Below, piece by piece: positions 1 to 64,000 of a stretch of 64,000 nt of DNA. The DNA is taken from contig JBAWXN010000003.1 of the NCBI GenBank assembly GCA_037144045.1, positions 7,696 through 71,695 of the forward strand, in the 5' to 3' direction. The position numbers and the translations under genes are program-made. Under the pieces are notes generated by a model, which was not told the DNA's origin, did not search any database, and saw nothing but the letters and a program-made list of their open reading frames with translations. Origin of the DNA: a bacterium. Its GTDB lineage: Bacteria; Patescibacteriota; Minisyncoccia; Phycocordibacterales; UBA1006. Each line of letters starts with the position of its first letter. Position 1 is the first letter of the stretch.

Positions 1-440
1 AAAAGGCAAAAGATTTAGGTGATTGTCTTATTGTAGGTGTCGATTCTGACGAATATACAAAAATTCGTAAAGGGGTACATCGCCCGATTGTTCCGCAAGA
101 CGAACGTATTGCAATGTTGCTCGCGTTGCGTGCCGTTGATTATGTAGTAATTCGCGAAGCTGCTGATGATAAGGATGATTTGGTTAAAATAATAAAACCA
201 GATGTGTTGGTAATTTCAAATACCACCAACGATTATCCTAACTTCGAAGCGACAATTCGCGAAAAACTAAGTCCTTATTGTGGTGACATTGCATGTTTTG
301 AGCCACAAGCAACAACATCAACAACGAATAGAATTCGTGAAATTGTTCAAGCGGGTAGTATTGACGCCTTTGTTGAGCTAGGGCAAGACCTTGGTGCAGT
401 ATTTAAAAAACATGGAATTCTTTTTAAAAGTGAAGCCTAA
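1..440 (+). CDS. cytidylyltransferase-like nucleotidyltransferase, 3' part (5' end lies outside window)
   Basis: Open frame from pos 3. Translation KAKDLGDCLIVGVDSDEYTKIRKGVHRPIVPQDERIAMLLALRAVDYVVI matches the conserved core of the cytidylyltransferase-like fold (HldE domain II / TagD-like). Stop TAA at 438-440 overlaps the next ATG (TAATG). Confidence 0.55.
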   Translation, partial: KAKDLGDCLIVGVDSDEYTKIRKGVHRPIVPQDERIAMLLALRAVDYVVIREAADDKDDLVKIIKPDVLVISNTTNDYPNFEATIREKLSPYCGDIACFEPQATTSTTNRIREIVQAGSIDAFVELGQDLGAVFKKHGILFKSEA

Positions 441-1321
441 TGAAGAAAGCGATTGTGATGTATGTTCCAGCCCTTCATCAAGGCTACATTGATTTTTTAA
501 AGAATAATACCCTACCGGGGGATTATGTTTTTCTACTCCACGGTAAACAACTTGCGCAAAGCGTTCCAGAACTAGAGCATTTTAATCGTGATCTGCGCGC
601 TATTACACCACTGGTGATGCATTCACTCCTTGAAGAGCTTTTTCAAAGCTATGATGTCTTTGGTAATCAAGCTGGAAACAGGGTAGTGAAAATAGTAAGT
701 AGTTTAGACCAATTAGAACCATTGGTGTCGTGTGAAGCGATTACTATGCCACGTGAAGACGCTTCATTATTAATCCTTGAGAAGCTACCTCAGTTAAAAA
801 GTGTAACCACATTAGTTGATGTAAGTTTAAGATGGGACAAAAGCAAGTCGCTCCTTCATCAAGACCCAGGCGTACATTCAGTGTTAAGTAGTACGATCGA
901 CAATAGTGTTATTGAAGCACTTAGCAAAGAAATGGATAAGTCGGTTGATTGGTGGAGGCGAGTTGCGTGTGTTGTTTTCAAGGGAAAGGAAGTGGTCATG
1001 GGAGCCTACAATAGTCATCTGCCCAGTAATGACGCACTGAATATTTTTGGTGATCCACGCTTTAATTTCTCACCCGGAGAACATGTTGAATGTTGTACTG
1101 CGATTCACGCTGAAGCAGCACTCATAGCACATGCCGCACGCGCTGGTGTTTCCATTAAAGGACTCAGTATGCTTGTTTCTGATTTTCCTTGTCCTACATG
1201 TGCAAAACTTATTGCGCATACAGGAATTAAAGAACTTTATTTTATGAAAGGGTATTCTCAAGTAGCCGGTAAAGAAGTTTTAGAAGCAGCAGGTATTACC
1301 CTGCGACAAATTACATTTTAA
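440..1321 (+). CDS. two-domain protein with C-terminal CMP/dCMP deaminase zinc-binding domain
   Basis: 293 aa. C-terminal CTAIHAEAALIAHA ... DFPCPTCAKLI gives the HAE + PCxxC zinc-ligand motifs of the cytidine/dCMP deaminase fold. The N-terminal ~170 aa has no motif I recognise. Translationally coupled to the upstream gene. Confidence 0.6.
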   Translation: MKKAIVMYVPALHQGYIDFLKNNTLPGDYVFLLHGKQLAQSVPELEHFNRDLRAITPLVMHSLLEELFQSYDVFGNQAGNRVVKIVSSLDQLEPLVSCEAITMPREDASLLILEKLPQLKSVTTLVDVSLRWDKSKSLLHQDPGVHSVLSSTIDNSVIEALSKEMDKSVDWWRRVACVVFKGKEVVMGAYNSHLPSNDALNIFGDPRFNFSPGEHVECCTAIHAEAALIAHAARAGVSIKGLSMLVSDFPCPTCAKLIAHTGIKELYFMKGYSQVAGKEVLEAAGITLRQITF

Positions 1322-1330
1322 TAAAATAAT

Positions 1331-1356
1331 CCCCCGATCTAAGTCGGGGGTTTTTT
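1331..1356. terminator. bidirectional intrinsic terminator between convergent genes
   Basis: Perfect hairpin CCCCCGA-tcta-TCGGGGG flanked by an A-run upstream and TTTTTT downstream. Confidence 0.7.
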
Positions 1357-1359
1357 GTA

Positions 1360-2301
1360 TTAAATTGGAGTAGGAATTTTGAACCATGGATTTGCTACAT
1401 AGTCTTTCACAATAAAGTGTTCAGGTCTGAAAGCGAGTATGTCTTCAGTCGGAGCATCTTCAGTGAAGTGTATTTCAGGAAATACATGAGGAAATTCGGT
1501 ATCGGTATCGACAAGGCGTTGTGCATGTGTGAGCTGCATTTCATAAATATGTGCGTCTTCAATGTAGTACACTAGCTCATCAAAAATAATACCGGTTACC
1601 CGTTCAAACATGAGTCCCATACAAAAGTATTGAATCAGGTTGAATTGAAGTCCAACAGGTGAATCAGCAGAACGCTGATTATGGGTTAGTTTAAAAGTAT
1701 TATTTCCGGTGTTGATATGTACCTGAATCCAACCATGACATGGGGCAACAACTACGGCACGTGGATTTTCTGGGTCACCAGAAGCAGTATAGTAGGGAAT
1801 CCACGGTACCGCCTTTATGGTCCGCAATATCGGTCGTTCCTTCATAAGGCGCACCATATTGAGAATTTGGTGAAAGGTGCCACCGTCAGGTTTAGGGAAT
1901 GCGGCCCATGCCGGTCCATAGGATCCTGGTCCTAAATCACCTGCCGGTAATCCGAATACGCTACATTTTTCCTCGGTTACCCATTTCTCCCAAAAACTTT
2001 TTGGGCAACCATATTGTTCTAGTTGTTCAAGGGTACGCGCTCCGTTCATAAATGCGATATTCTCTCCGATAGCGCCTTTGATAAGATTGTACTTTTCAAG
2101 GTCGCGTGCAGCTATTGCAGGTAATCCGTTGCTTCGTTTAAAGCGCATAGGGTATCCAATAAGTCGTTTAGATGGATCCCCATGAATGGGGGTGTGGTCT
2201 TCTCCAGAAGATAGAATATTTTGAATAAGGTTTCTGTACTGAGTATCAACAGTACGCTGTTCTTTTGGTAGATAACCAAAGTTTTTTGCAGTGCTCGTCA
2301 T
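1360..2301 (-). CDS. thyA: thymidylate synthase (ThyA family, dUMP-dependent C5-methylase fold)
   Basis: 313 aa. Has the catalytic APCHGW (ThyA Cys-His), NQRSAD (E. coli YQRSCD) and PVGLQFNLIQYFCMG (E. coli LGLPFNIASYALL, Asn retained so dUMP-type), plus WEKW...DLGPGSYG (E. coli WDEW...DLGPVYG). A dUMP hydroxymethylase cannot be excluded from sequence alone. Confidence 0.75.
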   Translation of the reverse strand: MTSTAKNFGYLPKEQRTVDTQYRNLIQNILSSGEDHTPIHGDPSKRLIGYPMRFKRSNGLPAIAARDLEKYNLIKGAIGENIAFMNGARTLEQLEQYGCPKSFWEKWVTEEKCSVFGLPAGDLGPGSYGPAWAAFPKPDGGTFHQILNMVRLMKERPILRTIKAVPWIPYYTASGDPENPRAVVVAPCHGWIQVHINTGNNTFKLTHNQRSADSPVGLQFNLIQYFCMGLMFERVTGIIFDELVYYIEDAHIYEMQLTHAQRLVDTDTEFPHVFPEIHFTEDAPTEDILAFRPEHFIVKDYVANPWFKIPTPI

Positions 2302-2303
2302 GA

Positions 2304-2768
2304 TTACTTGTTTAACCGGTTTTTAAATTGCCCCACATAGAATTCTAAGGTGGTGCTTTTTTGTGGTGAGAGAATATGTCCATGAAGTCTTGTGCATGTA
2401 GTTCCAGAAATTTTTGGATTTCCGAAGCGCATACAGAAGGCGCCGCCTTTTATGGCGTGTGTTTTAATAGTCCATGACTGTGCTTCGAAAAGAGCAGTAA
2501 CTTCTTTGTTGTTCATTTGAGTAATTGTCTTTATAGGACGTTTACAAATGACAACAAAGTGGTCTTTACTATTAACGAGGGGCCAAAGGTTTTTAATAAC
2601 ATACCATTCATTATTTTCATAAATAATCTTGTTATAAACCCCTTTGCCATCATGAATCTTTACAATATTTTCCGGGCTAAATGGGTCTTCACCCCGATCA
2701 AGGAAATCCTTAATAATATTTTGCTGGTCTTTGTTGCGTGCATTGTCTGGTGTTGTAGTTTTTTTCAC
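2304..2768 (-). CDS. HIT-like superfamily protein (degenerate histidine motif)
   Basis: 154 aa. NEWYVIKNLWPLVNSKDHFVVICKRP ... TRLHGHIL resembles HIT/GalT-like nucleotide hydrolase/transferase cores, but only two His are in the triad position. Only 3 nt upstream of thyA, so likely co-transcribed. Confidence 0.35.
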   Translation of the reverse strand: MKKTTTPDNARNKDQQNIIKDFLDRGEDPFSPENIVKIHDGKGVYNKIIYENNEWYVIKNLWPLVNSKDHFVVICKRPIKTITQMNNKEVTALFEAQSWTIKTHAIKGGAFCMRFGNPKISGTTCTRLHGHILSPQKSTTLEFYVGQFKNRLNK

Positions 2769-2874
2769 GGTATGAAATTTAAAATGAGTAATGTATTTGT
2801 TGGCACTGTAACGTTTATTTTGTTATTTGTCAACAAACGCTTTATTTATCATATTTTTATGCTAATGTAGACCT

Positions 2875-4551
2875 ATGTCTATTACTCAAACCCTTAATCA
2901 GGCAATAACTATTGCGCTTGCAAACCTTGGAATTTCAGGGGTTGTTTTTACGTTAGAACACCCAACTGAATTGATACATGGGGACTTTGCGTGTAACGCA
3001 GCACTGGTTGCCGCGAAACAAGTAGGTAAAAATCCGCGCACGTTGGCCGATGATATTAAAATTGAACTAGAAAAACTTGAAATTCCTGAAATTGATTCGG
3101 TGGTAATTGCAGGTCCAGGATTTATTAATATCACCTTATCCAAAAAATTTTTCGTTAATTTGAATCACCAGATTGGTGAAACAGGGAATACTTTTGGTAA
3201 AACAACTATTCATGCTGGTAAAAAAGTACTTGTAGAACATTCGTCACCAAATCTTTTTAAACCGTTTCATATTGGACACATGATGAACAATGCGATTGGG
3301 GAATCGTTGGTGCGATTGATGCAATTTTCAGGAGCTGAAGTTGCAACGATGTCATTTCCGTCAGATATTTCACTGGGTGTAGCGAAAGCAATTTTTATCT
3401 TCCTTGAGAAAAAACCAGAAATTACAATCGAGTCTCTAGGTGATGCATATGTAGAGGGAACTAAAAGATATGAAGAGGATGAATCAGTTCATGCTCGTGT
3501 AAAAGAAATCGCAGATAATTTATACGGTAATGTAGATTCACCAGAATTAAGTGTATTCACTACATGCAAACACTTCAATATTAACTACTTTGAAAGTATT
3601 GTAGGAAAGCTTGGTTCACATTTTGATTCTTATATTTACGAAAGTGAAGCGGGGATAGTAGGTAAAGATCTTATTCTAAAAAACACTCCAGGTATTTTCA
3701 CCGAAAGTCAGGGTGCGATTGTGTATATTCCCGATGAATCTAAAAAAGGGCTCAATACCGCGGTGTTTATTAACAGTCAGGGAAATCCAACGTACGAAGC
3801 AAAAGATATTGGACTCCTTGATTTGAAGTTCGAACGAGTACACCCCGACTTGTCGTTATTTGTAACGGACCATGAACAAATTCCACACTTTAAAATCGTG
3901 TTGGATGCCGCAGAAAAAATTAATAAAAACTGGGTAGACAAATCAGTGCACGTACCCCATGGGCGTATGACGTTTAAAGGACAGAAAATGTCATCACGAT
4001 TAGGTGGAGTACCACTTGCCGTTGAAATGATTGAAGATGTGGCAATAGAAGCGAAGGCTCGCGCAAAAGATCCAGAACAGGTTAAACTTGCAGAATCAAT
4101 TGCGATTGCAGCAATCAAATTTGCAATTTTGCGTGCCAAGCCAGGACAGAATATTAATTTTGATCCGGAAACGTCGCTTTCATTTGAAGGTGATTCAGGG
4201 CCTTATTTGCAATATACGCATGCACGTATTTCAAGTGTTATTGAAAAAGCAGGTGAACAACAACTGATGCCTCAGTATTCAGAAGGCGAATCAATAGTAG
4301 ATGTTGAACGCATGGTTGCACAGTTTGAAACCGTGGTCGCTAACGCTATTAGTGAATACGCTCCACAATACGTCGTTACTTACTTACTGGAACTCGCTCG
4401 ATCGTTTAATTCGTTTTATGCAAGCAATAAAATTATTGATAGTGAACACGTAGAGCAATCACAGCATCGCCTTGCGATTGCGCAGAATGTGCAACAAGTA
4501 ATTAAGAATGGGTTACACCTCCTTGCTATTACGGCTCCGAATCGTATGTAA
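2875..4551 (+). CDS. argS: arginyl-tRNA synthetase
   Basis: 558 aa. Class I HIGH motif (PFHIGHMMN) and C-terminal MSSRLGG (KMSKS-like). Overall ArgRS architecture including the DALR anticodon-binding C-terminal region. Extended -10 TGCTAATGT lies 7 nt upstream of the ATG. Confidence 0.9.
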   Translation: MSITQTLNQAITIALANLGISGVVFTLEHPTELIHGDFACNAALVAAKQVGKNPRTLADDIKIELEKLEIPEIDSVVIAGPGFINITLSKKFFVNLNHQIGETGNTFGKTTIHAGKKVLVEHSSPNLFKPFHIGHMMNNAIGESLVRLMQFSGAEVATMSFPSDISLGVAKAIFIFLEKKPEITIESLGDAYVEGTKRYEEDESVHARVKEIADNLYGNVDSPELSVFTTCKHFNINYFESIVGKLGSHFDSYIYESEAGIVGKDLILKNTPGIFTESQGAIVYIPDESKKGLNTAVFINSQGNPTYEAKDIGLLDLKFERVHPDLSLFVTDHEQIPHFKIVLDAAEKINKNWVDKSVHVPHGRMTFKGQKMSSRLGGVPLAVEMIEDVAIEAKARAKDPEQVKLAESIAIAAIKFAILRAKPGQNINFDPETSLSFEGDSGPYLQYTHARISSVIEKAGEQQLMPQYSEGESIVDVERMVAQFETVVANAISEYAPQYVVTYLLELARSFNSFYASNKIIDSEHVEQSQHRLAIAQNVQQVIKNGLHLLAITAPNRM

Positions 4552-4552
4552 T

Positions 4553-4582
4553 TAAAAAAAATCCCCAAAAGGATTTTTTTTA
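4553..4582. terminator. bidirectional intrinsic terminator
   Basis: AAAAAAAATCC-ccaaaa-GGATTTTTTTT: hairpin with A-run and T-run on either side. Confidence 0.6.
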
Positions 4583-4822
4583 ATGAAAGACTTTAAAATA
4601 AACGAGCGCCGTGATAATTCCCCAAACAAGATAAAATACCATGTTATGCCAGAGGTGTCGCTTAAATGCGCTACCAATAACGAGTGCTACTGCACCAGAG
4701 AGGTTAAGGATGTAAAACATGCTTCCCTGAAAAGGGATGACGTGGAACATGATGAGTCCATACGATCCGAGGATTGCAATGGTCCCATACCATTCTATGA
4801 AATTTCCGAGTACTTCTAACAT
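4580..4822 (-). CDS. small hydrophobic membrane protein (hypothetical)
   Basis: 80-aa ORF with two predicted TM helices. The overlapping + strand ORF (4583-4819) is highly charged and is judged the less likely reading. Confidence 0.3.
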   Translation of the reverse strand: MLEVLGNFIEWYGTIAILGSYGLIMFHVIPFQGSMFYILNLSGAVALVIGSAFKRHLWHNMVFYLVWGIITALVYFKVFH

Positions 4823-4886
4823 ATAAAGCTATTATACCGGACCGTAGATGATACGCAAGGAATGGTAACTATGATACGATAGAATC

Positions 4887-5939
4887 ATGAGAATGAATTT
4901 TGAAAAGAATCTCAAAGGGTATGGTGAACACATTACTAAAGCCCATAAAGACCTTTCGTCAGAAGGCCGTACTCTTGCTGAACAAGAAAAAACAAAGCTC
5001 GTTGAACAAGCTGCCCAGACATCATTTACCGACATCGATGCTGAACTTGAAATCTATAAAATTCAAAAACAAAAGCAAGAACGCCTCAACAAGTTTAAAA
5101 AATTCCTTGAAAAGACACGTGGTGATAATGGTTCGTTTGTGCGACCTGAGGTCAAGAAGGGGGTGCCGGTGGTTTCAAAAACTGAACAAGGATATTACGT
5201 GGTTATGCCCGATGGGAAAAAATCATCAATAACATTAGGTGACATGATGACGGATCATGAGTGGGATGTGGAATATGCATTTGATCCATCGGTAGATGTT
5301 CATACTATTCGTGGGTATTACCTGGAACAATTGAAAAGTGATTTACGAGAAAAACTCGATCAGCAAATTATTACGTCAGAAACCCATTTTACGCGCGGTG
5401 ATTCATTCAAGCAAAATGCCTATAAAGAAATTGGAAAAAGAATGGAACAGGGTAGTGAGCAGCAAGGAGTTATTGCAGAAAAAATGGTAAAGAATTTCTT
5501 GAAAAAACTCACTATTGATTTCGGAACGGATTTTGAAATTGTTGAAGCGAACGCGTTCCAAGATGTAGAACAAAAGGTGGATTTTATTATTCACCGTAAA
5601 AGCCATGATCGTGCACGTGGGGCACAAGTAGTAGAGTCTGGTGAATTGGCGGACATTGGTATTCAATTTACGATTAATGATAGTAAGACTGATGTTAAAG
5701 AAAAACAAATTGAAAAATCAAAATCCCGAGCGAAAAATTTTCAGGATATTGTATTGGTAACATTGCCGGCGCATGATGCAAGTATGTTGTATAAAAAGTG
5801 GTCGCATCAGAAAACTCCTGGAGGTCCTGAGAAATTATGGGAATCATCTACGAAAGAAGCAATATTCCGAGGGGTGATGAACAAAGTACTGACTGCAGAG
5901 GAAATTGATTCGTTTTGTGAAAAACATTTTAGTAACTAA
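4887..5939 (+). CDS. hypothetical protein
   Basis: 350-aa ORF, Lys/Glu-rich. No recognisable motif. Confidence 0.5.
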   Translation: MRMNFEKNLKGYGEHITKAHKDLSSEGRTLAEQEKTKLVEQAAQTSFTDIDAELEIYKIQKQKQERLNKFKKFLEKTRGDNGSFVRPEVKKGVPVVSKTEQGYYVVMPDGKKSSITLGDMMTDHEWDVEYAFDPSVDVHTIRGYYLEQLKSDLREKLDQQIITSETHFTRGDSFKQNAYKEIGKRMEQGSEQQGVIAEKMVKNFLKKLTIDFGTDFEIVEANAFQDVEQKVDFIIHRKSHDRARGAQVVESGELADIGIQFTINDSKTDVKEKQIEKSKSRAKNFQDIVLVTLPAHDASMLYKKWSHQKTPGGPEKLWESSTKEAIFRGVMNKVLTAEEIDSFCEKHFSN

Positions 5940-6107
5940 ATAATATTATTTTATGGAAGGAATTGGAAAGAAAATAAAAAACGGATTGATGTATACTGCA
6001 TTTCTTGCGGGTATTGTCTTGGAAAAGAAGGTTTAGAAAACTTAAATAGTTCAACTAAACTTGATAGTAAGAAAAATCAGACTACGGTTAACGTACCAGT
6101 CAGGGAT

Positions 6108-6881
6108 GTGATCACCAATGATGTTGTAAGTAATGTGTCAGCAGAGTCGACAGAAAATGTGTATCTTTTTAAAGATGACGATGGGACACTTATTAATCCT
6201 AATAAGCAAACAAAATCAGAACCTGAAAAGCTCTGGTTGTTAAATTTTCTTAAATCAGAAACATATAAAAACAAAGCTCACGCAGAAGGATTAACGGATA
6301 AAGATATTCAAGAAAGAATTAAACGCCTAGAAAATACGCCTATTTTTAAAAAGAATGTAGAACATTTTGCAAGCGGGTCAGACGGATATACAACATTATC
6401 TGATTATAATGGTAAACCAATGCCTACTATCAGTATCGCTACAGCAAACCCTGAAAAAGTTCCTGCTACGATTATTCATGAAGGGGAACACGCGGCAACT
6501 CATGGAAATAGTAGATTAAGTAAACGTGCTAAGGCGTTATACGAGGAATCATTTAATAAAGATAATATATATTCGAATAATAAAAAATACGAATCCTACT
6601 TACGTGACTACACGGAGCGAGATGCACGGAAAAGAGAACTTGAGTTTGAAGCCGAAAAACTCGGAATTATAAAAGCTGGGCAAAAAATAACAGTAGATGA
6701 TTATCAAAAAATAATGAAGGCATATGAAGAGGGTAAGTTTGATTATGGTGCAAATCAATTTATTGAAACAACTAAACCGGAATATTTTATTAAAGTAATG
6801 AACGAAATTGCAGATAATCAAGAAATTCAGAATCATAACGACGCGCCGCCCTATAATTTACCGACAGAACAACAAGGATAA
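6108..6881 (+). CDS. hypothetical protein with HExxH (HEGEH) putative metallopeptidase motif
   Basis: 257 aa with GTG start. IIHEGEHAATHG contains HExxH. No signal peptide. Confidence 0.45.
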   Translation: MITNDVVSNVSAESTENVYLFKDDDGTLINPNKQTKSEPEKLWLLNFLKSETYKNKAHAEGLTDKDIQERIKRLENTPIFKKNVEHFASGSDGYTTLSDYNGKPMPTISIATANPEKVPATIIHEGEHAATHGNSRLSKRAKALYEESFNKDNIYSNNKKYESYLRDYTERDARKRELEFEAEKLGIIKAGQKITVDDYQKIMKAYEEGKFDYGANQFIETTKPEYFIKVMNEIADNQEIQNHNDAPPYNLPTEQQG

Positions 6882-6924
6882 GGCTCTTTACATGGAGGGC
6901 TTTTTTCGTTATAGTGATTTTGTG

Positions 6925-7140
6925 AGGCAATGATCCGACTAATCACCGGGGAGCACTTGAAAGAAATTCCTTTAAGGAAAAGTAGATTCAGGCGGGTAAG
7001 CCCGATATAGCGGTAATAAGGGCCGGCAAAAATGCGCAGCATTTTTGCCGGCCAAACCAAGGTGGTACCACGATTTCTAGATACCAAAAGAAACTCGTCC
7101 TTGAAGCATGACTTGTGTCGTGTTTCGCGGACGAGTTTTT
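6925..7140 (+). promoter_or_regulatory. T-box riboswitch leader (Ile-specific) with intrinsic terminator, upstream of ileS
   Basis: T-box sequence AACCAAGGUGGUACCACGA at 7054-7072 (consensus AAnnnGGGUGGnACCGCG). Antiterminator can form as A1 CAAGG/CCUUG, 7-nt bulge UGGUACC (UGGU pairs with tRNA ACCA, discriminator A as in tRNA-Ile), A2 ACGA/UCGU. The competing terminator is ACUCGUCC...GGACGAGU + UUUUU (7092-7140). A strong Stem III hairpin GGCCGGCAAAAAUGC-GCAGC-AUUUUUGCCGGCC lies immediately 5'. Candidate specifier AUC-A at 6942-6945. Confidence 0.65.
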
Positions 7141-7159
7141 ATTTACTTATTTATTTACT

Positions 7160-10100
7160 ATGAACCCAAACCCAAACAAATCACTCAACGCACTCCAAGA
7201 AGAAGCACTGCTTCAATTTTGGCGTGACAACAATATTTTCCAAAAAACACTCGAGAAAAAACTAGAGCCTGGTGCTGATCAAGGTGAATATACGTTCTTC
7301 GAAGGTCCACCAACGGCAAATGGACGTCCAGGTATTCACCATGTCGCTGCGCGGTCGTTCAAAGATATTATTCCGCGGTATAAAACCATGCGTGGTTTTC
7401 GTGTGAATCGAAAAGCGGGTTGGGATACTCATGGGTTGCCGGTAGAGCTTCAAGTAGAAAAACAATTGGGACTCAAGTCTAAAAAAGAAATTGAAAACTA
7501 TGGAGTAGAACTATTCAATCAAAAGTGTCGCGAAAGTGTTTGGGAATATAAAGACGAATGGGAAAAGATTACCGAACGTATGGGATATTGGTTAGATATG
7601 GAACATCCATACGTAACCTATGATAATGGGTACATCGAAGCATTGTGGGCAACCGTAAAGCGCGCAAATGAACGGGGACATCTGTATAAGGATTTTAAAA
7701 TCCTTCCGTGGTGTACACGATGTGGAACGGCGCTTTCGTCACATGAACTCAATCAACCCGGTGCATACAAAGAAGTGAAAGACCTTTCCGTGTTTGCAAA
7801 ATTTCCTATTGTTGGCTTTGAAAAAGCATATTTCCTTGCATGGACTACAACTCCTTGGACGCTTCCAGGAAATGTAGCGCTTGCGGTAGGTGCTGATATC
7901 GACTATGTAGAAGCCAAAGTAGGTGGTGAAATTTTAGTACTCGCCAAAGAACTGACAAAAATACTCCCTGAAGGATTTGAAATTATTGCAGAACATAAAG
8001 GATCTGAAATGGTGGGGATGTATTACGAACCCCTGTTTCCATTTATGAAAAACTTGGTAAAAGATCAAGACGAAAAAATGGAAAAAGCGTATCAGGTATA
8101 TGCAGCTGATTTTGTTACTACTACTGACGGAACAGGAATTGTGCACACGGCAGTGATGTACGGAGCAGATGACTTTGAACTAGGAACTAATATCGGATTG
8201 CCAAAGTTCCACTTAGTGAACGAAGAAGGAAAATTCATTGATGGTTGTGATACTGATACCCTTAAATTATTAGGTCGCTACGTAAAAGAATCAGATGAGA
8301 AAGGCAAACCAACCCTTGCAGTAGATATTATCGATAGTCTCACCGCTCGAGGATTGTTGTTCAAGAAAGAAAATTACGTACACAGCTATCCGCATTGCTG
8401 GCGATGTGATACCCCGCTTATTTATTACGCGCGAGGATCATGGTATTTTGCAATGTCGAAATTACGACAGCAATTATTGGATGCTAACCAAAATATTCAT
8501 TGGGAGCCAGAACATATCAAGGAAGGTCGTTTCGGTGAATGGCTCGATGGTATTAAGGACTGGGCTATTTCACGTGATCGCTATTGGGGAACCCCTATTC
8601 CTGTATGGCAAACAGAAGACGGTCTTGAAAAAGTGGTCATTGGAGGAATTGAAGACTTGAAAACCTATACAAAAAAATCAGGTAATAATTTCTATGCGAT
8701 TCGTCACGGGCAAGCGCATAGTAATACCACGAATACCTGGGATTGCGGACGTGATCCAGAAAATCACCTTACCGACCTAGGGCATGAACAAGTACTTGCT
8801 GCAGCACAAGCGCTTAAAGAAAAAAAGGTGGATGTCATCATCGCATCACCATTTTTAAGAACTCAAGAAACTGCAGCGATAATTGCAAAGGAATTAGGAG
8901 TTAATGAAGCAGATATTGTTACTGATGAACGCCTTGCAGAATGGAACGTAGGAACAGAATTTGACCGCAAGTCACTCGATTATTTCTTCGATGTACGTAA
9001 TAAATCACATGATCGCTATTCGTTTGAATCCCATGAAGGGGAATCATTTGCAAATGTTATTAAACGAGTAGGGGAATGTGTCTATGAAACTGATGCGAAA
9101 TACGCAGGTAAAACAGTGTTATTTGTAGCGCATGGGTCATCGATCCGGGCCCTTGAAATTGTTGCAGAAGGGTTCACGTTTGAAAAAATGTTGAAACGAG
9201 AAGCGAAGCATTTGAATTATAAAAACGCCGAATTCCAAAAGATTGCATTTAGTCGATTGCCCCATAATCAAAACTATGAACTTGATTTCCATAAGCCGTA
9301 TATTGATCAAGTAGAACTTGAATTAAATGGTAAAAAAATCATGCGAACTCCGGAAGTAATGGATGTGTGGTTTGATTCAGGTGCGATGCCGTATGCGCAG
9401 CACCATGTCCTTGGTGAACCGATGGATTTCTCACCGACACCGGCAGATTATATTGCAGAAGGGGTAGATCAAACACGAGGATGGTTTTATACGATGCATG
9501 CGATTGCGAACATGATGAATGACATTCCGACGAATAACTACAAAAATGTTATTTGTATGGGGTTACTCCTTGATGCGAATGGACAAAAAATGTCTAAATC
9601 AAAGGGGAACGTGGTTGCCCCATGGGAGGTATTTGATAAGTATGGTGCAGACGTCGTACGGTTTTGGTTCTATTCAGTAAACCAGCCTGGTGAAGCAAAG
9701 AACTTTGATGAAAAATCATTAGATGAAGTAAACAAGAAAGTATTTAATATTTTGCGAAACGTGGTTTCGTTTTACGAGATATACAAGCCAGAAGAATTTC
9801 CTTGGGTAAATCCATTTGATAGTACTAATGTGCTTGATCAATGGATGCTTGCGAAACTTCAAAACTTATCACAAGTATTGGTTACGAATCTTGATACCTA
9901 CAAAGTTATGGAATCCGCGCGAGCCATCCGTGATTTTGTTACAGAATTATCTACGTGGTATGTGCGTCGCAGTCGTGATCGATTTAAATCACCTGATGAG
10001 GCTGATAAAAACTTTGCATTAGTTACTCTACAGTTTGTACTTGATAACCTTGCGCGATACATGGCACCATTTACACCATTTATTGCAGAAGAAATCTATC

Positions 10101-10630
10101 AAAAAGTTCGAGTACACAAATTCCAAGAATCAGTACATTTGGAAACGTGGCATACTTGGAATGATGAGTCACGATTTAGTGGAACCATAGAACCTATGGA
10201 TCAGGTACGCGAACTCGTAACGCTTGGGCTTGATGCACGTCAAAAGGTTAATATTAAAGTACGACAGCCGCTTGCAACACTAAGTATCTCATCTGAATAT
10301 AGAAACCTAGGAGTGGATTATTTAGATATCCTCAAAGAAGAACTTAATGTTAAAGAGGTAGTGATTGATGATAGTCTAGAAAAAGGTAAGGCTATCCTTG
10401 ATACTGAAATTACTCCAAAGCTTCAAGCAGAAGGGGATATGCGTGAAATCGTTCGCGCTATTCAGGAAATGCGTAAGGAGACTGATTTAGTACCAAGTGA
10501 TAAGGTTATTGTTTCATTAACCAGTGCACAGCCAGAATGGTTTAATGAACTTAAAAATGAATTACAAGGACTCGTTGGTGCACAAGACGTTGTGTGGCAA
10601 GCAGAATCCGATTCAGTAAAAAAGGTGTAA
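7160..10630 (+). CDS. ileS: isoleucyl-tRNA synthetase (type 2) carrying an inserted histidine-phosphatase (PGM-family) domain
   Basis: Class I signatures (NGRPGIHHV HIGH region, KMSKS = KMSKSKG) and a CP1 editing region. The IleRS-specific WCWRCDTP ... ISRDRYWGTPIPVW ... HKPYIDQVEL...TPEVMDVWFDSGAMP resembles Thermus-type IleRS. Between KKSG and EFQKIAF lies ~190 aa with RHG (AIRHGQAHSN) and second-His (VAHGSSIRAL) motifs of the histidine phosphatase superfamily. The ORF-track start at 7115 lies inside the T-box terminator, so the start is taken at ATG 7160 (MNPNPNK). Confidence 0.9.
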   Translation: MNPNPNKSLNALQEEALLQFWRDNNIFQKTLEKKLEPGADQGEYTFFEGPPTANGRPGIHHVAARSFKDIIPRYKTMRGFRVNRKAGWDTHGLPVELQVEKQLGLKSKKEIENYGVELFNQKCRESVWEYKDEWEKITERMGYWLDMEHPYVTYDNGYIEALWATVKRANERGHLYKDFKILPWCTRCGTALSSHELNQPGAYKEVKDLSVFAKFPIVGFEKAYFLAWTTTPWTLPGNVALAVGADIDYVEAKVGGEILVLAKELTKILPEGFEIIAEHKGSEMVGMYYEPLFPFMKNLVKDQDEKMEKAYQVYAADFVTTTDGTGIVHTAVMYGADDFELGTNIGLPKFHLVNEEGKFIDGCDTDTLKLLGRYVKESDEKGKPTLAVDIIDSLTARGLLFKKENYVHSYPHCWRCDTPLIYYARGSWYFAMSKLRQQLLDANQNIHWEPEHIKEGRFGEWLDGIKDWAISRDRYWGTPIPVWQTEDGLEKVVIGGIEDLKTYTKKSGNNFYAIRHGQAHSNTTNTWDCGRDPENHLTDLGHEQVLAAAQALKEKKVDVIIASPFLRTQETAAIIAKELGVNEADIVTDERLAEWNVGTEFDRKSLDYFFDVRNKSHDRYSFESHEGESFANVIKRVGECVYETDAKYAGKTVLFVAHGSSIRALEIVAEGFTFEKMLKREAKHLNYKNAEFQKIAFSRLPHNQNYELDFHKPYIDQVELELNGKKIMRTPEVMDVWFDSGAMPYAQHHVLGEPMDFSPTPADYIAEGVDQTRGWFYTMHAIANMMNDIPTNNYKNVICMGLLLDANGQKMSKSKGNVVAPWEVFDKYGADVVRFWFYSVNQPGEAKNFDEKSLDEVNKKVFNILRNVVSFYEIYKPEEFPWVNPFDSTNVLDQWMLAKLQNLSQVLVTNLDTYKVMESARAIRDFVTELSTWYVRRSRDRFKSPDEADKNFALVTLQFVLDNLARYMAPFTPFIAEEIYQKVRVHKFQESVHLETWHTWNDESRFSGTIEPMDQVRELVTLGLDARQKVNIKVRQPLATLSISSEYRNLGVDYLDILKEELNVKEVVIDDSLEKGKAILDTEITPKLQAEGDMREIVRAIQEMRKETDLVPSDKVIVSLTSAQPEWFNELKNELQGLVGAQDVVWQAESDSVKKV

Positions 10631-10636
10631 CACAAA

Positions 10637-10662
10637 GGCTCCCGTGAGGGAGTTTTTGTTTT
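10637..10662 (+). terminator. intrinsic terminator after ileS
   Basis: GGCTCCC-gtga-GGGAGTT followed by TTTTGTTTT. Confidence 0.65.
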
Positions 10663-10782
10663 ACTTGAATGTGGTATACTCAAATTACTATGTTACTCAC
10701 CAATACCATTTGTACATGGTCTGGTTTCACCTCGAACTTGTAAAACAAGCCTTTTTACTCGTTTATCTTATTTAAAAAATTT

Positions 10783-11730
10783 ATGAATATTCAAAAAATC
10801 TATCTTCGAGATATTGTTTTTAGTGGACTTCATGGTGCGACTGGTATCGAATTAGAAGTTGCTCAGCGTTTTCAAGTAGACGTAACTATTACGTTTAACG
10901 CACTTCCTTCGATTCGTTCTGAAAAATTAGAAGACACGATCGATTATTTCGATGTTATTAGATGCGTTCGTAGTCACATCGAAAATAATTATCGTAAACA
11001 TATACTCCTTGAAACATTAGTAGATGAAATTACCGATGATATTGCGCGAACATTTCCGTGTCACAAGATACGGTTAACCATTCAAAAACTAGACGTACCG
11101 TTTAAGCCACAAATTGGCACTACAAAAAACTACTTTACTGGTGCCCGTGTTCCAATAAGTTCATTTGAATACATTCACCAACAATTGGTTACTCAAGGAG
11201 CGGTGAGTATTCCATTCCTGACTCATGAAGAACGGGGAAGGCTTGTTGATGAAGCGAAAAAACTTGAATATATAAAACAACCAGAGCAAGCATTTGGAGG
11301 AATTGTCCGTGAAGAAGTTTCATCATGTTCAGTAAAAGACGAAGGAACGCCATTCTTTGAAATTGCAGATCGGGTAGCGCGATTCGTTACAGAATTATAT
11401 GCGGTAACTCATCAAGGTGTTCCTCGATTTCCAAAACCGCATGTAGCCCTTCAGAAATACGATGCAGGATCGATCGGGATTACCCCTCATCGTGACGAGA
11501 AAAAATACGGGTTAGCCATTGCCATCATACCTCTTATTGGGAAAGGTGATTTATCAATTTGTGATGATCGTGCAGGAACTAATCCAAAAAAACAGGATAC
11601 CACACCGGGAAATTTGATACTCCTTCGTGCTCCTGGATATGCGGGTATGCATGTCAGACCAATGCACGTTGTAAATAATATTTTGGAAGAACGTATTGTC
11701 CTTGGGGTGCGATTTCCAACTAACGAATAG
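10783..11730 (+). CDS. folB: dihydroneopterin aldolase (FolB) fused to a C-terminal ~190-aa domain of unknown function (possible HxD...H double-stranded beta-helix)
   Basis: The N-terminal 120 aa (IYLRDIVFSGLHGATGIELEVAQRFQVDVTI...DYFDVIR...LLETLVDEI) match the FolB/DHNA fold. The C-terminal part contains HRDE...MHVRPMH, reminiscent of the 2OG-Fe(II) oxygenase / cupin metal triad. Confidence 0.6.
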   Translation: MNIQKIYLRDIVFSGLHGATGIELEVAQRFQVDVTITFNALPSIRSEKLEDTIDYFDVIRCVRSHIENNYRKHILLETLVDEITDDIARTFPCHKIRLTIQKLDVPFKPQIGTTKNYFTGARVPISSFEYIHQQLVTQGAVSIPFLTHEERGRLVDEAKKLEYIKQPEQAFGGIVREEVSSCSVKDEGTPFFEIADRVARFVTELYAVTHQGVPRFPKPHVALQKYDAGSIGITPHRDEKKYGLAIAIIPLIGKGDLSICDDRAGTNPKKQDTTPGNLILLRAPGYAGMHVRPMHVVNNILEERIVLGVRFPTNE

Positions 11731-11731
11731 T

Positions 11732-13006
11732 ATGAATAAGCATGCAGTGTATTTATCATTAGGGAGCAATATGGGTAATCGACTGGGTTACATCCATGAA
11801 GCATTGCGACACCTTAAGCAAGGTATGATTGTAGATCAGGTATCATTTCTCTATCAAACAGACCCTGTAGGATTTACTGATCAAGATGCGTTCTTGAATT
11901 GCGTATGTAAATGCAGTACTGATAAACAACCTAATGAGCTTCTGAAATTACTTGAAATGATCATGGCTACTATGGGCCGGGTTCGTGCGATAAAATGGGG
12001 GCCAAGGATTATTGATATAGATATTTTGTTGTACGACGATCTAGTAGTTACCACTGAATTGCTAACTATTCCACATCCACGTATGCATGAACGCGCTTTT
12101 GTGCTTGAACCGCTGTGTGATATTAATTCTGTTATGATTCATCCAGGCTATGGTAAAACAGTGCGCGAATTGTTGGATAGTCTCAATGAATTACCACTTC
12201 AGAAAGTTTCACAAATAGGCAATAAGATATTTGAGTGGGGGAAGCGAACGCATGTATTAGGAATTGTGAACGCAACCCCTGATTCGTTTTCAGGTGATGG
12301 CATTATGCATAAAACAGAGGATGAATGGGTTCAGGGTGCACAGCAATTAGTTTTGGATGGAGCCGATTGTTTGGATATTGGTGCTATGTCGACTAGACCA
12401 GGACACGATTTGATTTCTGAAGATGAAGAACTAAGGAGGCTTATTCCAGTACTTCGAGCCATAAGACCACATGTGACTACTCCAATTTCAGTAGACACGT
12501 TTAGGCCATCTGTTGCGCGGGCTGCTATTAATGCAGGTGCTGACATGATTAATAGTATCTGGGGTGCAGAATACGATCCAGGTATCCTTGATGTGGTTAT
12601 AGAAAAAGAAGTTGCGCTAGTGCTTACTGTTAACAGATCAGTAACTGATTATTATTCAAGTGAAAAAACCTTGATGCAAATGATTCAGGATGCGCAAACT
12701 GCTGGTATATATCCTTGGAATATTATCGTTGATCCAGGAATTGGATTCGTACAACACACGGAAGACAACTATGAAATTATAAAAAATATTCCAGCTATTG
12801 CTGCATATGGTTACCCGGTATTAGTTGGAGCATCACGTAAAAAATTTATAAGGCAGATTGCGGGTACTACTGATAATAACGCATTAGTAATTCCTAATGT
12901 TGTTGCGCACGTTATCATGGCACGTGCTGGGGCAACAATGGTTCGGGTCCATGACGTGGCTGCTGTAGTTGATGGGTTGCGTATATCTGATACACTAGGG
13001 ATATGA
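11732..13006 (+). CDS. folKP: bifunctional HPPK-dihydropteroate synthase (FolK-FolP fusion)
   Basis: N-terminal AVYLSLGSNMGNR...WGPRIIDIDILLYDD...HPRMHERAFVLEPL is the HPPK signature. C-terminal GIVNATPDSFSGDG...DIGAMSTRPG...VGASRKKFI matches the pterin-binding DHPS domain. Start taken at ATG 11732, just after the folB stop. Confidence 0.85.
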   Translation: MNKHAVYLSLGSNMGNRLGYIHEALRHLKQGMIVDQVSFLYQTDPVGFTDQDAFLNCVCKCSTDKQPNELLKLLEMIMATMGRVRAIKWGPRIIDIDILLYDDLVVTTELLTIPHPRMHERAFVLEPLCDINSVMIHPGYGKTVRELLDSLNELPLQKVSQIGNKIFEWGKRTHVLGIVNATPDSFSGDGIMHKTEDEWVQGAQQLVLDGADCLDIGAMSTRPGHDLISEDEELRRLIPVLRAIRPHVTTPISVDTFRPSVARAAINAGADMINSIWGAEYDPGILDVVIEKEVALVLTVNRSVTDYYSSEKTLMQMIQDAQTAGIYPWNIIVDPGIGFVQHTEDNYEIIKNIPAIAAYGYPVLVGASRKKFIRQIAGTTDNNALVIPNVVAHVIMARAGATMVRVHDVAAVVDGLRISDTLGI

Positions 13007-13524
13007 AAAAAATCATCGGCTTGATAGTTCTTATTATTCTTGGTGGTGCGGGATACATGATTTATCGTGCCAACGCATCAGCGATTCCGTCAGATCCAGT
13101 ATTGGCGTATCAAAAAATAACAGGACTCCCTGCTGGTGATCAGGCAAAGGCGTTTCAAAAAGCGTGGACGTCTTGGGTTCAAGACCCAACGAGTATTATT
13201 CCGTATCCAAAAGGTTGGCGTAAAACATCTATTACGGTAGGGAAAGACACCTTTGATGTTATAACTCCTGATACTACAGAACCACCACAATATTACGTAT
13301 CAACCGCGTTCCCTAAAAAGCTTATTAAAAAAGTAACTATTGCGCGGTGCCTCAATCTTGATCCTAAAAAAATCACTGACTGGTGTGTGGTAGGTGATAA
13401 CCCTCAAGTAAATGCTTATTTTAAAATGGTTGAATGGGTGAAGAAGAATTCCTTACTAAATGGTGAGAATTTACTCGATGGAATAACACCTAAAATGAAT
13501 ATTCAAATTCCCAATACCCACTAG
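13003..13524 (+). CDS. hypothetical membrane-anchored/secreted protein
   Basis: 173 aa with N-terminal hydrophobic segment KKIIGLIVLIILGGAGYMIY. ATGA overlap with the folKP stop. Confidence 0.45.
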   Translation: MKKIIGLIVLIILGGAGYMIYRANASAIPSDPVLAYQKITGLPAGDQAKAFQKAWTSWVQDPTSIIPYPKGWRKTSITVGKDTFDVITPDTTEPPQYYVSTAFPKKLIKKVTIARCLNLDPKKITDWCVVGDNPQVNAYFKMVEWVKKNSLLNGENLLDGITPKMNIQIPNTH

Positions 13525-13547
13525 GGTATTTTTGGTATACTGTAATC

Positions 13548-14120
13548 ATGTCGTACGCAATCTATAAAACCGAAGCAATTATTTTAAGGCTTATTCCAGT
13601 AGGTGAGGCAAATATGGATGTGGTAGTGTTTACTCAATTATTTGGGAAAATAACAGTTCGTGCCCAATCAGTGCGTAAGCAAGAATCAACCATGCGTATG
13701 TTTTTAACGCGGTTTCGGGTAGTAACGATTGATGTGGTTCGCGGAAAATCAGTATGGCGACTTACTGGAATATCGAGCACGGTGCCGCAAACCCTGTTTC
13801 AAGAAGAAGTCCTCCTGCAGTCCAGTTACCGCATGTTTCGTCTTGCTGAATTTCTTGTTCAAGGAGAATTGCCGCATCCTGAGTTATTCGCGTTTTTTAA
13901 AAAAGTCGTAACGCTATCACGGACAGAAATTCCACAATCACCAAAAGGGTTTGAAATTTTTTGTATCATCTCTATCCTTGAACATTTAGGATACTGGAGC
14001 GGTTCGTGGTTGCGGGGTGAATTATCACAAGAACGGTACGCATCGTGTTACACACAACGCGCAGAACTGGTTAAAAAAATAAACGAAAGTATTTCAGCGA
14101 GTCAGATTATGATATACTAA
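13548..14120 (+). CDS. recO: RecO-like DNA repair protein (short form)
   Basis: N-terminal AIYKTEAIILRLIPVGEANMDVVVFTQLFGKITVRAQSVRK resembles the RecO N-terminal OB-fold consensus. 190 aa is shorter than typical RecO. Confidence 0.4.
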   Translation: MSYAIYKTEAIILRLIPVGEANMDVVVFTQLFGKITVRAQSVRKQESTMRMFLTRFRVVTIDVVRGKSVWRLTGISSTVPQTLFQEEVLLQSSYRMFRLAEFLVQGELPHPELFAFFKKVVTLSRTEIPQSPKGFEIFCIISILEHLGYWSGSWLRGELSQERYASCYTQRAELVKKINESISASQIMIY

Positions 14121-14126
14121 CTTTAT

Positions 14127-16037
14127 ATGATCGATGATGAACACAGTAACTTACGGAAAGTTGCCCGGGAATTATATACTACTGACATTAAGCCGCCTAC
14201 GCGGCGTTCTGTGCTTCATGAAGAAAAGGTGGTTTCAACAGATGATTGGAAAAGTGGTGGTATTATTAACTCACCAACGGTTACTATGCAAAAACCCGTG
14301 AAAACAACTTCATTTTTTAGAAACATCTTTCTCGCCTCGCTTTGTTTTTTGGTGATAGCAATAATTGTACTAGGTGCGAGTTTTATAAATGGAGGAAATA
14401 CTATTTCAGAAAACAATGTAGATATCGCAATTACTACAAAAACATTCGTTGATGGTGGTGAATCATTACCAGTTGAAGTTACTCTGGTAAATAAAAACAA
14501 GCTTGGATTAGAGCTTGCAACATTGGTTCTTGAATATCCTCAAGGGAGTGATGATAATTCGGGGACGATGGGGCGTATTGAACGTGAAATTGGAAGCCTT
14601 GCAGCAGGTGCCAGTCGACAAGAATCTTTTGTAGTTCAATTATACGGTACGCAAAATTCACAGCGAAATATTACGGCTCGCATCGAATTCCGGGTTCAAG
14701 GATCAAACGCGGTCTATGATAAAGACCAGTCAACGGTAGTAACCATTAGAACTTCGCCAATTACCATTACCCTTACTGCTCCTGATAAGGCAATTCCTAA
14801 TCAGGAAATCCCCCTTAAATTTACTATTATTGGAAATGGAACTGCGACACTTCCTAATACCGCAATGGTGTTGCAATACCCTGACGGATTTACGTTTGCT
14901 CGCGCAGAACCTTCGCCAACATTTGGAAGTACGGTTTGGTTTTTAGGTGATGTGCCACCCGGGGTAAATAGAACTATTACGGTGTATGGAAGTCTCGCGG
15001 GAAGTATTACCGATTTGAAAACCATTCGGGCGTCAGTTGGATCGCAAAATGCAAGTAATGAACAATTACTCGACACAACCTATAATGCACTGGCTCAAGT
15101 GATTCCGTTATCAAACGCATTCCTCGATGCATCTATTGCCGTTGCTAATCAGACCGGTACTACTATTCCTATTGCAAGTAACCAGCAAGTACGCGTGCGC
15201 ATCCCATTCAAGAACACGTTGTCGGTTCCACTTACTAATGTGCAATTAGCTGTTTCTTTATCAGGTTCTGCGTATGATCCAAGTCTTGTAGAGCCTATTA
15301 GTGGATTCTTCGATTCAGTAAATAATAAAATCCTGTGGACCAAACAACAGGATCCATCACTTGATGCTATTAATCCTGGTGAAACAGGGGATGTCACGTT
15401 CTCGATTCGACCACGAGTCCTTACTGGGACGAGTGCAGCAACGAATCCGGTAATCAAAGTTTCACTTGATGTATTAGGGTACCAAGCAGGTGGTGCGAAG
15501 CTTACTGCAGAAGGAATCGATACGAAAACATTTACGGTGAATTCTGATTTAACACTTCTTGCACGAACAATTCATTATACGGGAGCTTTGCAGAACACGG
15601 GACCAATGCCACCAATTCCTAACAAGGAAACAACGTATACCCTTGAGTTTAAAATCACTAATACCCGTAATCGAGTAACCGATGCTGTGGTTACTACAAC
15701 GCTACCGACGTATGTTACGTGGAAAAATGTTATGTTGCCTCAGGCAGAAACAAATAATGTTTCTTATAATGAAGTAACGCGCCAGTTGATTTGGAACGTC
15801 GGCGATGTTCCGGCGGGTACAGGATCGACAACAGGACCGCGAATGCTGTCGCTTAAGATTGGAATCACTCCTTCGACCCAACAATCGGGTGGAGTACCAC
15901 TGCTTACTGATTCGATTGTGTTAACGGGTAAAGACGCCTTCACAAACCAAGACCTTACCATTACTAAATTACCACTCAGTACTCAACTATTGAACGATGG
16001 TAAAGGAGCTGGGGTAGATGGTGCGGTTGGACGTTAA
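14127..16037 (+). CDS. large single-pass membrane protein with repeated beta-rich extracytoplasmic domains (DUF11/CARDB-like)
   Basis: 636 aa with a TM segment near aa 65-88 (FFRNIFLASLCFLVIAIIVLGASFI), followed by repetitive T/S/V/N-rich segments. Confidence 0.5.
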   Translation: MIDDEHSNLRKVARELYTTDIKPPTRRSVLHEEKVVSTDDWKSGGIINSPTVTMQKPVKTTSFFRNIFLASLCFLVIAIIVLGASFINGGNTISENNVDIAITTKTFVDGGESLPVEVTLVNKNKLGLELATLVLEYPQGSDDNSGTMGRIEREIGSLAAGASRQESFVVQLYGTQNSQRNITARIEFRVQGSNAVYDKDQSTVVTIRTSPITITLTAPDKAIPNQEIPLKFTIIGNGTATLPNTAMVLQYPDGFTFARAEPSPTFGSTVWFLGDVPPGVNRTITVYGSLAGSITDLKTIRASVGSQNASNEQLLDTTYNALAQVIPLSNAFLDASIAVANQTGTTIPIASNQQVRVRIPFKNTLSVPLTNVQLAVSLSGSAYDPSLVEPISGFFDSVNNKILWTKQQDPSLDAINPGETGDVTFSIRPRVLTGTSAATNPVIKVSLDVLGYQAGGAKLTAEGIDTKTFTVNSDLTLLARTIHYTGALQNTGPMPPIPNKETTYTLEFKITNTRNRVTDAVVTTTLPTYVTWKNVMLPQAETNNVSYNEVTRQLIWNVGDVPAGTGSTTGPRMLSLKIGITPSTQQSGGVPLLTDSIVLTGKDAFTNQDLTITKLPLSTQLLNDGKGAGVDGAVGR

Positions 16038-16043
16038 TAAAAA

Positions 16044-16067
16044 ATCACTACGCAAGTAGTGGTTTTT
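16044..16067 (+). terminator. intrinsic terminator
   Basis: ATCACTACG-caa-GTAGTGG + TTTTT. Confidence 0.6.
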
Positions 16068-16070
16068 AAT

Positions 16071-16100
16071 ATAAAAATATCCCACTGCATGTGCAGTGGG
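16071..16100 (-). terminator. intrinsic terminator for the minus-strand gene 16107-16595
   Basis: CCCACTGCA-tg-TGCAGTGGG hairpin with a T-run on the minus strand (ATATTTTTAT). Confidence 0.55.
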
Positions 16101-16106
16101 AATAGA

Positions 16107-16595
16107 TTAATTATTACAGGGATCGAAAACCTTTTCAGGTTCCTTGTTAATGGGAAGTCCTGATGCCTCAATATCAGCTTTAAGTTGATAAAACTGACCG
16201 AGGGTTATTTTAGTCTCTTCTTTAAGGTGCTCAAGGAGGCTGAACCCTTCTTCTTGAGATTCGAATCGAGGAATGATCCAGTCTTTATAGAAGATGCCTG
16301 CATGTTGTCCGCAACCTTTACACACTACTATTTTGGGTTCGGGGTAGTCATTACTAGATACGATTTGCATATGGGCTAGGATTTGTGCGGTATTAAACGC
16401 GCTAGCCGATTCTGCGATGTGAGTAATAGTTACCGGTTTATCGTCTATGTCATAAGGAACAACGAGTGGCACCTGGCACGGCGCAAGTTCTTGATGAAGT
16501 TGAGTAAACTGTTTATTGGTAATTTTTTTTAGAAACAAGGAGTCGTACGAGGATGCGTAATCCTCCCATAAGGCTGAAGAAGCGGTGCTCCTCAA
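16107..16595 (-). CDS. hypothetical protein
   Basis: 162-aa ORF flanked by terminator hairpins. No recognisable motif. Confidence 0.45.
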   Translation of the reverse strand: MRSTASSALWEDYASSYDSLFLKKITNKQFTQLHQELAPCQVPLVVPYDIDDKPVTITHIAESASAFNTAQILAHMQIVSSNDYPEPKIVVCKGCGQHAGIFYKDWIIPRFESQEEGFSLLEHLKEETKITLGQFYQLKADIEASGLPINKEPEKVFDPCNN

Positions 16596-16746
16596 TAGTA
16601 TTTTCGTGTAAGAATGAGTGCTTGCCGTTCTCTATTTGAATCGTGTACATGAGCTAATATTTGTTTAAAATAAAATCATTGTTTATATAAAAGTCAAATT
16701 ATAGCCCACTGCAAAAACACGCATTTTATGCTATAGTAAAAAAACT

Positions 16747-18105
16747 ATGGAACAGAAGGATTTGATGGAAAAATTGGTCTCGCTCGCGAAACGCCGCGGG
16801 TTTATTTATCAAGGATCTGAAATTTATGGAGGACTTGCAGGTACTTGGGATTTTGGTCCACTTGGGGTCGCGCTTAAAAATAATATTAAAAATGCGTGGC
16901 GAAAGAAATTTATCGAGTCTCGCGAAGACATGTACGAGGTAGATGCGGCTCTTTTGATGAACCCAAAAGTTTGGGAAACTTCAGGGCATGTGTCAGGATT
17001 TTCTGATCCACTCGTTGAATGTACTAAATGCCAGCATCGATTTCGTGCAGATCAATTAGTAGATCCAAAAGTATGTCCAGATTGTGGAGGCGCTCTTGGA
17101 GAATCTCGTCAGTTCAACATGATGTTCAAGACGCAAGTAGGAGCTATGGAAGACTCAGCATCTACGGTATATTTCCGACCTGAAACAGCGCAAGGAATGT
17201 TTGTAAACTTTAAAAATATCCTCGATTCATTTGCACCTAAATTACCATTTGGTATGGCGCAAATTGGAAAGGCGTTTCGTAATGAAATTACTCCAAAAGA
17301 TTTCGTGTTCCGTGTTCGCGAATTTGAACAAATGGAAATTGAATATTTTATCAAACCTCCAAAGACCGATGCAGAATGGCAAGAAAAATTTGAAGAACTG
17401 CGCAGTGCGATGATTGGGTGGATGGATGAAATTGGTATTGATACTAATAAGGTTCATGAGTTAAAAGTAGAAGGTGATGATCTAGCACACTATTCAAAAG
17501 CTACTACTGATTTCGAATTTGATTTCCCATTCGGACGCAAAGAACTCTATGGGCTTGCGTACCGAACGGATTTCGATTTGAAAGCACACAGTGAAGCAAG
17601 TGGCGTAAAGCTCGAATATTTTGATCAAGACGGTGAAACAGAATCTGACAAACGTTTCATTCCCCACGTTATCGAACCATCATTCGGAGTAGAGCGAACC
17701 GTACTCGCAATTCTTACCAGTGCGTATCGTGAAGACATGCAAGGTGAAGAACCTCGTAGTTACCTCGCATTTAAACCAGCGATGGCTCCTATTGTGTGTG
17801 CCGTATCACCACTCCTTAAAAATCGTCCAGAACTCCAGGAAAAAGCGCGCGAAGTATTTAAAACACTTAAGCAAGAATTCGGACGAGTAATGTACGATGA
17901 TAACGGAAACGTGGGAAAACGTTATCGCCGACAGGATGAAATTGGAACTCCTTGGTGTATCGTAGTTGATTTCGATACGATTGGTATGGGTGAAAATATT
18001 AATCCAGATTTCAAAGATATGGTTACGATTCGTGATCGTGATACTGGAAATCAGGAACGCGTTGCTATTGCAGATTTGGTGAACTATATCAAATCAAGGA
18101 TGTAA
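16747..18105 (+). CDS. glyQS: glycyl-tRNA synthetase, alpha2 (archaeal/eukaryal-type) form
   Basis: 452 aa. N-terminus GFIYQGSEIYGGLAGTWDFGPLGV, class II motifs, zinc-knuckle CTKCQHRF...CPDCGG, and the C-terminal anticodon-binding domain. Extended -10 TGCTATAGT lies 9 nt upstream of the ATG. Confidence 0.9.
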   Translation: MEQKDLMEKLVSLAKRRGFIYQGSEIYGGLAGTWDFGPLGVALKNNIKNAWRKKFIESREDMYEVDAALLMNPKVWETSGHVSGFSDPLVECTKCQHRFRADQLVDPKVCPDCGGALGESRQFNMMFKTQVGAMEDSASTVYFRPETAQGMFVNFKNILDSFAPKLPFGMAQIGKAFRNEITPKDFVFRVREFEQMEIEYFIKPPKTDAEWQEKFEELRSAMIGWMDEIGIDTNKVHELKVEGDDLAHYSKATTDFEFDFPFGRKELYGLAYRTDFDLKAHSEASGVKLEYFDQDGETESDKRFIPHVIEPSFGVERTVLAILTSAYREDMQGEEPRSYLAFKPAMAPIVCAVSPLLKNRPELQEKAREVFKTLKQEFGRVMYDDNGNVGKRYRRQDEIGTPWCIVVDFDTIGMGENINPDFKDMVTIRDRDTGNQERVAIADLVNYIKSRM

Positions 18106-18136
18106 TATAAAAACTGCCAGGTGGCAGTTTTTATAT
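18106..18136. terminator. bidirectional intrinsic terminator
   Basis: AAAAACTGCCA-gg-TGGCAGTTTTT. Confidence 0.7.
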
Positions 18137-18141
18137 TACAT

Positions 18142-18822
18142 TTATTTATCTCGGACCAGCTTCTTTTTCTTGTCCGAATAGTGATAAGTGATCATTCCGG
18201 TGTTAGGAAGGTCAGGAGGAATATTTTTATAATGCGCATGGGTCCAATTTTCCAAAAGTGACTGCATAGCAACAATGGCGCGACCATGCGCAACGAGGAG
18301 TACATTTTTACCTTCGCATAGTTGTGCAAGTTGTGTGAAAAATACATCAAGTCTGATTGCGGTATCAGCAAGACTTTCACCGCCGGGGGGTCGGGTAAAG
18401 AATTTATCTCCGAGATTCCAGACCTCGGTATTCCAGGGGAAGTAATTATTTACTTCGTCTTGAGTCATCAGATAAGCCCATCCGGCATCACGTTCACGGA
18501 GGGCGCTATTTTCCATGATGGTGGTAGTTGCCAGTGAGTCTTTAGGGAACTGGGATATGATTCCGTCCATAGTTTGCCGAGTTCGTAAATATCCTGAATT
18601 AATAATAATATCGAACTCAGAGTATTTTTTCTTAAGAACCTTACCGGCAGCTTTTGCCTGCTTATGACCTTTTGCCGTAAGTGCAATGTCTTGATTAAGA
18701 GTGTTACCAAGTTTGCTGCGTTCTTGCTCTGTATAGAAAACACCTTTTTTACCGCGGTTACGTTCCGATTCCGCATGACGAATAAGGACCAAATTTTTTG
18801 GCTTTAATAACAAGTGATGCAT
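18142..18822 (-). CDS. histidine phosphatase superfamily protein (phosphoglycerate mutase-like)
   Basis: LIRHAESERN (RHG-type catalytic His motif), LTAKGHKQA, LRTRQT, GGESL and LLVAHGRAI second-His motif. Confidence 0.7.
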   Translation of the reverse strand: MHHLLLKPKNLVLIRHAESERNRGKKGVFYTEQERSKLGNTLNQDIALTAKGHKQAKAAGKVLKKKYSEFDIIINSGYLRTRQTMDGIISQFPKDSLATTTIMENSALRERDAGWAYLMTQDEVNNYFPWNTEVWNLGDKFFTRPPGGESLADTAIRLDVFFTQLAQLCEGKNVLLVAHGRAIVAMQSLLENWTHAHYKNIPPDLPNTGMITYHYSDKKKKLVRDK

Positions 18823-18950
18823 AGTGTTAAAGAAGTTAAACGAGTAATCGTCTTAATTATACCGGTAAATAAAACAGTGTGCAAAAATGTCTATTTTGAC
18901 TTAAATACAAAAACCAGTATAGTGTAACAAACGCAAAAAAGAAAAGTACT

Positions 18951-19559
18951 ATGGCAGAAAAAATTATCCTGGTGGTTGGCTCAGAAAACCCTGTTAAGAA
19001 AAGAGCGGTGAGGGACGCCTTTGTACAAGTATTCCTTCCCGAAACGAGTGGACTTATTGGATACTTTGGAGAATTACTGAAAAGCATCTTCAATCCCGAA
19101 GAAGTGCGTGTTATTGGAATCAATGCTCCCTCAGGGGTAACTGATCAGCCTAAAACTGAAGAGGAAACCTATCAAGGTGCCTATAATCGATTACAAGCCA
19201 TTAAACAGGCTCACCCTGATGCTGATTATTGGGTAGCCGTAGAAGGTGGGGTTGTCGATGATGGTTCGGTTATGGAGGAAATTGGTTATGTGCTCGTTGC
19301 ACAAAAAGGTAATGAGAGAATATTTCGTGGCCAAGTACCTCGATTTGAAATTCCTGTAAAACAAGCGTCATTAGTACGGCAAGGAATGGAGTTAGGTCCT
19401 GCAAACGACTTAATTACTGGAAAAAATAATTCTAAACAATCTGGAGGGATGGCAGGTGAAGTAACGAATCAGTTAATGGGTCGTGAGTATATCTGCTACA
19501 TTGCTGCGGTATTTGCCTTTTCCTCGCTTAAAAACAATCACCTCTATCAATCCAACTAA
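18951..19559 (+). CDS. inosine/xanthosine triphosphatase (YjjX/DUF84 family, non-canonical purine NTPase)
   Basis: ILVVGSENPVKKRAV...APSGVTDQPKTEEETYQGAYNRL...DADYWVAVEGGV...GMELGP closely parallels E. coli YjjX (SGVPEQP..EETRAGARNR..ADFWVAIEAG..GEALGP). Confidence 0.65.
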   Translation: MAEKIILVVGSENPVKKRAVRDAFVQVFLPETSGLIGYFGELLKSIFNPEEVRVIGINAPSGVTDQPKTEEETYQGAYNRLQAIKQAHPDADYWVAVEGGVVDDGSVMEEIGYVLVAQKGNERIFRGQVPRFEIPVKQASLVRQGMELGPANDLITGKNNSKQSGGMAGEVTNQLMGREYICYIAAVFAFSSLKNNHLYQSN

Positions 19560-19584
19560 AGAATGATATTGGTCTGTAAATTAA

Positions 19585-19608
19585 AGTCGCCCTCGAGCGA
19601 CTTTTTTG
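19585..19608 (+). terminator. intrinsic terminator
   Basis: GTCGC-cctcga-GCGAC + TTTTTTG. Overlaps the extended -10 (TGTTATAGT) of the next gene. Confidence 0.5.
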
Positions 19609-19623
19609 TTATAGTAAATTTCT

Positions 19624-20874
19624 ATGAAACCCAAAGAAAAAATATTGAAAAATGGCTTGCGTATTATTACTATTCCTATGACTGATAACCCAACGGTAAC
19701 CGTGATGGTAATGGTTGAAGCAGGGTCACGGTTTGAAACACGTGCTAATAATGGTATTTCGCATTTTTTGGAACATATGTGTTTCAAAGGAACCGAAAAA
19801 AGAAAGTCGCTCGATATTGCGTATGAATTAGAAGCGATGGGTGCCGAAACAAATGCGTTTACAGGATCCGATTACACAGGGTATTATGCGAAAGGCCAAG
19901 CGCATTTATTCCCGAAACTCCTTGATGTGGTTGCTGATGTGTACCTGCATTCAACATTTCCCGCTGATGAACTTGAAAAAGAACGAGGAGTAATTAGTGG
20001 TGAAATAGATATGTATGAAGACATGCCGCAACGTAAAGTACACGATGTTATGAGTGAAGCATTGTATGGTGATCAACCAGCAGGGTATACCATTTTAGGT
20101 CCCAAAGAAAACATAAAAACATTGAGTCGTGATGCGATTGTGGCATATCGTAATAGTCACTACATTGCAGAAAAAACTACTATTGTTGTTGCTGGAAATA
20201 TTACTGCGTCAGCCGTTGAAAAACTGGTTACACAGATGTTTAAAAATATTCGCACGGGCAAAAAAATTAGTAAGAAAAAATTAGCAGCACAAGAAGGTGA
20301 TCGATCTAAAATCGTTTATAAGAAAACTGATCAATCACATATTGTACTTGGAATGCGAAGTATTGCGGCAGGGCATGCTGATGCAACCGCACTTGGGATG
20401 GCTATCGGCATCCTTGGACAAGGAATGAGTTCACGGTTATTTAATAAACTCCGTGAAGAAATGGGTGCAGGATATTACGTGCGTGCGGGTATTAGTGCAA
20501 CTGATGATGGCGGTGATATTACCTTATCAACAGGAACAGAACCAAAACGAGTACCTGAAGTATTTAAAGCAATGAGTCACGAGGTCGCACGTATGCGCAC
20601 AGAACTTGTTTCTGAGGGTGAACTCAATAAACAAAAAGAATATTTCGTAGGAGGAATGCTGATGGGACTTGAAACTACTGATGCTGTAGCGGGACACTAT
20701 GCTCATTTTGCAATGATTCACCAACCACTTAAAACACCTCAACAAATCGAAAAGGAAATTCGCGCTGTAACCGTAAGCGATATTAAGCGTGTCGCGCAGA
20801 AATACTTGAAGGAAACAGGATTTCATGTTGCAGTAATAGGTCCTCATACCGATGCAAACCTAAAACTTTTATAA
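19624..20874 (+). CDS. M16 family zinc peptidase (insulinase-like)
   Basis: Inverted zinc motif HFLEHMCFKGT (HxxEH) near the N-terminus. ~416 aa, typical of M16B. Confidence 0.8.
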   Translation: MKPKEKILKNGLRIITIPMTDNPTVTVMVMVEAGSRFETRANNGISHFLEHMCFKGTEKRKSLDIAYELEAMGAETNAFTGSDYTGYYAKGQAHLFPKLLDVVADVYLHSTFPADELEKERGVISGEIDMYEDMPQRKVHDVMSEALYGDQPAGYTILGPKENIKTLSRDAIVAYRNSHYIAEKTTIVVAGNITASAVEKLVTQMFKNIRTGKKISKKKLAAQEGDRSKIVYKKTDQSHIVLGMRSIAAGHADATALGMAIGILGQGMSSRLFNKLREEMGAGYYVRAGISATDDGGDITLSTGTEPKRVPEVFKAMSHEVARMRTELVSEGELNKQKEYFVGGMLMGLETTDAVAGHYAHFAMIHQPLKTPQQIEKEIRAVTVSDIKRVAQKYLKETGFHVAVIGPHTDANLKLL

Positions 20875-20905
20875 AAGATAAGTAGGTGATACAATATGAG
20901 TATCT

Positions 20906-21916
20906 ATGGAAAAAGTATCAGTAAGTTTCACACCGAAGACGCTCTGGGTAATTCTCGGAATGGTAGTGGGTGTTTTTGTTGCTTGGAAACTACGTAACTT
21001 TGTAATGGTGGTATTGGTTTCAGTAATTGTGGCCTCATTTGTTGAGGTAGGAACGAAAGTTCTCAAGCGTATCCGTATTCCCCGCATATTGTCAGTATTC
21101 ATTCTCTACATATTAGGATTTGCGGCGATTGCTGGGATTCTTTATTTAGTTATTCCACTCTTCTCACACGAACTGTCAGACTTCATTGATTTGTTCCCAA
21201 AGAACTCTTACCTCGTAAAAGTAGTTGGTCCTATTGCTGATAATGGGCTCACGAGCGGGACATTGAAAACACTCCTCGATAAAAATATTGTTTCTGGAGG
21301 TTCTGATTTATTTGCAACCCTAGGGGGAATATTTGGAAGTCTCGTGAACGCACTGTTAGTTATTATTATTTCGTTCTATCTTTCAACTCAGGAAAAGGGA
21401 ATCGAACAGTTCTTGCGCGTTGTTACTCCTGAAGAATACGAAAACTATGTTGTTAATTTATGGAGTCGTGTTGAACGAAAAATTGGTTACTGGTTCGGTG
21501 GGCAAGTACTCGTTGCTATCCTTATTGGATTAGTAACCTATATTGGACTGTTTGTTATGGCGGTTCCCTATGCATTGATCCTCTCAGCGCTTGCAGGATT
21601 GTTTGTATTTATTCCATTCGGAACAGCGCTGTCGCTTGCACCTGCAGTGGCACTGGGGTACCTGGGTGGAGGATTCTCGCTCGCGATTCAAATCTTCTTG
21701 TTCTATGGAATCGTGCATTACATTGAATCATACTTCTTATCACCCTACATCTTGCATCGAACTATTGGAATGCCGATGCTCGTGATTGTCCTTGCGGTAA
21801 TTGCATGCTTTGAACTCTTTGGGATTATCGGTATCGTTATTGCTATTCCTATTGCAGTACTCTTCCTCGAGTTATTGTATGACCATAGTGGAAAATTCAA
21901 TCATGTAAAAAAATAG
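20906..21916 (+). CDS. AI-2E family transporter-like membrane protein (UPF0118/PerM)
   Basis: 336 aa, about 8 TM segments, with the long central loop typical of the AI-2E family. Confidence 0.5.
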   Translation: MEKVSVSFTPKTLWVILGMVVGVFVAWKLRNFVMVVLVSVIVASFVEVGTKVLKRIRIPRILSVFILYILGFAAIAGILYLVIPLFSHELSDFIDLFPKNSYLVKVVGPIADNGLTSGTLKTLLDKNIVSGGSDLFATLGGIFGSLVNALLVIIISFYLSTQEKGIEQFLRVVTPEEYENYVVNLWSRVERKIGYWFGGQVLVAILIGLVTYIGLFVMAVPYALILSALAGLFVFIPFGTALSLAPAVALGYLGGGFSLAIQIFLFYGIVHYIESYFLSPYILHRTIGMPMLVIVLAVIACFELFGIIGIVIAIPIAVLFLELLYDHSGKFNHVKK

Positions 21917-21970
21917 GCGCAGAGCCTGTTTTTTTCTTGAAAAAAACCCTATTTCCTGTAGTATGAAGAC

Positions 21971-23413
21971 ATGTCACATAAACCTTTTTACCTTACTACT
22001 ACATTACCGTACGTTAATGCACCATTACATATGGGTCACGCGCTTGAATTTGTCCGAGCAGATATTATAGTTCGCTCAAAAATGTTGAGTGAGTATGATG
22101 TGTATTTCAATACCGGAACTGATGAACACGGAATTAAGATCTTCCAAGCTGCAGCAAAGGCTGGCTTATCTGCCCAAGAATTCGTAGATCAAGGATTTGC
22201 AGTGTTTCAAGACCAGTTAAAGCAATTCGGTATTACTGAACAGGCCCATTTTATTCGAACTACTGATGCACATCATGAGGCGGCAGCCCAAGCATTTTGG
22301 AAACGGGTTCAAGAAAACGGTTATATCTACAAAGACACCTACAAGGCAAAGTATTGTGTGGGGTGCGAATCTACAAAAACAGATTCAGAACTCGTGAACA
22401 ATGAATGTCCTATTCATCCTGGACGCGACATAGAATTTATCGATGAAGAAAACTATTTCTTCAAATATTCTGCATTCACTGAAAAGCTCCTCGCGTTCTA
22501 CGAAACACACCCAACCTTTGTAGTCCCTGATTTTCGATTTAACGAAATTAAAGAATTCGTAAAACGAGGATTACAAGACTTTTCTATTTCACGGAACAAG
22601 GAAAAAATGCCATGGGGGATTCCGGTTCCTGGTGATGATACGCAAGTAATGTATGTATGGTTTGATGCACTTTCAAACTACATTTCAACGCTTGGTTGGC
22701 CGTCTGATGAAAGTAATTTTGAAAAGTATTGGACCTTAGGAAATCCAACGCAGTATTGTGGTAAAGACAACTTGCGATTTCAGGCGGCTATGTGGCAAGC
22801 CATGCTTATGGCAGCACGACTTCCGGAATCACACCAGATCATTATCAATGGATTTGTGGTTGGTGAAGGTGGGGTGCGTATGTCTAAAACATTAGGGAAC
22901 GTAGTTGATCCTCGGGATGTAGTTACTGAATTTGGTACTGATGCTTTGCGATTGTTCCTAGTTAAAGAAGTTTCAGCTTTTGAAGACTCACCATTCACTA
23001 TGGATCGATTCAAGGACTTCTATAATTCAGCGCTCGCGAATGGGTTAGGTAATCTGGTATCACGTACCATGAATATGGTTATTGCATACGATGTTGATAT
23101 TTCAAGAGTTACATTTCCAGAATTTGCTACGATTAAAAATCCTGCCTATGATTCATTTGAATTAAACGTAGTAGCGAATGCTATCTGGGATGAAATCAAA
23201 GACCTTGATATGTATATCGCAGAACAGGCACCGTTTAAAAAAGTTAAAGTGGACATGGATGCAGCACACGATGATTTACGTCATGTTACTCAAGGACTTG
23301 CACGCATTGCAGTACTCCTTACACCGATCATGCCTGAAACATCAGAGAAGATTATTGAGCTTATCAAGAACAAGCAAAAACCAGAACAACCTCTTTTTTT
23401 ACGAAAAGAATAG
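21971..23413 (+). CDS. metG: methionyl-tRNA synthetase (short form)
   Basis: HMGH (PYVNAPLHMGHALE) and KMSKS (VRMSKTLGNVVDP) class I motifs. The zinc knuckle CVGCE...CPIH is also present. Confidence 0.9.
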   Translation: MSHKPFYLTTTLPYVNAPLHMGHALEFVRADIIVRSKMLSEYDVYFNTGTDEHGIKIFQAAAKAGLSAQEFVDQGFAVFQDQLKQFGITEQAHFIRTTDAHHEAAAQAFWKRVQENGYIYKDTYKAKYCVGCESTKTDSELVNNECPIHPGRDIEFIDEENYFFKYSAFTEKLLAFYETHPTFVVPDFRFNEIKEFVKRGLQDFSISRNKEKMPWGIPVPGDDTQVMYVWFDALSNYISTLGWPSDESNFEKYWTLGNPTQYCGKDNLRFQAAMWQAMLMAARLPESHQIIINGFVVGEGGVRMSKTLGNVVDPRDVVTEFGTDALRLFLVKEVSAFEDSPFTMDRFKDFYNSALANGLGNLVSRTMNMVIAYDVDISRVTFPEFATIKNPAYDSFELNVVANAIWDEIKDLDMYIAEQAPFKKVKVDMDAAHDDLRHVTQGLARIAVLLTPIMPETSEKIIELIKNKQKPEQPLFLRKE

Positions 23414-23420
23414 AATTATT

Positions 23421-23446
23421 AAAACACCTTGCAACAGGTGTTTTAA
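23421..23446 (+). terminator. intrinsic terminator after metG
   Basis: ACACCT-tgcaac-AGGTGT + TTTAAT. An extended -10 TGGTATAAT for the next gene follows. Confidence 0.55.
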
Positions 23447-23475
23447 TATGGTATAATATATTTATAAAATTAAAT

Positions 23476-23760
23476 ATGGGAGACAAAGACACGAAGCCTG
23501 CTTTTCATAGGAATCGCCCTAAAAAGTTTGCATACCTAGACCAAGCATTTGAACCAGACACTGATCCGAATGCACCAGTGCATTTAGGGATTATGAACGG
23601 ATGGGGTAATAAGAAAAATTATCCTGCAAAGTATAAATGGTGCACGAGGAAGCGGCCTAAAAATCCGCATCCGATAACTCAAACAACAATAGGTAGATGC
23701 CTCACTGAATACGAATGTACTATTTGCAAAATCAAATGGACGGTAGACAGTTCAGATTAA
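23476..23760 (+). CDS. small hypothetical protein with CxxxC...CxxC zinc-ribbon-like C-terminus
   Basis: 94 aa, basic. CTRK...CLTEYECTICK. Confidence 0.4.
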   Translation: MGDKDTKPAFHRNRPKKFAYLDQAFEPDTDPNAPVHLGIMNGWGNKKNYPAKYKWCTRKRPKNPHPITQTTIGRCLTEYECTICKIKWTVDSSD

Positions 23761-23761
23761 T

Positions 23762-23790
23762 TACAAAGCCCCCGGGCTTTTTTTATTGCT
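23762..23790. terminator. bidirectional intrinsic terminator
   Basis: AAAGCCC-ccg-GGCTTTTTTT between convergent genes. Confidence 0.7.
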
Positions 23791-25180
23791 CAACAATAAT
23801 CATATTAGTAGATCCTTGTTTGCGCATAAGGCTTCCGCTTACGATAACCATGGTTTGGTTTTTTTGTTTTTCTCGAGCTTTGATCAAGGCTACAATTTCC
23901 GGACGAATATCCTCGATGGGTTTTGTTGGGGTGTAATGAATAGGGTATACACCACGTACGCACGCAAGCTTCGTCATGGTTGCAAGAAACGGGGTAAGTG
24001 CATAAATGACCTTGTCACCACGGAATTGTGAAATTTCACGAGCCGTGCGACCACTTTCCGTGAGGGTAACGATACAATGAGTATTTAATGTGTCCGCCAT
24101 CTGCTGCGCATGTCCTGCAATAGTGTGAGAAACAGGGAACTGGGCATCATGAACAATGGCAACATTAGGTTTGTAAACACCTTCTACGTGTTGAGCAACA
24201 TCTGACATGGTTGCAATAGTTTCTACAGGATATTTTCCGAGGGAGGTTTCTTCTGATGTCATGATGGCATCAGCTCCGTCGAAAATAGCGTTGGCAATGT
24301 CAGATACTTCGGCGCGGGTTGGGTAGCGTTCATGAATCATTGATTCAACCATTTGGGTTGCGACGATGCTTATTTTTCCTTTAGAAATACATTTTACAAT
24401 CATTTCCTTTTGACGTACGGGTACATATTCACGAGGAGTTTCAATGGCAAGGTCACCTCGGGCCACCATAATACCATCTACTTCATTTAATATAGCATCA
24501 AGGTGATCCAAGGCTTCTTGAGTTTCTATTTTTGCAATAATAGCAGGGTTCCAATTAAGCTTCTTCAAAACCTTTTTAAGGTCGGTAATATCAGAAACAG
24601 TTCGTACGAATGATAATGCTACATAATCAACGCCTTGATTATGAAAATGCTGGAGCATGTCTCGGTCTGCAGCGGTGAGAGATTTTATAGATAGATACCC
24701 ATTAGGAATATTTACTCCTCGGCGCGGTTTGATATCACCACCCACGATGATTTTACAAGTAATTTCGGTGCCTTCAATTTTTTGCACAACCAATTTTTTC
24801 TTCCCATCGTCGAGCATTACAATCGATCCTTTCTTAAGTTCTGTAGGAAGTTTTGCGTAGTTCACGGAAATACGCTTTTCAGTACCGATAACTTTTTCTG
24901 TAGTAAGGATTACGGTTTTACCTTCAGTAAGGAAAACAGTTGGTGTTGCAAGGTCACCGAGGCGGATTTTTGGTCCAGCTAGATCAAGGAGGATACCTAC
25001 ATTTGATTGAGTTGCCTTGGCTGCAGCTTTGATCGCAAGGATACGGTTGGTGTGTTCTTCTTTATTACCGTGACTGGTGTTGAGTCGTGCTACGTTCATG
25101 CCCGCACGCATCATTTTTTCAAGGACGGGTTGTGCATCACTTGCAGGCCCGATGGTACATACAATTTTAGTGAGTTTCAT
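23783..25180 (-). CDS. pyk: pyruvate kinase
   Basis: MKLTKIVCTIGPAS...NVARLNTSHG...MVARGDLAIE...ATQMLESM, the canonical PK motifs. Confidence 0.92.
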   Translation of the reverse strand: MKLTKIVCTIGPASDAQPVLEKMMRAGMNVARLNTSHGNKEEHTNRILAIKAAAKATQSNVGILLDLAGPKIRLGDLATPTVFLTEGKTVILTTEKVIGTEKRISVNYAKLPTELKKGSIVMLDDGKKKLVVQKIEGTEITCKIIVGGDIKPRRGVNIPNGYLSIKSLTAADRDMLQHFHNQGVDYVALSFVRTVSDITDLKKVLKKLNWNPAIIAKIETQEALDHLDAILNEVDGIMVARGDLAIETPREYVPVRQKEMIVKCISKGKISIVATQMVESMIHERYPTRAEVSDIANAIFDGADAIMTSEETSLGKYPVETIATMSDVAQHVEGVYKPNVAIVHDAQFPVSHTIAGHAQQMADTLNTHCIVTLTESGRTAREISQFRGDKVIYALTPFLATMTKLACVRGVYPIHYTPTKPIEDIRPEIVALIKAREKQKNQTMVIVSGSLMRKQGSTNMIIVEQ

Positions 25181-25230
25181 AGGCTTTTAGTATAGCAGAA
25201 TGAGCTAAACTGTGATATCGTTTTCCTAGC

Positions 25231-26022
25231 ATGCAACTAAACTATATCGATATTCACTCACATGTAAACCTTTCTCCGCTTCTTGAAAACAAAGAGGCTA
25301 TTTTGACGAAGATGCGTGAACAGAAAATTGGTACGATCACAGTGGGAACCGGTCTTGAAACATCGCAAATGGCGGTAAGTATTGCTGAAAGTAATTCAGA
25401 TATATGTTGGGCAACTGTAGGATTTCATCCTTGTGATGGGCATGTTCCAAATGGTGAGGCAGATTGGGATACTCTCGAAGCTCTGGCAAAAAATCCTAAA
25501 ACAGTTGCTATCGGAGAAACGGGACTCGATTATTTCCATGAAGACACTCCAGAATCACGGCAAACACAGACCGAGATTTTCAAGAAACATATTGAATTGG
25601 CGATTAAGGTTCAAAAACCACTTATGCTCCACGTACGTTCGAGTAAAGGAAGTGATGATGCGTATTATGACGCATTAGCAATCTTGCAAGATTATTCTGG
25701 TAAGGCGAATTTTCACTTCTTTAGTGGTTCAAAAAAGTGTATGGAAGATATTATTACTGCAGGATTTACGGTTTCAGTGGATGGACCGATTACGTTTGTG
25801 GCTGAATATGACGAAATGATCAAGGCAGTACCCCTTGATAAAATAATGATTGAAACCGATGCACCTTTTGCTGCGCCAAAACCATATCGAGGTAAGACCT
25901 GTGAACCATGGATGGTGATTGAGATTGCACGAAAAATTGCAGAATTGAAGGGCTTAGATGATGAAACGGTGCGACTGCAGCTTATCAAAAATACCCAAGA
26001 ATTTTTTGGAATCGGTAATTAA
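25231..26022 (+). CDS. tatD: TatD family metal-dependent hydrolase (DNase)
   Basis: DIHSHVN, GETGLDYFHE, HVRSS, IETDAPF motifs. Confidence 0.85.
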   Translation: MQLNYIDIHSHVNLSPLLENKEAILTKMREQKIGTITVGTGLETSQMAVSIAESNSDICWATVGFHPCDGHVPNGEADWDTLEALAKNPKTVAIGETGLDYFHEDTPESRQTQTEIFKKHIELAIKVQKPLMLHVRSSKGSDDAYYDALAILQDYSGKANFHFFSGSKKCMEDIITAGFTVSVDGPITFVAEYDEMIKAVPLDKIMIETDAPFAAPKPYRGKTCEPWMVIEIARKIAELKGLDDETVRLQLIKNTQEFFGIGN

Positions 26023-26067
26023 TACTGCCTTGTCAAATAAGGCTTAGTATGCTATAGTCATCCAGTT

Positions 26068-26098
26068 AAACAAGGTTTAAACACCTTGTTTTTTATTA
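26068..26098 (+). terminator. intrinsic terminator after tatD
   Basis: CAAGGT-ttaaaca-CCTTG + TTTTTTATT. Confidence 0.5.
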
Positions 26099-26120
26099 AA
26101 TTAATCTATATTCACACAAT

Positions 26121-26633
26121 ATGGCAAGAAAGGCAAAAACAACTTCAGCCGAAACTCTGGAACCGAAAGACAACAAAGTCTATGAAATCGGTTTCCTTAT
26201 GTCACCAGCGGTTCGGGATGAAGACCTTGCAGCACGCACCGACGAGCTCAAGGAATCTCTTACAAACATTGGTGCTACCTTTATTTCAGAAGGAGCCCCA
26301 GAATTCATTGATTTGGCATACGAAATGTCAAAAATCATTGATAACAAACGAGTTCGATTCAACCAAGGATACTTTGGATGGGTAAAGTTCGAAGTTTCTC
26401 CTACAAATATCGCAGCAGTTAAGGAAGCAATTGAAAAAAATCTCCTTATTATCCGATACCTCCTTATTATCGCTCCTCGAGAAAACACCATTCTAGGGAA
26501 AAAACCACTCGGTAAAATCCTTAAAGGTGAACGATCAGCGGTAGTAGAAGGTGAAGCCGAAGCTGAAATTCCGGTCGAAAAACTTGATGAAGTACTTGAT
26601 GAAGAAATCAAAGAGCTCGTAAAAGAAGCTTAA
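26121..26633 (+). CDS. rpsF: 30S ribosomal protein S6 with N- and C-terminal extensions (acidic tail)
   Basis: Core YEIGFLMSP...LAYEMSKIIDNKRVRFNQGYFGWVKFE fits S6. Sits in the conserved rpsF-ssb-rpsR arrangement. Confidence 0.8.
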   Translation: MARKAKTTSAETLEPKDNKVYEIGFLMSPAVRDEDLAARTDELKESLTNIGATFISEGAPEFIDLAYEMSKIIDNKRVRFNQGYFGWVKFEVSPTNIAAVKEAIEKNLLIIRYLLIIAPRENTILGKKPLGKILKGERSAVVEGEAEAEIPVEKLDEVLDEEIKELVKEA

Positions 26634-26748
26634 GTTTCTTATAAAATACTTATCAATACTCATTCTGTGAATAGTTTACAGAGGTTGCGGGTGTGCTATA
26701 CTCGGTTCGTTCTCGAGATTCTATAAGATTTTCCGAGTACCTACCAAT

Positions 26749-27189
26749 ATGTATATCAACAAAGCAATTATTTACGGAAACGTTACTCGTGACCCAGAAC
26801 TCAAAGCGTTACCTTCAGGGAACAAAGTATGCAACTTCTCAGTTGCAACTAACCGAACCTGGAAAGACCAAAATGGTGCTAAACAAGAAGCTGCTGACTA
26901 CCACAATGTGGTATTCTACGGAAAACCAGCAGAAGTTCTTGCTCAGTACCTACGCAAAGGAAGTGGGATCATGGTAGAAGGGCGATTATCAACACGATCA
27001 TGGGATGGACCCGATGGGAAGAAAAACTACCGCACAGAAATTGTCGGTGAAAACTTCCAATTTGGACCAAAAGGTGGTCAATCATCTAGTGCGCCGGCTG
27101 GAACAGGTTCTGCTCCATCAAGTGCTCCGGAAGTTGATACTATTGAATATCCAACGGATGATATTAATCCAGAAGACATTCCTTTCTAA
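26749..27189 (+). CDS. ssb: single-stranded DNA-binding protein
   Basis: OB-fold MYINKAIIYGNVTRDPELK...NFSVATNRTWKD...HNVVFYGKPAEV, a Gly/Ser-rich linker and an acidic C-terminal tip EDIPF. Confidence 0.85.
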   Translation: MYINKAIIYGNVTRDPELKALPSGNKVCNFSVATNRTWKDQNGAKQEAADYHNVVFYGKPAEVLAQYLRKGSGIMVEGRLSTRSWDGPDGKKNYRTEIVGENFQFGPKGGQSSSAPAGTGSAPSSAPEVDTIEYPTDDINPEDIPF

Positions 27190-27224
27190 AACGAATCTGT
27201 TACTGAAACCGTTCACATACTTGT

Positions 27225-27431
27225 ATGTCAACACAACAATGCTACTTTAAATCAAACAATATTAAACATATCGATTATAAAGATATCGAAATATTGCGAA
27301 AATTCTTGACTCCAACCGGAAAAATCATGCCATCTAAACGATCAGGTGTGTGCAAGAAAAACCAACGAAAACTAGCTAACGCTATCAAATATGCTCGATT
27401 CATGGGACTCCTCCCGTTTATCGAAGCTTAG
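27225..27431 (+). CDS. rpsR: 30S ribosomal protein S18
   Basis: 68 aa. IDYKDIEILRKFLTPTGKIMPSKRSGVCKKNQRKLANAIKYARFMGLLPF. Confidence 0.85.
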   Translation: MSTQQCYFKSNNIKHIDYKDIEILRKFLTPTGKIMPSKRSGVCKKNQRKLANAIKYARFMGLLPFIEA

Positions 27432-27435
27432 TTGA

Positions 27436-27468
27436 AATAAAAAACCTCTCGAATGAGAGGTTTTTTAT
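27436..27468. terminator. bidirectional intrinsic terminator (rpsR / efp)
   Basis: AAAAAACCTCTC-gaat-GAGAGGTTTTTT. Confidence 0.75.
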
Positions 27469-27485
27469 TTGTAGTGTAATTCCAA

Positions 27486-28070
27486 CTAAGCTTTTTCTGC
27501 ACGTCCTACGTATTCGTTCGTTTCAGTATTAATAGTGATGTAGTCACCTTCGTTAATAAAGAGGGGAACAGTAGCGGTTGCGCCTGTTTCCAGGGTTACA
27601 ATTTTTGAAGCTCCTGATGAAGTATTACCTTTAACCGCTGGAGCGGCTTCCTTTACTTTCAAGTTGAGCTTGATAGGGAGGTCTACACCAATAATTTGTT
27701 CTTCGTCATCCTCGTTGGTCCAGACAATAGAATTATAGACATCGTTTGGTTTCATCCATTGTTTTTTATCACCAATAAGGGGAGCAGCGATAACAAATCG
27801 GTCAGCTGGTTTCCCTTGCGGGTGGAACCAGAATTCACCCTTTGCTTCGTAGATGTATTGAACTGGTTTTTTAGCAATGTCAGCTTCTTCGATTTTATCT
27901 GATACCTGGAATGAATGTTCAACAACACGTCCTGACAGAAGGTTTTTAAGCTTAGTAGCGTTTACTGGCTTACGTTGCTGTTTACGGAATACATGAGACG
28001 CCAATACTTCGTATGGTTCGCCTTCATGCATAATAATTTTTCGAATGGTGGCTTCGTTATATGCGAGCAT
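27486..28070 (-). CDS. efp: elongation factor P
   Basis: 194 aa. ATKLKNLLSGRVVEHSF matches the EF-P motif RTKLKNLLTGxxxExTF. Three-domain length. Confidence 0.8.
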   Translation of the reverse strand: MLAYNEATIRKIIMHEGEPYEVLASHVFRKQQRKPVNATKLKNLLSGRVVEHSFQVSDKIEEADIAKKPVQYIYEAKGEFWFHPQGKPADRFVIAAPLIGDKKQWMKPNDVYNSIVWTNEDDEEQIIGVDLPIKLNLKVKEAAPAVKGNTSSGASKIVTLETGATATVPLFINEGDYITINTETNEYVGRAEKA

Positions 28071-28141
28071 AAATAATAGGGGATTAACGGTTGTTAGTTT
28101 CTAGAGGGTACCATGTTCACGATTAAAATCAAGGGTTATTC

Positions 28142-29275
28142 CTAGTTGAGTCCAATATTACCAAATCCTTTAATCGAGCCTCGAGGTGCTCGTTTTTTAG
28201 TTTTTAACTGTTTAGTGAGTTGATTATCCAGTGCGATAGCAAGTTCCTCTTGGCCTGCTACATGGGGATGTTCTTGGTCAAAGTCCCAATCCTGGTCTTC
28301 TTCAGGGAGTTTCCAGTTAATGGTTTCTTCACTTGCTTCGTGGGGTTCCTCTGACGGTATTGGATCATCCCAGTAACCAACATGTTCTCGTTTATAATTT
28401 TGCTCCTGTTGATGATTAAGGTACGCCTCCCACTCAGCTACTTGTCGATCGTATTGTTCTTGGTCACGTTCTAATGCAGCTTGGTATTCTTCAGACGCTT
28501 GAGCTGTTGCGTCAGCTTCGATATTACTATCAAGCATACGGTCTATTTCGTCGCGGTGCTGTTCGTACGTAGTATTTTTTACTACCTCAGAATCTCTTTT
28601 AAACCAATTCTTAATACGAGAAAGCCAAGGTTTTTGTTCTTTTTTGTAAGCCTGGTGTGATTCGATCTGTTCTTGTTGAGTTCGAGCACGACCTTTGAGG
28701 TATCGATCAAACTTGTCTTCTTTAGCCTTGTTAAATTCCTGAACTTGAAAATCATCCCAATGGTCAGGGGTAAGTTCTTGATTTGCGGTGATATTACCAT
28801 TTTCTTCTTCTCGGTTAAGAATGGCGTCAATTTCTGTAGGATTGTCAGTTCCAAACATGTCGAGGAGCTTCTTCTTCTCATCAATATCAGGGGTACTGAT
28901 CGATTCAGTAGGGGATTCTACTGTAGGAGTACGCTTTTTGCGTTCCTTGGTAGGTTTAACCACAATGTCTTCAAATGATAGATCGTCAATACTTGGTTGT
29001 TCAACGAAATCACTAGTAGATTCTACGGGTAGATTATCGGGCCCAGTAAAAATAGTTGATCCGTTTTCAGAATGATATTCTTCTTGATGGTTGATAGATT
29101 TTTTAAGTCTTCGTTTTTTTTCTACACGCTCAAGAACCTCTTGAGACTTTTCTTGTTTCAAAAGGGTTTTTTCTTGGATTGTGAGCTTTTCTCCCGGTGC
29201 TAATTTTTTCTTTTTCTTGTTTGCGTCGCGCTTTTCAATAGTTGATTTAAGCGTAATTGGTTGTTCGAAAGTCAT
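28142..29275 (-). CDS. highly charged low-complexity hypothetical protein
   Basis: 377 aa, rich in E/K/D/Q. Directly upstream of recA on the same strand (12-nt gap). Confidence 0.45.
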   Translation of the reverse strand: MTFEQPITLKSTIEKRDANKKKKKLAPGEKLTIQEKTLLKQEKSQEVLERVEKKRRLKKSINHQEEYHSENGSTIFTGPDNLPVESTSDFVEQPSIDDLSFEDIVVKPTKERKKRTPTVESPTESISTPDIDEKKKLLDMFGTDNPTEIDAILNREEENGNITANQELTPDHWDDFQVQEFNKAKEDKFDRYLKGRARTQQEQIESHQAYKKEQKPWLSRIKNWFKRDSEVVKNTTYEQHRDEIDRMLDSNIEADATAQASEEYQAALERDQEQYDRQVAEWEAYLNHQQEQNYKREHVGYWDDPIPSEEPHEASEETINWKLPEEDQDWDFDQEHPHVAGQEELAIALDNQLTKQLKTKKRAPRGSIKGFGNIGLN

Positions 29276-29286
29276 ACAAGTAAAAA

Positions 29287-30360
29287 TTATTCTTCTGGGG
29301 TTTCTTCATCTTCTTCTTTACCTGCAAATGCAAGTCCTCCCGATTCCATAGCTTTCTTGATTTCCTTAAGGAGTTTTTCACGGATTTGCTTGTTTGCCTT
29401 GTCGCGGAGGAATGTTCGTGCGGCGTCATATCCTCGTCCCAAAGAGATTTTTTCACCTTCTGGGCTTCGGTAACTAAATGAAGCTCCTGATTTTTCAATC
29501 ATTTTGAATTTTTCGCCCAATGCAAGGAGTTCGCCTTCTGCAGAAATACCTTCATTATAAATGATATCGAATTCTGTTTGCTTGAAAGGGGATGCGACTT
29601 TGTTTTTAACTACTTTTACTCGAGTACGTGCTCCCACTACGTCTTCACCTTTTTTGATCTGAGCAATTTTGCGGATATCGAGACGTACAGAGGTATAGAA
29701 CTTGAGCGCTTTTCCTCCTGGGGTTGTTTCTGGATTACCAAACATTACCCCAATTTGCATACGAATCTGGTTGATGAAGATAACAATAGTATTTGATCGA
29801 GCAACAATAGCGGTAAGCTTTCGGAGTGCTTGCGACATAAGTCGCGCTTGTTTACCTACATGGTGAGCACCCATGTCGCCTTCAATTTCATCTTTTGGGG
29901 TAAGGGCTGCTACTGAGTCTACAACTACTACGTCAATTTTACCCGAACGAACCAGGGTTTCAGTAATTTCGAGTGCTTGTTCACCGTGGTCTGGTTGAGA
30001 AATAAGGAGTTCGTCGATATTTACTCCAAGCTTCTTGGCATATTCTGGATCCATAGCGTGTTCAGCATCGATAAACGCACACACACCACCAGCTTTTTGT
30101 GCTTCTGCAATAACGTGGAGTGTTAGGGTTGTTTTACCTGATGATTCTGGACCAAATATTTCTACGATTCGTCCACGTGGAATTCCACCTACTCCAAGAG
30201 CAAAGTCGAGCCCGATCGAACCAGTTGAAATAGAGCCGATGTCTACTTTAGGGGTTTCTCCGAGTTTCATGATGGCACCTTCACCAAATTTGGTTTGGAT
30301 CATTTTAATGGTGTCACGAAGGTCATTGGTGTCTTTTGATACAGGTTTTTTCTTTGCCAT
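29287..30360 (-). CDS. recA: recombinase RecA
   Basis: Walker [11 protein letters not shown] and [10 protein letters not shown], with an acidic C-terminal tail. Start set at the internal ATG ([10 protein letters not shown]) rather than the longer ORF-track start. Confidence 0.95.
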
Positions 30361-30424
30361 AGGATGTAAGTAAATTAGTTTAATAGGATGATGTAAGTAT
30401 AGCGATAAAAGATCAATTTTTCCT

Positions 30425-30847
30425 CTAGTGATTATCACTATGAACAGGAGTAACTGTATTCATAGTAAGAGTTTGAGGAGGGGTTTTTTCGGTAAGTACC
30501 ACGGCGTAGTTTTGGTTTTTTGTTTTTCCAAATCGGTCAGCGCCTTGAATCATTACTAAATTATACCCTGGGTTAAGTACGAGTTTTTCATCGAATGATC
30601 CATCAGGGGATAGTGCAAGGTTCTTGCCATTTACAATGAGTTGTTGGGTAAACGAAGCAGTTCCTGAGATACGAATCATGGGTTCTTGAACCGTTCCACC
30701 ATTAGTTAATGTTGCAACCGTAATGACAGGGCCATGAATAATAGGGTAGAGTTTACAACCAACAAATCCGAGTACTCCAAAAACAAAGATTCCTATGAGT
30801 CCTTTTTGAATCAATTGTTTTGTTTTTTCGGATGATGATGGTTGCAT
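30425..30847 (-). CDS. hypothetical membrane-anchored protein
   Basis: 140 aa with N-terminal TM ([21 protein letters not shown]). Confidence 0.45.
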
Positions 30848-30851
30848 AGGG

Positions 30852-33116
30852 TTAATCGTCTCCTTCTTCTGAAGCTACTCGTTCAGCAATATCGTGATTT
30901 GAATAGGTAGGGGTCATGACTTCTCGAGGTTTAGCTCCGTCGGCCGGCCCGACAATGCCTCGTTCTTCTAATAGATCAATGAGGCGGGCCGCCCGCGAAT
31001 ACCCAACTTTCAACTTGCGTTGAATATAACTCGTGGACGCTTTACCTGCTTCCATAACTACTGCTTTAGCGTCTTCGTAGAGCTCGTCCTCATCGTCATC
31101 ATCAACTGATGAAGAAGAAATCGAACGATCGTCATCGATAGTTTCACCAAGGCTAATTTCGTCAGGAAGGGAATTGTTGTGCTTCTTAATAAATGATACC
31201 ACAGCTTTCACTTGGTCTTCACCTACGTTGGCACATTGCATACGTTCCGGCTTTGACATTCCTTCTCCTTGATAGAGCATGTCTCCTTTTCCGAGGAGTG
31301 ATTCAGCACCTGGAGCATCCAAAATAGTACGTGAGTCAATTTGTGATGCCACCTGAAGGGCGAGTCGTGAAGGAATGTTTGCTTTAATAAGTCCTGTAAT
31401 AACGTTTACCGATGGTCGCTGGGTTGAAAGTACGAGGTGAATACCAACGGCACGTGACATTTGCGCAAGGCGTACGATTCCTGATTCGAGTTCTCGAGGA
31501 TACGCCTGCATAATGTCCGCCAATTCATCGATAAATACTACAATGTACGGCATACGTTCTGGTGCTTTAGGATCGTCAGCAGGTACTTTTCCTGAACTTG
31601 CTTTAGCTAAATAAGGTTCAAGGATGTTTTTGTGGTACGACTGAATGTCTCGACATGTATGACTTTCAAGCAGGTCATAGCGTCGCTCCATTTCTTTGGC
31701 AGCCCATTTGAGTGCCAAGATTGCCTTTTTAGGTTCTTTGATAACTGGGGTCAATAGGTGAGGGATGTCGTTATAGAGGGTAAGTTCTACTCGTTTAGGG
31801 TCCACCATAATTAATCGTAGGTCTTCTGGTCCATTTCGATAAATCAATGAAAGGATCATATTATGTACTGTTACTGACTTACCTGAACCCGTGGTTCCTG
31901 CGATCAAGAGATGGGGCATTTTTGCTAAGTTGGCAAAATGTGACTTCCCAGTAACTCCTTTTCCGAGGGCGATAAGGAGCCTGTCGGGTGAATTCTCGAA
32001 GAGTTCTTCCTCGAGCAATGTTCCGAGTCCAACACTTGATTTGATACGGTTAGGGATTTCAATACCTACTAATGATTTACCAGGAATAGGGGCTTCAATA
32101 CGAATAGGGTGGGCAGCAAGTGCAAGTGCAAGGTCAGATTTAAGTGCCACAATACGGGCTAATTTGATTCCTTCTGCAGGCTTTAAGGCGTAGCGAGTAA
32201 CGGTCGGACCGATTGAAACTTCGTCCATTTCAACATCGATTCCGAAGTTAAGGAGGGTACGTTTAATTAAGTTTGCGTTCGCTTTGATGTCGCCTACCGA
32301 TGGTTTACCTGATGATTTATTAAGAAGGTCAGTAGGAGGGTATTCGTAGGTTTCAGACATGAGTGCAGATCCTGACATCACGATTTCTTCTTCGGGTTCT
32401 GGTTGAGGTTTTGAGACAGCCTTAGTGAATTTTTCAACAAGCGATGGTTTTTCTTCTTCGTCCTCATCTTCTTCTATTTCTATAATTGCTTCGTCTTCAT
32501 CGGCAAGTTCATCAAGGAGGATAGATTCACCAAACTCAACTGAGTCGGCAGACTGAACAGGTTCTTTTTTTGAAAAGAGGGTATGCAAGAAAGAGGGAAT
32601 ACGAAGTTCTTCGTTCAGGAGAACCATTACTGAAATGAGTGATAACGCACCGAGGATAATGGCAGCTGCATACACGTCAAAAATACCCACCATAACGTTT
32701 GCGATACCATATCCGACCAATCCACCACCACGTAGTGAAGGGGTAATAATTTGGATAAATCCAAGAGCTGAAAACCCAAGCAGGGTAGCACTAATATATT
32801 CAAGGATGGTCCAAGGATTTGGATAGCCACGGAATAGATGAATCGCATAGACAATAATCATTACTGGAATAAGCACAACGCCGAATCCAAAGAGTGCCTC
32901 AAATACAGTGTGGTACAAAAAATTACCTGCGACTCCAGCCACTCCAAAAGCACCCAGAATAATAATAAGCGCGATTACTAAGAGTATGATGGCAATAATG
33001 GAATATTTGATTTTTGGATCTAATGAAAAAGCGTCAGAACCAGTGATAAGGTCCTTAGAATTTTTTACAGATTCCGAGTTGGTACGAGACGCTTTTTTGA
33101 TATCTTTTTTAGCCAT
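30852..33116 (-). CDS. ftsK: DNA translocase FtsK/SpoIIIE
   Basis: N-terminal TM helices. Motor domain with Walker A AGTTGSGKS. C-terminal winged-helix gamma domain (SYIQRKLKVGYSRAARLIDLLE). Confidence 0.9.
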   Translation of the reverse strand: MAKKDIKKASRTNSESVKNSKDLITGSDAFSLDPKIKYSIIAIILLVIALIIILGAFGVAGVAGNFLYHTVFEALFGFGVVLIPVMIIVYAIHLFRGYPNPWTILEYISATLLGFSALGFIQIITPSLRGGGLVGYGIANVMVGIFDVYAAAIILGALSLISVMVLLNEELRIPSFLHTLFSKKEPVQSADSVEFGESILLDELADEDEAIIEIEEDEDEEEKPSLVEKFTKAVSKPQPEPEEEIVMSGSALMSETYEYPPTDLLNKSSGKPSVGDIKANANLIKRTLLNFGIDVEMDEVSIGPTVTRYALKPAEGIKLARIVALKSDLALALAAHPIRIEAPIPGKSLVGIEIPNRIKSSVGLGTLLEEELFENSPDRLLIALGKGVTGKSHFANLAKMPHLLIAGTTGSGKSVTVHNMILSLIYRNGPEDLRLIMVDPKRVELTLYNDIPHLLTPVIKEPKKAILALKWAAKEMERRYDLLESHTCRDIQSYHKNILEPYLAKASSGKVPADDPKAPERMPYIVVFIDELADIMQAYPRELESGIVRLAQMSRAVGIHLVLSTQRPSVNVITGLIKANIPSRLALQVASQIDSRTILDAPGAESLLGKGDMLYQGEGMSKPERMQCANVGEDQVKAVVSFIKKHNNSLPDEISLGETIDDDRSISSSSVDDDDEDELYEDAKAVVMEAGKASTSYIQRKLKVGYSRAARLIDLLEERGIVGPADGAKPREVMTPTYSNHDIAERVASEEGDD

Positions 33117-33239
33117 GAAGTACCCCTAGTATACCAAGAAAAAGCTTTATAATACAAGGGTAAAAAAGAAATTTGCATTAACGACACAATCAGTATAGTA
33201 TAGAAACTACATCCGAGACGGTGATGATATTAAAGACAT

Positions 33240-34136
33240 ATGAAAGGTCAAAACGACGTATCAAAACGACATGAAGAGGAAGGGTCTCAACCATTAAACG
33301 ACATTCGAAAAGAAGTCTTGTTTTATAATGATATTTTTACTAATCCTCTAGAAAAGTCTTTTTTTGTTTATTCTCGCAAGATCGAGAAGATTGTCACAGC
33401 GCTCTACCTGGTTACCGATGTTATGGATGGGGAACTGCCGTTGACTCGATCGCTAAGGTCCGAATCACTTGACCTCCTAAATGCGTGTTATCAAATTCTT
33501 ACTAGTACTGGAAAACTAGCACCCATTGAGATGACTCGAATATTGGTTCGACTCGAACACGTAACTTCACTTATTTCAATTGGAAGGATTGCACATCATA
33601 TTTCAGAAATGAATGCACAGGTCCTCATTGGGGAGCTCCAAAAAGTAACACACTTGATTGCCTTAGACACCCAAGAACTTACTCAGAAATACACTTCATA
33701 CCTCTACCCAAGAAATCATGGTGTCGAAACAGTTCAACCAGTCGTGTCACATGCAACTCTAGATGATGCCTCATTTGAAGAACTCGAGAAGACTAAAAAG
33801 CGACAAGGAGTTACAGGTAGACCAGTAAACGACATTAAAACGACATTAACGACATTCACATCAGAAGCTAAGAAATCAAGTGAACACAAAAAAGACATTG
33901 GTAATACTGTTGCAACAGTCAAAACGACATATAAAATAAGTGGAGGTGATCCTGATAGAAAACAGAGTATTCTCAACGTCATTAAATCGCATAAGAATGC
34001 ATCTATGCAGGACATTCAAAAGTTTGTTACTGGGTGCAGTGATAAGACACTCCAGCGTGAACTCGTGAGCCTCATTGCTTCTGGGCAGATTCGTAAGATA
34101 GGGGACAAGCGATGGGCAACGTATCATGTCGTTTAA
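33240..34136 (+). CDS. hypothetical protein with C-terminal winged-helix-like segment
   Basis: 298 aa. C-terminus SMQDIQKFVTGCSDKTLQRELVSLIASGQIRKIGDKRWATY resembles a wHTH. Confidence 0.4.
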   Translation: MKGQNDVSKRHEEEGSQPLNDIRKEVLFYNDIFTNPLEKSFFVYSRKIEKIVTALYLVTDVMDGELPLTRSLRSESLDLLNACYQILTSTGKLAPIEMTRILVRLEHVTSLISIGRIAHHISEMNAQVLIGELQKVTHLIALDTQELTQKYTSYLYPRNHGVETVQPVVSHATLDDASFEELEKTKKRQGVTGRPVNDIKTTLTTFTSEAKKSSEHKKDIGNTVATVKTTYKISGGDPDRKQSILNVIKSHKNASMQDIQKFVTGCSDKTLQRELVSLIASGQIRKIGDKRWATYHVV

Positions 34137-34162
34137 CCTCTCCCGGTCAGCTGCGCTGACCA

Positions 34163-34239
34163 CCCTCTCCTGATAAGGAGAGGGTCAGAGAAATCATGAT
34201 GTTTGGGAAAATTTTATCCTTCCCCTGATAAGGGGAGGG
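34163..34239 (+). repeat. pair of paralogous hairpins with identical TGATAA loops
   Basis: CCCTCTCC-TGATAA-GGAGAGGG (34163-34184) and CCTTCCCC-TGATAA-GGGGAGGG (34218-34239). Further hairpins flank them at 34145-34161, 34246-34262 and 34284-34316. Confidence 0.5.
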
Positions 34240-34818
34240 TGAATCCCGAAGGGGGACGGGAGGGGTATTTGACAAAAAGTCTAAAAATTACCTAATTTTT
34301 ATTAGGTAATTTTTTTGGTTGTGATTCGTCATCATTGATAGAAACAGAGTTGCGTGGATTTAAAGACACGCTATAATGTTTTCACTCCATAGAACATCAT
34401 AAATAAATGGGTGTGGATAAGTACTAATCTGCTTGCCTTGCCTAGCTCGTTTGTGGTACTATGGTTCCGTGCTTGTGAATTTGTAAGACGGTTCGTAATC
34501 GAGTTACAACATTCTCGGAATCATTCATTGTTAACTCAATAGACATTTTTTTATTTATTTTGTTAACAGCAAAATCTTTCTCGTCTTAACAGAACACACC
34601 ACTTATCTGTGTAGAATGCTATTCAAATAGTATTCTTCATATATATGTGGTGTGTTCTCACCGACGGGTGAGATACACTCCACATATTCTTTACAGAATA
34701 TTGTAGAGATAATAAACAGTACACAATATGGTCTACCACTTAATAAGTCGACGGTAGATCGTGTACGAATCTTTTCTGGCTTAATTACCAGAAAGGATAA
34801 TTGAAATTAATTTTAATT

Positions 34819-36717
34819 ATGCAAAAGAAATTTTTCGCAGTAGCTACATTTGCACTTGCTTTCGCAGTTGCATTTTCAGCTAGTGCATATGATCTCGGTT
34901 CAACAACATTGAAACGAGGATCAACAGGTGCAGCAGTTGTTGAACTCCAAAAAGCTTTGAACGAAAAGAACGGAGCTGGACTTGCAACTGATGGATCTTT
35001 CGGACGAGGAACAGAATCAGCAGTTAAAGCTTTCCAAGCTTCAAAAAACTTGGGAGCTGACGGTAAAGCTGGAGCGTTAACAAAGGCAGCTTTGAACGCT
35101 TCTACTTCTACTACAACTACTACAACATCAACAGCAGGACTTTGTCCAAACGGAATGACACTTGCATCAAACTGCACAATGTCTCCTTCAACATCATGGG
35201 GGTCTTCTTCTTCAGCAGAAGGATACCTAGCTGATATTGCTTCAGATTCATCAAACCTTGTTTCAACAGTTTACGAATCTGAACAAGACAAAGTTGTTAA
35301 CGGATTCCGTGCAACAGCTCGATTGGCAGACCAGAAGATTGAAAAAGTTACTGTAACATTGTTACAGACAAACGGATCAGCTTCAGTTAACCTTGCTAAA
35401 TACGCTTCAAGTGTTTCACTTTGGAACGGATCTACAAAGTTAGCAACTATGTCAGTTGCTAATGCAGACCGATCAACTTCAACAGATCTTTACACATTCA
35501 ACTTTACAGGATTGAGTTCAATCATTGCTAAAGATACAGCTGGACGATTCTACGTTTCAATCAATGCAAACGGAGCTCTCGATTCAGTTGATGCAACTAA
35601 CGCTACATGGGTTGGTAAAATCACAGAAGTTCGTGCAACATCTCCAAACGGTGTTTACGTAACAACAAATGGTTCACCATTCCCACTTTCTAAGACATTT
35701 GGATTTGGTAAGTTCTCAGCTAACGGAGTTAAGGCAGAAGTTGCACTTGCATCTTCAAACCCAACTTCACAAACTGTAACAGTTAGTGAAACATCTAACA
35801 CTAATGACAAAACTCTTTTGAAGTTCAAGATTACTGCTAAAAACACTTCTCTTACACTTCGAAAAGTTGGAATCAAGATCACTTCATCAGGAGCTGACCT
35901 TGAAGACATCATTAACACAGTTAAACTTTACCGAGACGCTACACAACTTGATAACAAATCAGGTGACGTAGTTGCGGCTTCAGCTATGGGGACATATGTA
36001 TTTGACAACCTTTCAGGAACATCAATTGCATCAGGTTCTTCAGCTGAATTCTCAGTTTCTGTAGATCTTAAGAAGCAAGTAGGAAACTACACTTCTGGAG
36101 TTGCGCTTACAGCTGAATTTACAGATTTGACAAGTACAAACTTCTCAGTTCAAGATGCTAACGGTGATCAACTACAAGCTGGATCAACATACCGATCTGG
36201 ATCAGCAGTTGGATCAGCTATGACTCTTCGAACAAAGGGAGTTTCAGCTACAGCTGGATCAGCTACAGCACCAGTTTCTTCTATTGGTAACTCTTCAACA
36301 CAACAAGTTACATTCTCATTCCCATTGAATTTGATTGGATCTGGTGTTGATTACTATGTTCCAAAAGCAGCTCAATTGGTGACTACTGGTGCATCTATGC
36401 CAGGATCTGCAACAGCTTCTAAGGGTATCTACTTTGCTATCCAGAACCTTACAAGTAACGCATTCCTTTCATCTGCAGCAGCTAACGTTGATTCATCAGC
36501 AACTGTTTATGGTACAAACCCAGAACAATTGCTAGCTTCAAACACTGGTACAAATGCAACATTGAAAGTTACAATCAACGGAAACGGAACAGCAGCTTAC
36601 TACAAGCTTTATGTTCTTGGATTCGCTGGAGCTGAATCTTTGAATGGAACATTGTCTACATACGCTGTTGACAATGCATCTGCATTCACAGTTACTTCAA
36701 ACGGAGCAGTTCAATAA
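34819..36717 (+). CDS. secreted cell-surface protein: signal peptide + peptidoglycan-binding domain + long Ser/Thr-rich beta region (candidate S-layer protein)
   Basis: Signal peptide MQKKFFAVATFALAFAVAFSASA|YD. The PG_binding_1-like repeat is LKRGSTGAAVVELQKALNEKNG...TDGSFGRGTESAVKAFQ. Poly-Thr linker. Codon usage is strikingly different from neighbouring genes (almost only A/T-ending codons gca/tca/aca/gtt/gct), typical of a very highly expressed gene. Confidence 0.6.
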   Translation: MQKKFFAVATFALAFAVAFSASAYDLGSTTLKRGSTGAAVVELQKALNEKNGAGLATDGSFGRGTESAVKAFQASKNLGADGKAGALTKAALNASTSTTTTTTSTAGLCPNGMTLASNCTMSPSTSWGSSSSAEGYLADIASDSSNLVSTVYESEQDKVVNGFRATARLADQKIEKVTVTLLQTNGSASVNLAKYASSVSLWNGSTKLATMSVANADRSTSTDLYTFNFTGLSSIIAKDTAGRFYVSINANGALDSVDATNATWVGKITEVRATSPNGVYVTTNGSPFPLSKTFGFGKFSANGVKAEVALASSNPTSQTVTVSETSNTNDKTLLKFKITAKNTSLTLRKVGIKITSSGADLEDIINTVKLYRDATQLDNKSGDVVAASAMGTYVFDNLSGTSIASGSSAEFSVSVDLKKQVGNYTSGVALTAEFTDLTSTNFSVQDANGDQLQAGSTYRSGSAVGSAMTLRTKGVSATAGSATAPVSSIGNSSTQQVTFSFPLNLIGSGVDYYVPKAAQLVTTGASMPGSATASKGIYFAIQNLTSNAFLSSAAANVDSSATVYGTNPEQLLASNTGTNATLKVTINGNGTAAYYKLYVLGFAGAESLNGTLSTYAVDNASAFTVTSNGAVQ

Positions 36718-36741
36718 TATTGAACCTAACTGTTAAAGTTT

Positions 36742-36770
36742 CAAAAAACCCCGCAAGGGGTTTTTTGTTT
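36742..36770 (+). terminator. strong intrinsic terminator
   Basis: AAAAAACCCCGC-aa-GGGGTTTTTTGTTTTT. Confidence 0.8.
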
Positions 36771-36798
36771 TTCCAAATATTTTCTATATAATGCCTGT

Positions 36799-38898
36799 AT
36801 GGCACAACAAAAAATAACACAGAAATTGGATACGTCTTCGACGGTTTTAGAAAAAATAATACAGTGGGGAATGATAGTGATGCTGGCACTTATGCCGTTA
36901 CTGTATTCAAATGGGCGCATAGCATCAGCGGTGACCTCAAAACAGTTTTTTATAATAGGATGTATCGACTTATTGGTCATTGTTTGGGTATGGTTACTTA
37001 CTACTGATAGTCGGTATCGAATTACTGTTAAAAACGCGATATGGTTCATACCTGCGACGTTGTTTGTAAGTTCAATGACAGTAAGTACCTTTATAGGGGT
37101 TGATTTTTATACTTCATTTCTATCAACTATTGAACGAGGGGGTGGATTGTTGTTTATTTTGCACCTATATTTATTTGCACTTATGATCGCATCAGTGGTG
37201 CGAGCAAGGGGAATGGTGTTTATAAAATCATTGTTTCAGGCAATACTGTTCTCTGCGGTAGGTGTCGCAATACTCACTTTTTTCACCCGTGAAGCATTCG
37301 ATATCGGTGTTGAATGGCTCAATGAAAGTGTGGGAGGTGCAACACTAGGGAATTCAACTATTGCCGGTTCTTATTTTGTATTCGCATTATTCGGTGCATT
37401 ATTCCTGTGGATATCAGAAACTAAAGTATGGAAAAAAATACTCTATGGAATCGGTTTATTAATAATAGGAACATCACCAATAGTATTTAACGTTAAGGGT
37501 TTTTTCATAACAAAGACCGCTTGGGCAGAGGTATTCCACAACCCATTAGTAATCATTGGTCAGGCACGGGCAGCGGTAGTATCTATTATTATCGGTCTTA
37601 TTATTGCTGTATTGGTTTATATCGTTGCAACACATCAGAAGAAGATAGTGAAAGGATTAGCATTAGCAGGGGTTGTAGTAATCCTTCTTGGAATTGGTTA
37701 TTCAGGGTATCAGGTGTTACAGGACGGTTCACGTGTCCAACAGCTATTTATGGATAAAGTAGGTCAAAACCGTATTACTTTTTGGCACGAAGCGTTTGCA
37801 GGAATTCGCGAACGTCCATGGCTTGGATGGGGACCCGAAAACTTTAAAGTAGTACATCAAAAATATCTTGATCCAATCCTTGCAGGACCTGCTCGGAATG
37901 CAGAAATTTGGGTAGATAAACCCCATAATGCCCTTATTGAAACAGTAGTGACTCAAGGGTATATTGGACTTATTGCATACATTATTTTCATTAGTGCCTT
38001 ATTTACCTGTGTTGTACGGTTAATGTATCTACGGGTCCTTGAACCTAAATACGGCGCAGTTTTTATTGGATTGTTGACTGCTTATCTGTTGCAGAATCAA
38101 TTTGCATTTGACTCCATTATTTCACTGGTGTGTTTATGGTTACTGGTTGGTATCGTGTTAGGATATACTGATCAAACAGATACAAATCGAAAACCAATTG
38201 TTCCAGGTGTGATTATAAAAGGAATGGCTGCAATTATAACAGTGGCATGCATTGTGGTGTGGGTCTTTGCAGCGTATTTCCCATCACGAAAAATGATCGT
38301 CGCTAAAGAAGTATTTGATAGTCCTATGAATGTTCGACCCGAACAGTATGCTGATTTATTTACAGGACATGGGTCGTTGCAGTTTACTACTAATTTAGGA
38401 ATGATGGTGTATACCCTTGCAGAATCATATTTGGCACAGCGTGCGGTAATTATGCAAAGTCCTCAATTGGTTGATGCAGCTTCGCATGAGGTGGACATGC
38501 TCCTTGACGCAATGGATTCTGTTGACTCCTATTCAGGGAAAGATTATAGATTTAAGGCTGCAGCTGCGATTTTTCAAGAAACTCAAGTAGCTATTACCCA
38601 GAAACTGGACGCAAAGCGGGTAGAGCGTATGAATCGCTATGCACAGGAAGCAATTGCTCTTTCGCCGACAAATCCATTTGGGTACATGATATATAGTAAA
38701 ATATTACTCTATACTCAAAATATATCAGAAGCGCGAGTCATGATTGATAAGGCAATAGCTCTTAATCCTACGATTAAAGAGGCACATTTACAAAAAATTG
38801 CTTTTGAGCAAGCGTATGGTAATAGATCACAACAGCAGGCAGCAATTGCAGACCTTGCTCGATATTTTCCTGAAAGTGTAGACATGTATCGTAAATAA
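36799..38898 (+). CDS. O-antigen ligase/polymerase-like (Wzy_C) polytopic membrane protein with C-terminal TPR-like domain
   Basis: 699 aa, more than 10 TM. Wzy_C-type loop WVDKPHNALIETVVTQGYIGL. Soluble alpha-helical C-terminal repeats. -10 TATAAT lies 6 nt before the ATG. Confidence 0.7.
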   Translation: MAQQKITQKLDTSSTVLEKIIQWGMIVMLALMPLLYSNGRIASAVTSKQFFIIGCIDLLVIVWVWLLTTDSRYRITVKNAIWFIPATLFVSSMTVSTFIGVDFYTSFLSTIERGGGLLFILHLYLFALMIASVVRARGMVFIKSLFQAILFSAVGVAILTFFTREAFDIGVEWLNESVGGATLGNSTIAGSYFVFALFGALFLWISETKVWKKILYGIGLLIIGTSPIVFNVKGFFITKTAWAEVFHNPLVIIGQARAAVVSIIIGLIIAVLVYIVATHQKKIVKGLALAGVVVILLGIGYSGYQVLQDGSRVQQLFMDKVGQNRITFWHEAFAGIRERPWLGWGPENFKVVHQKYLDPILAGPARNAEIWVDKPHNALIETVVTQGYIGLIAYIIFISALFTCVVRLMYLRVLEPKYGAVFIGLLTAYLLQNQFAFDSIISLVCLWLLVGIVLGYTDQTDTNRKPIVPGVIIKGMAAIITVACIVVWVFAAYFPSRKMIVAKEVFDSPMNVRPEQYADLFTGHGSLQFTTNLGMMVYTLAESYLAQRAVIMQSPQLVDAASHEVDMLLDAMDSVDSYSGKDYRFKAAAAIFQETQVAITQKLDAKRVERMNRYAQEAIALSPTNPFGYMIYSKILLYTQNISEARVMIDKAIALNPTIKEAHLQKIAFEQAYGNRSQQQAAIADLARYFPESVDMYRK

Positions 38899-38902
38899 GG
38901 TA

Positions 38903-38928
38903 AAAACCTCGCGAAAGCGGGGTTTTTG
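38903..38928 (+). terminator. intrinsic terminator
   Basis: AACCTCGC-gaaa-GCGGGGTTTTTG. Confidence 0.55.
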
Positions 38929-38954
38929 TATGGTTGTTTGCTATACTGAATCAT

Positions 38955-40814
38955 ATGAAAGAACGAATTTTGAGATATGTTAGGTCAATTCCTCGTGCAA
39001 TCCTAGGGGGTATTATTGGCGCAACTATTTTAGGAAGTGTGTTATTTACTACCACAGGAATTGTTTATAACTATATCAATTCTAAGGTACTGTTCATTCA
39101 AATTGGGTGTACTCTTATTATCGCATTAGGAATACTTATTGTTTCTTGGAAAGACGTCTGGTTATTCATTAAAAAAACACCCCTAGTACAAGCAATGCTT
39201 GGTTTTTTAGGGGTAACAGTCGTTGCGACAATGCTTGGACTTGATCCGGCATTGTCGTTTTATGGGCACTTTGAACGAGGGACTGGGTTATTATTAACAC
39301 TTCTTACCATGATTGCTTCGTTGAGTGCGGTACTTATTACAAGTCGCTTTTCGTTAGTTCGACAGGCGATCTTATATCCGTTGGCATTAGCTGGAGGGCT
39401 TTTAGGTGTTACTACTTGGATAGGACTTACTGGCTTTAATATGCACTATTGGTATATCCTTGGTAAATCATCCGGGGGCGGGGGAACACTAGGAAATTCA
39501 TCATTTGCGGGAACAGTGTTCATGATGACGTTCTTCATTACATTATATTTATTTTGCACTGCTTCATCTCTTAAAAAGAGACTTGCATTGTTAGTTATAG
39601 GTTTCTTTACATTAGTTAATCCGGTCATAATTTCACTTTCGTATTTTAAACCTCTCGCTGGAACCGTATTTGGGTTTATTGGTGATGCTCGAGGCGCGAC
39701 TCTTTCGATAGTCCTTGGATTAATTGTGTTCATGAGCTTTTTAGCAACAACGAATCGGTACAAAGCAGTTCGTGTTGCTGGGTGGTCTACGATAGGGATT
39801 ACGATCGCAGGGATTTTGATTGGAATGGTGATGTTGGCAACACCAGGTAATAAGGTACACGATTTCTTTGTTAAAACATCTGGCGCAGCACGATTCATGT
39901 ACTGGAATATGGCGCTCAAGCAAACCAAAGACCATTTGTTTTTGGGTACAGGACCAGAAACATTTCGGTATGCTCATGAAAAATATTTCGATACACGACT
40001 ACTTGCGCTCGGTGAACCATGGGCAGATAAGCCCCATAATAGCTATGTTGAAATAGTGATGTCGCTTGGGGTGCTCGGTTTAGCAATGTATATCATTATG
40101 ATTGGAAGTATTATTTGGCTGGTACTTCAACTGCGTCATAATTCAAAGCATACTTTCTTCATTGCAACCGTGCTTGGTTTTTTAACGGCGTATTTGGTAA
40201 ACAATAGTATTTTGTTTGACACGATGACCAGTACGTTATTATTTTTCATGATATTGGCATGGATTGCTTGGTATTGGTACAACGCACAATCTTATGAAAA
40301 GACGGTGGATAATCGAGGAGTTGTAGAATGGGGAACACGTATTGTGTTGGTAATTTTAGTAATAGTTCCTCTGTATGGAATCATCCATGGTGAAGCTATT
40401 AAACTCAGCACGGTCTGGAAAGAACTGTTTACAGAACCTCCGGCACGCATGGAACTCTATCAAGCAGGAGAGCTCGCTTCGCCCTATGGTGCTGGAATTT
40501 CATTTGCACAACGCGCTGATGATTACGGACAACGATATATGACCAATACTAAAATCCCTAAAGATGTCGCAATTAAAGACATTGAAGCGATTAATGCGAC
40601 ACTTATTGATACCATGTCGAAATATCCCGCAAACACCCAAAGTTACATAGCGCTCGGTAATTTAGCACTTGCACACATTATCCAATCAGGTACTGCAAGT
40701 CCATTATGGATTCAAGAACTTAAACTTGCGGAACAAGGAGTGACGTTATTATCGCCACAAAATCCTCGCGCTGCTTATTTTAAACAACAGGTAACTTTGT
40801 ATGAAAAAAAATAG
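38955..40814 (+). CDS. O-antigen ligase-like (Wzy_C) membrane protein with C-terminal TPR-like domain, paralog of the upstream gene
   Basis: Same architecture, with WADKPHNSYVEIVMSLGVLGL loop motif. Start taken at ATG 38955, 7 nt after -10 TATACT. Confidence 0.7.
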   Translation: MKERILRYVRSIPRAILGGIIGATILGSVLFTTTGIVYNYINSKVLFIQIGCTLIIALGILIVSWKDVWLFIKKTPLVQAMLGFLGVTVVATMLGLDPALSFYGHFERGTGLLLTLLTMIASLSAVLITSRFSLVRQAILYPLALAGGLLGVTTWIGLTGFNMHYWYILGKSSGGGGTLGNSSFAGTVFMMTFFITLYLFCTASSLKKRLALLVIGFFTLVNPVIISLSYFKPLAGTVFGFIGDARGATLSIVLGLIVFMSFLATTNRYKAVRVAGWSTIGITIAGILIGMVMLATPGNKVHDFFVKTSGAARFMYWNMALKQTKDHLFLGTGPETFRYAHEKYFDTRLLALGEPWADKPHNSYVEIVMSLGVLGLAMYIIMIGSIIWLVLQLRHNSKHTFFIATVLGFLTAYLVNNSILFDTMTSTLLFFMILAWIAWYWYNAQSYEKTVDNRGVVEWGTRIVLVILVIVPLYGIIHGEAIKLSTVWKELFTEPPARMELYQAGELASPYGAGISFAQRADDYGQRYMTNTKIPKDVAIKDIEAINATLIDTMSKYPANTQSYIALGNLALAHIIQSGTASPLWIQELKLAEQGVTLLSPQNPRAAYFKQQVTLYEKK

Positions 40815-41628
40815 TTCAACGGTAAGTGTTATTATTCCAACTTATAATTCTGCTGCAACCCTCATGCGGGCTCTTGATAGTGTACTCGGTCAAACCTATA
40901 AACCACTTGAAATAATTGTCGTAGATGACGGTTCCACTGATGACACTAAAAAAATCTTAGAGTCATACATAAGTAATAGTTCTATTACTTATGTATATCA
41001 ACAGAATGCTGGTTGTGGGCGTGCGCGAAATAATGGAATAACTTTGGCTCAAGGGGAATATATTGCACTCCTCGACGCCGATGATTTTTGGCATACTGAA
41101 AAGCTCGCTCGACAGATTGAAGTATTTAAAAATCATCCAGACACATTAGTGTGTTATACAGAAAGCTATATTGTGGATCCGTATCATAAGATTATTTGGG
41201 ATTTAGTACGAACGATTCGTACACGGCCAAGGTCAGGATGGATTGCAAAATATTTTGTTATTAACAATATGGTACTTCCTTCAAGTACTCTTATTCCTAA
41301 AAGTGCCTTGATTGCCGTAGGGGGATTTTGTGAACAGTATAATTTGATGATGGTGGCTGATCTTGATATGTGGCTGAAATTAGCTTCTCGTGGGAAGTTT
41401 TACGCATGTAATACGCCGCTTACGTTTTATCAAACACGAGCACGTATTACCCAGGCTCAAATTAAAGAAAACCATCGTCAAGTACGAGAAGTGTTCAAGA
41501 GGGCGTTAATTCACGAATCATGGTCAGTGAAAGGATGGTATTTCCTTGGTTATGTAAAATCTTGGCTATTGTATCTAGTTCAGTCAATTAAGCTCGTGAA
41601 CACAATTAAGCAAAAAATGATAAAATAA
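40801..41628 (+). CDS. family 2 glycosyltransferase
   Basis: VSVIIPTYNSAATL...IIVVDDGSTDDT...LDADD, the GT-A DxD signature. Confidence 0.85.
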   Translation: MKKNSSTVSVIIPTYNSAATLMRALDSVLGQTYKPLEIIVVDDGSTDDTKKILESYISNSSITYVYQQNAGCGRARNNGITLAQGEYIALLDADDFWHTEKLARQIEVFKNHPDTLVCYTESYIVDPYHKIIWDLVRTIRTRPRSGWIAKYFVINNMVLPSSTLIPKSALIAVGGFCEQYNLMMVADLDMWLKLASRGKFYACNTPLTFYQTRARITQAQIKENHRQVREVFKRALIHESWSVKGWYFLGYVKSWLLYLVQSIKLVNTIKQKMIK

Positions 41629-41632
41629 AACC

Positions 41633-42721
41633 ATGATTACTGTTACGATACTTACCACAACTCATGCATCAACAGGTGGCGTAGAGCGCTTTGTAAGCTA
41701 TTTGGAAAAAGAGCTTATTTTGCATGAATGTGCAGTGACCATAATTGCAAAACAAGATTTACGTCCTTGGCAACAGAAAATAATTGGACTCGCAAAATAT
41801 GTAGCAAGTGATCAAATAGTACTAGGGTATTTTTTAGGGTGTGTAGCTATGCGAGGTACTAGTGATGTAGTTATTACTAATGGACTCCTCGGGTGGAATA
41901 TTCGTAATAAAAAAGTTATTAATGTTCATCATGGTACGTTTATCAAAGGTGCGCTGCGTACTCGACACGACGATGTATGGATTAAATACATTATTAAACG
42001 TTACTGGTGGTCGTGGTTTGAGCAAAAAGCGGCTCGTGGTGCAACGGTATGTGCTGCAGTTTCAGAAGAAACACGACAGTCAGTGATGCACTATTACCGC
42101 GCAAAAAACGTGGTTACTATTCCTAATGCTATCGATACCGATTTATTTGTGCCCAACACTCAAGAAGTGGCACGAAAAAGTTTAGGACTTCCATTAGATA
42201 AGAAAATAGTGTTCTTCGCGAGCCGTCTTGGATCGCAGAAAGCAGGGCAATTAGTACTGGCAATTGCTCAGCATATTAAAAAAACACGTCCTAATGTAAT
42301 AGTAGTAGGTGCAGTATTTGGACAACAGTTTTCACAAGAATCAGGTATTATTGGGCTCGATAATGGTTCGTATGATCGATTGGTGATGGCGTATAATGCG
42401 GCAGATGTATTTTTGCTTCCATCACGCCATGAAGGATCGTCGCTTGCACTGCTTGAATCAATGGCATGTGGACTACCTTTTTTAGCAAGTCCTGTCGGGT
42501 TAGTACCAGAACTCCTTGAGAAAAAATTATTTACCGAATGTATTGTGAGTGAACCAACTGTTGATGCTTATATGAATCATTTGAATAAACTCCTTGGGTT
42601 GTCGACTGACGATCAAATAATACTTGCACAACAACTCCGAACATATGTGGTTGAACATCATAATTTACAGCAGTTCGGAAATAATTATTTTTCACTCATT
42701 AAAACTATTACATCACTATGA
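41633..42721 (+). CDS. family 4 (GT-B) glycosyltransferase
   Basis: C-terminal LLPSRHEGSSLALLESMACGLPFLASPVG, the GT4 EX7E-type motif. Confidence 0.8.
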   Translation: MITVTILTTTHASTGGVERFVSYLEKELILHECAVTIIAKQDLRPWQQKIIGLAKYVASDQIVLGYFLGCVAMRGTSDVVITNGLLGWNIRNKKVINVHHGTFIKGALRTRHDDVWIKYIIKRYWWSWFEQKAARGATVCAAVSEETRQSVMHYYRAKNVVTIPNAIDTDLFVPNTQEVARKSLGLPLDKKIVFFASRLGSQKAGQLVLAIAQHIKKTRPNVIVVGAVFGQQFSQESGIIGLDNGSYDRLVMAYNAADVFLLPSRHEGSSLALLESMACGLPFLASPVGLVPELLEKKLFTECIVSEPTVDAYMNHLNKLLGLSTDDQIILAQQLRTYVVEHHNLQQFGNNYFSLIKTITSL

Positions 42722-43602
42722 TTGACGTTATTATGCCAACTTATAATCGCGCACAAGCCCTTACGAAAGTAATGGATTCTTACCTGTCGCAAGATTTCCT
42801 TGGGAAAATTATTTTCGTAGATGATTGCAGTACGGATACCACTACAGAATATGTGGCAGGACTTGCACAACAATATCCTGGTAAAATTGTGTATCATCGC
42901 ATGGATAAAAAATCTACATTACCTAATATTCGTAATGTAGGTATTCACCTTGCGACCAACGATTATATTTTTATGGGCGAAGACGACGTGTATTTACCTG
43001 AAGGTCATTTTAAAATCCTTCTTGAAAAAATGAATGAATACCAGGCTGACCTTATTTCAGGACGACGGGTAAACATGTTTGCGGATCAAGACCAAGTGCT
43101 GGCTAAAAAACTGGCAGACTTGGATCATCGTCCGGTGTTTGTAAACGTTCCATTCGAGGCATATTTTGAACGAGTAGTTGATAAGGCTCAATCAGTAAAT
43201 CGATTGCATTCAAATATGCTCATGAAACGCTCAGTATTCGATAAAGTACAATACGATCCGTGGTATGGAGGAAACGCATTTCGAGAAGAAACAGACTTTT
43301 TTCTACGAGTCTGGGATGCTGGATTCACACTGTGGCTTATTCCAGATACCTTGTCATATCATATGAAAAACACTGCAGTAAACCAGACTGGGGGATCACG
43401 AAAAAAACGATGGGTCTACGAATGGCAAGTTTGGAAAAACACTGCGCATTTATTTATAAAAAACAAAAAAATATTTACTGAAAAATTACATTCGGGCAAT
43501 ATTTATTGGTATTTAGTACGTTGTTTAATTGCTCGATATACCTACGGACTTTTTAGATTTATTGAACAACAGATTCATAGAAAAAAATATGCACAAACGT
43601 AA
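42718..43602 (+). CDS. family 2 glycosyltransferase
   Basis: IDVIMPTYNRAQAL...IIFVDDCSTDTT...GEDD. ATGA overlap with the upstream gene. Confidence 0.8.
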   Translation: MIDVIMPTYNRAQALTKVMDSYLSQDFLGKIIFVDDCSTDTTTEYVAGLAQQYPGKIVYHRMDKKSTLPNIRNVGIHLATNDYIFMGEDDVYLPEGHFKILLEKMNEYQADLISGRRVNMFADQDQVLAKKLADLDHRPVFVNVPFEAYFERVVDKAQSVNRLHSNMLMKRSVFDKVQYDPWYGGNAFREETDFFLRVWDAGFTLWLIPDTLSYHMKNTAVNQTGGSRKKRWVYEWQVWKNTAHLFIKNKKIFTEKLHSGNIYWYLVRCLIARYTYGLFRFIEQQIHRKKYAQT

Positions 43603-44809
43603 AGTACTTGTCGCGTTGTTCCGGTTGCCGTATCCAGCAACTGATGGAACACGATTTAAAATTCTCCATAACCTCGTATCAGGCCTTAAAAAAGAATTTG
43701 AGGTGGAGTTTTTTGTGGTGAATATTAAATCGTACACCCAATCTGATATTGACCATTTGGAGCAAAATTATGGAAAGGTGCACGTGTTCCATAGATCGAA
43801 ATTAGCGTATCTGTTTAATGCGTTTCCTGCGCTATACAACGGATTACCGCTTCAGGCCCAAGCGTTTCACTTTAAGGGTGCACAAAAATGGCTTGATGTG
43901 CATATTGACGATTATGATGCGGTATATATTCACGAGATTCGTATGACTGAATTTTTTATTAATTATTCAGATGTACAGAAGCAGAAATTCTTGGTTGATT
44001 TCAACGACGCTATTTCTATGAACTATCAAGCAGGAGTTCAGAAAATGAATGTCTTTAAAAAGTTATTTTATACCTGGGAAGGGAATCGGGTTGCGCGCTA
44101 TGAATCACAAGTGCTTACCACGTTTAACCATTTCAGTATTGTTTCGGAGGTAGATAAAAAATATCTACTCAATGCGCCAGCGTATCATGGTTCTAAAAAT
44201 CTTGATTTTTCAGTAGTAAATCACGGAGCTCCTATTCCGAGCGAGGTTGCAACCTGTGACCAACATAAAATATTTTTTATGGGTAGTTTGGATTACGAAC
44301 CAAATCGTGATGCGGTGCGCTACTTGATTGAAACTATCTGGCCTCAACTGAGTGTAAAAATTCCTGAAGTAGAACTCGTTATTATTGGTGGGGGAACTAT
44401 TCCTGAATCGTATAAGCATATTCCAAGAATTATTTTTTCTGGATTCGTACCCAATGTCTTCGAAGTGGTGCGTCATTGTAAAGCGTTGGTTGCCCCTATT
44501 CGATTTGCGGGAGGGACTCCTTCAAAAATTATTGAAGCAATGGGGTATGGTATTCCAGTAGTAACAACACCACAAGGCGCCGCGGGTATTTCTGGAATCG
44601 AACCAGGCAACAACATTATTACTGTTTCAGAACAGGATGTGGATGCTTGGGTAGAAATCATTAACAAATTAATACAGGATTCGAACTATTTGAATGCTAT
44701 TGCTCGCAAGGGGAGACTATTAGTAGAAGAACGGTATTCCCAGCAAGCCGCCGAACAAGTATTCTGTAATCGCTTAAAAGAAGTCGCTGACAGTATTCAT
44801 ACTCTATAA
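43589..44809 (+). CDS. family 4 (GT-B) glycosyltransferase
   Basis: GGTPSKIIEAMGYGIPVVTTPQGAAGI C-terminal nucleotide-sugar binding motif. Start taken at ATG 43589 (MHKRKVLV), overlapping the upstream stop. Confidence 0.8.
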   Translation: MHKRKVLVALFRLPYPATDGTRFKILHNLVSGLKKEFEVEFFVVNIKSYTQSDIDHLEQNYGKVHVFHRSKLAYLFNAFPALYNGLPLQAQAFHFKGAQKWLDVHIDDYDAVYIHEIRMTEFFINYSDVQKQKFLVDFNDAISMNYQAGVQKMNVFKKLFYTWEGNRVARYESQVLTTFNHFSIVSEVDKKYLLNAPAYHGSKNLDFSVVNHGAPIPSEVATCDQHKIFFMGSLDYEPNRDAVRYLIETIWPQLSVKIPEVELVIIGGGTIPESYKHIPRIIFSGFVPNVFEVVRHCKALVAPIRFAGGTPSKIIEAMGYGIPVVTTPQGAAGISGIEPGNNIITVSEQDVDAWVEIINKLIQDSNYLNAIARKGRLLVEERYSQQAAEQVFCNRLKEVADSIHTL

Positions 44810-44814
44810 CTAAT

Positions 44815-45495
44815 ATGGAATTCCTCACTCAAACAAAACAATATATCCGTAATCAGTTTCCAAGTCTTTTTACTGTTTTAAAAAAGCTGCGTAATGTTCC
44901 TGGGTTGGCGCACATGAATGCATTAGCGTCACCGATTACGGAACGATTTGATGCTTCAAAAGAAGACGATGCGTATTTTAAAAAATACATGGATGAAGTA
45001 ATTCGTACTATTAATTCATTACCGCATGCAGGTGAACTGCTTGATATTGGGTGCGGCCATGGATTCGCAACACAGATGCTCGCGGAACTGCCTCGAGTTA
45101 CTAACGTGGTTGCACTGGATAAAGTACCGCGTGATTACTTTCACTATCTCGATAATCCAAAAATTACTTTTTATTCAGAAGACATTACTTCATTCGATTT
45201 TTCACCATGGGTAGATCGCTTTGATGCGGTCGTGAGTACAGAATTTGTTGAACATATTTCTGAACATGATGGGGAAGTGTTAGTACAAAACGTGTTTAAG
45301 GTAGTAAAACCAGGAGGATATTTTATTGGTTCTACACCGCTTAATCCGACTCAAGATAATCTCTTTACTCATAATCCATTTCATATTCGTGAATATCAGC
45401 CAAGTGTATTCAAGAAAATACTTGAACAGGTTGGATTTCGCACTATTGTAATTAAGGAGCTTGGTGATTGTTTTGTTTGGATAGCACAAAAATAA
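44815..45495 (+). CDS. class I SAM-dependent methyltransferase
   Basis: Motif I LLDIGCGHGFAT and motif II-like VVKPGGYFIGSTP. Confidence 0.8.
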   Translation: MEFLTQTKQYIRNQFPSLFTVLKKLRNVPGLAHMNALASPITERFDASKEDDAYFKKYMDEVIRTINSLPHAGELLDIGCGHGFATQMLAELPRVTNVVALDKVPRDYFHYLDNPKITFYSEDITSFDFSPWVDRFDAVVSTEFVEHISEHDGEVLVQNVFKVVKPGGYFIGSTPLNPTQDNLFTHNPFHIREYQPSVFKKILEQVGFRTIVIKELGDCFVWIAQK

Positions 45496-45503
45496 TCGTA
45501 TAT

Positions 45504-45532
45504 ACAAAATCGCCCTACGGGGCGACTTTGTA
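45504..45532. terminator. bidirectional intrinsic terminator
   Basis: AAAATCGCCC-tac-GGGGCGACTTT between convergent genes. Confidence 0.55.
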
Positions 45533-46801
45533 TTAATTACGAAATAGATGGTTTCGTAATTTGAATCCAGTAATTAAGGTAATAGTGGTGAGTCCAACAA
45601 CACTTGCAATAGCGGCGCCAACACCTTGGTAATGAGGAATCAAGAGTACGTCAAGTGCAATATTTACGACAACGCCTACAATGTTTGCGATAACAAATTG
45701 TTTTTGTTTGTCGAGCGCGAGAACGACGTTGTTGAGAATACTCAAGATAAATACAGGAATATAAGACAGTGCAAGAATGGTCAGAATAGGTGCGCCTACT
45801 ACGAATGAATAACCAAAAAGAATATTCATGATCGGTACTGACCCAAGAATCATAATGGTCATCAATGGAACCGCTAGAACCAACATGAGTATGAGCGATT
45901 TTCTAATAGCGCTCATGATATCTGATTGGTCTTGTGTTTTTTGTACGAGTGTCGGGAAGGTACTTGTTGCAAATAGTGATGCAAGAATATAAAACATTTG
46001 AACAATACGACTCGCAGCAGCATAGAGTCCCACATCAGTAGTGGTTCCGTAATATCCTAAAAATAAGGTATCAGTATTAAAAATGAGTACGTTTGATATT
46101 GCAAGTACGGTAAACGGCCATGCAGCAAAGAATATTTCGTTGAGCAGTTTTCGAGAAAACGTTTTACGAATATTGGGAAGGTAGTTACGAATAACAAAAA
46201 ACATAATACTCGTCCCGATAAAGCTCCCTAATGCATATCCCCAAGCTAGTGAAAGTGGGGTAGGTGATACCATCATAAAGCTAATCCCAAAAATTACTAT
46301 CAAGGTATTGGTAATAATTTGGACTTTCGCGTCGACATGCATACGTTGTTCAGCACGGGTAATAGAGAAGAAGAGCGCGCGCAGTGCATCACAAAACATA
46401 AGGAACGCAATTACGGGAATGATGACTCGTGACGCAGGAATAGTGCTTACCAATGGGCCAATACCAATAAAAAATAGTAATGCAACAACACCGAGTATTA
46501 TTTTTAATACGAGTGCGGTTCCAAAAATAATATGTTTATCGTGTTCATTTTTTGCAAAGCTACGGGTTACAAATGTGGCAATACCTGCGTCTTCAAAAAA
46601 AGTAAGGAATCCTCCAAGTGCGATGGCGTAACTAAAAACCCCAAGTCCGGAAACGCCGAGCATGCGGGCTGCAACAATTCCAAGACCTCCACGCGCGATG
46701 CGGCTTCCTATTTCAGCAAGAGACAGCCAAATAGTGTTACGGAGTATAGTTTTTTTGGTGGTACTCACGTTTGAGAGAAATTCTCGAGTCTTTTGAATCA
46801 T
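45533..46801 (-). CDS. Wzx-type polysaccharide/oligosaccharide flippase (MOP superfamily)
   Basis: About 12-14 TM helices, length ~420 aa, organisation typical of Wzx. Start set at the internal ATG (MIQKTREF), since the ORF track begins with an upstream TTG. Confidence 0.7.
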   Translation of the reverse strand: MIQKTREFLSNVSTTKKTILRNTIWLSLAEIGSRIARGGLGIVAARMLGVSGLGVFSYAIALGGFLTFFEDAGIATFVTRSFAKNEHDKHIIFGTALVLKIILGVVALLFFIGIGPLVSTIPASRVIIPVIAFLMFCDALRALFFSITRAEQRMHVDAKVQIITNTLIVIFGISFMMVSPTPLSLAWGYALGSFIGTSIMFFVIRNYLPNIRKTFSRKLLNEIFFAAWPFTVLAISNVLIFNTDTLFLGYYGTTTDVGLYAAASRIVQMFYILASLFATSTFPTLVQKTQDQSDIMSAIRKSLILMLVLAVPLMTIMILGSVPIMNILFGYSFVVGAPILTILALSYIPVFILSILNNVVLALDKQKQFVIANIVGVVVNIALDVLLIPHYQGVGAAIASVVGLTTITLITGFKLRNHLFRN

Positions 46802-46922
46802 ATGATGTATTGTACTTATTTTACGTATATTTTCCAAGGAATTATTTATAGTTACTTGAATAGTTCTTATATATTTCTTGAGGGCTCATTTGGTTTACTA
46901 GGGGAAACTAAAAATAAAATAT

Positions 46923-47522
46923 ATGAAACAAAAATTAATCGACAACATTATTTCGGTAATATTGGTAATTATTTTCCAGTGTACTCTGTGGTGTGTAACT
47001 CATGCGCAAGGGGTTGGTATTGGAACTGCAAACCCTCAAGCAAAGTTACATGTTGCCGGCACGGTACGTATTGATACTGCGACACGAGTAACAACCACGA
47101 AAGACCTTGCAACACTAGATTCGCTCGGGGTAGTGCACCGTTTTTCTATTGATTCAATTAAAAAACAAACAGCCCAAACGTTCTATTATCAAGAAGTAAA
47201 CCCAATTGCTACAAATACTTCGGTTGCGTATCAAACGCGCGTAAGTCTGAGTCTGCCACCGGGAACTTATTTATTATGTGCCTATGCTGAAATAATGAAC
47301 TCGGTATATGATGCCGGGGTTCGTATGTGGCTCCTTGAAGGTTCTGTTGATTTGGCGTACGCTATTGCGTATTCAAACACGAGTACGTTTGGGTCATGGT
47401 CCGTATTTAGAATGGTGAGTCCGACAGTAACCACAACGTATGGGCTTGGATATTCTTCATGGCCTGGCAATACTACTTCGTCTATTAGGAGAGCTCGTAT
47501 GTATGCTATTAAATTACAGTAA
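46923..47522 (+). CDS. secreted hypothetical protein with tail-fibre-like GxGIGTxNPxAKLHV motif
   Basis: Signal/TM segment IISVILVIIFQCTLWCVTHA, then QGVGIGTANPQAKLHVAGTVRID. Confidence 0.5.
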   Translation: MKQKLIDNIISVILVIIFQCTLWCVTHAQGVGIGTANPQAKLHVAGTVRIDTATRVTTTKDLATLDSLGVVHRFSIDSIKKQTAQTFYYQEVNPIATNTSVAYQTRVSLSLPPGTYLLCAYAEIMNSVYDAGVRMWLLEGSVDLAYAIAYSNTSTFGSWSVFRMVSPTVTTTYGLGYSSWPGNTTSSIRRARMYAIKLQ

Positions 47523-47559
47523 TTTCAACCCTCTTGCGCAAGCAGGGGGGTTCTTGACT

Positions 47560-47701
47560 TTTTAAAGAAATAAGCTACTATACAAGGACTGTACACCAAA
47601 GACAGTGGCGGTCATTAGGCACAAGCTTAAGACTTAATCATGCTACCGAGGTCGAATGCTCGATACTCATGGGTACAATTTTATAAGATAATATTTTTTC
47701 T
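47560..47701 (+). promoter_or_regulatory. possible ribosomal protein L10 (rplJ) autoregulatory leader
   Basis: ~140-nt untranslated, GC-richer, structured segment directly upstream of rplJ. This is the position where L10(L12)4-binding leaders that mimic 23S rRNA occur in many bacteria. Not verified by a covariance model. Confidence 0.3.
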
Positions 47702-48193
47702 ATGGCACTTACCAAACAGAGAAAAGTTGAACTCTTGAATGATTTTGAAATGATCACCAAGAATGCCAACTCTATTGTATTTGTACACACCCGCGGACTT
47801 TCTGTGGCTGATACAAACACATTACGAAATGCATTGCATGCAGCAGGAGCTTCATTCAAAGTGGTGAAAAAAACACTTTTGAAGCGAGCGCTTGTTTCAG
47901 CAGGTATTAGTGGAGACATGCCATCAATGGACGGAGAAATTGCAGTAGCATATTCATCTGACCTTACAGCACCAGCTCGAGAAGTATGGAACTTCCTTAA
48001 GAAATTCGAATCCAAAGTAGAAATGACTGGAGGAGTTTTCGAAGGACGATTCATGGATAAGGCAGAAATTACAGCAATTGCTACAATTCCTCCTACGCCA
48101 GTACTTCGTGGAATGTTCGTTAACGTTATTAATTCTCCAATTCAAGGACTTGTATTGGCACTTAATGCGATCGCAGAAAAAAAGTCTGCATAA
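47702..48193 (+). CDS. rplJ: 50S ribosomal protein L10
   Basis: MALTKQRKVELLNDFEMITKNANSIVFVHTRGLSVADTNTLRNAL is a typical L10 N-terminus. Confidence 0.9.
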   Translation: MALTKQRKVELLNDFEMITKNANSIVFVHTRGLSVADTNTLRNALHAAGASFKVVKKTLLKRALVSAGISGDMPSMDGEIAVAYSSDLTAPAREVWNFLKKFESKVEMTGGVFEGRFMDKAEITAIATIPPTPVLRGMFVNVINSPIQGLVLALNAIAEKKSA

Positions 48194-48220
48194 TTATTTA
48201 ATTATTTAATCTAAAAATAT

Positions 48221-48607
48221 ATGGAAGCAAACAACAATGTTGAAATCCCAGCAAAATTTGCAGCTGTGGTTAAAGCAATCGAAGAAATGTCAGTACTCGA
48301 TTTGAACGAATTGGTAAAATTATTCGAAGTTAAATTCGGAGTTTCTGCAGCCGCAGTAGCCGTTGCAGGTCCTGCAGCCGCCGCAGCTGAAGAAAAATCA
48401 GAATTTACCGTAGTACTTACTTCAGACGGAGGAGCTAAAATCCCTGTTATGAAAGAAGTGAAAGAAGCTCTTGGACTTGGACTTAAAGAAGCGAAAGACC
48501 TTGTAGACAACCTTCCAGCAACTTTGAAAGAAGGAATGAAGAAGGAAGACGCTGAAGCACTCAAGAAGAAACTTGAAGATGCTGGAGCTAAAGTTGAATT
48601 AAAATAA
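48221..48607 (+). CDS. rplL: 50S ribosomal protein L7/L12
   Basis: Ala-rich hinge [17 protein letters not shown] and C-terminal domain [35 protein letters not shown]...[21 protein letters not shown]. Confidence 0.92.
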
Positions 48608-48680
48608 GCTTTATTTCACCACAAAAAAGGCCCCTTGGGGACTTTTTTTGTTTTCCTAAATTCCTGTATAATGCGCATAT

Positions 48681-49310
48681 ATGAAACAGATAGACATCCT
48701 CGGTAAGCTTTTCGGGTCAGGAACTCGCGTAAAACTCCTTAAATTTTTCTTACTCAACCAGGATACTGGTTTTGCGGTTGCCGATATTGCGGCACGTCTT
48801 CGCGTTAAACCGCCGCTTATTCGTTCAGAAATGAAGGATTTTGTCGCTATTGGATTTGTTAAACCTAAAGTAGTTATTACTACGGTGCAAGGTGCTCGTA
48901 AAACAAGTAAGAAAAAAAGCAATGGATTTATCGCTAATAAGGATTTTGGTCTCACACAACCGCTCCGTGATCTATTAATTGATTCAGGAGGAATGCATAT
49001 TTCAGATATTGGAGCTCGATTTGCTGGAACAGGAAAAATTACTTTATTCGTCGTGAGTGGAATATTTATGCATGATAATGATCGCATGGCTGACCTTATG
49101 ATTGTAGGGGATCGCCTCGACCGTAAAATGATCGAAGGCGAGATAAAAAAACTCGAATCAGAAGTAGGTAAGGAATTGCGCTACGCGTTGTTTGATACTG
49201 AAGAATTCATGTACCGCCTCAAGATGTATGATAAATTACTCCGTGATGTCCTTGATTATCCTCACGAAAAAATCGTAAATAAAATTGACCATCCAGAATT
49301 ACGCAAATAG
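48681..49310 (+). CDS. hypothetical protein with N-terminal winged-helix-like DNA-binding segment
   Basis: 209 aa. N-terminus KLLKFFLLNQDTGFAVADIAARLRV. -10 TATAAT lies 8 nt upstream of the ATG. Confidence 0.4.
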   Translation: MKQIDILGKLFGSGTRVKLLKFFLLNQDTGFAVADIAARLRVKPPLIRSEMKDFVAIGFVKPKVVITTVQGARKTSKKKSNGFIANKDFGLTQPLRDLLIDSGGMHISDIGARFAGTGKITLFVVSGIFMHDNDRMADLMIVGDRLDRKMIEGEIKKLESEVGKELRYALFDTEEFMYRLKMYDKLLRDVLDYPHEKIVNKIDHPELRK

Positions 49311-49383
49311 GGCAGAGCCCTTTTTGGTTACTTGATTTTTATTGGGAATTATGGTGAAATGATTATCAATAAAAACGGATGAT

Positions 49384-49878
49384 ATGCTCTTTTTTCAACC
49401 AAAACCAGTTGTGGCCCATTCAGAATGGAAGCTGTGGCGAACGATTATTCTGGGTCAGCACGCAAATAATCAGGCATTATTTAATGCATTACGTAAATCA
49501 GGGTACGCAAACTACTTGTGGACCGATGATATTATAAGCAAGTTACAAGTAGTACCTGAGCCTCGCACAAAAGAACTATTCTTGGTGAGGCCTCGTGATT
49601 TAGGAATTACGTACGGGTGTGATTATCCTGATTTTCGCACTGAAGCAGTGCGGGCCGGTTTTAAAATGGTGCCGACAGAAACAGTGGGGCAGTTGCGCCT
49701 TGATTACAATGATCAGCCGCTTGATGAGCGCATTCATATGGGTACGGTGACATTTCCTTTTAAAGGAAGACAACGAGCTATTTTTTGTTTAGTTCATACT
49801 AATCAAGGGAAGCAGATTGTAATCCGTGAGCCAGGTGAATACTATCAACCTGATGAAAAGTTTGTATTTTGTAGATAA
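49384..49878 (+). CDS. hypothetical protein
   Basis: 164-aa ORF with no recognisable motif. Confidence 0.45.
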   Translation: MLFFQPKPVVAHSEWKLWRTIILGQHANNQALFNALRKSGYANYLWTDDIISKLQVVPEPRTKELFLVRPRDLGITYGCDYPDFRTEAVRAGFKMVPTETVGQLRLDYNDQPLDERIHMGTVTFPFKGRQRAIFCLVHTNQGKQIVIREPGEYYQPDEKFVFCR

Positions 49879-50021
49879 TTATTGAAACCTTGCAAGAGCA
49901 GGGTTTTTTTATTATGGCAAGTTGCACCTTTTTTTACTTGGGTGGTATAATACTTAAGATACGCATCACCTGTTCGGGGTACTTGCTATCATCTATAAGG
50001 TAAATCATTAATTTTCTATTT

Positions 50022-50708
50022 ATGTTAGCTGTTCAACAAGGACAAGTATTTCTCGGAGTACTTCAATCATTCTGGGTGGGACTCTACAGTTTCCTTCCAA
50101 GTGTGATCCTCGCAATTATTCTCTTCATTATTGGTGTAGTTATTGCCGGATTCATCGGAAAGGCTATTGCTCATGTTATTAATTTGACTAAAGTAAACGG
50201 TCTCCTTGATCGAACTGCTTTAAAAGAAATTGTTAACAAGGCAGGATTTCATTTGAATATTGGTGGACTTATTGGATGGTTGGTACAATGGTTATTAATC
50301 CTTGCTTTCTTGGTAGGGGCATTGAACCTCCTCGGGTTATCAGATGTTAATGTGTTCTTGCAACAAATTGTATTGTTCTACTTGCCACGAGTAATCGTAG
50401 CAGTACTTATTGTTGTTGTAGGTTCAGTATTAGCAGAAGCTGCTTCAAAAGCAGTTACTGGATCAGCAAAAGTTGCAAATGTATCATCAGCAAACCTTGC
50501 TGGATCAATTGCAAAATGGGCTATCTGGATTACTACTATCCTCTTTGGACTTAATCAATTGGGAATTGGAGCTGACCTTATCCAAACTCTTTGGATGGGA
50601 ATTGTAGTTGCACTTGCACTTGCGATTGGGCTTTCATTTGGATTGGGAGGTAAAGACCATGCTTCAAAAGTACTTGATAAAGTATCTGACATGATCTCAC
50701 ACCGATAA
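50022..50708 (+). CDS. hypothetical polytopic membrane protein (TM-helix repeat type)
   Basis: 228 aa, about 5 hydrophobic helices with internally repeated pattern. Confidence 0.5.
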   Translation: MLAVQQGQVFLGVLQSFWVGLYSFLPSVILAIILFIIGVVIAGFIGKAIAHVINLTKVNGLLDRTALKEIVNKAGFHLNIGGLIGWLVQWLLILAFLVGALNLLGLSDVNVFLQQIVLFYLPRVIVAVLIVVVGSVLAEAASKAVTGSAKVANVSSANLAGSIAKWAIWITTILFGLNQLGIGADLIQTLWMGIVVALALAIGLSFGLGGKDHASKVLDKVSDMISHR

Positions 50709-50710
50709 TC

Positions 50711-50738
50711 TTCAAAAACCGCTGCGGCGGTTTTTGTT
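50711..50738 (+). terminator. intrinsic terminator
   Basis: AAAAACCGC-tgcg-GCGGTTTTTGTTTT. Confidence 0.7.
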
Positions 50739-50845
50739 TTATTATGAAAGTGATATAATAACGAGGTAGGAATACAGATATTGACATATATATCATTATA
50801 TGATATAATATAAGTATTATTTAATCTAACTCAATTCACATTTAT

Positions 50846-51550
50846 ATGTTTAATCTTGATAAAGCAAAGAAAAACTTAAAGAACACGGTTATGGCAACGG
50901 TTACAGCTGTCACTATGGCTGCTCCAGCATTTGGTGCGGAAAGTAAGGCTGCACCAATTAAAGACGAAGCAAAAATTGAAGCCACTGCACAAACCCCAGA
51001 AGAGATAGAAGCTGCAAAAATGGAGAAGGCGCGCTTGGAAAAAATAGCAAACCTTGAAGCAAAAGTTGCACAGTTAAACGCACATATGGCAAAAATTCAA
51101 GACCATATGGAAAAAGTTCAAGATGATTTCGACGCTGCTCTTTCACAAGCAATTGCGTTTAATGGAGGTAAGCATCTTTCAAAGCTTGATCTTGGCTCAG
51201 TAGGAGACACTGCAATATCAATGGCTCGACTTCAAGTTGGAAAACATAATTTGATGAATGATAACGCACTGAATGGTCTTTCAGGAGTACTTCTTTCAGG
51301 AGAAGGCCGATTCGGAAAACAGATGAAAGATTTACTTAAGGTTCAAAATGGCCAAATTGGTTCAACAGTTGCAATGAATGGAGAAAAAATGTCTCCTGAT
51401 CTTGCACTCCGTCAAAAGATCGGTGCTGACCCACGGATAATTATTCAAGATGCGCTTGAATTTGCTACAGTTGAACATCAGAAAAACCTAGCACAACAAG
51501 AACTTGATAAACTCATGCAAGACGTTACTGGATTAATTGCTTCGAACTAA
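50846..51550 (+). CDS. secreted coiled-coil hypothetical protein
   Basis: Signal peptide MATVTAVTMAAPAFGAES, followed by heptad-rich EAKIEATAQ...KARLEKIANLEAKVAQLNAHMAKIQDHMEKVQDD. Confidence 0.45.
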   Translation: MFNLDKAKKNLKNTVMATVTAVTMAAPAFGAESKAAPIKDEAKIEATAQTPEEIEAAKMEKARLEKIANLEAKVAQLNAHMAKIQDHMEKVQDDFDAALSQAIAFNGGKHLSKLDLGSVGDTAISMARLQVGKHNLMNDNALNGLSGVLLSGEGRFGKQMKDLLKVQNGQIGSTVAMNGEKMSPDLALRQKIGADPRIIIQDALEFATVEHQKNLAQQELDKLMQDVTGLIASN

Positions 51551-51559
51551 TCGTAAATG

Positions 51560-51595
51560 ATTCAAAAAAACACCCTAAAAAGGGTGTTTTTTTGA
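51560..51595 (+). terminator. intrinsic terminator
   Basis: AAAAAAACACCCT-aaaaa-GGGTGTTTTTTTG. Confidence 0.75.
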
Positions 51596-51655
51596 TGCGA
51601 AACCAGAATTCTTAAAAGTCTCCGTTATCCCCAAGAATAAAGGGGGATTAGGGTG

Positions 51656-51684
51656 TTGACTTTATTTTTCGTTAGTATATACTA
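51656..51684 (+). promoter_or_regulatory. candidate sigma70-type promoter of the 23S-5S rRNA operon
   Basis: TTGACT (-35), 17-nt spacer, then ATACTA/TATATACT (-10) about 380 nt upstream of 23S. Leader contains a long processing-stem partner. Confidence 0.35.
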
Positions 51685-52589
51685 CCCCTCGTCTCACAAA
51701 TTTTCTACCTTCTTGGTCTGATCAAATGTGGGAGACAGATCATTGTCAACTTCATGCGTTGCCCGAAGCATTTATTGAGGTATTTTTTCTCTATGAAAAT
51801 TTAGAAAAAATATTTACGTTATCCCGCTTCGGAGCACGATTGAGAAATAATACAGGCGAATTTTGCACAAGTGCAGAATTCAAGTATTTTTTACCAAGCA
51901 AATAAAAGAACAGTTCTAAAAAAAATTTAGAACAACCCGCCTCATCGGCGGGTGAAAAAGTCTCCGCCGGAAAGGCGGAGCAAAATAAAAAGTCCTTTCT
52001 ATAATGGTTATAGAAAGGCGAACACACAAAGATGTGTTTACTTGTGATTTTTAGATTTCCTAATAGGAGTCTAAGGGCGTAGTAGTGGATGCCTTGGTTC
52101 ATGGAAGCGATGAAGGACGCGACAGCCTGCGATAAGGTTCGGGGAGCTGGCAATAAGCTTTGATCCGGACATTTCCGAATGAGGAAACTCATTGGGGGTT
52201 ATACCCCAATATCTGACAGCTGTCAGATGCTAACCTAGGGAAGTGAAACATCTCAGTACCTAGAGGAATAGAAAACAATAGTTATTTCCTGAGTAGCGGC
52301 GAGCGAAACGGAAGGAGCCCAAACCAAGTTGATCGCGTAGTGTTTGATAGATTTATTTATCGAAACCTACGCGATACATTTGGGGTTATAAGACGAGAAC
52401 GTCATTTAGTTGAGAAGAGTTACAAATTCATGTGTTAGATTAAGTATCTGGGAAGATACGGCATAGAGGGTGATACCCCCTTGATCGAAAACGCTATGAA
52501 CTCTTTTGTTCACGCTCTTGAGTACTTCGAGACACGAATAGCTCGGAGGAATTTGCCGGAACTAACCGGTAAGGCTAAATATTCCATGA

Positions 52590-52635
<46 letters not shown>

Positions 52636-53213
52636 GGAGAGGGGAGTGAAATAGATCTGAAACCCTACGCCTACAAGGAGTCGGAGCGGCAATTTATTGT
52701 CCGTCACGGCGTGCCTATTGAAGAATGAGCCAACGAGTTATAGCATGCGGCAGGCTAAGCGCTTTAAATGCGTGGAGCCACAGCGAAAGCGAGTCTGAAT
52801 AGGGCGAAATTTATGTCGTATGCTATAGACCCGAAGCCAGGTGATCTACCCATGGACAGGTTGAAGTTCCGCGAAAGCGGAATGGAGGACCGAACCAATA
52901 AGCCGTGCAATACTTTTGGATGATCTGTGGGTTGGAGTGAAAAGCTAATCGAACCTGGTAATAGCTGGTTCTCTCCGAAACAGCTTTTGGGCTGGCGTCG
53001 AGCGTTCCCTTTGGGGGTAGAGCACTGGATGGTCTTGACAGGGAGCAATCTCGCAAGACCTACCAAACTCCGAATACCAAAGGCCACAGCTCGGCAGTTA
53101 GACAGTGGGGGCGAAGCTCCACGAGTCAAAACGGAAACAGCCGTAGATCTCAAATTAAGGTCCCTAAATTCATGTTAAGTACACTTAAGGAGGTTAGATT
53201 TCTTCGACAATGA

Positions 53214-53245
<32 letters not shown>

Positions 53246-54038
53246 GAAAGCGTAACAGCTCACTCATCAAGAGATCTAGCGCCGCAAATAATCGGGGTTA
53301 AACATGATACCGAAGTTGAGGATGCATTATTCCCTCGGGAGTAATGCGTGGTAGGAGAGTATTCGCATCTGCGATGAAGCCGAAGGCGTGAGCCACGGTG
53401 GAGCGTTGCGAAGCAAGAATGTTGGCACAAGTAACCACAAGACACGTGAAATCCGTGTCCGCCGAAAAGTCAAGGTTTCCTATTCAATGTCAATCAGAGT
53501 AGGGTTAGTCGGGCCTAAGGTAATGGCGATAGCCGGAACCGATGGACACATGGTTAATATTCCATGACTTCTCATAGGGCGATGGAGAGACGGAGAAAAC
53601 AAGCATATGCGCATTATTGGATTTGCGTTCGTGCATCGAGGTTCGTAGCTTAGGAAAATCCGGGCTACATAAGAACCGTGGTGAGCGAAAATTTTTGGCT
53701 TCGGCCTGAGAAATATATGTGAAGAGTCTTCCGAGAAAATCTTCTAGCTTAACCTATGAGAAACCGTACCGCAAACCGACACAGGTGACTAGCTCGAGTA
53801 GAGTAAGGCGAACGAGTGAGGGATCCTCAAGGAACTCGGCAAAAAAGCGGCCGTAACTTCGGAATAAGGCCTGCCTCTTGCAAAAGAGGCCGCAGCGAAA
53901 GTCTCCCTGGCGACTGTTTATCAAAAACACAGCTCCCTGCTAAATCGTAAGATGATGTATAGGGGGTGACACCTGACCAATGCCAGAAGGTTAAATAATG
54001 GCGGTGCGATTATATCAAGCTGACTGTTATAAGCCCTG

Positions 54039-54081
<43 letters not shown>

Positions 54082-54741
54082 ACCTTGTCGGGTAAGTTCC
54101 GACGCGCACGAATGGTGTAACGACTGGGGAACTGTCTCGAGGATTTGCTCGGTGAAAATACAATACCGGTGAAGATGCCGGTTACCTGCAGTTAGACGAA
54201 AAGACCCCGGAAGCTTTACTATAGCTTTACATTGGGCATATTTTTTTATTGCGTAGCATAGGTGGGAGAGGTTATGTACACGATCTTGGTTGTGTAATAC
54301 TCAACAGTGAAATACCACTCTGTAACGAGATATGTCCTAACTTGGTCGAAAAAACGATCAAAGACAGTGTATGGTGGGTAGTTTGTTTGGGGCGAATCCC
54401 TCCTAAAGAGTAACGGAGGGGCCTACAAAGGTTATCTAGGCGTGAATGGAAACCATGCCGATAGTGTAATGGCACAAGATAGCTTGACTGCAAGTCGTAC
54501 ATGACGAGCAGGTGCGAAAGCAGAGCATAGTGAACCGACTTTAGCCTTTAGACGGCGAAGAAGATCAACGGATAAAAGCTACTCCGGGGATAACAGGCTA
54601 GTTTCGCCCGAGCGTCCACAGCGACGGCGAAGTTCGGCACCTCGATGTCGGCTCATCATATCCTGGGGCTGGAGAAGGTCCCAAGGGTTTGGCTGTTCGC
54701 CAATTAAAATGATACGCGAGCTGGGTTCAGACCGTTAAGTG

Positions 54742-55463
54742 TTTTTCATGATAACTCCTGTTGTCGCGAAGAGCATTTTACAGTCTGAATCCACGAGGAC
54801 ACAACTGTTAAAACCAAAAGGTACACGCCTTTTCAAAACGTGATGTTATAAGTTTTTTCGTTTAATAAAAAGTCTTTAAACTGGTGTATAGAAATATGCC
54901 AAGAATAAAGCAAAAAGATAGAAATTAAATCTATTATTATTTGTGAATTTCATAGAGGAAAATTTCCTCATGTTCTTTAAGACCTCACCGAGGCATTGCG
55001 AGAGTAATCTCAGGGTGACCGAGTATATATGTACGCAAATAACACTTCGGTGTTACTAGGTCAAAATGTCGGGTCTCAGGTCTGCGTACGCACACCTGAA
55101 AACTTAAATTGGTCGTGTGGCCGAGTGGCTAGGCACAGGTCTGCAAAACCTGGTACGAAGGTTCGAATCCTTCTGTGACCTCGAGTAGTAAGCATTATTT
55201 AAATGCTTACCTCTTCTATGAAATTCATAAATATACAATAGGTTTAAAAGTAGTATCAACCAATAATTGCGGCGGTCTCATATGGTGACATATGAAGACA
55301 TGTTCAACTTATATCGGTGAAATCCCACTCGTAACAAACGAAGGACGACCCCGAGGGAATTCCAAGAGTAATCAAGGATGCCCGTAGAGACTAAATGTTG
55401 AAAATCTCATTGAGATTAAGTTATAGTCCATTGCTTACAGTAATGTAAGAAAACAAGCGCAAG
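54742..55463 (+). mobile_element. group I intron (ORF-less) in 23S rRNA at the position homologous to E. coli ~2593, carrying a nested tRNA-like gene
   Basis: rRNA colinearity breaks after ...GCTGGGTTCAGACCGTTAAGTG and resumes at AGACAGGTTGGTCTCCTATCTACTGCAGGCG. Core elements in the 3' third are Q-like AATTGCGGCGG (55265), R-like GTAGAGACTAAATG (55384) and S-like AAGTTATAGTCC (55418), giving P7 GACTA/TAGTC. No ORF longer than 60 aa inside. Boundaries are +/- 5 nt. Confidence 0.7.
55111..55181 (+). tRNA. tRNA-Cys (anticodon GCA) embedded in the 23S group I intron, no encoded CCA
   Basis: Hand-folded cloverleaf: 7-bp acceptor stem GGTCGTG/TGTGACC (3 G-U), U8, A14, G18G19, 3-bp D stem, anticodon stem CAGGT/ACCTG with loop CT-GCA-AA, 4-nt variable loop, T arm GAAGG-TTCGAAT-CCTTC. 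Discriminator U73 is the tRNA-Cys identity element. Confidence 0.7.
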
Positions 55464-55880
55464 ACAGGTTGGTCTCCTATCTACTGCAGGCGTCGATTTT
55501 TGAGAAGATTTGTCCCTAGTACGAGAGGACCGGGATGAACTGACCTCTGGTCTACCAGCTGTACTGCCAAGTGCACCGCTGGGTAGCTATGTCGGGAATG
55601 GATAACCTCTGAAAGCATCTAAGAGGGAAGCCAGCTTCAAGATAAGAAATCATAGGACCGTGAAAGATGATCACGTTGATAGGCTTTAGATGGAAGCACA
55701 GTAATGTGTTGAGTCGAGAAGTACTAATTGTCCATATCCTATTAGGAAATCTGAAAAGCACCATTTGCAAAAATGAATGCTTGGATGAATTTCCGCAAGG
55801 AAATCACCAAATGTTAAACACATTTTTGTGTGAAGTGTATAAAATACTAGCTTGTATTATTTCAAAAAATTAAGTTCTCA

Positions 55881-55990
55881 GTTCTGGTGATTTGGTACGG
55901 TGGTCACACCTCTTCCCATTTCGAACAGAGTCGTTAAGCACCAGTACACCAATGGTACTCCTTCGGGGGAAGAGTAGGTGTCGCCAGAAC
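55881..55990 (+). rRNA. rrf: 5S ribosomal RNA
   Basis: GTTCTGGTGATTTGGTACGGTGGTCACACCTCTTCCCATTTCGAACAGAGTCGTTAAGC...AGTAGGTGTCGCCAGAAC. Helix I closes GTTCTGG/CCAGAAC and is extended by precursor stem AAGTTCTCAG.../...CGAGAACTT. Confidence 0.85.
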
Positions 55991-56069
55991 CGAGAACTTA
56001 ATTTATCCGCCGAAGAGGCGGGTTAATCAATCGAAGCATGAAGTTGACAATGATCTGCCGTAAGGTAGT

Positions 56070-56098
56070 TCAAAAAATACCCGCAAGGGTATTTTTTG
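56070..56098 (+). terminator. intrinsic terminator of the rRNA operon
   Basis: AAAAAATACCCGC-aa-GGGTATTTTTTGTT. Confidence 0.75.
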
Positions 56099-56126
56099 TT
56101 ATGTATTTTTGCTATACTGCAATTAT

Positions 56127-56909
56127 ATGGACTGGTCTACACGTAGAAAAATGGGGTGCTTTTCTTTTGTGGGAATTATTATCGCAATAGTTCTTGCGTA
56201 TTTTGTGTACATCTTTTTTATTAAAACAACTCCTACTTGTTTCGATGGGGTTCAAAACCAGGACGAACGAGGTATCGATTGTGGTGGTATCTGTACATTA
56301 GTGTGTACTGCTGACGCGAAAACAATTGTCCCTATTTGGTCTCGTGTATTTAATACCGCCGGGGATGTTCATAGTGTTGTTGCATATGTAGAAAATCAAA
56401 ATATTACCGCCGGTGTGAAAAAGATTGGATATGAATTTAGAATCTACGACGATCAAAATATCCTCGCAGGGGAACCTATCTCAGGTACTACTTTTATAGG
56501 TCCAAATGATAAAACGGCGATATTTGCATCGCCAATTAAAACAGGAAATAGAATCCCAAAAAATGTATTCTTTAAATTTACCACCGCACCAGAATGGATT
56601 ACTACCTCTGAACGATATAACACGCCACAGCTTAACACAGCAAACGCAGTGTTAACTGATGAAAAAACAGTACCAAAGATTTCAGCTGACGTTATTAATA
56701 ATACCTTGTATGACTATAAAGATATTCAGGTTGTAGTAATTTTGTATGGTGCTGATGGGAATGCGGTAAATGCAAGTCAGACGTATATTGATACTCTTCC
56801 AGAACAAACAACTCAAAAAGTATACTTCACTTGGCCAAAACCTTTCGAGGTTCCTATTACTCGTATCGAAATCATTCCTCGATTAAATCCATTTGTTCAG
56901 AATCAATAA
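56127..56909 (+). CDS. hypothetical membrane-anchored protein
   Basis: N-terminal TM CFSFVGIIIAIVLAYFVYIFFI, then a Cys-rich segment CFDG...CGGICTLVC. Start set at ATG 56127, 8 nt after -10 TATACT. Confidence 0.45.
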   Translation: MDWSTRRKMGCFSFVGIIIAIVLAYFVYIFFIKTTPTCFDGVQNQDERGIDCGGICTLVCTADAKTIVPIWSRVFNTAGDVHSVVAYVENQNITAGVKKIGYEFRIYDDQNILAGEPISGTTFIGPNDKTAIFASPIKTGNRIPKNVFFKFTTAPEWITTSERYNTPQLNTANAVLTDEKTVPKISADVINNTLYDYKDIQVVVILYGADGNAVNASQTYIDTLPEQTTQKVYFTWPKPFEVPITRIEIIPRLNPFVQNQ

Positions 56910-56910
56910 T

Positions 56911-58032
56911 ATGTTTGCACGCATTATTAAAAACATAGATTGGGTACTGGTGGCTTTTATGATACCAATTTTACTTGCAGGGGTTGTGACCATGTCTTCA
57001 TTTTCAGGAGCAACCACTTATTTTGTTAAGCAGAGTATTTGGATTGGAATTGCTTTCCTTGCGTTCTTTTTCTTAGCAAGTATTGATGCGCAAGTATTTA
57101 AAAAAACAAATACCCTAGTGGGGCTATTTTTAGGTGGGATTGCAGTGCTTCTTATTGTTTTTGTTATTGGGCACACCGCAAAAGGTGCTACGAGTTGGCT
57201 TTCATTCGGAGGATTTTCACTTCAGCCAGCTGATCCCATGAAACTCATCCTTATTCTAGTACTTGCAAAATACTTGTCACGTCGACATATTGAAATTGCA
57301 AATATTAAACATATTTTTATTACGGGTGCGTATTTCTTCGTCCCTTTTCTACTGGTGTTTTTCCAGCCAGACCTCGGCTCTGCCCTTATTTTCGGGGCTA
57401 TTTGGCTTGGAATTATGTTGGTATCGGGTATTTCTAAAAAACACCTTGCCGTTTTATTTTCCATAGGACTTATTTCATTTGCTGGGCTCTGGTTGTTTGT
57501 ACTCAAGCCGTATCAAAAAGCGCGTATTGAAAACTTTGTAAACCCCATGAATGATATTCGTAAGACAGGATATAATGTATATCAATCAGTTATTGCTGTG
57601 GGCTCAGGTCAGGTTCTTGGTAAAGGGGTAGGATATGGAACGCAGTCGCGACTTAACTTTCTACCAGAATATAAAACCGACTTTATTTTTGCAGCATTTG
57701 CAGAAGAGTGGGGATTTATTGGTGCAGGTATTATTATTTTCTGTTATGGAATGGTCATTTGGCGTATTTTACGCATCGGGAAACTGGGGTCTTCTAACTT
57801 TGAGATTTTATACACGCTCGGGGTAGCAATATTCTTCATGAGTCATATTATTATTAATATGGGAATGAATATTGGTATCATGCCTGTTACGGGGATTGCG
57901 CTACCCTTTATGAGCTATGGTGGATCACATTTACTCACTGAATTTGCGTGTTTGGGAATTTTAATGAGTATGCGGGGTTATAACCGTTCAATGCATCGTG
58001 ATGAAACTAAAAACGAATTTCTAGGTATGTAA
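56911..58032 (+). CDS. SEDS family peptidoglycan glycosyltransferase (FtsW/RodA)
   Basis: About 10 TM, with the conserved periplasmic loop LQPADPMKLILILVLAKYL and C-terminal GIALPFMSYGGSHLL. Confidence 0.8.
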   Translation: MFARIIKNIDWVLVAFMIPILLAGVVTMSSFSGATTYFVKQSIWIGIAFLAFFFLASIDAQVFKKTNTLVGLFLGGIAVLLIVFVIGHTAKGATSWLSFGGFSLQPADPMKLILILVLAKYLSRRHIEIANIKHIFITGAYFFVPFLLVFFQPDLGSALIFGAIWLGIMLVSGISKKHLAVLFSIGLISFAGLWLFVLKPYQKARIENFVNPMNDIRKTGYNVYQSVIAVGSGQVLGKGVGYGTQSRLNFLPEYKTDFIFAAFAEEWGFIGAGIIIFCYGMVIWRILRIGKLGSSNFEILYTLGVAIFFMSHIIINMGMNIGIMPVTGIALPFMSYGGSHLLTEFACLGILMSMRGYNRSMHRDETKNEFLGM

Positions 58033-58036
58033 TCAT

Positions 58037-58576
58037 ATGAATCTGCAATTATTTTTCTTACTCTATAATCTTACCGGACAGAACACGGTCTTCGATCGTA
58101 TTGTTTTTTGGGTCGCAGAATACGGTGATAGTTGTATGATTGCTATAATAGGGATCGCACTCATTTTATTTTTTGTCCATGATAAAGACTGGAAACGGAG
58201 ACGTTGGATTGATTGGGTAAAAGAAGTCCTAATAATAGGTGTTTCAGTCGTATTACCATGGTTAGTAACACTACTCCTTAAAGTACTCGTGCATGCACCG
58301 CGACCGTTCGTTACTTTTACACAAGTACACCCACTGGTTACAGAAACGCCCTATTCCTCGTTTCCATCAGGACATGCGACCGTGTTTTTTGCACTCGCTA
58401 TGACGACATATTTATACCATAAGCGCCTTGGGTATTTTTTCTTTGGCTGTGCACTACTTATTGCAATATCTCGAGTTATTTCCGGGGTACATTATCCAAT
58501 AGATATTTTGGTGGGGACTGGTATTGGAATTTCCATTGCCTATTTGTCAACTATCTTTTTACGGAAAAACGAGTAA
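58037..58576 (+). CDS. PAP2 family lipid phosphatase (undecaprenyl-diphosphatase-like)
   Basis: PAP2 motifs KVLVHAPRP, SFPSGHAT, SRVISGVHYPIDIL. Confidence 0.75.
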   Translation: MNLQLFFLLYNLTGQNTVFDRIVFWVAEYGDSCMIAIIGIALILFFVHDKDWKRRRWIDWVKEVLIIGVSVVLPWLVTLLLKVLVHAPRPFVTFTQVHPLVTETPYSSFPSGHATVFFALAMTTYLYHKRLGYFFFGCALLIAISRVISGVHYPIDILVGTGIGISIAYLSTIFLRKNE

Positions 58577-58587
58577 TATAAGGGTAT

Positions 58588-59973
58588 ATGTGGAAAAAAC
58601 GAATCGGAGCATTAGTATTATTAGTAATTGCCGTAGGGATCGGTTATTTTGTGTACTGGTCAGAAGTAACCGGAAAACGTCCGTTTAAGCTCGGACTTGA
58701 TTTATCAGGAGGAACGTATCTGCTTTATAAGGTAGATGTTTCTAAAATTGATCCAAAGCAAATTCCAGACATTATGGATTCTTTGCCTGGATTTATTGAA
58801 AAACGTATTAGTCAAAAAGAAACCGCAGGAGCTCTTGGGGTGCTTGAAGCTAACATTCACACAGAAACAACGTCGCTCGCAGGGAATCAAGTTGAATACC
58901 GTGTAGGTATTGAATTACCTGGAGTAACTGACGTTAAAAAAGCAGAAGATATTATTGGTAAGGCACCATTCCTTGAATTCAAGGTGGAAAATCCTGACTA
59001 TAAGAAAATTGATGGTAAGGATCAAGTTATTGAGCTCGATGAAACTGCTATTAAAAATGGAACCCTTGACCTCTCGACCGCTTTAGAAAAGTATAGTCCT
59101 TATAAGTCAATTGGATTTACTGGGCAATATTTAGCAAATGCAGATCTTCAATTTGATCCGAATACTCACGCGCCAAGTGTAGGACTTACGTTTAACGATG
59201 AAGGAGCAAAATTGTTTGAAAAATTAACTGGTGAAAATATTGGGAAAACCATTGCTATTTACCTTGATGGTCAATTGATCGAATCACCACGGGTGAACCA
59301 GAAAATCTCTGGAGGCAAAGCAGTTATTTCTGGAAATTTTACTCCAGTAACTGCTCGTGACTTAGTAAACAATCTTAATCACGGTGCACTTCCAGTACCT
59401 ATTAGTCCAATTTCTACAGATGTAATTGGGCCAACCTTGGGGTCTCACGCGGTGAACGCTGGTATCCTTGCTGGACTTATTGGTCTTATTGCAATTGCAG
59501 TATTACTCATCGTTTGGTACCGACTTCCTGGATTTATTGCAACGCTCACTCTTGGGATTTACGGAGTAGTAATGCTGGCATTGTTTAAGTTAATCCCAGT
59601 AACGCTTACTTCTGCAGGAATTGCTGGATTTATTATCTCGCTTGGTATGGCAGTAGATGCGAGCATTCTTATTTTTGAACGTGTTAAAGAAGAAATGCAC
59701 ACTGGTAAATCAATCCCAGAATCTATTCATCTTGGATTTGATCGAGCATGGAACGCAATTCGAGATGGAAATATTTCAAGTCTTATCTCAGCGGCAGTGT
59801 TGTTCTTCCTAGGTACTACGCTTATCAAGGGTTTTGCGGTAACGTTTGGACTTGGAGTGTTGGTGTCTATGGGGGTGATAGTGGTAGTATCTCGTGCCTT
59901 TTTGTACGTAGTTGCAGGACTTGGTAATGGTCGAATTAAACGCTTCTTGTTTTCAAGTGGGTTTTCAAAATAA
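58588..59973 (+). CDS. secD: protein translocase subunit SecD
   Basis: N-terminal TM, periplasmic domain, LGLDLSGGTYLLYKVD, and a C-terminal 6-TM bundle. Confidence 0.88.
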   Translation: MWKKRIGALVLLVIAVGIGYFVYWSEVTGKRPFKLGLDLSGGTYLLYKVDVSKIDPKQIPDIMDSLPGFIEKRISQKETAGALGVLEANIHTETTSLAGNQVEYRVGIELPGVTDVKKAEDIIGKAPFLEFKVENPDYKKIDGKDQVIELDETAIKNGTLDLSTALEKYSPYKSIGFTGQYLANADLQFDPNTHAPSVGLTFNDEGAKLFEKLTGENIGKTIAIYLDGQLIESPRVNQKISGGKAVISGNFTPVTARDLVNNLNHGALPVPISPISTDVIGPTLGSHAVNAGILAGLIGLIAIAVLLIVWYRLPGFIATLTLGIYGVVMLALFKLIPVTLTSAGIAGFIISLGMAVDASILIFERVKEEMHTGKSIPESIHLGFDRAWNAIRDGNISSLISAAVLFFLGTTLIKGFAVTFGLGVLVSMGVIVVVSRAFLYVVAGLGNGRIKRFLFSSGFSK

Positions 59974-59987
59974 TTTTCTCTGAATAT

Positions 59988-60869
59988 ATGTTTATTATTA
60001 AATATAAAAAAATCTTCTTTGCCCTCGCAATAATTTTGGTAGGTGGTTCTCTTGCTGCAATGATAACCAAAGGGTTTAAAATTGGTGTAGACTTTACAGG
60101 AGGGTCAGTTCTTGAAGTTGCCTACGATGTACGTCCTTCAATAAGTGTTATTAAAGACAAGGTGCTTGTACTACGTCCAGACGCTCAAATTCAAGAAGTG
60201 GGTACTAACGACATTCGAGTGCGTACGGAAACTATTGATCAAGCAACTAAAGATACTGTCTTAGCTGCACTTTCAACAGAAACAAATACTGCAACTGAAA
60301 AGCGTTTTAACACGATTGGTCCATCAGTAGGGGAAGAACTGCGTAATAAGGCAAAATGGTCAATTACGATCGTTTCACTTGCAATTGTGTTATTTATCGC
60401 ATTTGCTTTCCGCAAGGTCTCAAAACCAATTTCGTCCTGGGCATATGGAATTATTGCAATTGTCGTATTGATTCACGACGTGGTGCTTCCTGCTGGATTC
60501 TTTGCACTTATGGGACTCCAGGTAGATACGTTGTTCGTTGTAGGACTTCTTACTATTCTTGGTGTTTCGATCAATGACACTATTGTGGTATTTGATCGCA
60601 TTCGTGAAAATCTTCACTTCAATGAAACTAAGCATATTAAAGAAGACTTTGCTCACACGGTTGGAAAGAGTCTTAATCAAACCTTTGTGCGATCAATTAT
60701 GACTTCGCTTACGGTTTTGATTGCCTTGGCAGCATTGTATTTGTATGGACCTGAGGCAACTCATAATCTTGCAATTACGATGTTCTTGGGAATGTTCTTT
60801 GGAACCTATTCATCAATATTTATTGCCTCACCACTCCTTGTGGTTTGGAATAACTATAAAAACAAGTAA
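59988..60869 (+). CDS. secF: protein translocase subunit SecF
   Basis: GVDFTGGSVLEV and a C-terminal TM bundle IHDVVLPAGFFALMGLQVDTLFVVGLLTILGVSINDTIVVFDRIREN. Confidence 0.88.
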   Translation: MFIIKYKKIFFALAIILVGGSLAAMITKGFKIGVDFTGGSVLEVAYDVRPSISVIKDKVLVLRPDAQIQEVGTNDIRVRTETIDQATKDTVLAALSTETNTATEKRFNTIGPSVGEELRNKAKWSITIVSLAIVLFIAFAFRKVSKPISSWAYGIIAIVVLIHDVVLPAGFFALMGLQVDTLFVVGLLTILGVSINDTIVVFDRIRENLHFNETKHIKEDFAHTVGKSLNQTFVRSIMTSLTVLIALAALYLYGPEATHNLAITMFLGMFFGTYSSIFIASPLLVVWNNYKNK

Positions 60870-60874
60870 TAAAA

Positions 60875-60900
60875 AACTCGCATAGTGCGAGTTTTTTATT
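60875..60900 (+). terminator. intrinsic terminator after secF
   Basis: AAAAAACTCGCA-tag-TGCGAGTTTTTTATT. Confidence 0.75.
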
Positions 60901-60938
60901 ATCAAGAAAAGATAAAGAGTTTTATTTTTTCTTGATAA

Positions 60939-61283
60939 TTGACTTTGCAATTATGGACTGCTTGTCATATTATGAATCGTATGAAAAATCAGTTGCCTGT
61001 TTTTAAAAATAAAGAACTCAATCAATTCGCCTTGTATTGTAAGGAGCAATTTACCTCAATTGATGCGAAATTTACCTCAATTGATGCAAAATTTATTTCA
61101 ATCGATGAACGCTTTATTGCTATCGAAAACAGGCTTGATAATCATGATAAGAAACTAGATATTATTATGGAAACCTTGGCGGAAATTCTTGAAAAACTAA
61201 ACCAGCTTACTGATGTTTTTGGAAAAACTCGTGCAGACGTGATTGATTTACAGTATCGAGTGACTCAATTGGAGTCAAAATAA
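60939..61283 (+). CDS. hypothetical coiled-coil protein containing four tandem 7-aa (21-nt) repeats
   Basis: FTSIDAK FTSIDAK FISIDER FIAIENR repeats followed by a heptad coiled coil. True start uncertain (several in-frame Met). Confidence 0.35.
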   Translation: MTLQLWTACHIMNRMKNQLPVFKNKELNQFALYCKEQFTSIDAKFTSIDAKFISIDERFIAIENRLDNHDKKLDIIMETLAEILEKLNQLTDVFGKTRADVIDLQYRVTQLESK

Positions 61284-61362
61284 GGTTATTGTGTATGGGT
61301 GGTTAAGTTTTTTATATATTGCTATACTAGACATGTTACTCCTAATTTAAATTTTTTACTAT

Positions 61363-61923
61363 ATGATGATTCTTTGGGTTATTCTTGGTATTGTTGCAAT
61401 TATTGCCATTTGGGTAGTCGCAACATATAACCGATTTATTGGATTTAAAAACCGCACTGCCGAAGCATGGGCAGACATTGAGGTGCAATTAAAACGCCGT
61501 TACGATCTTATTCCTAATTTAGTGAGTACCGTAAAAGGATATGCAGCGCACGAATCAGGAACTCTTGAAAAAGTAATTGCGGCCCGAAATGTTGCAATGC
61601 AATCAGGTGGAGCAAGTCCAGAACATGCGGCAGCTGAAAACGTTCTTTCAGGTACTTTGAAATCTATTTTTGCATTATCAGAAAATTATCCTGATCTTAA
61701 AGCAAATACTAACTTTTTGGAATTACAGCGAGAACTTTCTGACACAGAAAACAAATTACAAGCGTCACGAAGATTCTATAACGGAAACGTGCGTGATTTT
61801 GGAACCGCTCTTGAAACATTTCCATCAAATATAATTGGAGGAATGTTTAAATTTACTAAGCCTGCATTCTTTGATATTCCTGATGATGGAGTAGAAAGTA
61901 AGCCAGTAGAAGTAAAATTCTAA
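61363..61923 (+). CDS. lemA: LemA family protein
   Basis: N-terminal TM + ATYNRFIGFKNRTAEAWADIEVQLKRRYDLIPNLV is the canonical LemA signature. Confidence 0.8.
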   Translation: MMILWVILGIVAIIAIWVVATYNRFIGFKNRTAEAWADIEVQLKRRYDLIPNLVSTVKGYAAHESGTLEKVIAARNVAMQSGGASPEHAAAENVLSGTLKSIFALSENYPDLKANTNFLELQRELSDTENKLQASRRFYNGNVRDFGTALETFPSNIIGGMFKFTKPAFFDIPDDGVESKPVEVKF

Positions 61924-61928
61924 ATACC

Positions 61929-63644
61929 ATGAAAAAGGCACTTCTTATAGGAATAGGTTTCTTAGGAGTGTTTTTTTGCATTCCTGGTATTTCACATGCA
62001 GAGAAAATTAATGACTTTTCTGCAATTATCACGGTTCAAAAAAACGCAGAACTCAGAGTTGTTGAAAAAATTCAGTATGATTTTGAGGGTGCTGATCGCC
62101 ATGGAATTTTTAGAAGTATTGCAACCAATAATAGTGACGGGTCTGAAATTGGTATAAAAAATATAACCATTACTAATGAACAGGGAATAGAATATTCATT
62201 TATAAAACAATATTCGTCAGCGGGGATTACTCTTCGTATTGGTGATCAATATAAAACAGTTTCTGGTATAAAAACGTACATCATTTCTTATGAAGTAAGC
62301 AATGCCCTTGTTTCGTTTGATGCGTATAACGAACTCTATTGGAATATTACCGGAAATGGGTGGAATGTTCCTATTGATAAGGTTACTGCGCAGGTAGTTT
62401 TCGAAAATAACGAAAACCCTGTGGTCCAAACTTCTTGTTATCAAGGAGTTATTGGTTCAACTGTAAGTTGTCTGCTTGATGAAAATCATAGAGCTGGTGT
62501 TTCAAATCTACTTCCTAATGAAGGGGTTACTATTGCTATTGGTTTCGAAAAAAATTATACAAGTCCTATTAACCGCATCGGAGGGCAAATCAATACTGCT
62601 GCAGTACCAGTTTCACCGTATGTAACCCTAGTAAAGATTGCTAGTGCAATAATTGGCGCATTAGTTTTAGGTACTTCTGTATTCCTTTGGTATAAGGAGC
62701 AAGATCCTAAAACAACACGTCCAATAGTTGCGTGGTACGAACCTTCTCAGCAATTAGATCCAATAGTACTCGGAACATTAATTGATAAAGTTACTGATCT
62801 GCGAGATGTGGTAGCACAAATTATTTCTCTTGCCGAGCGAGGTTATATTTCTATTACGCGCATAGAAGAAAAAAGACTAGTCGTGTTTACTGACACTGAT
62901 TATGTACTTACTGTAGTTTCAGGTAGTGATACTACGATGTCGCTCATCGATAAAAGCGTATTGCGGCTCGTGTTTGGTACTGAGCAACCAGAAATCGGCT
63001 TCGCGGTACATCTCTCAGATTTGAGTAAGCGATCCTCAGATGTCCAGTCGATCGTTAAAAGTATTAGAAGTTTGGCAGCGAAGGAATTATTAACTAAAGG
63101 GTATTTTGAACCGCAAAAAAATAAAGGACTAGGAATTGTTATACAACTCTTCTCAGCAGCTGCCATTTATGCAGGTATTAAATTAGGTTCTCTTATCACT
63201 AGTTTTGCATACATACTCATTCCTACGGGCTTACTTGGTATATTTTTTCTCATTGCGCCGGGAAATAAACGCACACAACTGGGTGTAGATACAACTCAAG
63301 AAGTCCTCGGTTTCAAAACCTTTTTGTCGGTTACCGATAAAGAACGATTTGAATTTCATAACGCTCCAGAAAAAAATCCGACTCAATTTATGCAATTTTT
63401 GCCGTATGCTATTGCATTTGGAGTAGAAGAAAAATGGGCTCATCAATTTGAAGGAGTAATGATTCCTAAACCAGATTGGTATAACGGAGGAGCTGCAGGG
63501 GCATTTATTGCAACTGATTTTGCAAGAGACCTCCATAGTTTTGGTACTGGTTTCAGCACAACAGCGACCCCTGCTCGGTCTGGGTCTGGCGGTGGAGGCT
63601 CATCAGGTGGCGGGTCAGGTGGAGGTGGCGGGGGAAGTTGGTAA
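61929..63644 (+). CDS. DUF2207-type membrane protein (LemA partner) with Gly/Ser-rich C-terminal tail
   Basis: Signal peptide, a large N-terminal extracytoplasmic domain, central TM helices and a terminal SGSGGGGSSGGGSGGGGGGSW. The conserved lemA-DUF2207 gene pair. Confidence 0.7.
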   Translation: MKKALLIGIGFLGVFFCIPGISHAEKINDFSAIITVQKNAELRVVEKIQYDFEGADRHGIFRSIATNNSDGSEIGIKNITITNEQGIEYSFIKQYSSAGITLRIGDQYKTVSGIKTYIISYEVSNALVSFDAYNELYWNITGNGWNVPIDKVTAQVVFENNENPVVQTSCYQGVIGSTVSCLLDENHRAGVSNLLPNEGVTIAIGFEKNYTSPINRIGGQINTAAVPVSPYVTLVKIASAIIGALVLGTSVFLWYKEQDPKTTRPIVAWYEPSQQLDPIVLGTLIDKVTDLRDVVAQIISLAERGYISITRIEEKRLVVFTDTDYVLTVVSGSDTTMSLIDKSVLRLVFGTEQPEIGFAVHLSDLSKRSSDVQSIVKSIRSLAAKELLTKGYFEPQKNKGLGIVIQLFSAAAIYAGIKLGSLITSFAYILIPTGLLGIFFLIAPGNKRTQLGVDTTQEVLGFKTFLSVTDKERFEFHNAPEKNPTQFMQFLPYAIAFGVEEKWAHQFEGVMIPKPDWYNGGAAGAFIATDFARDLHSFGTGFSTTATPARSGSGGGGSSGGGSGGGGGGSW

Positions 63645-63662
63645 TTGGTATAATAGGGTTCT

Positions 63663-64000
63663 ATGGCAACGCTCTATACTCATCAGGCTGATAATGTTCG
63701 AAAAACATGGATACTCATGTCCGTGTTTTTAGTGTTGTTTATTGGTATTGGTTACGCACTTTCTTATATATATGGAAATATAACGATTTTATATATTTTT
63801 GCGGCTTTCTCGGTAGTTATGAATATCGTTTCGTATTGGTACTCTGATAGTATCGCTCTTGCAAATGCTCATGCGCATCCAGCAGATGGTCCAAAATTTC
63901 TTGAATTAAATCGTATCGTTGAAAATCTTGCAATAACTGCAGGATTACCTAAACCGCGGGTGTATATTATTAATGATCCGGCACCGAATGCTTTCGCTAC
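63663..64000 (+). CDS. htpX: protease HtpX homolog (M48 family), 5' part; continues beyond window
   Basis: MATLYTHQADNVRKTWILMSVFLVLFIGIGYALSYIYG...KPRVYIINDPAPNAFA matches the HtpX N-terminus, and the Gly-rich LSYIYG is typical of HtpX. Confidence 0.7.
   Translation, partial: MATLYTHQADNVRKTWILMSVFLVLFIGIGYALSYIYGNITILYIFAAFSVVMNIVSYWYSDSIALANAHAHPADGPKFLELNRIVENLAITAGLPKPRVYIINDPAPNAFA

Follow-up and report, generated by a model that had tools for sequence, protein, structure and literature searches.

A Patescibacterial glycan island with two Wzy_C-family membrane proteins beside a secreted wall-binding protein: a possible protein O-glycosylation system

The 64-kb stretch of DNA analyzed here (the window) comes from an uncultivated, ultra-small, monoderm-type Patescibacterium (Paceibacteria-like). 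Its 10-kb glycan locus, at 36799-46801, encodes in order two Wzy_C-family membrane proteins (WzyA and WzyB), glycosyltransferases of the GT2, GT4, GT2, and GT4 types, a SAM-dependent methyltransferase, and a convergent Wzx flippase. All of these genes can be assigned by Pfam, which confirms the gene set and coordinates of the original prediction. WzyA (36799..38898, plus strand) and WzyB (38934..40814, plus strand; translation may in fact begin at ATG 38955) score 57 and 59.5 bits against Wzy_C, for which the gathering score is 31.7. The glycosyltransferases, all on the plus strand, are a TuaG/EpsD-like GT2 (40801..41628; Glycos_transf_2, E 6e-38) whose NCBIfam matches are all under cut-off, a GT4 (41633..42721; Glycos_transf_1 and Glyco_transf_4), another GT2 (42718..43602; Glycos_transf_2, E 2e-23), and another GT4 (43589..44809; Glyco_trans_1_4, E 3.5e-25). 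The longest open reading frame (ORF) of the last begins at TTG 43529, and the likely start is ATG 43589, with a 14-nt overlap with the preceding stop; its homologs are 406-408 aa long. The methyltransferase (44815..45495, plus strand; Methyltransf_23/11/25) is possibly a glycan O-methylase and is missing from L001, a related locus that is otherwise identical. Between it and the convergent flippase gene lies a hairpin with a 6-bp stem including 5 GC pairs (45510..45525). The flippase is of the Wzx type (MOP family; 45533..46801, minus strand; Polysacc_synt, E 7e-29, plus Polysacc_synt_3 and MurJ), with a lipid-linked glycan as its predicted cargo; its ORF spans 45533-46837, and the ATG at 46801 is the end coordinate originally given. 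At the distal edge of the island lies hyp199 (46923..47522, plus strand), a small secreted or membrane-anchored Ser/Thr-rich protein with no Pfam match that is kept in L001, L002, and L004; it may be a second glycan acceptor, and its place in the system is uncertain.

Just upstream, as originally claimed, lies the gene for a Ser/Thr-rich secreted protein (SP; 34819..36717, plus strand; ORF start 34801 or 34819). This cell-wall-binding surface protein, our candidate glycan acceptor, has a signal peptide and consists of 13.3% Ser and 12.2% Thr (26% Ser+Thr); among 47 large ORFs in the window, only SP and hyp199 are secreted with at least 20% Ser+Thr, and these two flank the locus. A PG_binding_1 module (aa 42-98; Pfam E 1e-12) is followed by a disordered, Ser/Thr-rich linker at about aa 101-135, with an 11-residue S/T run (STSTTTTTTST...) and a Cys loop, and then by four Ig-like beta-sandwich domains; the AF2 model has a pLDDT of 84 overall and <50 in the linker. 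Foldseek matches are integrin thigh/calf domains, PrgB Ig-like domains, and MSCRAMM adhesins. Neither this domain make-up nor these adhesin-like and integrin-like matches lend support to the S-layer identity that had been suggested for SP. The protein aligns over most of its length with about 90 clusters, and the specifically named full-length matches are all from Patescibacteria.

SP forms a transcription unit of its own that ends in a strong terminator, an intrinsic-terminator-like hairpin directly 3' of the gene (36742..36767, plus strand; 11-bp stem with 5 GC, then a T run), and we counted this against protein O-glycosylation. Because such terminator-like hairpins follow both SP and WzyA (the latter at 38900..38929, plus strand; 13-bp stem, then a T-rich tail), WzyA is not tightly packed with its neighbors. 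The tight packing originally described extends from WzyB through the methyltransferase, where successive genes are spaced by -14, +4, -4, -14, and +5 nt.

Glycosyltransferases, a Wzx, and two Wzy_C proteins are the classic Wzx/Wzy gene set, and the locus could be read, in our view with rather low probability, as making a non-protein surface glycan (capsule, exopolysaccharide, secondary wall polymer, or lipoglycan), in which case one Wzy_C paralog would polymerize Wzx-flipped units, the other would ligate the product to lipid or wall, and the TPR domain discussed below would be a polysaccharide-handling scaffold. Polymerase and ligase roles are divided in this manner between Wzy and WaaL in O-antigen synthesis, and TuaE acts in teichuronic acid synthesis. 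The best NCBIfam resemblances of the GT2 and GT4 enzymes, although sub-threshold, are to teichuronic-acid and EPS enzymes. However, Pfam and NCBIfam searches found no Wzz/PCP chain-length regulator, LCP ligase, or ABC exporter in the locus, an absence that we also counted for protein O-glycosylation, and Pfam scans of window ORFs of at least 150 aa found no Wzz/PCP, LCP ligase, or exporter elsewhere in the window. The same scans yielded no LPS gene, in agreement with the claim that there is no obvious LPS context, and no lipid A-core pathway gene, which further argues against a non-protein glycan. They also revealed no initiating phosphoglycosyltransferase in the locus or the window, which was counted against protein O-glycosylation. 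To our knowledge, Patescibacteria are not known to make LPS.

WzyA and WzyB are paralogous along their full length (26% identity, E 2e-40), as had been proposed. In WzyA, a 12-TM core is followed by a 13th TM helix and a TPR-like C-terminal domain of roughly 190 aa; the AF2 model of the protein (pLDDT 83.9, pTM 0.85) shows 13 TM helices and then a helical solenoid. WzyB has the same core and 13th helix, with a shorter C-terminal domain of about 135 aa. The family profile matches the O-antigen ligase WaaL of Cupriavidus metallidurans (PDB 7TPG; E 1.1e-11) in a PDB comparison set that held no Wzy structure, a match that counts against the non-protein reading with that restriction, and the same structure ranks first in Foldseek (E 7e-6, TM 0.61); the core profile gave no significant match to E. 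coli WaaL. Residues R257, R325, and H376 are invariant, and their spacing agrees with that of R215/R288/H338 in E. coli WaaL and R224/R298/H349 in PglL (PMC3643930). WzyB shares this Arg/Arg/His triad and the H-N-x9-G-xx-G motif that holds the catalytic His in WaaL as in the locus enzymes. Both proteins are WaaL/PglL-superfamily GT-C enzymes with conserved Arg/Arg/His catalytic-loop residues, and the kinship to O-oligosaccharyltransferases (O-OTases) that had been predicted from Wzy_C is borne out by profile, fold, and invariant residues. Like the locus enzymes, WaaL has a 12-TM GT-C core and is conserved whatever the glycan cassette; unlike WzyA, it has no 13th helix or TPR domain, and its acceptor is the lipid A-core, the pathway for which was not seen in the window. 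A Wzy_C domain and WaaL fold alone do not distinguish oligosaccharyltransferase, ligase, and polymerase (PMC12645811), a point counted for a non-protein glycan and against protein O-glycosylation. The same is true of the missing PglL/PglS-class markers PglL_A (PF15864) and Wzy_C_2 (PF11846), undetected by Pfam even at E<=10.

The C-terminal TPR originally assigned to both proteins holds up in one of them. In WzyA it is real but divergent: Pfam TPR matches are sub-threshold (E 0.003-0.1), but a C-terminal profile of WzyA orthologs matches consensus TPR at E 2.6e-7, and the modeled domain superposes on CTPR superhelices with TM 0.74-0.80. In WzyB, neither Pfam at E<=10 nor the TPR consensus picks up a TPR signal, which was again counted against protein O-glycosylation. 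Because of the 13th helix, the modeled TPR domain of WzyA would be extracytoplasmic, on the same side as the catalytic loop. A C-terminal TPR has been reported for both the S-layer O-OTase WsfB and PglL (PMC2943079).

The absence of the TPR signature from WzyB also suits an arrangement of mixed roles, which we judge improbable, in which WzyA (TPR-bearing, ancestral, and SP-adjacent) would be a protein O-oligosaccharyltransferase and the clade-specific WzyB would polymerize or otherwise process the lipid-linked glycan, allowing attachment of long chains. Consistent with it, WzyB is packed with the glycosyltransferases, WzyA is bracketed by terminators, and the WzyA ortholog is the sole copy in single-copy islands. 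Yet the catalytic residues and motif are common to both proteins, and WzyB is as conserved across cassettes as WzyA (45-50% versus 43-51% identity for L003 and L004), which is unexpected for a repeat-unit-specific polymerase.

In Paceibacteria relatives the island occupies a fixed site, between the SP gene and rplJ, and its content is hypervariable. Among 15 related loci (window-like L001-L004 and 11 representative genomes), it is present and linked to SP at nine, which have one ancestral position in common and so are not independent events, a point counted against protein O-glycosylation. The order SP then WzyA is found in L001-L004 and 5 of the 11 genomes, down to 41% SP identity. SP without the island occurs in 6/11, which favors a non-protein glycan and was counted against protein O-glycosylation. 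Long S/T runs in the linker are weakly linked to island presence, and the link is confounded by phylogeny, which was likewise counted against protein O-glycosylation. It is also conceivable, though very unlikely, that the glycan is a wall ligand anchoring SP and that adjacency reflects anchoring rather than SP glycosylation. The model for this is the binding of SLH proteins to secondary cell-wall polymers, which are made by genes adjoining those for S-layers; SP in turn lies next to glycan genes and has a wall-binding domain. But its module, PG_binding_1, is annotated as peptidoglycan-binding and stays conserved beside hypervariable glycan cassettes, and SP is kept where the island is missing.

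Other Paceibacteria have a single SP-adjacent gene, orthologous to WzyA, and most of their islands have only one Wzy_C/TPR gene, which argues against a non-protein glycan; WzyB orthologs are found in L001-L004 (45-82% identity). The two proteins are kept at 43-82% identity while glycosyltransferase cassettes are swapped: L004 carries GLF, GT8, and Bac_transf; L011 an epimerase, Wzx, glycosyltransferases, and Bac_transf; L008 fucose genes with GT11 and GT10; and L007 GT6. L004, L011, and L021 all carry Bac_transf, confirming the lipid-linked route. Because WzyA and WzyB stay constant while the sugar genes change, they appear ligase-like rather than polymerase-like, as would be expected for a donor-promiscuous ligase or O-OTase. 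Repeat-unit polymerases co-vary with their cassette, and the additional cassette-borne short Wzy_C of L003 suits a polymerase role better; both points weigh against a non-protein glycan. In other lineages, distant homologs are often found no more than four genes from unrelated secreted Ser/Thr-rich proteins (L017/18, L019/20, L021, L005, and L024), mostly directly behind them; those in L025 and L026 lie among housekeeping genes, which was counted against protein O-glycosylation. An enzyme gene next to its substrate gene is a known pattern for substrate-linked O-OTases (PMC3643930, PMC12645811).

Among the closest known systems, compared by description only, are the S-layer O-OTases WsfB of Paenibacillus alvei and WsaB of Geobacillus stearothermophilus in their slg loci: as here, a polytopic Wzy_C enzyme of a monoderm is encoded with glycosyltransferases, methyltransferase activity is present, and the target, here a predicted one, is a surface protein associated with the wall (PMC2943079). 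WsfB has a C-terminal TPR, comparable to that of WzyA, and WsaB has a separate TPR protein, WsaA, beside it; the G. stearothermophilus cluster exports through a Wzm/Wzt ABC transporter rather than a Wzx (PMC2943079). In contrast to those systems, SP combines PG_binding_1 with Ig-like domains, lacks SLH, and is not a proven S-layer protein, and two tandem paralogs occur in a Patescibacterium. The general and ComP-specific O-OTases PglL/PglS (Neisseria, Acinetobacter, and Burkholderia) resemble WzyA and WzyB in their WaaL-like core with Arg/Arg/His and periplasm-facing C-terminal part, and resemble the proposed route in transferring Und-PP-linked glycan en bloc with relaxed donor specificity; their acceptors lie in disordered Ser/Ala-rich regions, and two can share one genome (PMC3643930, PMC12645811). 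They are marked, however, by PglL_A and Wzy_C_2, and the characterized members are all from Gram-negative bacteria. The pilin-specific TfpO/PilO and TfpM have a Wzy_C core without either marker, like WzyA, and are encoded directly beside their substrate gene, as WzyA is beside SP (PMC12645811). These enzymes modify a type IV pilin at its C-terminal Ser/Thr, whereas SP is a 630-aa wall protein, and neither a pilin gene nor a pilin motif was found in the window.

Our best reading, held tentatively, is protein O-glycosylation: the locus builds a lipid-linked sugar chain, by a Wzx-dependent route, and probably attaches it to surface proteins such as SP. The module originally proposed is supported in part, by the superfamily, the WzyA TPR, the linkage to SP (9/15), and the cassette-independent conservation, and not by the PglL_A/Wzy_C_2 markers or an S-layer identity of SP. 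An initiating phosphoglycosyltransferase encoded elsewhere would prime undecaprenyl phosphate, four glycosyltransferases (two GT2, two GT4) would extend a short heteroglycan at the cytoplasmic face, the methyltransferase would modify it, and Wzx would flip it outward. On the outer side of the membrane WzyA, and probably WzyB, would pass the glycan en bloc from its pyrophosphate-lipid carrier to acceptors, which the TPR-like domain of WzyA may recruit beside the catalytic loop. The sugar would go onto secreted wall proteins, in stretches that are disordered and Ser/Thr-rich, with the SP linker as first candidate; for O-OTases, substrate-linked genes and a preference for disordered regions of the acceptor have been documented (PMC12645811). 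The paralogs may take different acceptors, like the two Acinetobacter O-OTases, or one may act as a polymerase. Protein O-glycosylation is unexplored in this bacterial group, and the machinery itself is of a known type. Because relatives swap the glycosyltransferase cassette, the island would generate serotype-like surface variation.

The gene list of the original prediction was borne out by Pfam for all eight genes of the locus, each at its predicted position. On the forward strand these are the two tandem Wzy_C membrane proteins WzyA (699 aa; 36799-38898) and WzyB (626 aa; 38934-40814), followed by a GT2 (40801-41628), a GT4 (41633-42721), a second GT2 (42718-43602), a second GT4 (43589-44809) and a SAM methyltransferase (44815-45495); a Wzx-type MOP flippase (45533-46801) is encoded convergently on the reverse strand. 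The tight packing that had also been described holds from WzyB through the methyltransferase, where neighbouring genes either overlap or leave no more than 5 nt between them. It does not extend to WzyA, which is set apart from WzyB and from SP, the secreted surface protein encoded just upstream, because strong terminator-like hairpins lie 3' of SP (36742-36767) and 3' of WzyA itself (38900-38929). Right behind the SP terminator, a perfect extended -10-like TATATAAT (36786-36801) is found 6 nt 5' of the WzyA ATG, a position that hints at a WzyA transcript with little or no leader.

The window has a GC content of ~40%, and the closest relatives of the locus proteins come from MAGs labelled Magasanikbacteria, Parcubacteria, Nomurabacteria, Paceibacteria or "Patescibacteria group"; the source organism is accordingly one of the Patescibacteria (CPR) and probably one of the Paceibacteria. 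Elsewhere in the window, in an isoleucyl-tRNA-synthetase-like protein of 1171 aa (7115-10630, +), two tRNA-synt_1 stretches flank a His_Phos_1 (histidine-phosphatase) insertion at aa 527-701, and a free-standing His_Phos_1 gene occurs at 18142-18822 (-). The bacterial 23S rRNA is short (2722 nt versus the 2925-nt model; rRNA region 52061-55989); behind it come a tRNA (55111-55181) and, ~1.1 kb downstream, the 5S rRNA. The window contains no 16S rRNA, and the rRNA genes therefore appear unlinked.

WzyA and WzyB are full-length paralogs (26% identity, E 2e-40) and members of the Wzy_C/WaaL-like superfamily, scoring 57.0 and 59.5 bits against Wzy_C (PF04932, IPR007016; gathering cut-off 31.7). 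Public annotation already names proteins of these types "O-antigen ligase family protein"; NCBIfam assigns no family to either. Three residues (R257, R325 and H376 in WzyA numbering) are invariant in 15 aligned sequences comprising WzyA, homologs and WzyB, and direct reading of both paralogs places the His within H-N-x9-G-xx-G, which we take to be a motif characteristic of WaaL. The spacing of the three, 68 and 51 residues, agrees with the key residues of WaaL and PglL, those reported as catalytically important being R215/R288/H338 in Escherichia coli WaaL and R224/R298/H349 in N. meningitidis PglL (PMC3643930). PDB searches with WzyA and WzyB as single sequences returned weak TPR matches or nothing, so that an alignment profile was required; the family profile reached the WaaL cryo-EM structure 7TPG with E 1.1e-11. 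The same structure is the top Foldseek match (E 7e-6, TM 0.61) of the AF2 model of WzyA (pLDDT 83.9, pTM 0.85), which predicts a WaaL-like GT-C fold with a 12-TM core and a large extracytoplasmic loop bearing the two Arg and the His. Neither E. coli K-12 WaaL nor the Wzy polymerase WbbH was matched significantly by the core profile, which therefore cannot tell ligase from polymerase.

Both paralogs had been predicted to end in TPR domains, and this held for WzyA alone. Pfam TPR matches in WzyA are all sub-threshold (E 0.003-0.1); the consensus TPR is matched by a profile of five WzyA orthologs with E 2.6e-7 and by the single-copy orthologs with 6e-16, and the C-terminal model aligns to designed TPR superhelices (CTPR) with TM 0.74-0.80 over ~160 columns in Foldseek. 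The domain is thus a divergent TPR-like one. The C-terminal domain of WzyB is shorter and gave a TPR signal in neither the Pfam nor the consensus-TPR profile comparison, and the description of WzyB as a TPR protein was dropped, since hhalign of the two C-termini gave only a marginal match of 36 residues. In the WzyA model, the 12-helix core is followed by a long 13th helix (470-507) and then by the all-helical domain (514-698). The N-terminus of WzyA is basic and both termini of WaaL are cytoplasmic; with the extra helix, the C-terminal domain should on these topological grounds be extracytoplasmic, beside the catalytic loop.

The WsfB-type S-layer O-oligosaccharyltransferases (O-OTases) combine a Wzy_C core with a C-terminal TPR and act on an S-layer protein; WzyA, which has a TPR-like domain, might belong to this type, and WzyB has no such domain. 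The PglL/PglS class is marked by PglL_A (PF15864) and Wzy_C_2 (PF11846) alongside Wzy_C (PMC12645811). Pfam found neither marker, even with the limit relaxed to E<=10, in the two paralogs or in two of the single-copy orthologs, and membership in that class was rejected. Membership in the TfpO/PilO or TfpM class, whose substrate is an adjacent type IV pilin with a C-terminal Ser or Thr as acceptor, was also rejected: the gene next door encodes a wall protein of 630 aa, and a search of all frames of the window for the pilin N-terminal motif turned up no pilin. Overall, the locus would work most like the Gram-positive S-layer glycosylation loci (WsaB, WsfB) and the Gram-negative O-OTase systems.

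In four close relatives (L001-L004; WzyA 78-43% identical), SP, WzyA and WzyB stand in the same order as in the window, followed by differing sets of sugar genes. The methyltransferase is absent from the L001 cassette; L003 has gained GT2 and methyltransferase genes together with a short additional Wzy_C; and the L004 cassette is wholly replaced by genes for UDP-galactopyranose mutase, DUF4422, GT8, GT4 and, as initiating transferase, a Bac_transf. The short L003 gene (7088-7972, -), a third Wzy_C-family member, has no C-terminal domain, lies inside the variable cassette, is unrelated to WzyA/WzyB by BLAST and is a candidate cassette-specific polymerase.

A common backbone of RecA, a small Glucodextranase-B-like protein, FtsK and then, divergently, hyp298, SP, the variable region and rplJ is shared by 11/11 representative SP-bearing genomes (L006-L016; SP 39-46% identical), which were retrieved with an SP alignment of 10 closer sequences. 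The full backbone is seen in these genomes, the window (28142-36717) and L001, and its SP-to-rplJ part also in L002 and L004, that is, wherever the flank was sampled. Its Glucodextranase-B-like protein is a 140-aa membrane protein, hyp298 (33240-34136) has no Pfam family, and a non-coding gap of 664 bp lies 5' of SP. Five of the 11 genomes have a single Wzy_C/TPR gene that directly follows SP and opens the variable region; scores of 230-280 bits with WzyA and 100-150 with WzyB mark this gene as the ortholog of WzyA. In the other six, rplJ comes almost directly after SP. The sugar genes behind Wzy_C are unrelated from genome to genome: L011 has an epimerase, Wzx, GT4, GT2, GT4 and Bac_transf, and L008 (14246-21737) has a GDP-mannose dehydratase, a GDP-fucose-synthase-like epimerase, GT11, three GT2 and GT10, the GT11 and GT10 being of fucosyltransferase families. 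The L007 island encodes a GT6-family protein (16795-18180), and the predicted gene products of L008 and L007 point to fucosylated, histo-blood-group-like glycans. Because islands at the same site differ in their sugar genes, the locus is a glycan island that is hypervariable in content and fixed in position.

Within the island, the Wzy_C genes are part of the edge that is conserved and lie outside the variable cassette, and WzyA and WzyB hold 43-51% identity across loci with unrelated cassettes. It is established that WaaL and O-OTases accept many donors and that repeat-unit polymerases are cassette-specific (PMC12645811); the pattern is therefore ligase-like or OTase-like. The marks of a Wzy repeat-unit polymerase, co-variation with the cassette and a Wzz/PCP chain-length regulator as partner, were not seen: both proteins are conserved as just described, and the locus and window have no Wzz/PCP. 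A WaaL proper, the LPS O-antigen ligase, would call for a lipid A-core acceptor; Pfam scans of ORFs of at least 150 aa, on which the gene-content negatives for the window rest, found no lpx, kdt or waa genes, and Patescibacteria are not known to make LPS. The same scans found no Bac_transf or MraY/WecA-type initiating phosphoglycosyltransferase in the 64 kb; the related islands L004, L011 and L021 do encode Bac_transf. The NCBIfam equivalog resemblances of the locus glycosyltransferases are all sub-threshold, and no sugar specificity can therefore be assigned to them. A non-protein polysaccharide pathway, with one Wzy_C protein as polymerase and one as ligase, is the strongest rival to the protein reading favoured below, and a less likely one; the conservation of both proteins across cassettes is unlike that of a polymerase.

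The candidate acceptor SP (34819-36717; 630 aa) has a signal peptide, a PG_binding_1 domain, a linker of ~35 residues that is disordered in AF2 and includes a Cys loop and a stretch of 11 consecutive Ser/Thr residues, and then four Ig-like beta-sandwich domains. In structure SP matches integrin thigh/calf domains, PrgB Ig-like domains and staphylococcal/streptococcal adhesins, with no S-layer protein among the matches. Of its initial description as a Ser/Thr-rich candidate S-layer protein, signal peptide, PG_binding_1 and composition confirm a secreted, Ser/Thr-rich wall protein; the S-layer label, which no domain or structural match backs, was set aside in favour of a wall-bound Ig-domain protein. 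SP homologs in ~90 sequence clusters align over most of the length, all full-length matches bearing a specific taxon name are Patescibacteria, and public annotation already lists such proteins as "peptidoglycan-binding domain-containing protein." We give very little credence to the glycan being an anchor ligand for SP, a protein that is wall-bound and encoded beside the island, and that also occurs where rplJ follows it almost directly.

The SP linker (aa 101-140; 35100-35220) carries short Cys-loop repeats, "LCPNGMTLASNC" and "LPAGC(T/A)SxxG(Y/F)SxTTGxPC," present in 1-3 copies, with number and type differing among the genomes compared, the window and the homologs of L006-L016. The longest Ser/Thr run in the linker is 9-11 in the three closest two-paralog genomes, 3 in L003 and at most 5 in genomes without an island, a weak trend with island presence that is confounded by phylogeny. 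At the distal island edge, past Wzx, the small protein hyp199 (199 aa; 46923-47522, +) begins with a hydrophobic anchor, is at least 20% Ser+Thr and has no family in a Pfam scan; it is conserved in L001, L002 and L004 and is followed by a strong terminator (47527-47552). SP and hyp199, which bracket the locus, are the only 2 of 47 window ORFs (>=150 aa) that are secreted with S+T >= 20%.

SP precedes WzyA in 9 of 15 related loci, and similar neighbours occur in distant lineages. In L017/18 and L019/20 the Wzy_C/TPR homolog follows secreted proteins (1221 and 1249 aa, 21-25% Ser+Thr) that are homologs of each other; in L021 it lies downstream of two secreted Ser/Thr-rich proteins, one with PG_binding_1. 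It is found beside such proteins in L024, two to four genes downstream of them in L005, and among housekeeping neighbours only in L025 and L026. A secreted Ser/Thr-rich protein thus lies within four genes in 5/7 distant contexts, against a window background of 2/47 ORFs. This enrichment is suggestive; the background is a rough estimate, and the loci with SP do not count as separate events. Linkage of the enzyme gene to a candidate substrate gene, a trait that supports O-OTases, is therefore seen both around SP and beyond it.

As read from its sequence, the locus combines two WaaL-superfamily enzymes, their catalytic residues intact, with four glycosyltransferases, a methyltransferase and a Wzx flippase. 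A short methylated heteroglycan would be assembled on undecaprenyl phosphate, the lipid-linked product would be flipped by Wzx, and WzyA and/or WzyB would move the glycan en bloc to an acceptor on the outer face. The acceptors we favour are proteins, the disordered Ser/Thr linker of SP being the first candidate, because an external TPR would suit protein recruitment, a C-terminal TPR having been reported for WsfB and PglL (PMC2943079); because substrate-linked O-OTases are common (PMC3643930, PMC12645811); because PglL-type enzymes favour disordered acceptor regions (PMC12645811); and because the locus comes with no LPS pathway, PCP, LCP or exporter. Putative protein O-glycosylation by WzyA and/or WzyB is accordingly our favoured explanation, held tentatively and with a little less than even confidence. 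By analogy, WzyB could serve a second acceptor class, as with the two OTases of Acinetobacter, or act as a polymerase. A mixed model of this latter kind, OTase plus polymerase, seems unlikely; the missing TPR signal in WzyB would accord with a division of labour, and WzyB is as much a part of the conserved island edge as WzyA.

Patescibacteria (CPR) are a large, mostly uncultivated share of bacterial diversity and live attached to other microbes, and their surface chemistry is, as far as we know, almost unknown. A 2024 preprint on Saccharibacteria pili calls glycosylation there "unexplored" (PMC11623550), and we found nothing specific in the literature on O-antigen ligase/Wzy_C enzymes, S-layer or protein glycosylation in Patescibacteria. 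If protein O-glycosylation is wrong, what remains is a Wzx-dependent surface polysaccharide locus of the ordinary kind. If it is right, WzyA or WzyB and the SP linker would form a concrete enzyme-substrate pair, testable in E. coli glyco-engineering strains; the hypervariable island at its fixed site would be usable as a "serotype" marker in metagenomes; and the family may add O-OTases with new donor and acceptor specificities for bioconjugate work. Full-length WzyA-type proteins fall into at least 315 clusters at 50% identity (E<=1e-30). It is possible, though less likely than not, that the WzyA type, with its Wzy_C core, 13th helix and external TPR, is an unrecognised Patescibacteria-wide O-oligosaccharyltransferase class of at least that many clusters, its genes linked with those of lineage-specific wall proteins and with hypervariable islands, some of which would encode fucosylated or blood-group-like glycans, and that the resulting serotype-like glycoprotein coats would tune host attachment and phage evasion in these obligate episymbionts.

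Follow-up and report, generated by a model that had tools for sequence, protein, structure and literature searches.

Organization of the 23S rRNA locus

The window, by which we mean the whole 64-kb stretch of DNA that was analysed, comes from an ultrasmall bacterium of the Patescibacteria and contains a 23S rRNA gene divided into two exons by an insert, a 5S rRNA gene downstream in the same direction and, inside the insert, a tRNA-Cys(GCA) read on the rRNA strand; coordinates of all features are collected in Table 1. Global alignment with E. coli rrlH places the last base of exon 1 (position 2675 of the joined exons) opposite E. coli position 2593, so that the gene is interrupted after U2593, at the LSU-2593 (I-CreI-type) site that had been named from the letters alone. 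Intron borders were set by comparison with four introns at the same site in related loci (L002, L003, L005 and L165), exon 1 ending in GACCGT and exon 2 beginning with CGCAAGACAGG, and were placed at 54736-55457 because the intron sequences of related loci diverge right up to the exon ends. The length of about 720 nt given in the sequence-only reading holds (722 nt), and its borders (54742-55463) do not, the true ones lying 6 nt to the left; that displacement arose because the intron starts with TAAGTG and exon 2 with CGCAAG. The 3' end of exon 2 is approximate and was taken over from locus L001, in which the match to model positions 2673-2925 stops 130 nt before the 5S rRNA gene. The predicted ligated exon junction joins GACCGU to CGCAAGACAG, and in longer form splicing is expected to join GGGUUCAGACCGU to CGCAAGACAGGUUGG.

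Table 1. Features of the interrupted 23S rRNA gene and its intron, in window coordinates
Feature	Coordinates	Strand	Remarks
23S rRNA exon 1	52061..54735	+	RF02541 match begins at 52061; last base T54735 = E. coli U2593
Group I intron, L2593	54736..55457	+	722 nt; omega-G at 55457
Conserved element GUCUGAAUCC	54783..54792	+	L1 domain; complementary to exon 1 positions -13 to -4 (GGGUUCAGAC)
Cargo stem, left arm	54929..54961	+	AUCUAUUAUUAUUUGUGAAUUUCAUAGAGGAA; pairs with 55210-55244
Cargo insert at stem tip	54962..55209	+	248 nt: 149-nt leader, tRNA-Cys, trailer hairpin
tRNA-Cys(GCA)	55111..55181	+	Discriminator U73 at 55181; CCA not encoded
Trailer hairpin	55188..55210	+	Shortly after the tRNA; GUAAGCAUU-AUUUA-AAUGCUUAC; terminator-like match, weak T-run
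Cargo stem, right arm	55210..55244	+	CCUCUUCUAUGAAAUUCAUAAAUAUACAAUAGGUU; conserved in L002, L005 and L165
Internal guide sequence	55267..55278	+	UUGCG (P10), then GCGGUCU (P1)
Ribozyme core	55279..55457	+	Helix coordinates read from the sequence by eye; Rfam alignment
P2	55279-55294	+	
P3	55301-55308 with 55397-55402	+	
P4-P6	55314-55383	+	
P7	55389-55393 with 55424-55428	+	GACUA with UAGUC
P8	55403-55417	+	
P9	55434-55449	+	
23S rRNA exon 2	55458..55753	+	Starts CGCAAGACAGG; 3' end approximate
5S rRNA	55883..55989	+	Same direction as 23S; RF00001, 64.4 bits

Identity of the intron

Covariance models for both parts of the insert were run, and the support they lend to the sequence-only reading is full for the tRNA (below) and partial for the intron: the group I model (RF00028) matched 55216-55450 with 44.6 bits (E 6e-10 in a 901-nt search), under its gathering score of 50. 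The same intron scored 54.8 bits in L003, which is above gathering, 46.7 bits in L002 and 45.3 bits in L005. Further evidence comes from the guide sequence, in which UUGCG (P10) pairs with CGCAA of exon 2 and GCGGUCU (P1) pairs with AGACCGU of exon 1, with a G-U pair at the splice site. This pairing with the exons is complete in the window (11 of 11), against a mean best score of 8.2 of 11 in shuffled introns, and in a set of 120 introns P10 and exon 2 change in concert (exon/guide combinations CGTGA/TCACG in 36, CGCAA/TTGCG in 7, CGTAA/TTACG in 4 and CGCGA/TCGCG in 1), the window's guide tracking its own exon 2 variant CGCAA. In the L2593 class, a median of about 140 nt separates the guide from the 5' splice site, an unusually long distance. 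A short GGCGGTT near the 5' end of the L002 intron was tried as the guide and dropped in favour of the conserved UUGCG-GCGGUC adjoining P2, which covaries with exon 2.

The terminal G, G55457 in the window, is present in 119 of 120 L2593 introns. RNAalifold, applied to 12 family members, found compensatory changes in 25 of the 46 predicted core pairs, with pairs changed on both sides in P2, P3, P4, P5, P6, P8 and P9; P7 covaries as well (GACUA/UAGUC in 51 introns, GACUG/CAGUC in 17 and GACGC/GCGUC in 1). The R and S elements and the P7 pairing proposed in the sequence-only reading stand, and its "Q-like" element AATTGCGGCGG is to be reassigned, being the guide (P10 plus P1) and not a strand of P4. 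The longest ORF on either strand of the intron is 51 aa, and there is no intron-encoded homing endonuclease, which at this site would be expected to be of the LAGLIDADG type, just as had been noted; a LAGLIDADG_1 ORF was found only in another 23S intron, that of L003 and L004. On these sequence features, the insert is almost certainly a bona fide, endonuclease-free group I intron at 23S L2593, as first proposed. Because position 2593 belongs to the peptidyl-transferase region of 23S rRNA, the intron must presumably be spliced out of pre-23S rRNA.

The Simkania 23S intron and the intervening sequences of helix 45 are precedents for 23S rRNA that is fragmented or keeps an insert, and the insert could in like manner be no intron at all, remaining unspliced or being excised by RNase III as an intervening sequence. 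Such a reading would accommodate an RF00028 score below the gathering threshold, and the long stems of the insert could serve as RNase III substrates. We nevertheless hold it to be very improbable: intervening sequences of the RNase III type lie in helix 9, 25 or 45, are cut out with no ligation and have no ribozyme core, whereas the insert follows U2593, in the peptidyl-transferase region, and has a full set of group I features with covariation, among them a P1/P10 guide that tracks the CGCAA of exon 2.

The nested tRNA-Cys(GCA) and its stem

RF00005 matched the tRNA with 58.5 bits (E 4.7e-10 over the whole 64-kb window; gathering score 29), and ARAGORN called it as tRNA-Cys (gca), the sole tRNA in the window. 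The alignment shows a GCA anticodon (loop CUGCAAA), a variable loop of 4 nt, a mismatch between G13 and A22, and U73 as the base after the acceptor stem (U55181); in its D and anticodon arms the tRNA agrees with bona fide tRNA-Cys genes. The GCA anticodon and the U73 discriminator are the major identity elements for CysRS. The canonical tRNA-Cys that had been recognised by eye in the 5' peripheral part of the intron, on the rRNA strand, is upheld by these results. The sequence after U73 reads CGAG, hence CCA is not encoded, and the acceptor stem ends in three successive wobble pairs (G5-U68, U6-G67 and G7-U66). A scan for sigma-70-like promoters found no site of that type on the + strand upstream of the tRNA inside the intron. 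Blastn against phage genomes matched annotated tRNA-Cys genes only, at 81-84% identity; a phage origin of the tRNA was considered and is unsupported, a 22-nt anticodon-arm pattern leading in viral contigs to unrelated tRNA-Cys (best 57/72).

A long stem of some 33 bp, rising between the 5' splice site and the guide, bears at its tip the cargo that contains the tRNA. Pairing of the two arms is seen in the minimum-energy fold and in a two-strand fold (-49 kcal/mol), the two intron halves gain a computed -18.5 kcal/mol by associating, and an A-U to G-C compensatory change, read from the sequences, separates the window and L005 from L002 and L165. The hairpin that trails the tRNA has a shorter counterpart in L005 (GGUAAC-AAAA-GUUACC). 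The 149-nt leader matches no Rfam family and has, by blastn, no relative among the fetched loci; neither a decayed nor a second tRNA was found on the sense strand of the leader or of the 190-nt cargo of L002 (Rfam E up to 10; ARAGORN at 70-90% thresholds), and a blastn comparison of the whole cargo with every fetched locus gave nothing past generic tRNA similarity. The conserved L1-domain element GUCUGAAUCC occurs in about 40 of the 120 fetched L2593 loci, and its complementarity to exon 1 partly covaries (for example, exon UUUAGAC with GUCUAAAUCC).

The contigs of close relatives often break at 23S/5S, a sign that the region is hard to assemble, and the cargo might have been joined to the intron by metagenomic mis-assembly. 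As the intron flanks the cargo on both sides within one hairpin, two precise false joins would be needed; moreover, a tRNA occupies this site in L005 too, which comes from an independent assembly (ENA ERZ19028352 scaffold_3901), and P6 and helix 45 hold tRNAs in unrelated MAGs. An artefact of this kind is, in our estimate, extremely unlikely.

Variation of the cargo among close relatives

The tip of the cargo stem is occupied differently in different relatives. In L165 and L166 the same stem is empty and capped by UUCG (13 nt), in L002 it holds a 190-nt insert with no tRNA and no recognisable RNA, and in L005 it holds a 104-nt insert with a tRNA-Asp(GTC) of 64.3 bits, whose identity set comprises the GUC anticodon and G73. 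Outside the cargo, the introns of L005 and the window are identical at 223/227 and 234/248 positions (94-98%). Because tRNA-Asp and tRNA-Cys stand at one place in introns this similar, at least one of the two cargoes is, by this comparison, recent, and the exchange argues that the tRNA cargo is a recent acquisition. The two sister strains must presumably get the other tRNA elsewhere, and the swap makes it less likely that the nested copy is the sole tRNA-Cys gene and points to a cargo that is young and perhaps dispensable.

A metagenome scan with the clade core motif CCGTAGAGACTAAATGTTGA yielded 36 family members, none of which carries a tRNA, and so added no new variant of the cargo; the motif is absent from viral contigs. 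Loci L001, L006, L007, L164, L167, L168 and L170 are uninformative for this comparison, their contigs breaking at 23S/5S. The window strain is also present in SRR12676975.

Nested tRNAs in other Patescibacteria 23S genes

tRNAs were found in 2 of 102 other L2593 introns, in both cases at the tip of the P6 stem (21-30-bp stems), one being a tRNA-Arg(UCU) with encoded CCA (70.3 bits) and the other scoring 58.1 bits; the nested tRNA of L110 encodes CCA. The other 100 introns have none, which together with the 36 tRNA-free metagenome members indicates that the intron needs no tRNA. Nested tRNAs also occur in helix 45, in 5 of 57 23S genes, and this suggests, from the sequences surveyed, a phylum-level habit rather than a one-off. 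The window's own 23S gene has no insertion in helix 45. On contig JACKGF010000001.1 (997 kb), the helix 45 tRNA is a tRNA-Tyr. Wherever they occur, nested tRNAs are read on the rRNA sense strand (10/10 loci), score 39-70 bits, all well above the tRNA gathering score, and lie at the tip of a long stem, the stems belonging to three different host helices. Some have odd anticodon loops that ARAGORN reports as "???", and that of L016 combines a class I body with the anticodon UAG.

One way to account for the nested tRNA-Cys is as a recent duplicate of a stand-alone tRNA-Cys gene, a redundant copy of no selective value that settled at a neutral landing site and is to decay or vanish; any gene only lately copied from a working one will look intact, whether it is used or not. 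This would agree with a cargo that varies among close relatives (empty, non-tRNA, Asp or Cys), with the 190 nt of L002, which could be decayed cargo, with the tRNA-free state of most related introns and with the three G-U pairs in the acceptor stem. Neutral insertion should, however, produce both orientations, and co-orientation of all ten loci would have a chance of about 0.001 when counted per locus; the high scores of all nested tRNAs and the invariable position of the cargo at a long-stem tip, in three host helices, also speak against a useless copy, which we judge to be rather unlikely.

Mitochondrial tRNA punctuation and the tRNA-like ends of some long RNAs offer analogues for a second alternative, in which the cloverleaf would be a recognition module for RNase P and RNase Z and not a decoder, cutting the intron or the helix-45 intervening sequence and so speeding intron decay or rRNA maturation. 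The presence of tRNAs in helix 45, where excised intervening sequences are classically found, would fit, as would the interchangeable identity of the cargo (Cys or Asp), the odd anticodon loops and the UAG anticodon of L016. A mere handle would have no need, however, of the full identity sets that are kept (GCA with U73 for Cys, GUC with G73 for Asp, the encoded CCA of L110), the introns of relatives are taken to splice without any tRNA, and Patescibacteria keep RNase III (PMC12641178). We consider such a handle quite unlikely.

Proposed expression and release of the tRNA

We lean, by a small degree, towards regarding the tRNA as a co-transcribed passenger of the group I intron that is released by RNase P and RNase Z, and have the same mild preference for its being expressed and used. 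The hairpin tip in the L1 domain accommodates insertions, here the 248-nt cargo with its intact tRNA-Cys(GCA) on the rRNA strand. Having no sigma-70-like promoter of its own, the tRNA would be transcribed within the pre-rRNA; RNase P would cleave its 5' end and, because no CCA is encoded, RNase Z would cleave the 3' end before the CCA-adding enzyme completes the molecule, after which the released tRNA would be aminoacylated. Functionally, the arrangement would amount to an rRNA-operon "spacer tRNA" moved to an intragenic spacer.

The tRNA could be released while still in the precursor or once the intron has been excised. It has the 5' splice site on one side and the guide on the other, so that its removal from the precursor would leave the intron in two pieces; RNase P/Z cleavage at that stage would part the ribozyme from the 5' splice site, which could be harmful. 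Pairing in the flanking stem (about 33 bp) might hold the intron halves together and let splicing proceed. This presents a mechanistic puzzle, in that RNase P and RNase Z should detach the 5' splice site from the ribozyme; how the cut is tolerated is suggested by the architecture.

A wider version of the passenger model is speculative, and we think it unlikely as a whole. Long peripheral stems in those parts of Patescibacteria 23S genes that are excised (L1 and P6 of L2593 introns, and helix 45) would be exchangeable docking sites for tRNAs, which would be made from pre-rRNA; nicking of the intron by RNase P/Z would lead to splicing from paired halves, a natural "trans" group I splicing; and in some reduced genomes the nested copy would be the sole gene. 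Were the nested copy the sole gene, the intron could not be lost, and an intron on the move would carry the tRNA between strains.

Comparison with known systems

To our knowledge, a homing-endonuclease gene is the only cargo so far known from bacterial rRNA introns, which are otherwise empty. These introns would be seen differently if they can house a host tRNA gene that is exchanged between sister strains: tRNA supply would be tied to rRNA transcription and intron processing, and an endonuclease-less intron would have a possible reason to persist under strong genome reduction. There are consequences for annotation too, in that tRNAs "overlapping" rRNA genes may be thrown out as artefacts and ORF-less rRNA insertions are now filed under unknown function. 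The sequence-only reading had supposed that a tRNA nested in an intron of a bacterial rRNA gene was undescribed, and a full-text literature search brought up no paper that describes tRNA genes within the rRNA genes of bacteria.

The Cr.LSU intron of the Chlamydomonas reinhardtii chloroplast, with I-CreI, is an L2593 group I intron; I-CreI is encoded in P6 of its intron. Group I introns of cyanobacterial 23S genes are known (PMC1995217), and insertions at 23S position 2593 encoding LAGLIDADG_1 proteins have been reported from CPR/Patescibacteria (PMC11270868), in a paper in which the word tRNA occurs nowhere. The window shares with the known L2593 introns the insertion after U2593 and the ribozyme type, and with the CPR cases also the phylum; it differs from them in having no endonuclease ORF and in bearing a tRNA cargo in the L1 domain, not in P6.

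Bacterial rRNA operons have spacer and distal tRNAs, such as tRNA-Ile and tRNA-Ala in the 16S-23S spacer (PMC5179076). Transcription from the rRNA promoter within pre-rRNA, release by RNase P and 3' processing, and a tRNA output tied to rRNA output would, on our proposal, be common to both arrangements, whereas in the window the "spacer" is internal to the 23S gene and part of a ribozyme, the two ends of which must still meet. The mitochondrial nad5 group I intron of sea anemones and corals encloses other mitochondrial genes. It resembles the window in that a peripheral loop of the intron houses host genes, and differs in being organellar, with mostly protein genes and an mRNA host, as against a bacterium and an rRNA host.

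Group I introns also interrupt tRNA genes, namely cyanobacterial tRNA-Leu(UAA) and, in Patescibacteria, tRNA-Asn and tRNA-Asp (PMC13011429). These systems likewise combine a tRNA with a group I intron, the Patescibacteria cases within the same phylum, and the topology is inverted, the window having an intact tRNA inside the intron. In Tetrahymena mitochondria, the LSU rRNA genes are discontinuous with a tRNA gene between the parts. Intervening sequences excised by RNase III are known from helix 45 of bacterial 23S rRNA (PMC11270868, PMC2801512). Our helix-45 tRNA cases are like these discontinuous genes and intervening sequences in placing a tRNA in the LSU transcription unit, at a point where breakage of the rRNA is tolerated; in those systems no ligation takes place, whereas the window has what is almost certainly a true intron, at a site that would require ligation.

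Insertion site and borders of the intron

Global alignment of the joined exons with E. coli rrlH placed the last exon-1 base, T54735, at E. coli U2593, the I-CreI-type site. An intron occupies the same place in four relatives, L002, L003/L004, L165/L166 and L005 (a sister strain from an independent assembly). The relatives' introns diverge straight after ...GACCGT and right up to CGCAAGACAGG, and the borders listed in the table therefore follow. The sequence-only reading had rightly recognized an intron in 23S at an I-CreI-type site, but the true borders lie 6 nt further left than those it gave; it was also right that no homing-endonuclease ORF is present, none longer than 51 aa being found on either strand of the intron.

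The window belongs to a low-GC, Paceibacteria-like Patescibacteria genome; homologues of its RodA are named accordingly, and its order L10-L12-...-23S-5S-ORF260-RodA-PAP2-SecD-SecF is common to many Patescibacteria contigs. No 16S gene was found in the 64-kb window, and the 23S-5S pair is unlinked to 16S there. Its 23S gene has a single intron, versus two insertions in L003/L004. Exon 2 begins with CGCAAG, as in L002, L003, L005, L165, L129 and L143; E. coli (positions 2594-2599) and most other loci have CGUGAG. This two-base change falls in a highly conserved stretch adjoining the peptidyl-transferase centre and is matched by the P10 guide, UUGCG, of the intron.

Features of the window and of the loci fetched for comparison (RodA, identity to the window protein)
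Feature	Locus	Position	Strand	RodA	Details
23S rRNA gene	window	start 52061
Group I intron	window	54736-55457	+		722 nt; comparison of relatives
L1 element GTCTGAATCC	window	54783-54792
Cargo stem	window	54929-54961 with 55210-55244			~33 bp
Stem tip (cargo)	window	54962-55209			248 nt: 149-nt leader, tRNA-Cys, short trailer hairpin
tRNA-Cys(GCA)	window	55111-55181	rRNA sense		Rfam tRNA model, 58.5 bits; ARAGORN
Guide	window	55267-55278
CGCAAG of exon 2	window	55458-55463
5S rRNA gene	window	55883-55989
Stem tip	L005			95%	104 nt with tRNA-Asp(GUC), 64.3 bits, G73
Stem tip	L002	8056-8245		88%	190 nt
Stem tip	L165/L166			83%	13 nt, capped GUAGC-UUCG-GCUA
Second, upstream 23S insertion	L003 (L004)	6647-7153 (6643-7149)		81%	encodes 168-aa LAGLIDADG_1 protein
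tRNA-Arg(UCU), L2593	L110, Paceibacterota MAG	2644-2719	-		encoded CCA, 70.3 bits
tRNA, anticodon UAG, L2593	L016, Saccharibacteria MAG	1882-1960	-		79 nt, encoded CCA, 58.1 bits
Helix-45 tRNA	L028	4892-5049
Helix-45 tRNA	L058	6987-7060	-
Helix-45 tRNA	L075	2969-3135	-
Helix-45 tRNA	L112	1767-1978
Helix-45 tRNA	L118	5808-5997

Group I identity

The guide, UUGCG/GCGGUCU, lies directly 5' of the P2 hairpin. P1 forms between GCGGUCU and the seven bases that end exon 1, AGACCGU, with the splice site marked by the canonical G-U pair, and P10 forms between UUGCG and the five bases that open exon 2, CGCAA; all 11 of 11 guide-exon pairs are made, versus a mean best score of 8.2/11 in shuffled introns. 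Guides were compared among 120 non-identical L2593 introns taken from the genome scan, a metagenome scan and the relatives. The P10 guide covaries with exon 2 (exon CGTGA with guide TCACG in 36 introns, CGCAA with TTGCG in 7, CGTAA with TTACG in 4 and CGCGA with TCGCG in 1), and 119 of the 120 end in G. RNAalifold, run on 12 cores, predicted P2, P3, P4, P5, P6, P8 and P9 with compensatory changes in 25 of 46 pairs, and the P7 pseudoknot reads GACUA/UAGUC in 51 introns and GACUG/CAGUC in 17. The R and S elements and P7 had been correctly assigned from sequence; the supposed Q-like element, AATTGCGGCGG, is instead the internal guide sequence.

The Rfam group I model (RF00028) matched 55216-55450 at 44.6 bits (E 6e-10, 901-nt search), slightly below its gathering score, and the same intron in L003 at 54.8 bits. 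Guide and core covariation are stronger evidence than this score, and on such comparative grounds we regard the group I identity as all but settled. The P1/P10 guide and the covarying core make it highly improbable that the insert stays unspliced or is an intervening sequence of the RNase III type. Splicing is instead to be expected, because the site lies in the peptidyl-transferase region and the guide matches the exons.

The intronic tRNA-Cys

The canonical tRNA-Cys(GCA) proposed from sequence was recovered both by ARAGORN, as Cys(GCA), and by the Rfam tRNA model (E 4.7e-10, whole window searched). It has U73, anticodon loop CUGCAAA, a 4-nt variable loop, a G13-A22 mismatch and T loop UUCGAAU, and its D and anticodon arms are like those of ordinary tRNA-Cys genes. 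Two features are weaker: the acceptor stem has three successive wobble pairs at its inner end, and CCA is not encoded. By Rfam and ARAGORN it is the sole tRNA gene in the 64-kb window.

The L1 domain and its variable tip

From 5' splice site to guide, the 120 introns measure a median of 140 nt and the window 531 nt, the longest, so that the L1 domain closed by P1 is large. In the minimum-energy fold the cargo sits at the tip of a long stem, whose arms give -49 kcal/mol in a two-strand fold, and direct sequence comparison revealed an A-U to G-C compensatory change in this stem between window/L005 and L002/L165.

With the cargo excluded, the window and L005 introns are identical at 223/227 and 234/248 positions; since one carries tRNA-Cys and the other tRNA-Asp, two different tRNA genes occupy one site. 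Both cargos have short similar ends (CCUCA... on the left, CGA.GUAA and a hairpin on the right). Copying from a mature tRNA is unlikely because no CCA is present, and a long-standing essential role of the tRNA-Cys is unlikely because Cys and Asp are swapped between sister strains. An assembly artefact is scarcely credible: reads would have had to be wrongly joined at two exact points within one hairpin, and the same kind of nesting occurs in independent assemblies. The L002 tip insert matched nothing in Rfam, nor did relaxed thresholds reveal a tRNA in it; it may represent cargo that has decayed or an unknown RNA.

Elsewhere in L1, the conserved element GTCTGAATCC, present in about 40 of the 120 fetched L2593 loci, is complementary to exon-1 positions -13 to -4 (GGGTTCAGAC), overlapping the P1 exon strand by 4 nt. 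Some covariation was seen (exon TTTAGAC with GTCTAAATCC), and the element could form an alternative or extended exon-binding helix.

tRNAs nested in other 23S genes

One genome per species was scanned for 23S genes with a base other than C after U2593, yielding at least 120 matches. Among the 120 listed, 102 were real insertions (214-3487 nt), mostly from Patescibacteria, with some from Actinomycetota, Omnitrophota and Armatimonadota. Those outside Patescibacteria include Acidimicrobiia (L023, L031, L034, L039, L040, L045, L079, L087, L099), Omnitrophota (L038, L073, L092) and Armatimonadota (L095, L102); they are MAG insertions of ~380-840 nt with differing 5' ends (AGATCACACTGC..., AAATTACATTGC..., TAGCCCAAA...).

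A tRNA was present in 2 of the 102 insertions among the matches listed (L110 and L016). In each it lies at the end of a P6 extension of 21-30 bp; in Chlamydomonas this is the loop in which I-CreI resides. The L016 tRNA combines a UAG anticodon with a variable arm that is short and an anticodon stem closed by a C-A mismatch, making its identity ambiguous. The ~550-nt P6 insert of L016 also contains CCACGTCGTGAGACAGTG, in which 13 bases in a row (CGTCGTGAGACAG) match the intact 23S target around 2593, well beyond chance for 1 kb; this sequence may mimic the target or have been captured from an allele that lacks the intron. The window's own intron family was represented by 36 metagenomic sequences, none of which has a tRNA.

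When the window 23S exons were mapped onto all fetched loci, tRNAs were found to nest at one further site, E. coli 1163-1186, which is helix 45, the classical intervening-sequence site. One or two sense-strand tRNAs (39-68 bits; Ala, Tyr, Val+Gly, Ala+Val, some ambiguous) occur there in 5 of 57 loci spanning the site, a sample biased towards 23S genes with an insertion at L2593 as well; all five are Patescibacteria. This arrangement would imply fragmented 23S rRNA and tRNA release. No description of tRNAs in helix 45 of 23S was found in the literature.

Every nested tRNA lies on the rRNA sense strand (10/10 loci). This strict co-orientation, with uniformly high tRNA scores, argues against the tRNA-Cys being a recent redundant copy, valueless in this position, a reading that fits the fast cargo turnover and the featureless L002 insert and that we hold to be doubtful.

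Proposed expression and release

No promoter-like site was found on the + strand upstream of the tRNA within the intron; because of this, and because the nested tRNAs invariably run in the rRNA direction, co-transcription with the pre-rRNA is the simplest reading. CCA-less bacterial tRNAs are matured by RNase P at the 5' end and RNase Z at the 3' end, followed by CCA addition. The tRNA-Cys, transcribed within pre-rRNA, would be cut and completed by this same route. Lying between the 5' splice site and the guide, it would on excision from the precursor split the intron in two, and the long stem beneath the cargo could keep both halves paired (-18.5 kcal/mol gained by association in the computed fold). 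Cargo atop a long stem was also seen in the P6 and helix-45 cases. A cloverleaf serving only as an RNase P/Z handle is quite unlikely, since full identity sets are retained and Patescibacteria have kept RNase III (PMC12641178).

Comparison with known systems

L2593 introns are known from chloroplasts, cyanobacteria and CPR bacteria. CPR insertions at 23S 2593 have been reported to encode LAGLIDADG_1 proteins in a survey of 968 23S insertions, where those with neither an intron match nor an ORF were classed as uncharacterized or of unknown function and tRNA is nowhere mentioned (PMC11270868). A study of Patescibacteria introns described introns inside tRNA genes (PMC13011429); the window presents the inverse, a tRNA inside an intron. 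A full-text literature search brought up no account of a tRNA gene lying within an intron or intervening sequence of bacterial rRNA. Organellar precedents exist: a group I intron in anthozoan mitochondrial nad5 houses genes, and in Tetrahymena mitochondria a tRNA separates two LSU rRNA pieces. Co-transcription followed by RNase P and 3' processing yields the spacer tRNAs of rRNA operons, and the production proposed here would be alike; what is new is the topology, with the tRNA inside an intron.
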